This document shows, one piece after another, positions 1 through 26,040 of a stretch of 26,040 nt of DNA. Every line of letters starts with the position of its first letter. Within the stretch, counting starts at the first letter, position 1. The translations under genes and the position numbers were made by a program. The stretch comes from Bacteroidia bacterium (GTDB lineage: Bacteria > Planctomycetota > Phycisphaerae > Phycisphaerales > SM1A02). Below the pieces are notes generated by a model. It searched no databases. It was not told the DNA's origin and saw only the letters and a list, made by a program, of their open reading frames with translations. The stretch lies in contig JASGCG010000001.1 in NCBI GenBank assembly GCA_030054235.1, forward strand, positions 1 to 26,040, written 5' to 3'.

Positions 1-669
1 CGTCTCCTCGAGCTTGAGCCATGGGAACTTGAGCAGCACCCAGTAGCAGACCGTGACGAAGGTGCAGAAGCAGAAGACGCCCTGGAAGAAGTCGGTGACG
101 AGCACCGCCAGCATGCCGCCGGCGAAGACCATGAAGACCGCGAACGCCAGCAGCGCGCCCATCACCGCCGGGAAGGTCTCGATCGCCATGCCGGCGACCG
201 TGAACTCGGCCGGCAGGCCGAGCATGGCGATGAAGAACCGCGCCGTGACGCCGGGGAAGATCGCGTAGTTCAGGATGCCGCTCACGAAGGCGACCACGCC
301 GCTGAAGACGCGGAAGCGCTTGGAATAGCGCATCTCGAAGAACTGCGCGAGGGTCATCGCGCGCGTCTCGCGGAACCGGTAGATGACCCAGCCGGTGATC
401 GCCAGCAGGATCAGCGACGGGCCCTCGAGGTAGCCCCACCAGTACTGCGTGAAGCCCACGTCGTACCCGAGCTGGAAGTACCAGACCAACGTGATCACGC
501 CGACCTGCGCCATGTTGTACGAGACAGTGAGCAGGTAGCGGCCGGCGAGCCGGTTCGCGCTCAGGAAGCCGCTGACGCTGCGCGCATGTTCACGCATGCT
601 CCACGCCGAGAGCGCCAGCGCCGCGACGAACCCGATGACGATGAGCCAGTCGACGGTCGCGAGCGTCAT
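1..669 (-). CDS. Sodium:solute symporter (SSS) family transporter, N-terminal part; runs off window edge
   Basis: Not in the ORF track (no stop inside window). Manual translation from ATG 669: MTLATVDWLIVIGFVAALALSAWSMREHARSVSGFLSANRLAGRYLL...YRFRETRAMTLAQFFEMRYSKRFR...GGMLAVLVTDFFQG. The 'D-W-x-I', 'FL.A.R', 'T..QF.E.RY' and 'GG..AV..TD..Q' motifs are typical of SSS transporters; multiple hydrophobic helices. Confidence 0.9.
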   Translation of the reverse strand, partial: MTLATVDWLIVIGFVAALALSAWSMREHARSVSGFLSANRLAGRYLLTVSYNMAQVGVITLVWYFQLGYDVGFTQYWWGYLEGPSLILLAITGWVIYRFRETRAMTLAQFFEMRYSKRFRVFSGVVAFVSGILNYAIFPGVTARFFIAMLGLPAEFTVAGMAIETFPAVMGALLAFAVFMVFAGGMLAVLVTDFFQGVFCFCTFVTVCYWVLLKFPWLKLEET

Positions 670-678
670 GCAGCCATG

Positions 679-3600
679 CTAACGACGCCCCGCCCGGCGG
701 ATCCGCAGCGAGGCGATCTCGAAGGCGCGCAGTCCGAGCCACCAGCCATCGCGGTCCGTGCACGGCGCGAGCCTCGAACGCGCGAGCGGTGCCTCGAAGA
801 AGTCGCAGCGCACCACGTCGTCATGCGGCATCGACGGCGACACCAGCACCTGCCGCGGGGCGCCAGAGTGATCGACCACGCGCACCACGACATCGCCGCT
901 TCCATCGGACGCGGGCTTCATCGCGCTCACCTCGAGCAAGCCGTCGCCGAAGGCGAGGATCCCGACCGGATGCATGCCCGCAGCGGCAGCACCGGCGCGA
1001 CCCGTCGACACCGTGATGGGCGGATTGTTGAACCACTCGGCCTGCACGGAAACCGACGAGGCATCCTGCCCGACCGGCAGGATCGCGTACTCGAACTCGT
1101 GCACGCCGCGGTCGCACGTGGGGTCGGGGAAGTTGGGACTCTTGACCAGCGTCAGGCCCATGGAGCCGAGCTTGCCGCTCTTGCCGAAGATGCCATCGTC
1201 GAGGATCGCCACACCGTCTTGGCCATCATGGATGAGCATCCAGTCGTGGCCGGGCACTTCGAACTGCGCTGCCTGCCAACTCGTGTTGTCGTGCGCGTCG
1301 CGGTCGATCCAGCCGCACTGCGTGCCGAAGCGCACCGTCCGGCTGCGGAGCGCCGTGGGGAAGAGCGCTCGCAGCACCGTGCGTTCCTCGCACCAGTCGA
1401 GCCGGGTATGGATGCGCAGGTACGACTCGCCGGGGCGCAGGCTGCAGGTCTGCACGATGCGGCTCGCACGGCCGAGCGCGCGCTCGATGCGCAGCATGGG
1501 CACGCCACCACGCACGATCGGCGTGATCGTCGGGCGCCCGGTGATCGGGATCGGCTTCTCGGCATGCTCACGGTCGGTATCCCACGCTTCCCAGCGACGC
1601 GGCCGATCCTCGTAGAGGGCCAGCTCGTTGAGGCCGTGGCCATCGCGAGCGGTGCAGGAGATGCCGTCGCGCTCGATCCAGCTCACGCGGCCTTGCGCAT
1701 CGAACTCCGCAACGTCGTGGCCGAGCGCGAGCGTGGTCCGCGTGGCCTTGGCGCGAGCGGGCTTCGGGCGACGCACGGTCGACACGCCGCACTCGGGGAT
1801 CTCCTGCAGGCGAGGCTCATCTATGCCGGCGGGTCCGGCCGGTTCGAGCTCGATCGCGGTGCTCGCCGGATTGAAGACGACCTCGCCGGCGGCAGGAACG
1901 CGCGCGCGGATGCGGGCGAGGCCATCGTCACGCAGGGCCTCGAGCCGCTTGAGCGCCGCACCCATGGCGATGCGCGCATCGTCGTACACGGCCTTGATGC
2001 TCGAACCCGGCAGGATGTCGTGGAACTGGTGCAGCAGCACGGTCTTCCAGAGTCCGTCGAGCTCGGCGAGCAGCGCGCGCTCCTCGGCGCGGGGCATCGG
2101 CGCGATCACGGCAAGCATCTCGACCTGGCGCAGCAGGCGCTCGCCACGCCGGTTCGCCCGCTTGATCCAGCGCTGGCTGGTGTAGGTGCCGCGGTGCGCT
2201 TCGAGGTAGAGCTCGCCGTCCCAGACCGGCAGCGGCTCGCCCCGGCGCTCGCTCGCGCGCGCCTGCCGGTGCAACTCGCCGCACAGGTCCCCTGCCTTCA
2301 TCGGCTCGCACGCTGGAAGCCCCTGCGATCGCCGCGCATTCGCCGCACGCTCGATCTGCGACGGATCGGGCCCGCCGCCGCCATCGCCCCAGCCGTACGG
2401 CTGCAGGTAGGCGCGCACACGCCCTCGATCCTGGCGCTCGATGTTGCGCGCGCCCGCCACGAGATCGTTCGGGAGGAACTCGCTGTTGTAGTTGTGGCCC
2501 GGCGTGAAGTGGCTGAGCACCTCGGTGCCGTCGAGCCCGCGCCATCGGAACGTCACATGCGGGAAGCGGTTGGTACCGCTCCAGATCATCTTGTTGGTGA
2601 TGAAGGTATCGAGCCCCGCAAGCGCGATGATCTGCGGCAGGCACGCAGGGAATCCGAACGTGTCGGGCAGGTAGAGGAACCGCTGCGGTGCGGCGGCCCC
2701 GAACTGCTCGCGCCACCAGCCGGTGCCATGCACGATCTGGCGGATGAAGCTCTCGCCGCTCGGGCACGTGCCGTCGGGCTCGATCCACATGGCGCCGTTG
2801 GGCTCCCAGCGTCCAGCCTTCACGGCCTTGCGGACCTGGTCGAACAGCGCGGGGCTCTCCTCCTGCACCATGCGGTACTGCGCCGCCTGACTGCAGAGGA
2901 ACGTGAAGCCCGGGAAACGCTCGATCGATCGAAGCGCCGTCGCGAAGGTGCGCACGCACTTGCGACGCGTCTCGTCGATCCTCCAGAGCCAGGCCGTGTC
3001 GATGTGTGCGTGACCGATCGGCACGCACGTGATGGCATGCAGCGGATCGGCAGAACCCTTCAGCAGCGCCTCGAGCGCCGGTGCCTGGGCCAGCACCACC
3101 GATCGCGAGATGGTCGCTGCGGGGATCGCACGCACGATGGCACCCAGGCCGCTGCGCAGGTCATTGGTGCGCGGGTCCTCGGCGCTCCCGTTCCACAGGC
3201 AGCGGCGCAGGAGATCGAAGCGCTCGGCGAACTGCCACAGGCCTTCGTCAAGCACGACGAGCTCGGCGCACTCGAGCCGCCCGGGCTTGCGCTCGCTCCA
3301 GCGCGCACGGACCTCGGGCTGGTCCCACCAGAACGTCGTCGCCCCCAGCGGGAGATTGCACGCGGCTTCGATCCACAGGTCGACACGCTGGCCCGCACGG
3401 CCGCGAGCACGGTCGTTCCACACGAGCGGTGCGATCGGTGCGGTGTCGTGGTACGGATCGAGGCCCGCGTGCGGCACGCCGTCGACCCAGACGCACGCCT
3501 CGGTGCCGCTGGAAAAGCGCAGGAGCACACGCTCGCCGGCAAAGTCGCGCGGCATCGTCCCCTGCACGCGGAACCAAGCGGTCGACCAGATCGGGCCCCA

Positions 3601-3780
3601 CCGGTAGCCCGGTTCGACCCTGGTCCGACGGGCGCGCTGCGCCACGTTCGGCGCCACACGCTCGGCGAAGTGGGCGACCTCGACGCGCAACGCCTCGCGA
3701 CGGGGCGCGGCGAGCGGGCGGAGGAGATCGTTGCAGAACTCCTCGAAGCGGATGGCATCCATCTGGTGGTCGGGCAGCAC
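679..3780 (-). CDS. Glycoside hydrolase family 38 alpha-mannosidase
   Basis: GHAHIDTAW (Zn-binding HxD), WEPNGAMW, PDTFG (nucleophile Asp), ELYLEAHRGTYTSQ, QFHDILPGSSI, QFEVPGHDW, CDRGVHEFEY. Start moved from the ORF-track 3819 to GTG 3780 because TACGCT lies exactly 6 nt upstream; ATG 3762 is an alternative. Confidence 0.95.
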   Translation of the reverse strand: MLPDHQMDAIRFEEFCNDLLRPLAAPRREALRVEVAHFAERVAPNVAQRARRTRVEPGYRWGPIWSTAWFRVQGTMPRDFAGERVLLRFSSGTEACVWVDGVPHAGLDPYHDTAPIAPLVWNDRARGRAGQRVDLWIEAACNLPLGATTFWWDQPEVRARWSERKPGRLECAELVVLDEGLWQFAERFDLLRRCLWNGSAEDPRTNDLRSGLGAIVRAIPAATISRSVVLAQAPALEALLKGSADPLHAITCVPIGHAHIDTAWLWRIDETRRKCVRTFATALRSIERFPGFTFLCSQAAQYRMVQEESPALFDQVRKAVKAGRWEPNGAMWIEPDGTCPSGESFIRQIVHGTGWWREQFGAAAPQRFLYLPDTFGFPACLPQIIALAGLDTFITNKMIWSGTNRFPHVTFRWRGLDGTEVLSHFTPGHNYNSEFLPNDLVAGARNIERQDRGRVRAYLQPYGWGDGGGGPDPSQIERAANARRSQGLPACEPMKAGDLCGELHRQARASERRGEPLPVWDGELYLEAHRGTYTSQRWIKRANRRGERLLRQVEMLAVIAPMPRAEERALLAELDGLWKTVLLHQFHDILPGSSIKAVYDDARIAMGAALKRLEALRDDGLARIRARVPAAGEVVFNPASTAIELEPAGPAGIDEPRLQEIPECGVSTVRRPKPARAKATRTTLALGHDVAEFDAQGRVSWIERDGISCTARDGHGLNELALYEDRPRRWEAWDTDREHAEKPIPITGRPTITPIVRGGVPMLRIERALGRASRIVQTCSLRPGESYLRIHTRLDWCEERTVLRALFPTALRSRTVRFGTQCGWIDRDAHDNTSWQAAQFEVPGHDWMLIHDGQDGVAILDDGIFGKSGKLGSMGLTLVKSPNFPDPTCDRGVHEFEYAILPVGQDASSVSVQAEWFNNPPITVSTGRAGAAAAGMHPVGILAFGDGLLEVSAMKPASDGSGDVVVRVVDHSGAPRQVLVSPSMPHDDVVRCDFFEAPLARSRLAPCTDRDGWWLGLRAFEIASLRIRRAGRR

Positions 3781-3823
3781 GCAGGCAGCGTACGGTGCAG
3801 TCGCGTGGCACACCATCACGACA

Positions 3824-3849
3824 GCGCCCCGCCGGCGAGGGCGGGGCGC
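3824..3849. terminator. Perfect 10-bp GC hairpin between DUF481 gene and mannosidase; possible terminator or mRNA stabiliser
   Basis: GCGCCCCGCC (3824-3833), 6-nt loop, GGCGGGGCGC (3840-3849); 26 nt past the DUF481 stop on the minus strand; no clear U-tract. Confidence 0.45.
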
Positions 3850-3875
3850 GGATCGACGAAGGCCGGAGGCCGGGC

Positions 3876-4784
3876 TCAGAAGTTGAACTGGATGCCGGCG
3901 TAGTACCGGAGCTCGTTCTTCGCCGTGCCGTCGGTCGCGCTCGAGTTGTACTCGTCACGGACGCCAGCGATGAACGAGAGGTTGTCGGTGTTGGGGATGT
4001 CCCAGATGAAGTCGGCGTACACGTTGATGAAGTAGAACTCCTGGAAGTTCGCGACGTCGGGCACGTACTGGCCGCCGAACTTCACGCGCTGCTCGTCATT
4101 GATCGTCCACAGGCCTTCGAACGAGGCCAGGAAGCTCGGATACCAGCGATCGCTCGTCCCTTCTTCACGCGTGGCACCGAAACCGATGCGGGGCGTGAGT
4201 TCGAGCGGCTTCTCGGTGTAGAGCCGGTAGCCGACCCCGCCGAAGATGCTGTAGCGCTGCTTCCACGACTGGAACTCGTCGTACTCGAACTGCGCCTTCT
4301 CGAAGATCGTCCAGCGGCTCTCGCCGAGGTCACGCTCGAGGATCTGCGTGGCGAGCGCGTTGTTGTCCTGCGCCTCGCCGTTGTTGGATCGGTAGTACCA
4401 CTGCGCATCGACCTGGAAGAGCCAGCCGTCTTCCTTGTAGAGCGTGCCGCCCGCGAGCCGCACGTCCAGGGTGTCGTTGGTCGACTGCACGCCCGAGACC
4501 GAGGCGTTCACGTAGGACTTCCAGGGCGAGGCCGGTGCCGGCGGTGCGATCGCCTTCACCTCGGTGAACTGGTCGGGTCGAAGCGCGATGTCGCCCAGCA
4601 CCGGGTGCTTGAGCACGATGCCGTTGGCATCCTGCTTGGTGACTTCGCCCTTGAGGGTCTCTCCGTTGGAGAGCTTCACCTCGGACTGCGGGGGCGTGGG
4701 CTGGGCCTGCACCAGGGCAAGCGCATCGGCGAAGGCGAGGGGTGCTGCGAGCAAGGCAGCCAAGAGCGCAAGGCAACGAGTCAT
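3876..4784 (-). CDS. DUF481/YdiY-like outer-membrane beta-barrel protein
   Basis: Signal peptide MTRCLALLAALLAAPLAFA with GGAG SD upstream of ATG 4784; N-terminal 'V.L.NG..L.G.V' module; alternating aromatic beta-strands (WTIFEKAQFEYDEFQ, FGGVGYRL); C-terminal YYAGIQFNF with terminal Phe. Confidence 0.8.
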   Translation of the reverse strand: MTRCLALLAALLAAPLAFADALALVQAQPTPPQSEVKLSNGETLKGEVTKQDANGIVLKHPVLGDIALRPDQFTEVKAIAPPAPASPWKSYVNASVSGVQSTNDTLDVRLAGGTLYKEDGWLFQVDAQWYYRSNNGEAQDNNALATQILERDLGESRWTIFEKAQFEYDEFQSWKQRYSIFGGVGYRLYTEKPLELTPRIGFGATREEGTSDRWYPSFLASFEGLWTINDEQRVKFGGQYVPDVANFQEFYFINVYADFIWDIPNTDNLSFIAGVRDEYNSSATDGTAKNELRYYAGIQFNF

Positions 4785-4852
4785 GCTGGGTCTCCGGTCG
4801 ATCAGGCGGGTTTCTGCGGCAGCCGACCGTGGCGGAAGTCCGATGGCGATCC

Positions 4853-4880
4853 TTGCCTTCGGGGGGCGGCACCATACACT
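4853..4880 (+). promoter_or_regulatory. Sigma70-type promoter for the Cys-rich ORF/efflux operon; predicted leaderless start
   Basis: TTGCCT (4853-4858), 16-nt spacer, TACACT (4875-4880), 6 nt, GTG 4887. Confidence 0.6.
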
Positions 4881-4886
4881 CACTCC

Positions 4887-5300
4887 GTGCGAGGCGTGAC
4901 CGTCCATCTGCTCGCGATGTGGATCGCGATGTGCTGCTGCCAGTGGCGCGCTGTCGGCGCTGCCATGGGCCTGCAGTCGATCCCGTCATGCTGCGCGCCG
5001 ACAGAGCCGGTCGATCCCTGCTGCGATAACTGCTGCACGGGTCCGGACGAGCGCAGTGAAGACGAACGACCGCCGGCCGACTCCAACCGGTGCGCCGGCT
5101 GCTGCGACAAGGGCCTTGCCCCATCCGCCGACGACCTGCCGTCGTCGCTCTTCGACCTCCACCTCGATCACCTCGGCACCCTGCTGCTTCATGTGCCGAG
5201 CATCGCCCTGCCATCGATCGATCGATCGATCGAACATGGCACCGTGTGGCACCCGCCGCCGGGCCGATTCCGGCCGCTGGTCTGCATCCTGACCGTGTGA
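4887..5300 (+). CDS. Small Cys-rich exported/membrane protein (137 aa), DUF2946/CutF-like putative regulatory uORF
   Basis: 3' end of ORF-track 3081..5300. Hydrophobic N-terminus, 13 Cys (CCC, CC, CCxxCC, CxxCC, terminal C), His cluster LHLDHL, C-terminal WHPPPGRFRPLVCILTV. Promoter upstream; efflux operon 75 nt downstream. Confidence 0.7.
   Translation: MRGVTVHLLAMWIAMCCCQWRAVGAAMGLQSIPSCCAPTEPVDPCCDNCCTGPDERSEDERPPADSNRCAGCCDKGLAPSADDLPSSLFDLHLDHLGTLLLHVPSIALPSIDRSIEHGTVWHPPPGRFRPLVCILTV
5213..5232. repeat. Tetranucleotide tandem repeat (ATCG)5 inside the Cys-rich ORF
   Basis: ccATCGATCGATCGATCGATCGaa, encoding P-SIDRSI-E; longest such run seen in the window. Confidence 0.95.
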
Positions 5301-5308
5301 CGTGACGC

Positions 5309-5373
5309 TGATCGTTGCCGCACCCCTCATCGGGTCCGCGGTGCTTTCTCGCATCCATCATCACCAAGGATCA
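5309..5373 (+). promoter_or_regulatory. Putative SD-sequestering stem-loop upstream of the TolC-like gene
   Basis: TGATCGTTG (5309-5317) is complementary to CAAGGATCA (5365-5373) at 8/9 positions and covers the SD AAGGA (5366-5370). Inner GCACC (5320-5324)/GGTGC (5340-5344) pair. Folding energy not computed. Confidence 0.4.
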
Positions 5374-5375
5374 CC

Positions 5376-6743
5376 ATGCCGAAGCCCCTGTTTCGGGCTG
5401 CCGCCGCTCTCCTGGCCTTCGTTCTGGCCGCCTTCCTGGCCGCAGCCTGCACCTCGACCGACCATCACGACGCATCGCGCGACACGCTTGAGAGGGATCT
5501 CGCACGCGCTGCGCTCGATGGCGGCGCGAACCCGCTCCCCGCTCCCGCCGGCGCACCACCGACCGACCGCGCCCTGACGGCCGACGCCGCCGTGGCGGCC
5601 GCACTCTCCAGCAATCCATCCTTCCGCGCCGATGTGCTCGCCGCGCACGAGGCTGCTCTCGCGGTCGATGCCGTGGCGCTCGGCCCCACGCCGATGGTCA
5701 TGCTCGAGATCGGCGTGCCCCTCACCGACACGGCCACCGTACCGATCCTGGCACTGCTCACCGCATCGCTGACCGATCTCGTCACTCGCGGCGATCGGAT
5801 GGAGATCGCCAGCCTGCGGGCCCAGGCCATGCATCTGTCAGCCATCGATGCTGCAACGATGCTCTCGGCCTCGGTGCGCGAGCGCCATGCGATGGCCTGG
5901 CGTGCGCAGGAGTCCCTGCACCTGGCAGAGGCTCGCTTCGCTCTCGCCCAGACCGAGGCCGATCGCGAGAGCGCGCTCGCCTCGAAGGGCCTTGCATCCG
6001 TCCGCCGTGACCAGGCCGGTGCGGCGATGCTGGCTTCCGCGCGTGCTCAACTCGAGCAGGCGCGGTCCGCGCACACCACGGCGGTGCGCGCACTCGCCGC
6101 CGCGATGGGTTGTGCCCGGCAGGATGTCGAGTGGGCCGTGGCTCGTCCGGAACTGCCGCCATGGCCGGACGCCGGCCTGATCGGCAACAGTGCCGTGACA
6201 CCCGCGGCCCGCATGGCCGTTGCACTCGCGGCCGCGACGCGCATCGAGGCCGAGCTCGTCCGCTCGGGGTTGACGCAGAACGCCAACCTCGGCACCGGCT
6301 ACATGCAGGACGAAGAAGACATGAAGGCGATCCCCATCGTGCTGCAGTTCGCGCTGCCGATCGGTGCCGAGGGCGCCACGCGTGAACAACGCGCCGCGCT
6401 CATGGACGAGTCGGCAGCGCTTCGTGCCGAGGCAGCTCTGCAACAGGCGCATGTCCGGCTCGCCGATGCGCTCGACCGCGAGTCATCCGCCCGCGTGGCG
6501 GCCGAGGCGCTCGAGCGCACCACGCTCGCCGCCGCGCGGACCCAGCATGAACGGCTGCGCACGCTCGCCCAGCGCGGTGCGGCTACCACCAAGGAGCGCG
6601 ACCAGGTGCGCATGGCCTGCCTCGATGCCGAGAGCGAGGCAGTCATGGCGCATGCCAACGCCTGCATCGCCGCCGCCGAGCGGGTCGCCGCCAGTGCGGG
6701 GCTTGACCTGGCGCAGGACGGCGGGCGGAGGGCCGAGCGATGA
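5376..6743 (+). CDS. TolC/CusC-like outer membrane efflux factor, lipoprotein
   Basis: Lipobox LAAAC, long Ala/Glu-rich coiled helices, duplicated architecture, beta-strand segment ANLGTGY...IVLQFALPI; AAGGA SD; directly upstream of adaptor gene with ATGA overlap. Confidence 0.85.
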   Translation: MPKPLFRAAAALLAFVLAAFLAAACTSTDHHDASRDTLERDLARAALDGGANPLPAPAGAPPTDRALTADAAVAAALSSNPSFRADVLAAHEAALAVDAVALGPTPMVMLEIGVPLTDTATVPILALLTASLTDLVTRGDRMEIASLRAQAMHLSAIDAATMLSASVRERHAMAWRAQESLHLAEARFALAQTEADRESALASKGLASVRRDQAGAAMLASARAQLEQARSAHTTAVRALAAAMGCARQDVEWAVARPELPPWPDAGLIGNSAVTPAARMAVALAAATRIEAELVRSGLTQNANLGTGYMQDEEDMKAIPIVLQFALPIGAEGATREQRAALMDESAALRAEAALQQAHVRLADALDRESSARVAAEALERTTLAAARTQHERLRTLAQRGAATTKERDQVRMACLDAESEAVMAHANACIAAAERVAASAGLDLAQDGGRRAER

Positions 6744-7933
6744 CCGACCCGATCACCACATCGACGCAGGAGCCGAGCATGATGCAGCCCACCATGATTC
6801 CACCGCCAAACCGACGCGCAACGCGACTCTTCGCCTTCGGCGTCTGGAGTGGCGCGATCGCCGGCGCCTTCGCGCTCATCGTGTTCTGGTTCGGCCGGCC
6901 GCAGCCGGTCGCCATCACGCGGGCCGTGGCGCGCGAACTCGGTTCGTCCTTCGCTGGCAGCATCGTGCAGGCGCCGGGCTGGATCGAGGCTCGCCCCTAC
7001 GCCACCCTGGTCCCGGGCCTCGTCGATGGCACGGTCACCTCGGTCAGGGCGATCGAGGGCGATGCCGTGAAGGCCGGACAGGTGCTCGCCACGATCGATG
7101 CGCGGCCCTTCGAGGAAGCCGAGCAGCAGACAGCGGGCGCTTATGCGATGGCGCGGGCCGAGACCGTGCAGGCACGCCTGCAGCACACGCTTGCGGACGC
7201 GCGACTCAGCGTCGGCGAGGCCGCGCAGGTCGACGTCGACCTGGCGGCAGCGCAACTCGCACGTGCCGAGGGCGCGGAACTCATGGCGCGGGGCGCCTGG
7301 GAACGTGCCGCACTCGACGTCGAACGCTGCAGCGTGATCGCACCGGTCGATGGCGTGATCTTCGAGCGCCGCGTCGAGCCGGGCGAGCGCATCGGGAGCG
7401 ACATGGAGAACGAAGGTGCCATGTTCGCGCTCTTCGATCCCGCCATGGTGCAAGTGCGCTGCGACGTACCGCTCGCCGATGCCGGCAGCGTGCTTCCTGG
7501 CCAGCTCGCCGAAGTCACGGTCGATGCCTTCAAGGGGCGGACCTTCCGCGGCACGGTGCTCGTGGGTGGTTTCAGGGCCGACATCGCAAAGAACACGCTG
7601 CAGGTCAAGATCGGCCTCGATGATGCCGACGGCCTGCTGCGCCCGGACACGCTCACGCGCGTGCGGATCATGGTGCCGGGTTCGAGCGCCGGCTCAGCAC
7701 GCACGCAGGTGGTGGTGCCTGCCGACTGGGTCGTACGCGATGGCTCACGCTCCACCGTCCTGGTGATGGATGCCGGCTTCCTGCGCCGCGTCGACCTCGG
7801 CGAGGCCACCGACACGGGCGATGGGTGGATCATCGCCGCAGACGGGATCCGCCCAGGCGAGGTGCTCGTGCATCCATCGCATGCCGCGCTGCCTGACGGC
7901 ACGCGCATCGCTCCCAAGGAGGAAACGCCATGA
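6740..7933 (+). CDS. Periplasmic adaptor (membrane fusion protein, HlyD/MacA-like)
   Basis: Single N-terminal TM; lipoyl half-motifs 'VDGTVTSVRAIEGDAVKAGQVLA' and 'VIAPVDGVIFERRVEPGE' flanking a coiled hairpin; ATGA overlaps on both sides. Confidence 0.92.
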   Translation: MTDPITTSTQEPSMMQPTMIPPPNRRATRLFAFGVWSGAIAGAFALIVFWFGRPQPVAITRAVARELGSSFAGSIVQAPGWIEARPYATLVPGLVDGTVTSVRAIEGDAVKAGQVLATIDARPFEEAEQQTAGAYAMARAETVQARLQHTLADARLSVGEAAQVDVDLAAAQLARAEGAELMARGAWERAALDVERCSVIAPVDGVIFERRVEPGERIGSDMENEGAMFALFDPAMVQVRCDVPLADAGSVLPGQLAEVTVDAFKGRTFRGTVLVGGFRADIAKNTLQVKIGLDDADGLLRPDTLTRVRIMVPGSSAGSARTQVVVPADWVVRDGSRSTVLVMDAGFLRRVDLGEATDTGDGWIIAADGIRPGEVLVHPSHAALPDGTRIAPKEETP

Positions 7934-8616
7934 GCCTCATCGAGTGCCGATCGCTTTGCAAGGATTACCAGCGCGGCGGTGAGGCCGTGCACGTCCTCGA
8001 CCGACTCGACCTGTCGATCGATCGCGGGTCCTACACCGCGCTCATGGGTCCAAGCGGCAGCGGCAAGACCACGCTGCTCAACCTTCTCGCGGGCATCGAC
8101 CGAGCCAGCTCGGGCGAGCTGCTCGTGGACGGGACGGATCTGGCGCAACTCGACCGCAACCAGCTCGCGCTCTGGCGATCGCGCCACGTGGGCTACGTGT
8201 TCCAGCTCTACAACCTCGTTCCCGTGCTCTCGGCGTACGAGAACGTCGAACTTCCGCTGCTGCTGCACGACCTCACCGCCGCCGAGCGGCACCGACGCGT
8301 CGTCGAGGCGCTCGAGTCCGTCGACCTGGCGACCCGCCATGGTCACCTGCCCCGCCAACTCTCAGGCGGCCAGGAACAGCGCGTCGCGATCGCCCGCGCG
8401 CTGGTGACGCAACCCACGCTGCTGCTGGCCGATGAACCGACAGGCGATCTCGACCGCACCAACGCCGATGCGGTCATGGACCTCTTCGGCCGGCTCCATC
8501 GCGAGCGTGGCCAGACGATCGTCATGGTCACGCATGACGAGGCCATCGCCCGGCGCGCAGAGCGCACCGTCCGCCTCGAAAAGGGCCGGCTCGCCACCGT
8601 GGAGGTGGCACGATGA
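7930..8616 (+). CDS. ABC transporter ATP-binding protein, MacB/LolD-type
   Basis: Walker A GPSGSGKTT, Q-loop GYVFQLYNL, signature LSGGQEQRVAIARAL, Walker B LLLADEPTGDLD, H-loop VTHD; AAGGAGG SD. Confidence 0.97.
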   Translation: MSLIECRSLCKDYQRGGEAVHVLDRLDLSIDRGSYTALMGPSGSGKTTLLNLLAGIDRASSGELLVDGTDLAQLDRNQLALWRSRHVGYVFQLYNLVPVLSAYENVELPLLLHDLTAAERHRRVVEALESVDLATRHGHLPRQLSGGQEQRVAIARALVTQPTLLLADEPTGDLDRTNADAVMDLFGRLHRERGQTIVMVTHDEAIARRAERTVRLEKGRLATVEVAR

Positions 8617-9767
8617 GCGCACTCCTGAGCAGGATCCGCTACGCGCTTCGCAGCGCGCGCCGCCAGCGATTTCGCACCGTGGCCTTGGTCGCCGGTGTCG
8701 CCCTGACCACGTCGCTCGCCGCGGCGATCGCGTGCATCGATCTTGGCGTGCGCGACGCCACGACCACTCGCGCGGGCGAGACACGGCTGATCGTGTACCG
8801 CGAGAACCGGTTCTGTCCCTTCGCGAGCGCGCTGCCGCAGCGGTACGACCGCCAGATCGCCGAGCTGCCCGGCGTGGCGGCCGTCATGCCCGTGAAGATC
8901 GTCGTCTCCAATTGCCGCGCCTCGCTTGATGTGGTGACCTTCCGTGGTGTGCCGGTCGATGACCTGCGCGCGATGGCGCCCCGACTTGCAGCCGGCTCGA
9001 TCGACGCTTGGGCCGGCCACGGCAATGGCGCCTTGGTCGGGCGCGAACTCGCGGCTCGGCGCGGCCTGCGCGTGGGGTCATCCCTGACGGCCGCGGGCAT
9101 CGATGTCGTGGTCGATGGCATCCTCGAGAGCGATGATCCGCAGTGGCGCAACAGCGCGCTCACGCACCTGGCCTACCTGCAGGAGCGGGCCGCGCGCGGG
9201 GGAACTGGCGGCATCGTGACGCAGTTCGACGTGACCGTGAGCGACCCAGCGCGGCTCGAGGACGTGGCGCGGACCATCGACGAACGGTTCAAGGCGGACG
9301 AGGCCCCCACCGCGACTCGCCCGCAGACGGCGTTCGTGGCCCGCGCCGCGCGTGATGTGGTCGCGCTCGCAGGCTTCAGTTCGATCATCGGCATCGGTGC
9401 GGTGCTCGCTGCCTTCGGCCTCCTCGCCACGACGATGGTCAACGTCACGCGGCATCGCTCGCGCGAGTTCGCGGTCCTGCGCACGTTGGGCTTCACCGAC
9501 GGCGGCATCAGCGCCATCGTGCTTGCCGAGGGCGCACTCGTCGGCGGGCTCGGGGGCCTTCTGGGCGCGGGCCTGGCCTGGTTCGGGCTCGCGCGTGCCG
9601 GACTGGCGTTCACCATGGAAGGCGTCTCGATCACGCCGCGGCTGGATCCTGCGATCTTCATCGTTGCCGCTGCGGTGGCGCTTGCGGCAGGACTGCTGGC
9701 CACGGCGATTCCAGCATGGTCGGCGTCGCGCGCGCGGCTGGTCGATCTCCTGCGGGGTGCATCATGA
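8613..9767 (+). CDS. ABC transporter permease 1, FtsX/MacB-like
   Basis: One N-terminal TM, periplasmic domain with 'GALVGRELAARRGLRVG', C-terminal three-TM FtsX domain with 'RSREFAVLRTLGFT'; ATGA overlaps. Confidence 0.93.
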   Translation: MSALLSRIRYALRSARRQRFRTVALVAGVALTTSLAAAIACIDLGVRDATTTRAGETRLIVYRENRFCPFASALPQRYDRQIAELPGVAAVMPVKIVVSNCRASLDVVTFRGVPVDDLRAMAPRLAAGSIDAWAGHGNGALVGRELAARRGLRVGSSLTAAGIDVVVDGILESDDPQWRNSALTHLAYLQERAARGGTGGIVTQFDVTVSDPARLEDVARTIDERFKADEAPTATRPQTAFVARAARDVVALAGFSSIIGIGAVLAAFGLLATTMVNVTRHRSREFAVLRTLGFTDGGISAIVLAEGALVGGLGGLLGAGLAWFGLARAGLAFTMEGVSITPRLDPAIFIVAAAVALAAGLLATAIPAWSASRARLVDLLRGAS

Positions 9768-10927
9768 CGATGCTCCCGATGGAGTACTCGCTGCGCGGGC
9801 TCACGCGTGGGCGCGGGCGGACCGTGCTCGCACTCATGGGATCGTTGGTGGCGGGCGCGCTCATCGCGACGGCATCGGCGTTCCTGGGCGGCATGGAGTC
9901 AGCGCTTGGATCGACGGCCTCGCCTTCGCGCGTGATCGTCATGGGTGCAGGCAGCGAGGAATCGCTCGAGCGCAGCGAGATCGGCGCGCGTGTGCCGGGC
10001 GTGCTGTCGGCGAGCGTGCAGGGCATACGACGGACGGCAGGCATGGAGCACGTGAGCGCCGAGACGCACGTGGCGCTGCCGATCGCCGTGGATGGCGCCG
10101 AGGCCGCGAGCGACAACGGTCTGGTGCGCGGCGTCGGTCCGGCAGCGCTCCTGGTCCACCCCAACGTGCAGCTCACCGGCGGGCGCTGGCCCGAACGCGG
10201 CGCCGGCGAAGTGCTGGTCGGTTCGAGCGCCATGCGCAGGCTCGGCGTGGATCCAGCGGCTGCCATCGGCAGTCGTGTCGTGCTGGCCGGCGCACCGCTC
10301 ACGATCGTGGGCACCATGCAGGCGCCGGGATCGACGATCGACGGCGAGTGGTGGATGCCGCTGGAAGACCTCACCACGCTGATGCGGCGCGAGACGATCT
10401 CGTGCGTGATCGTCGACCTCGACCGCGCGACGATCGGCGACGTGCAAGCCTTCACGCTCTCGCGGCTCGATCTTGAGCTCGCCGTCCTGGCCGAACGCGA
10501 CTACTACGCGTCGCTGCTTGCGTTCTTCGCACCGGTGCGTGTGCTCGTGGCGGTCGTGGCCACGCTCATGGCGCTCGCCGCCGCGCTCGGCGGCGCGAGC
10601 GCACTGGCCGCTGCCTTCAGTGAGCGCGTGCGCGAGAACGCGGTGCTGGAAACGCTCGGGTACCCGCGCCATGCGGTCATCCTCGATGTCCTCCTGCAGT
10701 GCACGATCGTGGCGGTCAGCGGTGCCGCTGTCGGCGGCCTGCTGGCGCAGTGGCTCTTCGGCGGCATGCTTGTCGAGTTCAGCATGGGCACGTTCGCCTT
10801 GCAGTTCGATGCACGTGCCACGCTCCTGGCCGCCGTGACGGGTTTCGTCGTCGCGATCGTCGCGGCCTTCCTCAGCACCTGGCGCTGGATCGGGCTGCCG
10901 ACGCCCGAGGCGCTGCGGACGACATGA
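9764..10927 (+). CDS. ABC transporter permease 2, FtsX/MacB-like
   Basis: Start at ATG 9764 (ATGA overlap with permease 1 stop): MTMLPMEYSLRGLTRGRGRT; 'GRWPERGAGEVLVG'; FtsX motif 'ERVRENAVLETLGY'. Confidence 0.92.
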   Translation: MTMLPMEYSLRGLTRGRGRTVLALMGSLVAGALIATASAFLGGMESALGSTASPSRVIVMGAGSEESLERSEIGARVPGVLSASVQGIRRTAGMEHVSAETHVALPIAVDGAEAASDNGLVRGVGPAALLVHPNVQLTGGRWPERGAGEVLVGSSAMRRLGVDPAAAIGSRVVLAGAPLTIVGTMQAPGSTIDGEWWMPLEDLTTLMRRETISCVIVDLDRATIGDVQAFTLSRLDLELAVLAERDYYASLLAFFAPVRVLVAVVATLMALAAALGGASALAAAFSERVRENAVLETLGYPRHAVILDVLLQCTIVAVSGAAVGGLLAQWLFGGMLVEFSMGTFALQFDARATLLAAVTGFVVAIVAAFLSTWRWIGLPTPEALRTT

Positions 10928-10963
10928 CTCGCCACTCTTGAATCACCACAGAAGGATCCAACC

Positions 10964-11539
10964 ATGCATCGACTCAACGCACTCATGCTCGCCTCCTCCG
11001 TCCTCTTCCTTGCAGCCTGCGGTGGCCAGAGTGGCGACCATGACCACAGCCACACGCGGCACGGACATGACCACGCCGCACCCACCGCGCCTGCAGCTCC
11101 CGAGGGCACATTCCCTGCAGCGCTCTTCTCCGGCGACCCAGCGGCGGAGCCAGTCGGCGTGGGGGCCATGAAGGCATCGGCCAAGCAAGGCGACCGCGTG
11201 ATCGTGGTTGGTCGCATCGGTGGCAGCAAGGATCCCTTCCTCGCTGACCGGGCCATGGTCACGATCGTCGATCCGAGCGTGAAACTCTGCGGCGAGGACG
11301 AGCCCGGCGATGACCACTGCGCGACCCCGTGGGACTTCTGTTGCGAGCCGCGCGAGAACCTGCGCAGGATGTCGATCGCGGTCGTGGCGAACGGAGCCGA
11401 CGGTGCACCCATTCCCCACACGCTGCTCGGCCAAGGAGGGCTCAAGCCCGGCGCGCGCGTGGTCGTCGAGGGCACCGTCGCGACGGTCGGCCCGGACGGC
11501 GCCGCGATGCTCGTGGCCGAGCGCATCGTGGCCCGGTGA
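10964..11539 (+). CDS. His/Cys-rich lipoprotein of unknown function, probable OB-fold metal-binding protein
   Basis: Lipobox LAAC; DHDHSHTRHGHDH; C-x9-C-x-TPWDFCC; beta-rich 'GDRVIVVGRIGG' and 'GARVVVEGTV' segments; AAGGA SD. Confidence 0.8.
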   Translation: MHRLNALMLASSVLFLAACGGQSGDHDHSHTRHGHDHAAPTAPAAPEGTFPAALFSGDPAAEPVGVGAMKASAKQGDRVIVVGRIGGSKDPFLADRAMVTIVDPSVKLCGEDEPGDDHCATPWDFCCEPRENLRRMSIAVVANGADGAPIPHTLLGQGGLKPGARVVVEGTVATVGPDGAAMLVAERIVAR

Positions 11540-11545
11540 GGGATC

Positions 11546-11596
11546 TTGAACACCATGAATTTTGAATACCGTACAATCCGAATTTCATGGTAGTTT
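11546..11596 (+). promoter_or_regulatory. AT-rich promoter/operator with 8-bp inverted repeat
   Basis: ACCATGAA (11552-11559) / TTCATGGT (11584-11591) with a 24-nt spacer; TACAAT at 11572-11577; TAGTTT at 11591-11596 exactly 6 nt before ATG 11603. Confidence 0.6.
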
Positions 11597-11602
11597 CTGG
11601 GC

Positions 11603-12757
11603 ATGCTCCGCCGCGACGAAGCCCGTGCCGCCATCACCCGCGCCATGCGGCGATCGCCAGTCGCCCTGCTGCTGGGTCCCCGCCAGTGCGGCAAGACCAC
11701 GCTTGCCCGCTCCTTCGTCGACGTCGGCAGCGAGGCCTACTTCGATCTTGAGTCGCCCGCCGACCTTGCACGCCTTGCCGAGCCGATGACCGCGCTCGGC
11801 AACCTGCGAGGCACCGTCGTCATCGACGAGGTGCAGCGCCGGCCGGACCTCTTTCCCGTGCTCCGCGTCCTGGCCGACAGGCGACCGCTCAGGACGCGAT
11901 TCCTCGTCCTGGGCAGCGCCTCGCCCCACATGCTCCGGCAGTCGTCGGAGTCCCTCGCCGGACGAGTCGAACTCATCGAGCTCGGTCCCCTCACGCTCGA
12001 AGAGTGCGGGCAGGCCAAGCTCGGGCGACGCTGGCTCCGGGGCGGCTTCCCCCGCTCGTTCCTGGCGCGCTCGCAAGGCGACAGCGCGGCATGGCGCCGT
12101 GACTTCATCGCCACCATCATCGAACGCGATCTGCGCTCCTACGACAGCAGGCTGCCGTCGCCGCTGGCTCACCGGCTCTGGACCATGCTGGCTCATCACC
12201 ACGGCCAAGTCATCAACCTCAGCTCGGTGGCTGGGTCGCTCGGCATCACCGTCCCCACCTTGCGTCACCACATCAACCTGCTCGCGGGCCTCATGGTGAT
12301 CCGGCTGCTTCAACCGTGGCACGAGAATCTCGCCAAGCGGCAGGTCAAGAGCCCAAGGATCTACCTCCGCGACACCGGGCTGCTACACAGCTTGCTTGGG
12401 ATCGAGACCACCAAGCAGATGCTGGGTTCACCGGTCTGCGGTCCGAGCTGGGAATCGCTGGCCATCGAGGAGATCCTCGGCCGCGTGCCGCATGCAGGAG
12501 CCGCATGGTGGTCGACGCATCAGGGTGCCGAGGTCGACCTCGTGCTGCTGGCCAAGGGCAAGCGCTGGGGCGTCGAAGTCAAGCGGACCGATGCACCGCG
12601 CATCACCCCATCCATGCGCAGTGCCATCGAAGCACTTGGACTCGATGGCATCACGGTGGTGTCGCCGGTCGACCGCGGCTTCAGGCTCTCCCCGGCGATC
12701 AAGGTCGTGGCGATGCATGACCTGATCGCCGATCCCGCAAGCGTCATCCGGCGTTGA
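11603..12757 (+). CDS. AAA+ ATPase, AAA_14 + DUF4143 (COG1373-type)
   Basis: Walker A GPRQCGKTT, Walker B VVIDEVQR, 'LGSAS', 'ESLAGR', 'RGGFP', HTH-like INLSSVAGSLGITVPTLRHHI, 'KSPRIYLRDTG', C-terminal EVDLV..GVEVK. Confidence 0.92.
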   Translation: MLRRDEARAAITRAMRRSPVALLLGPRQCGKTTLARSFVDVGSEAYFDLESPADLARLAEPMTALGNLRGTVVIDEVQRRPDLFPVLRVLADRRPLRTRFLVLGSASPHMLRQSSESLAGRVELIELGPLTLEECGQAKLGRRWLRGGFPRSFLARSQGDSAAWRRDFIATIIERDLRSYDSRLPSPLAHRLWTMLAHHHGQVINLSSVAGSLGITVPTLRHHINLLAGLMVIRLLQPWHENLAKRQVKSPRIYLRDTGLLHSLLGIETTKQMLGSPVCGPSWESLAIEEILGRVPHAGAAWWSTHQGAEVDLVLLAKGKRWGVEVKRTDAPRITPSMRSAIEALGLDGITVVSPVDRGFRLSPAIKVVAMHDLIADPASVIRR

Positions 12758-12778
12758 GCGCCGCTAGAGTGCGGTGGC

Positions 12779-14272
12779 ATGCTGATCGGACTCGATGTCG
12801 GCACCAGCTCGATGAAGGCGCTGCTCGTGGCGCCCAATGGTGCCGTCGTCGCCTCGGCCACGCGCGAGTACACCTTCGAGACGCCGCGCGCCGGCTGGGC
12901 GCAGACCGATCCACGGATCTGGCGCCGCGCGGCGATCGAGGTCCTGCGCGAGCTCGCCGCCCATCCACGCGCGACGGGCGTGCAGGCGATCGGCCTCACC
13001 GGGCAGATGCACGGCCTGTGCCTGGCCGGTGACGATGGCGAGCCCCTTGCGCCCGCGATCATGTGGAACGACCAGCGCAGCGCGCCGCAGTGCGAGCGGC
13101 TCGAGCGCTCGATCGGCACGGCTGAACTCATCGCGCGCACCGGCAACCGCCTGCTGCCGGGCTTCACGGCGCCCAAGTGGGCGTGGGTCGTGGAGCACGA
13201 GCCATCGATCGCGCGTGCGGCGCGCCATGTCCTGCTGCCCAAGGATGATGTTCGCCTCGCGCTCACGGGCACCGCTGCCACCGACGTGAGCGATGCCAGC
13301 GGCATGCTCCTCCTCGACTGCGCGAACCGCCGTTGGAGCGAGCCGATGTGCCGCGACTTGGGGCTCTCGATGGATCGACTCGGCACGCTGCACGAATCGC
13401 ACGAACCCTGCGCGCAGTTGAGCGCGGCGGCGGCGGCGGCCACCGGGCTCCCCGCCGGGCTGCCGGTCGTGGCCGGTGCCGGCGACCAGGCTGCGCAGGC
13501 CCTGGGCACAGGCATCATCGATGATGGCCAGGTGAGCTGCACGATCGGCACCAGCGGCGTGGTCTTCGCCGCAGGCGATCGTTGGCGCGCAAGCCCCGAT
13601 GGCAACCTTCACGCGTTCTGCCACGCGATCCCAGGTCGCTGGCACCTGATGGGCGTCATGCTGAGTGCGGGCGGCAGCCTGCAGTGGGCACGCAGTGCAC
13701 TCACGCCCGACCTTGCGAGCGCAGCGGCGCAGGATGGGGTCGATGCGTACCCACGCATGCTGGAGCTTGCGGCCTCGGTCGCACCCGGCGCGGATGGGCT
13801 GGTCTTCCTGCCGTACCTGAGCGGCGAGCGCTCGCCGCATGCCGATCCGCACGCGCGCGGGGCGCTCCTCGGACTCACGCCGGCACACACCCGCGCGCAC
13901 CTCGTCCGCGCGGTCGTCGAGGGCATCACCATGGGTCTCGTCGATGGATTGGATGCCATGCGCGCGATCGGGCTCACGCCACGCTCGATCCGGCTCTCGG
14001 GCGGCGGCGCTCGCAGCGCGTGGTGGCGACAGCTCTTGACCGATGCCTTTGCCGTGCGCACAAGCACCGTGCAGGTCACTGACGGTGGCGCCTACGGTGC
14101 CGCGCTGCTTGCTGGCATCGGCACCGGGTGCTGGCAGGACGCCGCGCACGCCACGCGGCACCTTCGCGAGCAGGACGAATGCACGCCCGCGGGCAGCAAC
14201 CCGATTCCGCTGGAACGCTTCCGTACGGCCTATCGTGCCCTACGTCCCTGGTTCCACGAGGTCAACCGATGA
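12779..14272 (+). CDS. xylB: Xylulokinase (FGGY carbohydrate kinase)
   Basis: GLDVGTSS, GLTGQMHG, WNDQRS, AGAGDQAA, TIGTSGV, LPYLSGERSPH, GGGARSAWWRQ. Exact pentulose substrate is not certain. Confidence 0.88.
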   Translation: MLIGLDVGTSSMKALLVAPNGAVVASATREYTFETPRAGWAQTDPRIWRRAAIEVLRELAAHPRATGVQAIGLTGQMHGLCLAGDDGEPLAPAIMWNDQRSAPQCERLERSIGTAELIARTGNRLLPGFTAPKWAWVVEHEPSIARAARHVLLPKDDVRLALTGTAATDVSDASGMLLLDCANRRWSEPMCRDLGLSMDRLGTLHESHEPCAQLSAAAAAATGLPAGLPVVAGAGDQAAQALGTGIIDDGQVSCTIGTSGVVFAAGDRWRASPDGNLHAFCHAIPGRWHLMGVMLSAGGSLQWARSALTPDLASAAAQDGVDAYPRMLELAASVAPGADGLVFLPYLSGERSPHADPHARGALLGLTPAHTRAHLVRAVVEGITMGLVDGLDAMRAIGLTPRSIRLSGGGARSAWWRQLLTDAFAVRTSTVQVTDGGAYGAALLAGIGTGCWQDAAHATRHLREQDECTPAGSNPIPLERFRTAYRALRPWFHEVNR

Positions 14273-14478
14273 TCTGGTCGCTGCTCCTGATGTCGCTCAG
14301 CATGCTTGCCGTTGCATGGCTCGCATGGAAGATCGTGCAACGGCAAGAGCGCGGCGACGACCAGCTTGAATCGCTGCTCAAGCGGGATGACGATCGTGCC
14401 GAGCGTGGCCTGCGCCGCGCCGCCGGCCTGCCGGACGAGCCCGCCTCGGATCCAGGCCGCGACCAGCCGAACGACTGA
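14269..14478 (+). CDS. Small single-pass membrane protein (69 aa)
   Basis: ATGA overlap with the xylB stop; MIWSLLLMSLSMLAVAWLAWKIV hydrophobic helix followed by an acidic/charged tail. Confidence 0.6.
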   Translation: MIWSLLLMSLSMLAVAWLAWKIVQRQERGDDQLESLLKRDDDRAERGLRRAAGLPDEPASDPGRDQPND

Positions 14479-14479
14479 A

Positions 14480-15340
14480 TCAGCCCCACCAGGTGTTCTT
14501 GCGGCGCGCCTCGTCGACGGCGGCCTGCAGGTGCTTGCCCGGGCACGCGGTCTTGGCGCCCGCCCACTCGCGATGCGTGAGCACGCGGCCGCGGCTCAGC
14601 TTGTACTGGGCGAGCAGCTTGCGCACGTGCAGGCGCGTGCCATCGAGCTGTTGCTGCGATGGCTTCTGGATGTCGAAGTTCCCCATCACGAGGATGCCGA
14701 TGTTCTGCTCGTTGTGCTTGGACACGTGCGCCCCCTGCCAGCGCATGTTGCGGCCTTCCCAGACGCGACCGGAGCGGTCGATGATGTAGTGGTAGCCGAT
14801 GTCGCTGAAGCCGCGGCCGCGGTGGCCGCAACGGATCCACTCGATGCGCGCGGCCGAGGCATCCATCCCCGTCTCGGTCATCGGCGCATCAAGGCCATCA
14901 TGGTGGATCGTGATCCACTTGATCGGCACGATCATCTTGTTCAGGTCCTTGGCGTCAGGCGTGCCGCGGGCCCAGCGGGTGCGCGGGATCACACCATCGA
15001 CGGCCTTGGCGTTGGGGTCGGGCGCGACGTTGGTCGAGGTCGATCCTGCCGCGGCGGACTCCGTCGCCACGCGCGGCTCCGGCCCCTTCGGCCGAACCGG
15101 ATCAGGCCAGATGGGATCGGGCACGAGGAAGGTGCTCGTGGTCGTGGGCGCGGTGGTGCAGGCAGCCAAGAGGCCCATTCCCATCAAGAGGATCGATCGG
15201 CGCGCCACGCTTGACGCGGCGCCATCGGCCACCAAGTCGTAGCGAGGCAGCGATGCATCGAGCGCGAGCGGTTCGCCCGCGCCACGGGCATCGCCTGCAT
15301 GGTTGCGTCCTTCGATCCCCGAGTGCTGCGTTCGATCCAT
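14480..15340 (-). CDS. N-acetylmuramoyl-L-alanine amidase (Amidase_2/PGRP/T7-lysozyme-like), putative Tat lipoprotein
   Basis: ITIHH, SDIGYHYIID..GRVWEGR, GAHV, NIGILVMGNF, HRE, TACPG. GGAGG SD supports ATG 15340. ARRSILL...LLAAC leader. Confidence 0.9.
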   Translation of the reverse strand: MDRTQHSGIEGRNHAGDARGAGEPLALDASLPRYDLVADGAASSVARRSILLMGMGLLAACTTAPTTTSTFLVPDPIWPDPVRPKGPEPRVATESAAAGSTSTNVAPDPNAKAVDGVIPRTRWARGTPDAKDLNKMIVPIKWITIHHDGLDAPMTETGMDASAARIEWIRCGHRGRGFSDIGYHYIIDRSGRVWEGRNMRWQGAHVSKHNEQNIGILVMGNFDIQKPSQQQLDGTRLHVRKLLAQYKLSRGRVLTHREWAGAKTACPGKHLQAAVDEARRKNTWWG

Positions 15341-15475
15341 GGCCAGACCTCCGTGTCCAAGCCCAGACTCATCGTCCATGACGAGCGAAGGCCTGCAGAG
15401 AATAGCCCATGGAATCATGCGGCCGGGCACCGACGTTGCGCCGGATTTCCCGGGCTCGGAGCCACCTCGGCGATG

Positions 15476-15528
15476 ATGCCCTGCACCCCCCTTCCCGGTA
15501 CACTTTCCTGGCTCCCCGGCGGGGTGCA
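15476..15528 (+). promoter_or_regulatory. Candidate gyrB promoter enclosed by an 8-bp inverted repeat
   Basis: ATGCCC (15476-15481), 17 nt, TACACT (15499-15504); TGCACCCC (15482-15489) / GGGGTGCA (15521-15528). Confidence 0.35.
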
Positions 15529-15565
15529 TTCCACCCCCCATTCAGCCCCCCAAGGCGCAGGGTCC

Positions 15566-18166
<2,601 letters not shown>

Positions 18167-18246
18167 ATCGGCCCGCGCGACGATTGCGGCGACTGTGGTG
18201 CGTGCGGCGATCGGCGGCGTGGAGCATGCGGTCCAGCGCCCGCGCG

Positions 18247-18268
18247 ATCCGGTTCTGTCCCGGATTTT
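18247..18268 (+). terminator. Weak intrinsic terminator candidate downstream of gyrB
   Basis: ATCCGG, 7-nt loop, CCGGAT, followed by TTT. Confidence 0.3.
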
Positions 18269-18302
18269 GGCCCACACATCACGCTTCTTGGCACCTCGGA
18301 CG

Positions 18303-18330
18303 TTGCTCAGCCCCGCATCCGGCGTAGCGT
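18303..18330 (+). promoter_or_regulatory. Sigma70-type promoter, predicted leaderless start of the metalloprotease gene
   Basis: TTGCTC (18303-18308), 16 nt, TAGCGT (18325-18330), 6 nt, ATG 18337; same geometry as the 4853 promoter. Confidence 0.6.
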
Positions 18331-18336
18331 TCGGCC

Positions 18337-21012
18337 ATGTCGCTCCTGAGTGCGCTTCTTGCCGCCGTGGCGGTCTTCGGAACCAGCCCGGCTTCTGCCC
18401 CCGCGAACTGGCTCGTTGCAGATGACCATGGTCGGCTTGCTCCCGTGCCTGGCCTGCATCAGGCCGTGCTGCAGCGCCTGCGCTCGGACCGTGCCATCAC
18501 GAAGCGAGCACTCGGCGCCCCCGAACTCCAGATCGATGTTCCGGTCGGCTCGCTCGGCATGCTCGCCCTTGACCTCAGGCCGATGCCGGCGATCGCCCGC
18601 GATGCCTTCGTCGAGGTCGGCGCGGCGGAGCGCATGCGTGACCACGCGCTGACCGGCGTGCTGCTCGACACGGTGCACCTGCAGGGCACCGTCATCGGCC
18701 ATCCCCGCTCGAGCGTCTACGTCGGCATCGGTTCGACCGGCATCGCCGCGACGATCGACCTTGGTTCAGGCCAGGGAACGTGGACCCTCCGACGCTCGGG
18801 CAGCGATGCACCCGGGCTCTGCTCCGGTCCAGTCGAGTTTGTGCGCACCACGGGCACCAGCGCGCCCGAGGTCCCCGCGTGCGGCGCCGAGTGCTCCGGT
18901 CATCACGGCGGCGACGGCAGCCTTGCCGGCACGGGCGTGATCGTGCCCGGCGCGCGGCCCGTGGTCGAGCTCGCCGTCGACAGCGACTTCGAGTTCCTGC
19001 GCATCTTCGGCGGCGATGGCGTCGCTGCCACCGAGTACATCGCCACGCTCGTCGGTGCCGTCTCGGCGATCTACCGCCGCGACTGCGACACGACGATCGC
19101 GCTCGCCTATGTGCGGTTGCAGCCCGACGCCGACGACCTGTTCAACCAACCCGATCCGCTCGGGCCGTTCCGGACCTGGTGGAACGAGAACGGCGCCGAC
19201 GTCGATCGTGATCTCTTCACGCTGCTGACGGGCCGCCGCGACCTGCCGTATGGGGGCGTGGCGTGGCTCAATGCCGCCTGCACCGACTTCGGCTATTCCG
19301 TCAACGGGTACCTCAACGGCCGCTTCGTCGATGCCTTCGCCACCAACCCCGGCAACTGGGACGTCAACGTCACCGCGCATGAATTCGGCCACAACCTCGG
19401 CACGCTGCACACCCACGACTACTCGATCGACGCGTGCGCGTCGGGCACGGTGCAGCGCGGCACGATCATGAGCTACTGCCACGTCGTGTCGGGCGCGAGC
19501 TCCAACATCGATCTTCGGTTCCACGCCGGGACCGTCGACCCCATCAAGGCCTTCGTCGCGGCGGCGGCGTGCCTGGCCCGCGACTGCGACGACGACGGGT
19601 TCGATGACGCCGACGAGATCGCGGCCGATCCCCTGCTCGATGCAAACGGCGATGGCCTGCTCGATGCGTGCCAGGACTGCAACGGCAATGCAACGCCGGA
19701 TCCCGTGGAGATCGCAGCCGGCACGCTCGTGGATGCCAACGCCAACGGCCGTCCGGACTCGTGCGAGCCCGACTGCGACGGCAACGGCGTCGCCGACACG
19801 ATCGATGCCATGCTCGATCCTGCGAAGGACTCCAACGGCGACTTCGTGCTGCAGTCCTGCGAGCCTGACTGCAACGGCGATGGCATTGCCGACAGCGACG
19901 CGGTGCTGGCGGACATGTCCCTCGATCGATCGCGTGACGGCGTGCCCGATGCGTGCGAGGACTGCGACGGCGACGGGACGGTGGACTTCCTCGAGCTCCA
20001 GGGCTCGATGTCGCGCTGGGTCGGCTCACGGAGCGATGCCCTCCTGCGAGAGCTCGATCCGCGCTCGGGCGTGCTGCGACGGACCGTCGCGCTGGGCTCG
20101 GCGTCGGTCGAGGACCTTGTCATCGCACCCGATGGCCGGCTGCTCGCGATCGAGGGCCTGAACGCGTGGGCGCTCGATCGATCATCGCCAGCCAACCAAC
20201 CCGTGCGCTGGGGACCGGCCTTCGCGAACCAGTTGCGTTCGATTGCGGTGGCGCCCGATGGACGGATCGCCGTGATGCAGCGCAACGGGCGGACCACGCT
20301 TCACGAACCGGATGGCTCGCTCTCGGCCAGCTGGCTTCCCGCCTTCGCCGACCAGGATGCGCGCGATCTCGTCTTCCGCACCCTGCCTGACGGCACCCAT
20401 GAGGCCATCGCCACCCGCAGCAACGGCGTCGTCATGGCGTTCGCGTGGCCTCAGGGAGCGGACCGTGTGCTCGCCGACCTGTCGGCACAGGTGCCGGACC
20501 TTGCCGGTGCTTTCGTGATGAACGATGGGTCGATCCTGCTCGCCGCGACGGCGCTCGATCGCATCATCAGGCTTGGCGCCGACGGCACCGATCTGGGCGA
20601 ATGGGACGTGGACAACGGACTGCTGCTGGATGGCGTGGTGGCGCTGTGTGCAGCCGGTGACGGCCGCGCAATCCTGGCGGCCGCTCCCAACAGCAGTTCG
20701 ACGGTCAACGGCTTCGCGCTCGTGAATGGCTACACCGAGCGCACCTATCGCATCTATCCCGCGGATGCACCGCGCCCGAGCGCGATCGTGATCGCTCCGC
20801 CAAGTGCAACCGACCTCAACGGCAACCTCATTCCTGATGCGTGCGAGGGTCCGATCGGCGACGTCGATCGCGACGGCGATGTCGATGGCGCCGACCTGGG
20901 CATCATGTTGGCCACCTGGGGCGACTGCGCCGGTTGCGCCGCCGATCTCAACGATGATGGCACGGTGGATGGCGCCGACCTCGGCGTGCTGCTGACGTCC
21001 TTCGGGGTGTGA
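18337..21012 (+). CDS. Secreted zinc metalloprotease (M12B/reprolysin-like) with Ca-binding repeats, beta-propeller and dockerin-like C-terminus
   Basis: Signal peptide; PACG cysteine-switch-like motif; VELAVDSDFEF; HEFGHNLGTLH (HExxHxxGxxH, 19378-19410); Met-turn IMSYC; DCxGxGxxD/DxNxNGxPDxC repeats; propeller blades; paired GDVDRDGDVDGADLG / ADLNDDGTVDGADLG. Confidence 0.9.
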   Translation: MSLLSALLAAVAVFGTSPASAPANWLVADDHGRLAPVPGLHQAVLQRLRSDRAITKRALGAPELQIDVPVGSLGMLALDLRPMPAIARDAFVEVGAAERMRDHALTGVLLDTVHLQGTVIGHPRSSVYVGIGSTGIAATIDLGSGQGTWTLRRSGSDAPGLCSGPVEFVRTTGTSAPEVPACGAECSGHHGGDGSLAGTGVIVPGARPVVELAVDSDFEFLRIFGGDGVAATEYIATLVGAVSAIYRRDCDTTIALAYVRLQPDADDLFNQPDPLGPFRTWWNENGADVDRDLFTLLTGRRDLPYGGVAWLNAACTDFGYSVNGYLNGRFVDAFATNPGNWDVNVTAHEFGHNLGTLHTHDYSIDACASGTVQRGTIMSYCHVVSGASSNIDLRFHAGTVDPIKAFVAAAACLARDCDDDGFDDADEIAADPLLDANGDGLLDACQDCNGNATPDPVEIAAGTLVDANANGRPDSCEPDCDGNGVADTIDAMLDPAKDSNGDFVLQSCEPDCNGDGIADSDAVLADMSLDRSRDGVPDACEDCDGDGTVDFLELQGSMSRWVGSRSDALLRELDPRSGVLRRTVALGSASVEDLVIAPDGRLLAIEGLNAWALDRSSPANQPVRWGPAFANQLRSIAVAPDGRIAVMQRNGRTTLHEPDGSLSASWLPAFADQDARDLVFRTLPDGTHEAIATRSNGVVMAFAWPQGADRVLADLSAQVPDLAGAFVMNDGSILLAATALDRIIRLGADGTDLGEWDVDNGLLLDGVVALCAAGDGRAILAAAPNSSSTVNGFALVNGYTERTYRIYPADAPRPSAIVIAPPSATDLNGNLIPDACEGPIGDVDRDGDVDGADLGIMLATWGDCAGCAADLNDDGTVDGADLGVLLTSFGV
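19582..19988 (+). repeat. Protein-level tandem TSP3-like Ca-binding repeats (about 4.5 units of ~33 aa)
   Basis: DCDDDGFDD..DANGDGLLDAC / DCNGNATPD..DANANGRPDSC / DCDGNGVAD..DSNGDFVLQSC / DCNGDGIAD..DRSRDGVPDAC / DCDGDGTVD. Confidence 0.85.
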
Positions 21013-21051
21013 TGGCCCGCTCCTCATCTGCTTGTCAGAACTTGGCTTAGA

Positions 21052-21090
21052 TTGAAGCCCCGCTTCGGCGGGCGGGCATCGATCCTTCAA
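21052..21090 (+). other. Intergenic hairpin with C(UUCG)G tetraloop
   Basis: CCCGC-TTCG-GCGGG inner stem (21059-21072); outer TTGAAG (21052-21057)/CTTCAA (21085-21090). Confidence 0.45.
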
Positions 21091-21223
21091 GTACGGCAAA
21101 ATCAGCACCAATCGCCTCGCTCGCCAGAGCATCCACGCAAACGTGTGACAAGGTGAGGCACCTGTCGTCGGGTGGTGTGGCGCAGCGATCCCCTGTCCTG
21201 AACGTGCCACGGAGACCGACACC

Positions 21224-23839
21224 ATGAAGATCCGCGCAATCGTCGTCGCGGCGCTGAGCCTGCTCACCGCCGCTGTCCATGCCGCCCCTCAAGCCACCGA
21301 CGATTGCTCAGTGCCATTCCAGGCATCAGGTGATGCGATCGTGAACTTCGACTTCGCCGGATCGCAGGCGACGGGCGGCGTGCTCGGCGCACCGTGCGTG
21401 ACGCAGCCGGTCGATTCAGTCCACGACCTCTGGGTCTGCTACCGCTCGGAATGCAACGGGATCGTCGAGATCAGCACCTGCGGCCTCACCACGCTGAACA
21501 CCATCATCGCCGTCTACGAACCGAGCGCATGCGCATGCCCTGATTCGCAGGTGCCCATCCGCTGCTGCAACGACGACAGCTGCGGCAAGCAGTCCCTGGT
21601 CCGCTGCGAGATGTCGTGCGACCGGACCTACATGATCCGCATCATGATCCGTACCAACGAGCCGCTTGGTGCTGGACAGGTGTCGTTCACCTGCACCGGC
21701 CAGCCCTGCCCGAAGGACAAGGGCCTCACCGCGCCGGAATGCCGCGAGTGCTGCGGTGCACGCCCGCCGCTCGTGGACGGGCTGCCGCAGCCCTTCGCGC
21801 CCGGGCAGGTCACGGCGGTGACCTTTGGTCGCGAGGATTCGCCGGCCGGGAACATCGGTGTCCTTCGGCTCGTCGACACTGGCGATCAAGCCCTCGCGCC
21901 CACCGTTGGTTCCGGCCTGCTCTGGAACCCGCAGCTCTACTCGCACCCGCAATGGGATCTCGCCACGCTCGGAAGCATCTTCGGTGTCGCCTTCGATGGC
22001 CAGGGCAACATCTTCGTCTCACACACCGTTGCGTACTCCAACGACCTCCTCGGCTCGCTGGGGGTTTCTCCGGCCGGCGACGGCCGTGGTGCCATCTACC
22101 GCATCGACGGCACGACCGGAGCACCGGCCCTGTGGCGAACGCTCCCGCAGGCCGCCGGCTCCGGCAGCGCCGTGGGACTCGGCAACCTTGACTTCGACTG
22201 TGAGCGCGATTGCCTCTTCGCGACCAACCTCGAGGATGGACGCATCTACTCGATCAACGCGACCACCGGAGCGATCAGCGCGTACGACCACCAGTCGGAC
22301 TCGATCGAGGCTGAATCATCGACAGGCAACGGCAACGCAATCGCCGAAGGTCCGAACCCAGGCGGTGCGTCGAGCGAACCTGCCGGATTCGTGGGCTTCG
22401 GCAATGCACCCTACGCCGTGAAGATGGCCGGTGATCGTCTCTACTACTCGGTGTGGGAGAACCCCTCGACCACAGGCCAGACCATCTGGTCCGTCGAAGT
22501 CGACCCCATCGGCGTGTTCGTGCCCGGCACGCGTCGGATTGAACTGACGCTGCCCCTGTCGACCACGCCGGGACAGGTGGTTGCGGACCTCAGCTTCGAT
22601 CGCGAGTGCTGCATGCTCCTGGCGGAGCGATCCATGGTGAGCCCATCCGCCACCGCGACCCATCGCGGCCGTGCATGGCGCGCCTGTTTCGACGCGGCCT
22701 CTGCCTCGTGGAATGTCGTCCGCTACGACGTGGGCAGCTTCGGTGCATTCGGTCCAGACTGGCAGAACGCATCGGGCGGCATCGACTACATCGATGGCGC
22801 GCTGGGTGAACAGGTTTGGCTGACGGGGGACTTCTATGCCCAACCGCTCGTCGGTTCCTATTACGGGATCTCCGGCATCCCGCTGATCGACGCGGATCCA
22901 CTGCAGCTGGACACCGTTTTCGGTCCTGGCATGAACATCACGTCCAGCAAGACCACCCAAGGCTCCCTCGACATCACCTGCTGGGCCACCGAGGAACCCT
23001 GCTCGATCGAGACCGACGATCTCTCGTGCGTCCCCAACTCGGACGGGACCTTCTCGTACCTGTGGGACTTCACGATCGTGAATGGATCGGGCCAGCAGGC
23101 CGACATGCTCATCCTGTCGGATCCTGCCTTCGCGCCCAACAACGTGTTCTTCCTGCCGCAGCCGCTCCCACCCAACGGCATCCTGCAGCTGCAGCTGCCG
23201 ATTCAGGGAGCGCCCGGCACCGAGCTCTGCTTCACCGCAACGCTCGTCCAGCTGGGATCGCCCGATCCCTGCTGCACGGTCGACGTGTGCATCACGCTGC
23301 CTGACTGCGAGTGCTTCGAGGTGCAGAAGCTCGATCTCGTGGATCTCCCGGGTTCGGGCACGTTCGGCCTCAATCTCGACATCGTGAACCTCGAGTCATG
23401 GAACGCCGAATGGGTCACGCTGGCGATCGATCCTGCATCGATCCCGGCGGGATTCTCTGCCGACGTGACGCCTGACCTGATCGATGTCGCGCCGGGCGTC
23501 GGACTCGGCGGCACGATCGACGTGGATGCCGAGGCGGCCGGCGGTGCCATTTCCGTGGTCACCAACGCGCCTGCAGGAACCCAGCTCTCGCTGGTGGTCG
23601 GCGTGCACACGCTCGCCTTCCATCCCTGCTGCTTCAAGAAGATCCAGCTCACCGTGCCGACCGATGGCGGGGCCGGCGGAAACCCATCCGATCTCAATGG
23701 CGATGGCGTGGTGAACGCCCAGGACCTTGCCGTGCTGCTCGCCGCATGGGGTTCGAACGCGCCGGGCGCCGACGTGAACGATGACGGCATCGTCGATGGC
23801 AAGGACCTGGCCATCCTGCTCGGCAGCTGGAACGGATGA
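21224..23839 (+). CDS. Large secreted Cys-rich multidomain protein (PPC-like domain, beta-propeller, two Ig-like repeats, dockerin-like C-terminus); function unknown
   Basis: Signal peptide MKIRAIVVAALSLLTAAVHA with GGAG SD; 'ISTCG..LNTIIAVY..CNDDSCG' module; propeller-like blades (FGVAFDGQGNIFV, FATNLEDGRIY); repeats ending 'PCC..C/K I.L(P/T)'; SDLNGDGVVNAQDLAVLLAAWG / ADVNDDGIVDGKDLAILLGSW. Confidence 0.85.
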   Translation: MKIRAIVVAALSLLTAAVHAAPQATDDCSVPFQASGDAIVNFDFAGSQATGGVLGAPCVTQPVDSVHDLWVCYRSECNGIVEISTCGLTTLNTIIAVYEPSACACPDSQVPIRCCNDDSCGKQSLVRCEMSCDRTYMIRIMIRTNEPLGAGQVSFTCTGQPCPKDKGLTAPECRECCGARPPLVDGLPQPFAPGQVTAVTFGREDSPAGNIGVLRLVDTGDQALAPTVGSGLLWNPQLYSHPQWDLATLGSIFGVAFDGQGNIFVSHTVAYSNDLLGSLGVSPAGDGRGAIYRIDGTTGAPALWRTLPQAAGSGSAVGLGNLDFDCERDCLFATNLEDGRIYSINATTGAISAYDHQSDSIEAESSTGNGNAIAEGPNPGGASSEPAGFVGFGNAPYAVKMAGDRLYYSVWENPSTTGQTIWSVEVDPIGVFVPGTRRIELTLPLSTTPGQVVADLSFDRECCMLLAERSMVSPSATATHRGRAWRACFDAASASWNVVRYDVGSFGAFGPDWQNASGGIDYIDGALGEQVWLTGDFYAQPLVGSYYGISGIPLIDADPLQLDTVFGPGMNITSSKTTQGSLDITCWATEEPCSIETDDLSCVPNSDGTFSYLWDFTIVNGSGQQADMLILSDPAFAPNNVFFLPQPLPPNGILQLQLPIQGAPGTELCFTATLVQLGSPDPCCTVDVCITLPDCECFEVQKLDLVDLPGSGTFGLNLDIVNLESWNAEWVTLAIDPASIPAGFSADVTPDLIDVAPGVGLGGTIDVDAEAAGGAISVVTNAPAGTQLSLVVGVHTLAFHPCCFKKIQLTVPTDGGAGGNPSDLNGDGVVNAQDLAVLLAAWGSNAPGADVNDDGIVDGKDLAILLGSWNG

Positions 23840-23847
23840 TCGCGAAC

Positions 23848-23877
23848 CGCCGGGGCGGGGCTCACCCCGCCTCGGCG
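23848..23877. terminator. 13-bp hairpin at the convergent junction, containing the queC stop codon in its loop
   Basis: CGCCGGGGCGGGG-CTCA-CCCCGCCTCGGCG with one G:U pair; the loop contains TCA (queC TGA on the minus strand). Confidence 0.55.
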
Positions 23878-24557
23878 AACCCGCGGGCGCGCAGCTCACA
23901 GGCATCGCAGCGACCGCAGGGCACGCCGTCGGCCGAGGGGTCGTAGCACGAGATCGTGAGCGACAGGTCCACGCCGAGCTCGCGGCCGAGCCGCACGATC
24001 TGCGCCTTGCTCAGCTGCTGCAGCGGCGTGTGCAGCCGGATGTGCCCGGACTCCACGCCCGCGCGCGTGGCCAGGTTCGCCACGCGCTCAAACGCCGCGA
24101 TGAACTCGGGCCGGCAGTCAGGGTAGCCCGAGTAGTCGATCGCATTCACGCCGATGCCCAGGTCGAATGCCCCGCGTACCTCGGCGAAGGCGAGCGCGAA
24201 CGCCAGGAAGATCGTGTTGCGCGCCGGCACGTAGGTGACCGGGATCGATCCGGCCATCTGGTCCGGCGAGCGATCCTTCGGCACCGCGATGTCCGACGTG
24301 AGCGCACTGCCGCCGAACGCCCGCAGATCGATGCGCTGCACGACGTGCTCGACCACGCCGACCTGCTTTGCCACGCGTGCCGCCGCCTGCAGTTCCACGC
24401 TGTGGCGCTGCCCGTAGTCGAAGCTCAATGCATGAACGTCGAAGCCCTCGCGCCGAAGCCACGCCGCAGTCACGGCGCTGTCAAGCCCGCCCGAGAGGAG
24501 CACGACGGCACTACGGCGCGCGCCCGCTCCATCGCGGTGTCCAGCCGGGCGCGTCAT
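23862..24557 (-). CDS. queC: 7-cyano-7-deazaguanine synthase
   Basis: [51 protein letters not shown] (Zn site). Confidence 0.96.
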
Positions 24558-25480
24558 GCCGGGCTCGGCACCGTCTCGAGCACGTGCTGCACGATGCGGC
24601 GTGCCGCCTGCGCATCGCCGAACTCCATCGAGCCGCGCGGCATGATGCGATGCACGAACACCGCCGCGGCGTTGCCGACGATGTCCTCCGGCGTGACGAA
24701 GTCACGGTCGTCCATGTAGGCCGTGGCACGCGCGACTTGCGCGAGCGCGAGCGCACCGCGCGGGCTCACGCCCAGCTGCAGTTCCTCGTGCTCGCGCGTG
24801 GCGGAAGCGAGCGCGATGATGTAGTCGACCAGCGGCTGCGCGAGCCTGATGCGATCGACCGCGTCCTGCATCGCCAGCACGCCGGCCGCATCCATGACCG
24901 GCTCGATCGACGGAAGGGCCGTGCGACCGGGTTGCTGCAGGATCACGCGACTCTCGTCGTCGGGGCTCGGGTAGCCGAGCGTGACGCGCATGAGGAAGCG
25001 ATCGAGCTGGTTCTCGGGCAACGTGTAGGTGCCCTCGAATTCGTAGGGATTCTGCGTGGCCACCACCATGAAGGGCTGCGGCAGCCGGTGGGTGATCCCC
25101 TCGACGGTGACCGAACCCTCGCCCATCGCCTCGAGCAGGGCGCTCTGCGTGCGCGGCGTGGCGCGGTTGACCTCGTCGGCGAGCACGATGTTGGCGAAGA
25201 CCGGGCCCGGCCGGAACTCGAACTGGCCGCGATCGCGCAGGAAGACGCTCGCGCCCGTGACATCGCTCGGCAGCAGGTCGGGCGTGCACTGGACACGCCC
25301 GAACGAACACTGCAGGCTGCGCGCGAGCGCACTGGCCAGCGTGGTCTTGCCCACCCCCGGGACATCCTCGATCAAGGCATGGCCGCGCGCGAGCAGGCAG
25401 GTCACCAGGCGATCGACGGCCTGGCGATTGCCCAGGTACGCCGTGCCGATCGTGTCGCGCAGCTTCTGCACGGGTGCCAT
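24554..25480 (-). CDS. moxR: MoxR-family AAA+ ATPase
   Basis: [72 protein letters not shown]; ATGA overlap with the queC start. Confidence 0.95.
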
Positions 25481-25514
25481 GCTGTGGCGAGTGTAGCTGC
25501 GCTAGGCTTCTTCC
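25481..25514. promoter_or_regulatory. 34-bp divergent promoter region with two back-to-back -10 boxes
   Basis: Minus-strand TACACT (25490-25495) 9 nt before the moxR ATG; plus-strand TAGGCT (25503-25508) 6 nt before ATG 25515. Confidence 0.55.
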
Positions 25515-26040
25515 ATGTCCGTGCGCATCGGGATCCACCTGCCCTGTCGATCATGCCGTCATGACCTGAAGGGAGTTGCAGCCTGGGAACGATGCCCCGA
25601 GTGCGGCACGCCGATCATGACCACGCTGGTCGAGTGCACGGATGCGGGCGTGCGAGGCTTGCTCCGCCTGCGCCATCCATGGTCGGTGGCGATCGGACTG
25701 GCGCTCTGCTGCGTGGCGCTCACGCTGTGGTGGACCTGCCTCAGCGGTCCCGCGGGTGCCGCGCGAGCCCTCACCTTTGTCGCCGAGGGCGCACCGCAAA
25801 CGCCGCGCATGGCCACGCTCGTGGCCTCGATCACGGGTGCCGTGGGACTGCTCGCGGCATGCATCGGTGCATGGCTCATGTCCGCCCGGCGCGACGATGT
25901 GCTGGCGCGCGAGTATGGAGCGGTCGTGCCCCGTGCGCTCTGGTGCCTCCCTGCGTGGCTGGCGATCGATGCCCTGCGCATCGCCGGCGAACTGTCGATC
26001 GTCACGCCGCCTTTGGTCGGCCGCGGGTGGTCGATCGCGT
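25515..26040 (+). CDS. Zn-ribbon-led membrane protein of unknown function; runs off window edge
   Basis: Not in the ORF track. Manual translation: MSVRIGIHLPCRSCRHDLKGVAAWERCPECGTPI...WSVAIGLALCCVALTLWW...ITGAVGLLAACIGAWLM...; open to 26040. Confidence 0.8.
   Translation, partial: MSVRIGIHLPCRSCRHDLKGVAAWERCPECGTPIMTTLVECTDAGVRGLLRLRHPWSVAIGLALCCVALTLWWTCLSGPAGAARALTFVAEGAPQTPRMATLVASITGAVGLLAACIGAWLMSARRDDVLAREYGAVVPRALWCLPAWLAIDALRIAGELSIVTPPLVGRGWSIA

Follow-up and report, generated by a model that had tools for sequence, protein, structure and literature searches.

A MacB-type export operon with Cys-rich partners as a candidate route for expelling thiophilic metals

A tripartite exporter of the MacAB-TolC type, encoded between a Cys-rich ORF and a Cys-bearing lipoprotein, raises the question of what such a machine carries. 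We analysed this operon within a window of 26,040 nucleotides (the whole stretch of DNA under study), for which a preliminary description proposed an unrecognised metal-handling system. We consider it moderately probable that the module is an uncharacterised route by which thiophilic metals would be expelled from the cell envelope; metal binding, substrate, export direction and the regulatory role of the Cys-rich ORF are what we infer in this reading. Our literature search found no paper describing the system, but the novelty attributed to it was overstated, because both the CutF-like class, into which the leader ORF fits (PMC9973294), and the metal-linked MacB-type exporter PA4063-PA4066 (PMC11481552) have already been published.

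Operon layout and exporter type

ORF reading together with Pfam and NCBIfam searches confirms the proposed gene set, seven genes on the plus strand: a small exported 13-Cys ORF of 137 amino acids (4887..5300), an outer-membrane factor (OMF) of the TolC/OEP family (5376..6743), a membrane-anchored periplasmic adaptor (MFP; 6740..7933), an ABC ATPase of the LolD/FtsE/MacB type (7930..8616), two FtsX/MacB permeases (8613..9767 and 9764..10927) and an OB-fold lipoprotein of 191 amino acids (10964..11539). From the OMF through permease 2, all four junctions are ATGA overlaps. The OMF scores 33 bits against Pfam OEP (cut-off 22), and a lipobox visible in its translation gives it a lipoprotein-type N-terminus. 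The adaptor matches the Pfam domains HlyD_D23 and HlyD_3 and TIGR01730 RND_mfp (127 bits, cut-off 95), its closest PDB sequences being those of ZneB, an adaptor for heavy metals, and of a MexC-like adaptor; no obvious metal-binding motif was seen in its sequence, which counts against a metal reading. The ATPase reaches 121 bits for ABC_tran, and its top NCBIfam matches are LolD, YbbA, FtsE, DarD, DevA and MacB, with LolD, YbbA, FtsE and DevA all falling under their equivalog cut-offs.

Permeases 1 and 2 score 57 and 40 bits for PF02687, and for PF12704 the values are 38 and 46 bits, in all cases over the gathering cut-offs. Type VII ABC transporters are characterised by an FtsX four-helix C-terminal domain and a large MacB-type periplasmic core between TM1 and TM2, and by their Pfam domains both permeases belong to this type; the cognate ATPase is of the LolD/FtsE/MacB clade, and MFP and OMF are encoded alongside the pump, as in tripartite systems. 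The module shares with MacAB-TolC, PvdRT-OpmQ and DevBCA-HgdD the FtsX plus MacB_PCD permease, the ABC ATPase, the HlyD-type adaptor and the OEP-family OMF, so that mechanotransmission expelling periplasmic substrates would be expected. It differs from them in having a heterodimeric permease pair, a separate ATPase, two extra conserved Cys-bearing components and invariant periplasmic Cys in permease 1. We know of no metal substrate for these characterised tripartite type VII pumps, and to our knowledge MacB pumps act on peptides, lipids, siderophores and drugs, not on bare ions, which also counts against a metal reading.

RND pumps, P-type ATPases and regulators are all absent from the window in a profile search, extending what had been noticed for the cluster itself, and neither resistance genes near the operon nor a metal-responsive regulator in or near it occur in the window. 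The lack of such a regulator counts against metal expulsion. Secreted metalloproteases are encoded in the same window. HME-RND membership is rejected, the window being devoid of any CusA/CzcA-family ACR_tran gene. CusCFBA and CzcCBA(I) are nevertheless alike in general plan: an inner-membrane motor works with an OMF and an adaptor, and is accompanied by a beta-barrel chaperone of small size in the periplasm (the OB-like CusF) and by a short leader with Cys/His (CzcI or CusD), whereas the motor of the module is ABC/FtsX and not an RND antiporter.

The arrangement of two paralogous FtsX permeases with one ATPase is shared with LolCDE, and LolC, LolE and LolD are the best PDB/NCBIfam sequence matches. 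This likeness favours an explanation without any metal role, namely a MacB/Lol-like machine that serves envelope maintenance or is linked to thiol/disulfide chemistry, and that might, for instance, extract or place a lipid, lipoprotein or glycolipid; in it the conserved Cys would form structural disulfides and metal genes in the neighbourhood would reflect the general clustering of efflux genes. We consider such a machine unlikely. The LolCE match of 46 bits is far from the cut-off of 362, and the adaptor and OMF, by which the module differs from LolCDE, point to expulsion. Membership in LolCDE is rejected on these scores (TIGR02212, 46 and 22 bits against 362; LolD TIGR02211, 231 against 308).

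Conservation of the module

Of 401 sampled Planctomycetota genomes, 123 (~31%) contain a match to the lipoprotein profile, which also detects at least 598 stretches among species-representative genomes and, at the level of 50% identity, 1474 clusters. The lipoprotein gene directly follows permease 2 in 37 of 40 loci, then in about 70 of 80, and the count reaches about 100 loci with usable flanks; the adjacency holds in two gene orders (MFP-ATP-P1-P2-Lipo and P2-Lipo-MFP-ATP-P1). A member of the Cys ORF family, detected with an HMM built from its alignment, lies upstream of the module at 49 other loci. Since the Cys ORF and the lipoprotein are not usually missing from homologous clusters, the pattern that would speak against the proposed system is absent, and the cluster is, judged by gene order, a conserved module and a genuine functional unit. 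It was not found in about two-thirds of the sampled genomes, a distribution that sets it apart from LolCDE; it is therefore not a core envelope function, which argues against the machine without a metal role.

The lipoprotein and permease 1

The lipoprotein carries a lipobox (L-A-A-C), a 6-His stretch and a C-x9-C-x-TPWDFCC motif. C109, C119, C126, C127, D103 and D124 are near-invariant, together with a loop including P122-W123-D124. All four Cys are kept in 160 of 167 representatives, C109 and C127 being jointly lost in three, and the lipobox Cys is present in 94%. Only 10 of 122 homologues have the His-rich arm, which is lineage-specific and is found in three or more separate clades. Of the His/Cys lipoprotein originally proposed, the Cys part thus stands while the His part does not generalise, and the rarity of the arm suits a machine without a metal role. 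In permease 1, the periplasmic C68-P69 and N100-C101-R102 are invariant in an alignment of 33 diverse sequences and also in 40 sequences. These conserved periplasmic residues speak for the metal reading, as do the His-rich linkers of several clades. Against it, the four Cys of the lipoprotein and the Cys pair of permease 1 could be structural disulfides, and the joint loss of C109 and C127 also counts on that side.

The lipoprotein family is without a Pfam model, and HMA, CusF, PCuAC and other known chaperone families gave no match. The AlphaFold2 model (pLDDT 83.7) has generic OB-fold matches, and the lack of any recognisable relative among metal chaperones is again what the non-metal explanation would lead one to expect. 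CusF differs in using Met/His/Trp ligands, where the candidates in the lipoprotein are Cys and Asp, and shows no sequence relation. PA4066 is among the weak fold matches. Membership in the DUF3299 family (PF11736) is rejected, with no match at E<=1 among 33 members and an hhalign probability of 0.4.

Of the exporter complex suggested for modelling, permease 1, permease 2 and the lipoprotein were co-folded, giving an ipSAE of 0.49 against 0.00 for the best control, with the CC motif at the predicted interface. Among solved complexes, 58 of 80 attain the ipSAE mark, as do 2 of 110 mismatched pairs. The model weakly suggests that the lipoprotein docks on the permease pair, since scores at 0.60 or under held only 7 of the 80 solved complexes, plus both passing mismatches.

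The Cys-rich ORF at the operon head

The 13 Cys of this ORF are mostly arranged as CC pairs. Its hydrophobic N-terminus reads MRGVTVHLLAMW..., with the signal peptide judged by eye, and its C-terminal region is WHPPPGRFRPLVCILTV. Codon composition is of the coding type (GC3 0.82 against 0.64 and 0.56 at positions 1 and 2). Close relatives suggest GTG 4887 as the start (MRGVTVHLL...), with GTG 4896 and ATG 4917 as alternatives. Three close relatives (L077, L079 and L080) show almost no variation at either terminus but differ in the middle. A family alignment of 32 members has an invariant CC; the PPP run is missing from many Planctomycetia versions, yet the extreme C-terminus (G-R-x-L-R ... L-I/C) is kept even there. 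In one gene order the ORF lies within the operon, 3' of the OMF gene, and does not head it.

CutF-like sensors are described as ORFs of <150 amino acids with an N-terminal Sec-type export segment, a Cys/His motif and a C-terminal proline repeat (PPP-R), followed after a short spacer (<100 nt to an OEP gene) by a metal-homeostasis gene (PMC9973294; bioRxiv 10.1101/2025.02.05.636593). The ORF has this build, with 137 amino acids, an N-terminal segment, 13 Cys, an HPPPGR motif 12 residues short of the stop codon and a 75-nt spacer (5301..5375, plus strand) with an AAGGA Shine-Dalgarno sequence ahead of the OEP gene. It thus resembles CutF of Rhodobacter capsulatus and the CutF-like ORFs CruR, CopL, CzcI and CusD/SilD (DUF2946 superfamily) in size, export segment, Cys motifs, PPP-R and position <100 nt upstream of an OEP/efflux gene. 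Just as CzcI heads an HME-RND operon, so does a paralogue of the Cys ORF at locus L003, where an OEP-MFP-RND operon with a CzcA-like RND adjoins the module near a ZntA-like ATPase. The differences are the 13 Cys in CC pairs as opposed to one CxxxC, an additional conserved stretch of about 12 hydrophobic residues after PPP, and the MacB-type ABC pump downstream, a neighbour class absent from the main text of PMC9973294. Sequence membership in DUF2946/CopL_fam is rejected: none of 32 members matches the DUF2946 HMM at E<=1, and one of 32 matches the NCBIfam CopL_fam, weakly (E 0.006). The missing DUF2946 match and the versions without a PPP run weigh against the metal-expulsion reading with its CutF-like leader.

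The conserved C-terminus also bears on a different explanation, in which the Cys-rich protein is the cargo. It would be exported by Sec, load periplasmic metal onto its CC pairs like a disposable metallothionein and be expelled via adaptor and OMF, the C-terminal tail serving as a recognition tag and the lipoprotein as receptor. MacAB-TolC exports the enterotoxin STII, a periplasmic Cys-rich peptide, and this counts for the idea, as do the better fit of bulky substrates than of ions to MacB pumps, the retention of the extreme C-terminus without PPP and the internal position of the ORF in one gene order. MacB substrates of the STII class are covered by a review (PMC5985334). We regard this explanation as distinctly unlikely: no logic of peptide export applies to the RND operon that the paralogue heads, conservation is poor across the middle of the protein, and the CutF model accommodates both the PPP-R motif and the short spacers.

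Expression signals

A single promoter had been proposed for the operon, but a sigma-70 scan of 4700-11700 gave no site. Freshwater metatranscriptome contigs cover 4896-8740, and those from four RNA libraries, which have no growth condition attached and may include DNA carry-over, bridge the Cys-ORF/OMF junction; this is compatible with co-transcription, short of proof. CutF-like sensor ORFs are described with an mRNA stem-loop that masks the ribosome-binding site downstream until stalling opens it. Here the stem suggested to hide the Shine-Dalgarno sequence is unsupported, an apparent difference from that class and a point against the metal-expulsion reading: it appears in the MFE fold and is absent from the centroid, its stability is like that of shuffled sequences (z -1.03), and in L079 both arms are altered without compensation.

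Metal genes in the neighbourhood

An HMA protein with a signal peptide is encoded between the Cys ORF and permease 2, inside the operon, at three loci (L003, L041 and L044), and at L040 an HMA protein and a P1B ATPase lie immediately downstream. P1B ATPases are found within 10 kb of the module at nine loci, where the background is 3-7 of these genes in a genome of 3-7 Mb. Typing with NCBIfam, done for four of them (L003, L040, L044 and L054), gives ZntA/CadA-like in each case. RND pumps neighbour the module at L003, L044, L054 and L067, the latter two typing as CzcA/CusA-like, so that systems like CusCFBA and CzcCBA(I) adjoin it at several loci. As to the metal, the hint given by the neighbours is at least as strong for the Zn/Cd type as for Cu. 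Recognisable metal genes adjoin about one locus in ten, and the ~90% without one favour the machine without a metal role; the in-operon HMA genes and a Cys ORF family common to an RND operon beside a ZntA-like ATPase are, on the other hand, hard to explain without metal. The HMA, P1B ATPase, CzcA-like RND and paralogous Cys ORF contexts, together with the CutF-like build of the ORF, lend the proposed metal-handling pathway its backing, while metal handling itself is something we infer.

The closest published metal-linked MacB-type precedent, the Zur-regulated PA4063-PA4066 of P. aeruginosa with its accessory proteins in the periplasm, has been linked to zinc limitation and to the export of pyochelin-cobalt (PMC11481552). 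Like Vibrio ZrgABCDE, it has a split ATPase and FtsX/MacB permease, periplasmic accessories (one His-rich, one OB-like: PA4066, DUF3299) and a link to metal homeostasis. The module differs in its lipoprotein, which is outside DUF3299 (these genomes carry their DUF3299 genes elsewhere), in its two different permeases, its own adaptor and OMF and the lack of a ZrgA/PA4063-like protein, and its neighbours are resistance genes, not zinc-starvation response genes.

This precedent makes it conceivable that the system delivers or acquires metal, either metallating secreted or outer-membrane enzymes or exporting a metallophore as proposed for PA4063-PA4066, and the absence of resistance genes near the operon and the secreted metalloproteases encoded in the window would fit. 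We hold this to be very unlikely, given that the neighbours, where present, are efflux/resistance genes (ZntA-like ATPases, CzcA-like RND pumps), that metallophore biosynthesis genes and TonB-dependent receptors were not seen beside the module among the loci inspected, and that most CutF-like leaders bearing Cys motifs stand ahead of genes for detoxification (PMC9973294).

Proposed function

In the metal-expulsion reading that we prefer, two FtsX permeases paired as a heterodimer, an ATPase encoded separately, an adaptor anchored in the membrane and an OMF would together form a tripartite type VII (MacB-type) ABC efflux machine, removing a thiophilic metal, of the Zn/Cd/Hg or the Cu/Ag type, from the periplasm to the outside. 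The OB-fold lipoprotein would be a periplasmic partner devoted to the permease pair, its Cys/Asp loop holding or passing on the metal or a metal-thiolate species near the Cys pair of permease 1. The Cys ORF would act like CutF, CopL or CzcI, as a co-translationally exported peptide whose Cys sense metal in the periplasm and whose Pro-rich C-terminus couples this sensing to pump expression.

With rather low probability, the pump may instead expel metal bound to a disposable, genetically encoded carrier, the Cys-rich protein, and not free ions. The four-Cys OB lipoprotein and the Cys pair of permease 1 would then form a periplasmic thiol relay handing the loaded carrier to the MacB bellows. If true, this would be metal detoxification by a protein carrier, a mode undescribed for any efflux system.

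Gene organization

Seven genes in one orientation, delineated by ORF analysis with Pfam and NCBIfam searches, occupy positions 4887 to 11539 of the window, all on the forward strand. A 13-Cys ORF (4887-5300), called from its coding-type GC content at third codon positions (GC3), is followed by five genes with Pfam and NCBIfam matches: an OEP outer membrane factor (OMF; 5376-6743), an HlyD/RND_mfp-type adaptor (MFP; 6740-7933), an ABC ATPase of the LolD/FtsE/MacB clade (7930-8616), and permease 1 (P1; 8613-9767) and permease 2 (P2; 9764-10927), both of which combine an FtsX domain with a MacB periplasmic core domain. The translation of the last gene (10964-11539) is a 191-residue lipoprotein with the lipobox L-A-A-C, a 6-His linker, and a C-x9-C-x-TPWDFCC loop. 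All four junctions from the OMF to permease 2 are ATGA overlaps, and 36 nt separate permease 2 from the lipoprotein gene.

The remaining genes of the window encode an alpha-mannosidase, a DUF4143 ATPase, a sugar kinase, an amidase, GyrB, secreted proteases, QueC, and MoxR. The preliminary description reported no RND pump, P-type ATPase, or metalloregulator in the cluster, and this holds for the whole window. No sigma-70-type promoter was found in a scan that included the site near 4853, bearing in mind that planctomycete promoters may differ. The source genome is a metagenome-assembled genome (MAG; 2.15 Mb, 75% complete, 69% GC), and the named records closest to it are MAGs of freshwater Phycisphaerae and Planctomycetota.

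Beyond the cluster, an AT-rich stretch (11545-11600), atypical for a 69% GC genome, contains an imperfect palindrome, CCATGAATTT ... AATTTCATGG, immediately 5' of the gene for the AAA_14/DUF4143 ATPase (11603-12757); a role as operator or promoter is possible. Two large secreted proteins are also encoded, one resembling M12B/reprolysin metalloproteases (18337-21012) and one with a C-terminal Dockerin_1 match (21224-23839).

The Cys-rich leader ORF

A divergent DUF481 gene leaves a 590-bp gap 5' of the OMF gene, and the Cys-rich ORF lies in this gap; its GC3 is 0.82, versus 0.64 and 0.56 at the first and second codon positions. Close relatives suggest a GTG start at 4887, which would yield a charged n-region followed by a hydrophobic segment. 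In these relatives, the first 16 or so and the last 20 or so residues are nearly invariant, and the middle drifts with its CC pairs kept. A 739-residue open frame (3081-5300, forward strand) also runs through the region. It is mostly spurious, being antisense to the real DUF481 gene (3876-4785, reverse strand), and has coding-type GC3 only over its last 137 or so codons, which are the Cys-rich ORF; automatic ORF callers could misannotate this region.

A family set of 32 such ORFs, including the window member, has in common a hydrophobic N-terminus, often closing with C-P-[FL]-x-C, and a hydrophobic tail at the C-terminus, along with a CC that is invariant, the motif D-C-x-C, and a stretch rich in proline. 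The HMM built from this set finds a family member upstream of the same genes in 49 other loci, about 20 of them outside the training set. Sequence profiles do not place the Cys-rich ORF in DUF2946 or CopL. Under the published rule for CutF-like proteins (PMC9973294), the product is small and exported, bears a Cys motif, and has a C-terminal PPP with Arg after it, and fewer than 100 nt separate its gene from an OEP gene downstream; by this rule, the window ORF is CutF-like. The two differ in that CutF carries GPPPRL at its very end (PMC9973294), whereas the window ORF has HPPPGR 12 residues ahead of the stop. A proposed Shine-Dalgarno-hiding stem between this ORF and the OMF gene is not supported: its fold is no better than that of shuffled sequences (z -1.03), and it is disrupted in one relative (L079) without a compensatory change.

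The planctomycete locus L003 carries a paralogue (5528-6103, reverse strand) with a signal segment, CC, CCC, and C-E-C-P-G-C motifs, and an Arg-rich hydrophobic C-terminus. It is divergent from the leader of the MacB-type genes and lies directly upstream of an adjoining OEP-MFP-RND operon. The family therefore behaves as a general leader of metal efflux operons, as do CzcI, CusD, and SilD. That this small Cys-rich protein is instead the metal-loaded cargo of the pump seems rather unlikely to us.

Four freshwater metatranscriptome libraries yield contigs matching 4896-8740 at 95 to 100% identity, and three of these contigs (4896-6177, 5008-5574, and 5174-6433) bridge the junction between the leader ORF and the OMF gene. 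These contigs are compatible with in situ transcription of the leader along with the pump genes; they are no proof of a single transcript, and DNA carryover is possible. Coverage of the permease genes is patchy or absent. All four libraries lack contigs of any depth over 8926-9953, from the latter half of permease 1 into the first part of permease 2, against depths of 8 to 22 for the upstream genes; operon polarity, transcript processing, or assembly dropout could account for this gap.

Conservation of the module

We fetched 40 loci of 20 kb and then 80 more. The preliminary description would have been refuted had homologous clusters usually lacked the leader and the lipoprotein. They do not: most loci have a small Cys-rich ORF upstream, and the lipoprotein gene directly follows permease 2 wherever flanking DNA is available. 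The gene order MFP-ATPase-P1-P2-lipoprotein is that of the window, and genomes of the Planctomycetia type have P2-lipoprotein-MFP-ATPase-P1. The linkage of permease 2 to the lipoprotein thus survives rearrangement, which argues strongly that the two are functionally coupled. The module is also present in several complete genomes assembled as a single contig, among them those of loci L035, L040, and L044.

The lipoprotein belongs to no Pfam or NCBIfam family, its Pfam matches being subthreshold only (DUF5818 and OB), and a profile search of the PDB gave no match. Its profile is found in 123 of 401 sampled Planctomycetota genomes (84 of the 243 high-quality ones), and the core motif in at least 598 related stretches of species-representative genomes. 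These whole-genome and profile searches supersede an initial homologous-protein search, whose 43 matches were an undercount; the exhaustive profile search gave 1474 clusters at 50% identity, tandem two-domain forms among them. The top-scoring relatives (P0051 to P0064 and similar) have 290 to 340 residues and two or three matched stretches, and are tandem duplications of the Cys-loop OB domain.

Among 167 representatives, P122, D124, and C126 are invariant, W123 is kept in 166, and D103 and D117 are largely conserved. All four Cys residues are kept in 160. The His part of the original label, a "His/Cys lipoprotein," is overstated: His-rich linkers occur in only 10 of 122 lipoproteins, in at least three separate clades, and are a recurrent add-on rather than a family feature. 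Losses of Cys residues are few among the representatives, and the four residues may form either disulfides or a metal site.

Predicted structures

The lipoprotein is modeled with confidence (pLDDT 83.7) as an OB-type barrel, the Cys loop being an insertion between strands. Foldseek and VIA-align return generic OB folds with Z scores of about 8 to 9 and no clear leader: the MCM N-terminal domain, Ten1, the aspartyl-tRNA synthetase anticodon domain and, among the lower matches, CcmE and YgiW. A weak Foldseek match is PA4066 (DUF3299), the OB-like partner of a Pseudomonas MacB-type system; the profile comparison (hhalign) gives no support for homology to DUF3299, and module-bearing genomes have DUF3299 genes at other loci. 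The planctomycete DUF3299 proteins, also OB-like and periplasmic, likewise carry a vicinal Cys pair, in the motif S/G-C-C-[FY]-G-x-x-P (L156 to L166); in L155, the single member of canonical type encountered, the corresponding place reads G-A-C-I-H-T-P-P-P-P.

The periplasmic domain of permease 1 has invariant C68-P69 and N100-C101-R102, and that of permease 2 has no such invariant Cys residues. Neither the adaptor nor permease 2 contains a conserved Cys, His, or Met cluster. Cofolding of both permeases with the lipoprotein core gave an ipSAE of 0.49, compared with 0.00 for all three controls. The predicted interface places lipoprotein residues 93-100, 126-139 (with the CC pair), and 174-182 against 223-238 of permease 2 and 138-192 of permease 1. 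In calibration, 58 of 80 solved complexes and 2 of 110 mismatched pairs reached the mark; because passes at or below 0.60 comprise both mismatches and only 7 of the 80 solved complexes, the model lends weak support to docking of the lipoprotein on the permease pair.

Metal-associated neighborhoods and proposed function

The evidence suggesting a metal role is all comparative. Besides the neighborhoods listed below, it comprises the paralogous leader in L003, the CutF-like build of the window ORF, the conserved periplasmic residues of the lipoprotein and permease 1, and the His-rich linkers. In L003, L041, and L044, a signal-peptide HMA protein with an M-C-x-G-C motif is inserted between the leader ORF and permease 2, and the module of L040 is directly followed by genes for an HMA protein and a P1B ATPase. 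Strong P1B ATPase matches occur within 10 kb at nine loci from several lineages, and the four that were typed score best as Zn/Cd/Pb-type (TIGR01512, 500 to 546 bits; PRK11033, 524 to 622 bits). Five genomes checked for background have 3 to 7 P1B genes per 2.9 to 7.4 Mb, from which adjacency by chance would be about 1% per locus; roughly 10% is observed, the loci not being phylogenetically independent. RND pumps adjoin the module in L003, L044, L054, and L067, those of the last two being CzcA/CusA-type by NCBIfam. Given these neighborhoods, a non-metal function in the envelope or in thiol handling strikes us as unlikely.

We lean toward a joint model of metal expulsion. By mechanotransmission powered by ATP, a heterodimeric MacB-type motor would drive a periplasmic species of a thiophilic metal out through the adaptor and OMF, with the lipoprotein as a periplasmic docking or hand-over component and the Cys-rich ORF as a CutF-like metal-sensing leader. 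The Cys-rich chemistry, like the analogy with CutF, hints at Cu(I)/Ag(I) as the metal; ZntA-like, CzcA-like, and MerP-like neighbors suggest Zn/Cd/Hg.

Tripartite metal efflux is the domain of RND pumps, and MacB-type pumps are known to move peptides, lipids, siderophores, and drugs. Each component of the module is of an established type: the pump is a type VII ABC transporter accompanied by an MFP and an OMF, and the leader is CutF-like. A precedent for a metal-linked MacB-type exporter with periplasmic accessory proteins is PA4063-PA4066/ZrgABCDE, for which pyochelin-cobalt export was proposed (PMC11481552). That the planctomycete module likewise exports a metallophore, or delivers metal, we regard as quite improbable. 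Our literature search returned nothing relevant on a planctomycete MacB metal system, nor did we find described the combination of a two-permease MacB pump having its own adaptor and OMF with a lipoprotein family of the Cys4 OB type and a leader family rich in Cys pairs and outside DUF2946.

The module is widespread, in about one-third of sampled Planctomycetota genomes, and two large families without a Pfam model now have names and roles open to testing. If the metal expulsion model is true, a MacB-based pump with two dedicated Cys-bearing partners would be a third energetic route for clearing periplasmic metal, ATP-driven and working from the periplasmic side, and CutF-type cotranslational metal sensing would extend to a new phylum and a new pump class.

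What the first reader, a model, noticed from the sequence alone, without database searches (positions are those of the whole stretch)
4887..5376. Putative metal-sensing ribosome-stalling uORF plus SD-hiding stem (CutF/CruR-like logic in a new context)
Seen: a 137-aa ORF with an N-terminal hydrophobic export segment, 13 Cys, HPPPG (PPP at 5253-5261) 12 residues before the stop, and a 75-nt spacer in which TGATCGTTG (5309-5317) can pair with CAAGGATCA (5365-5373), covering the AAGGA SD of the TolC gene. Established: Rhodobacter CutF and Bordetella CruR (DUF2946-type) are exported Cys/Pro-rich leader proteins that control downstream translation in response to copper via stalling and SD accessibility. 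Inference: the same mechanism operates here. A ribosome at or near the stop (5298-5300), with PPP in the exit tunnel, would reach the left stem arm. The motif is not the canonical RAPP, so this may be a new arrest-peptide class.
Basis: partly seen in the sequence, partly recalled or inferred. Interest (0 to 1): 0.85.

Follow-up and report, generated by a model that had tools for sequence, protein, structure and literature searches.

The report
Cysteine-rich leader gene gating efflux pump

Summary
The ORF 4887-5300 is a real gene. Its GC3 is 0.82. It has homologues at 43-99% identity and more distant relatives, all "hypothetical" proteins from Planctomycetota/Phycisphaerales MAGs. In every locus that extends far enough downstream it precedes an OMF(TolC-like)-MFP-MacB-type ABC operon.

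The 13 Cys, the HPPPG motif and the 75-nt spacer are as described.

A different SD-hiding structure is well supported. AUCCU (5286-5290, Ile134-Leu135 codons) pairs with the SD AGGAU (5367-5371) at the base of one long hairpin that includes the Val-stop codons. It has 84.5% of cells paired against 31-47% in slid controls, and 10 compensatory pairs. The same topology recurs with unrelated sequence in distant clades.

Across 29 divergent members only CCC, CxxC and PP are invariant. The CxxC-to-PPP spacing is 48 +/- 2 aa, a ruler like CruR's.

Pfam DUF2946 does not match, and hhalign is not significant.

PPP lies 12-21 codons before the stop, against 2 in CutF. A ribosome arrested at PPP cannot open the stem; one at the stop can. 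A conserved promoter predicts a leaderless mRNA.

Verdict: a new variant of the CutF-like kind. Regulation and metal sensing are inferred, not shown.

The parts
4853..4880 (+). Promoter-like TTGCCT (4853-4858), 16-nt spacer, TACACT (4875-4880), ending 6 nt before the GTG start. It predicts a leaderless mRNA.
   Evidence: The same two hexamers stand at the same distance from the start codon in all 13 loci compared, with a perfect TATAAT in L004. There is no SD before 4887. Metatranscriptome contigs start at 4896 and 4901, and four runs show no coverage over 4815-4895. The simple consensus scan missed it, at 8 of 12 matches.
4887..5300 (+). Leader gene, 137 aa: Sec-type signal (aa 1-~25) containing an invariant CCC, an acidic Cys-rich middle, the CxxCC motif, PPP, and a basic/hydrophobic tail.
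   Evidence: AF2 pLDDT is 62, with only helix 1-26 confident.
4932..4940 (+). Codons of Cys16-Cys17-Cys18, at the end of the 15-16 residue hydrophobic h-region.
   Evidence: Invariant in all 29 family members. The h-region length is constant and is followed by a small-x-small site 4-8 (mostly 6) residues later.
5091..5105 (+). Codons of C69-A-G-C72-C73, the CxxC(C) motif followed by x-K.
   Evidence: C69 and C72 are invariant in 29 members. The distance to PPP has median 48 aa, sd 2.0.
5253..5261 (+). PPP codons (P123-P125) within the invariant G[TS]VWHPPP[GD]R.
   Evidence: P123 and P124 are invariant in 29 members. A modelled ribosome here leaves SD pairing unchanged in 15 loci.
5286..5290 (+). 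Anti-SD AUCCU (codons Ile134-Leu135).
   Evidence: It pairs with AGGAU in the independent MFE fold of all 14 distinct close-family sequences. The pair is invariant, so it offers no covariation.
5279..5380 (+). Long imperfect hairpin. The 5' arm is the last codons, GUGUGA (Val-stop) and the first half of the spacer. The 3' arm is the second half of the spacer, the SD and part of the start codon.
   Evidence: The window copy is the weakest (dG -31.7, z=-0.59). Relatives score z from -1.6 to -5.5.
5310..5348 (+). Apical part of the hairpin, the best-covarying helix.
   Evidence: 91% of cells paired against 34-51% in slid controls, with 5 pairs carrying compensatory changes.
5366..5371 (+). Shine-Dalgarno AAGGAU of the OMF gene.
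   Evidence: Mean unpaired probability is 0.25 for free mRNA, 0.31 with a ribosome at PPP and 0.61 with a ribosome at the stop.
5376..6743 (+). TolC-like outer-membrane factor (OEP), with a lipobox.
   Evidence: PF02321, E=6.6e-8; translation.
6740..7933 (+). Periplasmic adaptor (MFP).
   Evidence: HlyD_D23 and HlyD_3. TIGR01730 scores 127 bits, above its cut-off; CzcB/NccB is second but below its cut-off.
7930..8616 (+). ABC ATPase of the LolD/MacB/DevA type.
8613..9767 (+). MacB_PCD/FtsX permease 1.
9764..10927 (+). MacB_PCD/FtsX permease 2 (ATGA overlap with permease 1).
   Evidence: the length matches L001.
10964..11539 (+). Lipoprotein with a His-rich N-terminus and conserved Cys; last conserved gene of the cluster.
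   Evidence: synteny.

Best explanation
The ORF is the first cistron of a leaderless operon mRNA that also encodes an OMF-MFP-MacB-type ABC efflux pump and a His-rich lipoprotein. It encodes a Sec-exported, cysteine-rich leader protein that acts in cis, in the manner of CutF/CruR.

Shown here:
- The gene is real and conserved.
- Its last codons, its stop codon and the spacer form one long conserved hairpin that buries the SD of the OMF gene.
- The only residues invariant across the wider family are CCC, CxxC and PP, and the CxxC-to-PPP distance is held at about 48 aa.

Inferred:
- OMF translation requires a ribosome to translate the leader to its last about 5 codons, which melts the anti-SD.
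- PPP is an EF-P-sensitive arrest point. At that point the CxxCC motif, 48 residues back, is just emerging on the periplasmic side of SecYEG, so its state (metal binding or thiol oxidation) can modulate arrest.
- PPP lies at least 11 codons before the stop, with its third codon about 25 nt before the anti-SD. An arrested ribosome therefore leaves the SD masked (pump OFF), and release of the arrest lets ribosomes reach the stop and unmask it (pump ON). This is CruR-type sensing wired to a positive output, and it inverts the CutF geometry, where the arrested ribosome itself melts the stem.
For: Gene reality: GC3 is 0.82, and homologues and relatives were found.

Operon context: the same operon is found in close and distant clades. 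Metatranscriptome contigs bridge the ORF, spacer and OMF gene in 3 runs. A conserved promoter ends 6 nt before the start codon and there is no SD.

Hairpin: AUCCU:AGGAU pairs in 14/14 independent folds. The whole structure has 84.5% of cells paired against 31-47% in slid controls, 10/33 pairs with compensatory changes, and a covariation score of 0.228 against 0.03-0.06. Relatives score z from -1.6 to -5.5. Distant loci L039, L040, L042, L060, L061 and L038 rebuild the same topology from different sequence.

Geometry: a ribosome at the stop raises the SD unpaired probability by at least 0.2 in 10 of 15 loci. A ribosome at PPP changes it by at most 0.06 in 15 of 15.

Architecture: the n-, h- and c-regions fit a signal peptide. 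C16-18, C69, C72, P123 and P124 are the only invariant residues in 29 sequences. The CxxC-to-PPP spacing is 48 with sd 2.0, against sd 8 for CCC-to-PPP.

Precedents: CruR has CXXC 45 aa before RAPP (PMC9426467). CutF has PPP plus an SD-shielding stem-loop (PMC9973294; bioRxiv 10.1101/2025.02.05.636593). OEP genes are the commonest downstream neighbours of CutF-like genes (PMC9973294).

Other: EF-P is present in the genome. No confident globular fold is predicted.
Against: No arrest, metal response or even translation of the ORF has been observed; everything regulatory is inference.

The window's own hairpin is barely more stable than shuffles (z=-0.59).

The base helix AUCCU:AGGAU never varies, so it has no covariation support of its own. 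Ile-Leu with preferred codons and an SD could each be conserved for other reasons.

In 5 of 15 loci the equilibrium model re-masks the SD even with a ribosome at the stop.

Homology to DUF2946 is not demonstrated, so the analogy rests on architecture.

The pump is ABC-type with an unknown substrate, and its metal link is weak: the MFP's CzcB hit is below cut-off, and the other clue is the His-rich lipoprotein.

A pause at PPP limits flux only if it is long-lived. With a weakly initiating leaderless GUG mRNA, a short pause would not regulate anything.
Confidence: 0.58

Rival explanations
1. Plain translational coupling plus a functional small protein. The leader is a stable exported metal-binding or pump-accessory protein, like CusF in cusCFBA. 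PPP is structural, and the hairpin only couples OMF translation stoichiometrically to leader translation without sensing anything.
For: The hairpin and anti-SD geometry by itself needs no arrest. The protein's N-terminal region and its 20-residue C-terminus are invariant in the close family, as expected for an interaction surface. The fixed 48-aa spacing could reflect a small folded domain. The other operon genes look like a complete pump plus a lipoprotein.
Against: AF2 finds no confident fold beyond the N-terminal helix (pLDDT 54-65). Across the wider family almost everything diverges except CCC, CxxC and PP, which is the hallmark pattern of the regulatory DUF2946 proteins (PMC9426467). The first-gene position on a leaderless mRNA and the CutF-like rule set are all met (PMC9973294).
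Confidence: 0.27
2. Arrest at or next to the stop codon with PPP deep in the exit tunnel. The invariant 20-residue C-terminus is a termination or late-elongation arrest peptide of TnaC/SpeFL/SecM style. The ribosome parked on the last codons holds the anti-SD open, so arrest means ON.
For: A ribosome at the stop is the position that unmasks the SD. The last 20 residues are invariant in the close family. Every locus whose stop codon was read uses UGA except L061, which uses UAA.
Against: The conserved ruler runs from CxxC to PPP (sd 2.0). The PPP-to-stop tail varies from 11 to 21 residues and its sequence is not conserved between clades. That places the fixed point at PPP, not at the stop. UGA is the expected stop in GC-rich genomes. 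The terminal residues are also constrained at the RNA level by the anti-SD.
Confidence: 0.1
3. The reader's specific switch, in which 5309-5317 pairs with 5365-5373 to hide the SD.
For: Both strings exist and 8 of 9 positions can pair.
Against: There is a central G.G mismatch. The stem is not in the MFE or centroid structure. It has 65.6% of cells paired, no covariation, and is absent in the L005 clade. Positions 5310-5312 covary with 5346-5348 instead.
Confidence: 0.03
4. The small Cys-rich product is a secreted peptide or RiPP-like cargo of the MacB-type exporter, or the spacer is a CruR-like Rho-dependent attenuator.
For: The ABC ATPase resembles the DevA, DarD and bacteriocin exporter ATPases. 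CruR acts through Rho (PMC9426467).
Against: There is no modifying enzyme in the conserved cluster. A Sec-type signal makes ABC export unnecessary. The spacer is short (54-90 nt), highly structured and bridged by RNA contigs, and it has no terminator-like site.
Confidence: 0.04

Closest known systems
CutF of Rhodobacter capsulatus (cutFOG; DUF2946/CutF-like family)
   Same: [quoted passage not shown] A stem-loop between it and the next gene shields that gene's SD. P0001 passes the authors' rule set: under 150 aa, PP within the last 15 residues, a signal peptide, and a same-strand neighbour within 1 kb (PMC9973294; bioRxiv 10.1101/2025.02.05.636593).
   Different: CutF ends GPPPRL, with PPP 2 residues before the stop, so the arrested ribosome itself melts the stem. 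Here PPP is 12 residues (11-21 in the wider family) before the stop, the third Pro codon starts about 27 nt upstream of the anti-SD, and the anti-SD lies inside the ORF. No sequence homology was detected. There is an extra invariant CCC in the signal peptide. The target is an ABC-type efflux operon, not a multicopper oxidase. The mRNA is predicted to be leaderless.
CruR (Bp2923) of Bordetella pertussis, prototype of Pfam DUF2946
   Same: It has an export signal, an invariant CXXC, a Pro motif near the C-terminus, and a fixed CXXC-to-Pro-motif distance: 45 aa in CruR and 48 +/- 2 here. It is the first gene of its operon (PMC9426467).
   Different: CruR has RAPP 3 residues before the C-terminus, a 162-nt spacer, acts through Rho-dependent termination and controls an importer. 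Here the motif is HPPP, the structured spacer is 75 nt with a masked SD, and the target is an exporter. The Pfam model does not match.
CzcI / CusD / SilD-type CutF-like genes upstream of czcCBA- and cusCBA-type RND metal efflux operons
   Same: A small exported Cys/His protein sits directly upstream of the OEP gene of an OMF-MFP-pump operon. This is the most frequent context of CutF-like genes (PMC9973294).
   Different: Those pumps are RND; this one is MacB/FtsX-type ABC. CzcI lacks the Pro motif.
SecM-secA, and classical SD-masking translational coupling
   Same: An upstream exported ORF has a ribosome whose position decides whether a hairpin hiding the next gene's SD is open.
   Different: SecM monitors export and arrests right next to the stem. 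Here the candidate arrest site is upstream of the stem and carries a Cys-rich sensor domain.

Membership tests
Pfam DUF2946 (PF11162; CruR/CutF family) | Match to the family HMM at or above the gathering score (23.7 bits) | tested here: not met
   There is no hit for P0001 at E<=0.1. The six-frame search of the whole own genome gives none at E<=10. Of 29 family members, one scores 13.1 bits, E=0.16. Bona fide DUF2946 genes are found in 23 of 401 genomes of the phylum by the same model.
Pfam DUF2946 (PF11162; CruR/CutF family) | Profile-profile similarity to DUF2946 sequences | tested here: inconclusive
   hhalign of 29 family sequences against 17 planctomycete DUF2946 proteins gives a collinear alignment (signal, CxxC, Pro motif), but Prob is 1.9% with P=0.009 (global) and 0.7% with P=0.076 (local).
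Pfam DUF2946 (PF11162; CruR/CutF family) | Conserved CXXC motif | tested here: met
   C69-x-x-C72 is invariant in 29 sequences.
Pfam DUF2946 (PF11162; CruR/CutF family) | RAPP (or R[AG]PP) motif about 3 residues before the C-terminus | tested here: not met
   The motif is HPPP followed by 12 residues here, and 11-21 in the wider family. Planctomycete DUF2946 proteins end R[AG]PP plus 2-8 residues.
Pfam DUF2946 (PF11162; CruR/CutF family) | Fixed spacing (about 45 aa, within 1-2) between CXXC and the Pro motif | tested here: met
   Median 48, sd 2.0, range 45-55 in 29 sequences, while the CCC-to-PPP distance varies from 96 to 129. The value differs from CruR's 45 by 3.
Pfam DUF2946 (PF11162; CruR/CutF family) | N-terminal export signal | tested here: met
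   There are 1-3 basic residues, a 15-16 residue hydrophobic core, and a small-x-small site 4-8 (mostly 6) residues later in all 29 members. AF2 predicts a helix at 1-26. This is by inspection only; no dedicated predictor was available.
CutF-like proteins (rule set of Ozturk et al. 2023, PMC9973294) | [quoted passage not shown] | tested here: met
   The protein is 137 aa. PPP at 123-125 is the first three of the last 15 residues. The signal is as above. The OMF gene starts 75 nt downstream. Distant members with 16-21 residue tails would fail the 15-residue rule.
CutF-like proteins (rule set of Ozturk et al. 2023, PMC9973294) | Stem-loop between the leader and the next gene that shields its SD | tested here: met
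CutF-like proteins (rule set of Ozturk et al. 2023, PMC9973294) | Arrest site placed so that the arrested ribosome melts the stem-loop | tested here: not met
   A modelled ribosome at PPP changes SD accessibility by at most 0.06 in 15 of 15 loci. The hairpin base (5279-5286) lies about 5-12 nt beyond the ribosome's modelled 3' edge.
CutF-like proteins (rule set of Ozturk et al. 2023, PMC9973294) | Iterative sequence-search (jackhmmer) link to CutF | not tested
Regulatory ribosome arrest peptides | Demonstrated sequence-dependent ribosome arrest that changes downstream expression in cis | not testable with these tools
   This needs toeprinting, Ribo-seq or reporters.
MacAB-TolC-type tripartite ABC efflux system (the regulated operon) | OMF, MFP, ABC ATPase and MacB_PCD/FtsX permease(s) encoded together | tested here: met
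   PF02321, HlyD_D23, ABC_tran and 2x MacB_PCD+FtsX; TIGR01730 above its cut-off. The same set is present in L001, L008, L009 and L060.

The most novel reading that the evidence does not exclude
This is a family of exported cysteine-rich arrest-peptide sensors with no detectable sequence relation to DUF2946. It is found in Planctomycetota/Phycisphaerales MAGs and in unassigned metagenome contigs, and it may be convergent. Its logic is inverted relative to CutF. The PPP arrest site is kept at least 11 codons upstream of an anti-SD encoded in the last codons, so arrest keeps an ABC-type tripartite efflux operon silent. Release of the arrest, triggered across the membrane by metal binding or thiol chemistry at a CxxCC motif held 48 residues from PPP, switches it on, all from a leaderless mRNA.
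Probability: 0.3. Interest if true: 0.75.

Novelty: new variant of a known kind. Interest (0 to 1): 0.6.

Why it matters
CutF and CruR are the only characterised cases in which a nascent exported peptide reports an extracytoplasmic metal to the ribosome. Their two prototypes work in opposite directions, and how the geometry sets the sign of the response is an open question.

This family supplies a third natural geometry: the arrest site is well upstream of an SD-masking stem whose 5' arm lies in the last codons. It also brings strong comparative support for the RNA structure, a conserved Cys-to-PPP ruler, a different pump class (MacB-type ABC instead of RND, MCO or TBDT), a predicted leaderless transcript, and a phylum where no such regulation has been described.

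The family is invisible to the Pfam model, so surveys based on DUF2946 undercount this mechanism. If the inverted logic holds, it shows that one sensor module can be rewired simply by moving the arrest site relative to the anti-SD.

Tried and rejected

3. RNAalifold on plain MAFFT alignments recovered only the apical and basal helices, because the 3' arm varies in length. A covariance-model realignment was needed.

4. DUF2946 membership was tested with hmmscan, a genome-wide HMM search and hhalign. It is not supported.

5. NCBIfam, Rfam and the protein atlas (nearest clusters unnamed) gave no name for the leader or the spacer.

6. The consensus promoter and terminator scan found nothing in the intergenic region. 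The promoter was seen only by comparing loci.

7. I compared with the geometry of 17 canonical planctomycete DUF2946 loci, modelling a ribosome at R[AG]PP against SD accessibility. The result was heterogeneous, and the downstream starts were called by a crude ORF rule, so no conclusion was drawn.

8. The population variant A5305G, seen in RNA contigs, looked as if it might strengthen the weak stem of the window, but the predicted dG is unchanged.

9. The AF2 model was too low in confidence (pLDDT 62) to justify fold searches.

10. The family profile found no second copy in the own genome. In 400 other genomes of the phylum it gave only two marginal hits.
Full report
**What is in the sequence.** The frame from GTG 4887 to TGA 5298-5300 encodes 137 residues with 13 Cys, HPPPG at residues 122-126 (PPP codons 5253-5261) and 12 residues after PPP. 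It lies in the 590-nt gap between a divergent DUF481 gene (3876-4784, minus strand) and a TolC-like OEP gene (5376-6743). That gene is followed by an MFP (6740-7933), an ABC ATPase (7930-8616), two MacB_PCD/FtsX permeases (8613-9767 and 9764-10927) and a 191-aa lipoprotein (10964-11539).

**It is a gene, not a chance frame.** GC3 is 0.82, as in the neighbouring genes, and falls to about 0.55 in the spacer. A word-indexed search found 11 homologues at 43-99% identity, all unnamed or "hypothetical", from Planctomycetes MAGs and freshwater metagenomes. In their alignment the N-terminal HLLAxWxAxCCCQW and the last 20 residues, G[TS]VWHPPP[GD]RxxPxxCILTV-stop, are invariant or nearly so. The homologues that begin with ATG begin at the position of the window's GTG. 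The genome is a 2.1-Mb MAG, 75% complete, with one copy. In 400 other sampled genomes of the phylum the profile found only two marginal hits.

**A wider family.** An exhaustive profile search and a second indexed search found more distant relatives, P0017-P0053, at 21-31% identity. Where sources name them, they are Phycisphaerales or Planctomycetes "hypothetical proteins" without Pfam domains. All share the same plan:
- 1-3 basic residues;
- a 15-16 residue hydrophobic core ending in CCC;
- a small-x-small site 4-8 (mostly 6) residues later, a typical Sec signal peptide by inspection;
- an acidic region with CC pairs;
- a CxxC(C)xK motif;
- a poorly conserved stretch;
- PPP;
- an 11-21 residue basic tail ending in hydrophobic residues.

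In a 29-sequence alignment the only invariant residues are C16, C17, C18, C69, C72, P123 and P124. The distance from the CxxC(C) motif to the first Pro has median 48, sd 2.0 and range 45-55. The CCC-to-PPP distance ranges from 96 to 129 with sd 8. AF2 with this alignment gives pLDDT 62, with only helix 1-26 near 80 and the rest low-confidence coil.

**Context is conserved.** In every locus with enough sequence, the small gene is followed after 54-90 nt by an OEP gene. Where the contig continues, the MFP, ABC ATPase, two FtsX permeases and the about 188-aa lipoprotein follow. This holds for clades that share only about 25% identity with the window protein (L040, L042, L060, L061).

TGATCGTTG and CAAGGATCA pair as 5 bp, a G.G mismatch and 3 bp. 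The stem is not in the MFE or centroid of 5290-5390, which folds no better than shuffles (z=+0.70). Across eight homologous loci only 65.6% of cells pair, there is no supporting covariation, and the L005/L006/L011 clade has lost the pairing. I reject it.

**The structure that is there.** When the last eight codons of the ORF are included, every locus folds on its own into one long imperfect hairpin.
- AUCCU (5286-5290, codons Ile134-Leu135) pairs with the SD AGGAU (5367-5371).
- GUGUGA (Val137 plus the stop, 5295-5300) and the first half of the spacer pair with the second half.
- UG at 5283-5284 pairs with CA at 5375-5376, the base before the start codon and its A.

In 14 distinct close-family sequences folded independently, AUCCU:AGGAU forms in 14 of 14 and GUGUGA is paired in 11-14 of 14. 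The wobble base of the Thr136 codon covaries with its partner (C:G, G:C, U:A).

After realignment with a covariance model, 84.5% of cells pair against 31-47% when partners are slid by 1-3 columns. Ten of 33 pairs carry compensatory changes, and the covariation score is 0.228 against 0.03-0.06. The apical helix (5310-5348) alone has 91% paired with 5 compensatory pairs. The alignment is fitted to the structure and the sequences fall into only a few lineages, so these figures overstate independence. The basal SD helix never varies and so has no covariation support of its own.

Independent support comes from distant clades. They rebuild the same topology from unrelated sequence, with a 5' arm on or directly after the stop codon and a 3' arm on the SD or start codon. 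Examples are GGCUC-AGGAU with GUCCU-GGAGCC in L039, and UGAACUC with GGAGUUCA in L040, where GCAUCU also pairs with AGAUGC over the AUG. The z-scores are -3.7 (L039), -5.5 (L040), -3.2 (L042), -4.7 (L060) and -1.9 (L061). The model built on the close family also hits the ORF end of the distant L038 (E=0.0017). The window's own copy is the weakest (dG -31.7, z=-0.59). Close relatives range from -1.6 to -4.1.

**Transcript.** Upstream of the start codon, all 13 loci compared carry TTGCC[TA] or a near variant, a 16-17 nt spacer, TAcAcT (TATAAT in L004), then 6 nt and the GTG/ATG. In the window these are 4853-4858 and 4875-4880. That spacing puts the predicted transcription start on the start codon itself. 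It fits the absence of an SD before 4887, whereas the OMF, ABC, permease-1 and lipoprotein genes all have one.

Contigs from four freshwater metatranscriptome runs cover both flanking genes but not 4815-4895. They start at 4896 and 4901, and in three runs they bridge the ORF, spacer and OMF gene (4896-6177, 5008-5574, 5241-6009). Contigs cannot prove a single transcript or exclude DNA carry-over, but the gap over the promoter region argues for RNA. There is no Rfam family and no terminator-like site in the region.

**Geometry and mechanism.** I modelled a ribosome as 28 unpaired nucleotides (-12 to +15 from the P site).
- On the last sense codon, it raises the mean unpaired probability of the SD region from 0.25 to 0.61 in the window. 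It raises it by at least 0.2 in 10 of 15 loci.
- With the third Pro codon in the P site, the change is at most 0.06 in all 15 loci.

The first nucleotide of the third Pro codon (5259) is 27 nt upstream of the anti-SD. Translation to the last about 5 codons is therefore what opens the SD, and a ribosome held at PPP leaves it closed.

In CutF the C-terminus is PEPEGPPPRL, so PPP is 2 residues before the stop and the arrested ribosome itself melts the stem (bioRxiv 10.1101/2025.02.05.636593). In CruR, RAPP is 3 residues before the end and CXXC lies 45 residues upstream, a spacing conserved to within 1-2 residues (PMC9426467).

Here the ruler is fixed to PPP, not to the stop. I therefore take PPP as the sensing and arrest point, reached when the CxxCC motif would be about one tunnel-plus-translocon length away. 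I propose that arrest keeps the pump off and that release lets ribosomes reach the stop and unmask the SD. This would be CruR-like, with the ligand relieving arrest. It would explain why the tail is never shorter than 11 codons. The model is inference.

The alternatives are arrest at the stop with PPP in the tunnel, or no arrest at all, with simple coupling and a functional small protein. Neither is excluded. EF-P is encoded in the genome.

**Is it metal?** The evidence is indirect:
- the cysteine content and the CxxC motif;
- a His-rich, Cys-containing lipoprotein conserved at the end of the cluster;
- an MFP whose second-best NCBIfam hit is CzcB/NccB, below its cut-off;
- published evidence that OEP genes of metal efflux systems are the commonest neighbours of CutF-like genes (PMC9973294).

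The pump is MacB-type ABC, not RND, and its substrate is unknown.

**Comparison with the known family.** Pfam DUF2946 does not match P0001 or anything in the own genome at E<=10. One of 29 relatives scores 13.1 bits. The same model does find bona fide DUF2946 genes (CxxC, then R[AG]PP plus 2-8 residues) in 23 of 401 genomes of the phylum, including the one other sampled genome of the same family-level group. hhalign between the two sets is collinear but not significant (Prob 1-2%, P=0.009-0.076).

By the rule set of Ozturk et al. (under 150 aa, PP in the last 15 residues, a signal peptide, a same-strand neighbour) the window protein qualifies as CutF-like, just; distant members with longer tails would not. 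I therefore file it as working like the CutF/CruR class, but not as a demonstrated member of DUF2946. It is a new variant of a known kind. A literature search found no description of this family.

I checked its sequence myself.

Noticed in passing
window 10964-11539 (+); L001 13099-13665; L008 6327-6887: The last conserved gene of the cluster encodes a lipoprotein (lipobox LAAC|G). It has a His-rich N-terminus and a conserved Cys-containing block (...LCGED...DDHC.TPWDFCCEPR...). There is no significant Pfam family, only a sub-threshold DUF5818 hit at E=0.004. It is a candidate periplasmic metal-binding partner of the pump.
   Followed up: partly
window 4853-4886: Conserved -35/-10-like hexamers end 6 nt before the start codon in all 13 loci compared, and there is no SD. 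This predicts a leaderless operon mRNA starting on a GTG (ATG in one of the 13 loci, L059).
   Followed up: partly
window 5376-5460: The TolC-like OMF has its own lipobox (LAAAC|TSTDHH), conserved in relatives, so it is probably a lipoprotein-type outer-membrane factor.
   Followed up: no
window 9716-9770: The second permease probably starts at 9764 (ATGA overlap with the stop of the first), not at the longer ORF start 9716. This gives 387 aa, as in L001.
   Followed up: partly
window 586-3903 (+) / 679-3819 (-): The 1105-aa plus-strand ORF has no Pfam hit. Synteny with L001 and L004 (a GH38 alpha-mannosidase of about 1040 aa on the minus strand) suggests the real gene is the minus-strand ORF and the plus-strand one is a GC-rich shadow frame.
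   Followed up: no
window 4842-4886: Gene callers gave the 99%-identical relative (P0004) a 15-residue N-terminal extension from an upstream ATG. In the window that ATG (4842) is out of frame, next to a G-run (4861-4866) that lies in the promoter spacer. The extension is probably an annotation artefact.
   Followed up: partly
window 5305: A>G is the base in metatranscriptome contigs of two runs and in locus L044. It does not change the predicted hairpin energy in the window background.
   Followed up: yes
L060 1-2815: In a distant member's locus, an HMA-domain P-type ATPase and an Rrf2-type regulator lie within 8 kb upstream of the leader-OMF-MFP-ABC operon.
   Followed up: no
L015-L036 (other genomes of the phylum): Canonical DUF2946 genes (His/Cys-rich, CxxC, R[AG]PP plus 2-8 residues) are present in 23 of 401 sampled Planctomycetota genomes. 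Their downstream contexts and spacers look heterogeneous.
   Followed up: partly

Follow-up and report, generated by a model that had tools for sequence, protein, structure and literature searches.

The window analysed here, a stretch of 26,040 nucleotides, carries the operon of a tripartite ABC pump followed by the gene of a small lipoprotein. On the forward strand, the operon runs from a TolC-like outer membrane factor (5376-6743, +; Pfam OEP, 6.6e-08) through a periplasmic adaptor, or membrane fusion protein (6740-7933, +; TIGR01730 at 127 bits against a cutoff of 94.9, and HlyD_D23), and a LolD/MacB-like ABC ATPase (7930-8616, +; Pfam ABC_tran, 7e-35, the NCBIfam LolD model staying below its cutoff) to permease 1 (8613-9767, +) and permease 2 (9764-10927, +), both of which combine MacB_PCD and FtsX according to Pfam and to the orthologue alignment. 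A longer reading frame for permease 2, starting at 9716, was rejected; the true start is the ATG at 9764, which overlaps the stop codon of permease 1 (ATGA). The lipoprotein gene occupies 10964-11539 (+; 191 aa, the stop codon being included in the coordinates) and is defined by its reading frame and translation, by its homologues and by an AlphaFold2 model. It starts with an ATG, and a Shine-Dalgarno-like site, GAAGGA, is found 8 nt upstream. A scan for terminators and promoters around this gene returned a single terminator-like match, which lies inside the coding region and is at the level obtained with shuffled sequences.

Just upstream of the TolC-like gene lies a small leader ORF of 137 aa with a GTG start (4887-5300, +), which is not called in related loci and was recognised from its sequence and from relatives in other loci. 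A gene for a DUF481 outer-membrane-type protein (3876-4907, -) is divergent from the operon, an arrangement that recurs in one related locus (L004), and adjoins a GH38 alpha-mannosidase gene (679-3819, -). Two long ORFs on the plus strand, 586-3903 and 3081-5300, are shadow frames opposite minus-strand genes and were set aside. The next gene after that of the lipoprotein, at 11603-12757 (+), encodes an AAA_14/DUF4143 ATPase; as it is not conserved beside the operon elsewhere, it is probably unrelated.

The lipoprotein begins with a signal peptide, read from the sequence (10964-11023, +), which ends in the lipobox L-A-A-C with Cys20 (codon 11021-11023) as the lipidated residue. This site fits the pattern [LVI][ASTVI][GAS]C of bacterial lipoproteins, the substrates of signal peptidase II, and bears out an earlier note on this DNA, which had described an exported lipoprotein with a lipobox cysteine. 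Of 268 family members, 194 show a lipobox-like site, the remainder being mostly fragments or proteins with uncertain starts. Residues 21-49 (11024-11110, +) form a flexible tether with pLDDT below 50 (44-48 in blocks), inside which a His-rich arm is located; across the family, tethers have a median length of 24 residues and are rich in A, P, G and S. Past the first strand of the folded domain comes a conserved loop, G-R-I-G-G-S-x-x-P-F (residues 83-92; 11210-11239, +), in which G83, R84, G86, G87, P91 and F92 are either invariant or conserved to 90% or more. The signature insert of the family, C109-x9-C119-x-T-P-W-D-F-C126-C127, lies between strand 3 and the helix and has invariant columns (11288-11344, +). 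The C-x9-C-x-T-P-W-D-F-C-C motif is thus found exactly where the earlier note had located it.

The AlphaFold2 model, built from 29 homologues, has a mean pLDDT of 81.7, with values above 90 in the core and below about 50 for residues 1-49 (signal peptide and tether). Strands are predicted at residues 78-85, 98-102, 137-143, 165-175 and 181-190, and a helix at 130-135. This layout implies that the Cys motif fills the connection between strand 3 and the helix of an OB barrel. The model indeed has the features by which the OB fold is defined, a five-stranded closed beta-barrel with a helix between strands 3 and 4. Foldseek against the PDB likewise returned OB folds, with RMI2 as the best match (E 4e-4), followed by CcmE, Pot1, Ten1 and the anticodon domains of class II tRNA synthetases. 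In an exhaustive structural scan (VIA), OB folds were retrieved at Z 8.0-8.6, with rmsd 2.3-3.9 A over 82-100 residues; they include an engineered OB domain, MCM N-terminal domains, CcmE, YgiW and a Klebsiella OB lipoprotein, and because these Z values are tied across unrelated OB folds they establish the fold class only. Among AlphaFold DB clusters, two close uncharacterised relatives are followed by entries labelled BOF, DUF5666 and Slp. The insertion of the motif among OB-fold-like strands had been proposed from the sequence, together with structure prediction and a fold search as the means of checking it, and both led to OB folds.

In an alignment of 51 orthologues with a mean column identity of 35%, the invariant positions are G87, P91, C109, D117, C119, T121, P122, W123, D124, C126, C127 and A185. 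The conservation of TPWDxCC in homologues, another of the checks proposed earlier, is therefore complete in this set, T121, P122, W123, D124, C126 and C127 being the same in all its members. In the wider family, the four cysteines are kept in about 262 of 301 domain instances, 258 scoring as such and 4 more with a shorter spacer. Taken together, the invariant columns and the retention of the four cysteines make the motif a family signature, beyond what chance would produce. Natural variants with two cysteines keep C119 and C126 in two lineages and C109 and C126 in another; since these pairs differ, no disulfide pairing can be deduced from them, and disulfide and metal chemistry both fit.

About 30 members are tandem two-domain proteins, in which the signature is confined to the C-terminal domain. 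Several of their N-terminal domains carry three cysteines (CC-x9-13-C) at the signature position. Among the tandem members, P0044, P0065, P0075 and P0178 (L087:9001-9990; L088:568-1785) have an N-terminal OB domain devoid of TPWD, and CC-x9-13-C is seen in this domain in P0065, P0075 and P0178. One family member, P0075, ends in a fused DUF6370 domain bearing C-G-M-C, and another combines the loss of C127 with the tether sequence H-A-S-H-S-H-S-G-G-C-C.

The family is large. A word-indexed search recovered 43 relatives which, where labelled, come from MAGs of Phycisphaerae or Planctomycetaceae, and an exhaustive search yielded 771 cluster representatives at E<=1e-3, of which 460 at E<=1e-10. A pattern scan with one genome per species detected at least 595 loci carrying the family. 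The lipoprotein is present in 73 of 212 sampled high-quality Planctomycetota genomes, about a third, nearly always as a single copy, and the source MAG (74.6% complete) also contains one copy.

Neither the lipoprotein of the window nor any of the 51 orthologues attains the cutoff of a Pfam or NCBIfam model. DUF5818 (PF19135) was rejected, as it scores 17.1 bits against a cutoff of 27, covers residues 162-188 only and matches weakly in 2 of 51 members; a match to ribosomal protein S3 (E 0.017) was taken as spurious. The same set of proteins, the window lipoprotein and its 51 orthologues, gave no match to the Pfam family CusF_Ec at E<=0.01 and none to the BOF/YgiW family in Pfam. A sequence search of the PDB found no related solved structure, and a feature search in a protein atlas led to unnamed clusters only. 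Full-text literature searches for MacB-type pumps with an OB-fold lipoprotein and for planctomycete work on copper or ABC systems returned nothing relevant; a paper on copper in C. glutamicum names ftsX only as a cell-division gene.

The genes of the family are strictly linked to those of the pump. We fetched 85 loci and scored gene order wherever the upstream DNA sufficed. In 56 of 56 complete sets, the order adaptor-ATPase-permease 1-permease 2-lipoprotein is kept on one strand, and the lipoprotein gene always comes immediately downstream of permease 2. Linkage of the homologues to a transporter had been set beforehand as a test of the earlier proposal, and it is seen in every one of these complete loci. 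It is kept in distant members (25-28% identity) and in a tandem form, and in a member with 29% identity the lipoprotein gene lies between permease 2 and the adaptor, still linked to the pump. The flanking genes beyond this unit vary between loci. The TolC-like gene was found upstream in 18 of 48 informative loci and the leader upstream of the adaptor in 20 of 48; both counts were obtained by iterative profile search, tblastn at 1e-5 having missed most of both. In the related loci that we read, no conserved metalloregulator, P-type ATPase or other metal gene occurs nearby, and no RND gene is present in the operon of the window or in the related loci.

Gene content agrees with gene order. All five genomes with the lipoprotein have an orthologue of permease 1 alongside (about 590-600 bits), and all five relatives without it (98-99% complete) lack such an orthologue, their best match being 58 bits. 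This co-presence and co-absence in 10 genomes indicates that the lipoprotein and this pump subfamily are one inherited unit.

Prediction of a three-chain complex (permease 1, permease 2 and residues 48-191 of the lipoprotein) gave a score of 0.56 (0.63, 0.56 and 0.56 in the individual runs), with 0.00 for the best of three controls, and the score was abolished by swapping out permease 2. At least 89% of contacts are shared between the runs, and the partner has a pLDDT of at least 76; no interface was reported. In the calibration, 58 of 80 solved complexes passed the mark, as did 2 of 110 mismatched pairs, and passes at 0.60 or lower comprised only 7 of the 80 solved complexes and both of these mismatches, a band in which a prediction is more often wrong unless the prior is high; the docking job, with three chains and its own 51-row alignment for each, differs from the calibration setup. 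Combined with the high prior given by gene linkage, the weak docking score makes it modestly more likely that the OB domain is seated on the two permeases, and the model thus weakly supports docking at this place. The functional tie to the neighbouring adaptor and permeases that the earlier note had inferred is supported by the invariant order in 56 loci, by joint gain and loss, and by this weak predicted docking.

The permeases themselves have invariant periplasmic residues. Across 51 orthologues, the periplasmic domain of permease 1 contains two invariant cysteines, C68 (R-x-x-C-P) and C101 (N-C-x-x-S-L-D); neither MacB nor LolC/E is known to have a comparable pair. In the periplasmic part of permease 2, an acidic stretch is invariant, G-S-E-E-S-x-E-R-S-E (residues 63-71), together with invariant H132 and W197.

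The leader has a hydrophobic N-terminus ending in C-C-C-Q-W-R and at least five CC dyads; its C-terminal part contains a conserved H-P-P-P-G-R-F-R-P followed by a short hydrophobic end. It matches no Pfam model even at E<=1, the DUF2946/CutF model included. Its architecture of export signal, Cys motif and Pro-rich basic tail nevertheless resembles that of CutF. There, the N-terminus is exported, cysteines form a metal motif and the C-terminus is basic and rich in Pro, an arrangement by which periplasmic copper is coupled to translation of the next gene (PMC9973294). By this analogy, the Cys-rich, proline-tailed leader suggests a soft metal as a possible theme of the operon.

The His arm of the window lipoprotein, D-H-D-H-S-H-T-R-H-G-H-D-H (11036-11074, +), is specific to its clade, as judged from the sequence, family counts and the tree. 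H26, H28, H30, H33, H35 and H37 amount to six histidines within the 12 residues 26-37, just as had been noticed earlier behind the lipobox cysteine. At least five histidines in 12 residues occur in only 23 of 268 members, and the arm is carried by about 10-12% of the family and missing from about 88-90%; with a looser threshold, at least three histidines in tether or tail, 32 of 153 members qualify. Where present, it takes the form of an H/D repeat on the N-terminal tether, the C-terminal tail or both. A tree of 208 core domains, from which the arms had been left out, requires at least eight changes of this trait. His-rich windows were found in 9 of 79 lipoproteins as against 0-1 of 58-76 for each of the adaptors, ATPases and permeases of the same loci. 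The number of changes on the tree and the rarity of the arm indicate that it is optional yet repeatedly acquired. Such recurrent gain suggests, from the sequences, selection for metal capture in some lineages.

The lipoprotein is a genuine accessory subunit, hitherto undescribed, of a tripartite pump of the type VII ABC class; that the family as a whole and its tie to the pump are likewise real and undescribed we regard as very probable. What this subunit does is a more tentative matter. Our best overall explanation, to which we would give slightly less than an even chance, is a dedicated pump lipoprotein that docks on the permeases and hands over a soft metal to them. In this scheme, the protein would be the dedicated periplasmic subunit of a Planctomycetota-specific tripartite pump of the type VII (MacB/FtsX-type) class, assembled from two different permeases, one ATPase, the adaptor and, in many loci, a TolC-like channel. 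The lipid anchor and the disordered tether of about 30 residues would hold the OB domain, which would dock on the periplasmic domains of the permease heterodimer, and the insert between strand 3 and the helix would display the invariant surface D-x-C-x-T-P-W-D-x-C-C together with the upstream cysteine. We infer that the thiolates bind a soft metal (Cu(I) most likely, Zn or Cd possibly) or a metal-bound species, the His-rich arm serving in the clade of the window as an optional antenna for capture. The bound metal would then pass to the pump for expulsion, which is the job of CusF for CusCBA, performed here for an ATP-driven pump.

Several features of the sequences suggest this leaning towards metal. 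Four invariant cysteines, W123, D117 and D124 are gathered in one exposed insert, and His/Asp arms, the DUF6370 fusion, the Cys/His tether variant, the leader with its CC dyads and the Cys pair of permease 1 all suggest metal or thiol chemistry. A role as metallochaperone is thus plausible, and it is the single most likely reading, with a disulfide-stabilised accessory role that involves no metal close behind. The most far-reaching version of the scheme, in which a soft metal such as Cu(I) would be expelled by the operon as the first ATP-driven tripartite system of the type VII ABC, MacB-type kind, with a tethered OB-fold Cys4 chaperone of its own, a thiol relay leading to the invariant Cys pair in the periplasmic domain of one permease and, as switch, a CutF-like Cys-rich sensor acting as a nascent chain, appears to us rather unlikely.

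In the disulfide-stabilised alternative, which is quite possible if somewhat doubtful, the lipoprotein would still be a pump accessory, and two structural disulfides would stiffen the loop presenting W123, D124 and D117. The OB domain would then serve an organic cargo as a delivery, gating or assembly partner (for a peptide, a lipid or a metallophore), in the manner of LolA, EnvC or TesA. Gene linkage, co-occurrence and the weak docking (0.56 versus 0.00 for the best control) are the same for this alternative as for a metallochaperone. An even number of clustered cysteines in a Sec-exported protein means two disulfides by default, and the C-C-CC spacing with its vicinal pair is typical of a two-disulfide loop and a poor geometry for a mononuclear tetrahedral site; the exported lipoprotein does have an even count. 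The lack of the His arm in about 88-90% of members and of conserved metal genes near the related loci favours an accessory role of this kind and speaks against metal, as does, on the latter side, the adjacency of the leader and the outer membrane factor in only about 40% of loci. Moreover, the known substrates of MacB-type systems are organic (PMC8277102; PMC11481552). Pumps of this type transport organic compounds or peptides and are not known to move bare ions. Disulfides alone, however, fit poorly with the odd count of the three-Cys N-terminal domains in the tandem relatives, and a metal-free accessory also leaves unexplained the fusion to a CxxC-bearing domain, the Cys/His tether variant, the recurrent His/Asp arms and the leader with its CC dyads and Pro-rich tail.

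The Cys-rich leader could itself be the object of the system. The lipoprotein would then be a thiol-redox or chaperone partner for it, or for some other exported peptide rich in Cys; capture would proceed by mixed disulfides or by way of a metal common to both, and the pump would expel the peptide. MacAB-TolC does expel a disulfide-bonded protein, the enterotoxin STII, and the leader, whose N-terminus is of the export type and which has at least five CC dyads, recurs in these operons. Invariant cysteines are found both in the lipoprotein and in the periplasmic domain of permease 1. We nevertheless consider such a partnership improbable: only 20 of 48 informative loci have the leader next to the pump genes, the lipoprotein being present in all, the operon is devoid of maturation enzymes, and the Pro-rich basic C-terminus of the leader would suit a translational sensor better than a cargo (PMC9973294). 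Finally, the lipoprotein might be the cargo of a Lol-like or Aat-like machine that moves it from the inner to the outer membrane or to the cell surface. The ATPase has its best scores with LolD models, the permease pair is heterodimeric like LolCE, and a lipoprotein is encoded; yet the LolD score is 230.7 against a cutoff of 307.75 and that of lolCE 46 against 362. Lol systems have neither an adaptor nor a TolC-like factor, whereas here the former is always and the latter often present, and a LolCDE sorter identity for the neighbouring pump was rejected on account of the model scores and of the constant adaptor. A folded OB domain of about 15 kDa is also too big for a TolC-type duct of known dimensions, and a system restricted to about a third of the sampled Planctomycetota genomes is ill-suited to be a general lipoprotein sorter. 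A cargo role is therefore highly improbable.

The metallochaperone reading, to which we now return, was originally framed as an analogy with the OB-fold protein CusF with different ligands. This analogy stands for the general OB fold and for the difference in the ligand set; it fails as to family, there being no match to that of CusF, and as to the pump, which is an ABC rather than an RND system. CusF of the E. coli CusCFBA system hands copper or silver to its efflux pump (PMC8277102). Both proteins are small periplasmic beta-barrels of the OB class encoded in a tripartite efflux operon, and both have a Trp beside the ligands (proposed ligands in the present case) and, for the lipoprotein as a proposal, a handover of soft metal to the pump. 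The site of CusF consists of a Met/Met/His triad with a capping Trp; the lipoprotein barrel has no such triad, its conserved candidate residues being the four cysteines, W123, D117 and D124, of which the cysteines, with the His arm in addition, would be the ligands. CusF is absent from the top structural matches of the lipoprotein, which further differs from it by its lipid anchor and long tether and by its pump, an ATP-driven MacB-type heterodimer instead of an RND antiporter (CusA).

A precedent is offered by the PA4063-PA4066/ZrgA-E systems, split MacB-type ABC transporters with a His-rich periplasmic metal-binding partner (PMC8561739; PMC11481552). PA4063 and ZrgA, of P. aeruginosa and Vibrio, resemble the lipoprotein in that ATPase and permease are encoded by separate genes and in that the periplasmic partner, a proposed metal chaperone, has disordered His-rich segments (PMC8561739; PMC11481552). 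In contrast to the lipoprotein, PA4063 has a ferredoxin-like fold and no Cys motif. PA4064-PA4065, likened here by description, comprise one permease, with neither adaptor nor outer membrane factor in the operon, a DUF3299-type partner and regulation by Zur, in place of which the present operon has a Cys-rich leader.

Among the structural matches, CcmE, the haem chaperone of CcmABCDE, is one of the closest folds (Z 8.4, rmsd 2.3 A over 84 residues; Foldseek E 4e-3 to 8ce8_E), at a Z of about 8 that is tied with unrelated OB folds. It too is a periplasmic OB domain tethered to the membrane, with a cofactor as its load and an ABC-type complex as its partner; it differs from the lipoprotein by its transmembrane-helix anchor, by the absence of a Cys insert and by the lack of any sequence relation. 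The match to YgiW (Z 8.3, rmsd 2.5 A, 82 residues) is similarly tied with unrelated OB folds. The MCM N-terminal domain and archaeal RPA are OB barrels with an inserted Cys4 zinc module (Z 8.0-8.4, 96-100 residues); these are cytoplasmic DNA-binding proteins with CxxC knuckles, and the match established is that of the barrel.

A better frame than CusF is, in our opinion, the rule that type VII ABC systems each have a periplasmic partner: EnvC for FtsEX, LolA for LolCDE, MacA-TolC for MacB and TesA for YbbAP (PMC12646458). Current understanding of this class rests on these four E. coli systems, each defined by its partner. Like EnvC, LolA, TesA and MacA-TolC, the lipoprotein is an extracytoplasmic protein dedicated to, and encoded with, a motor of the MacB/FtsX fold, and it is weakly predicted to dock on the periplasmic domains of that motor. 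It is co-encoded and co-inherited with a MacB_PCD/FtsX permease and an ATPase, as expected of a type VII partner (56 of 56 loci; 10 genomes). Unlike the known partners, it is an OB barrel with a Cys insert and comes in addition to an adaptor and an outer membrane factor, which makes for a pump of five or six components; in the literature searched, no such extra partner has been described for a MacAB-TolC-type system. We propose that the lipoprotein is a fifth kind of type VII partner, an unannotated OB-fold family from hundreds of species that has been added to a full adaptor/TolC-type pump with a LolCE-like heterodimeric motor. If the Cys/Trp loop binds metal, soft-metal efflux across two membranes could be powered by ATP via MacB-type bellows instead of an RND antiporter, and one small soluble domain would provide a handle for testing ATP-powered metal efflux. 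Should the rather unlikely full scheme outlined above prove true, Planctomycetota would have in this operon a widespread and complete counterpart of CusCFBA of the ABC type. Even if the cysteines only form disulfides, the family marks a distinct phylum-wide pump.
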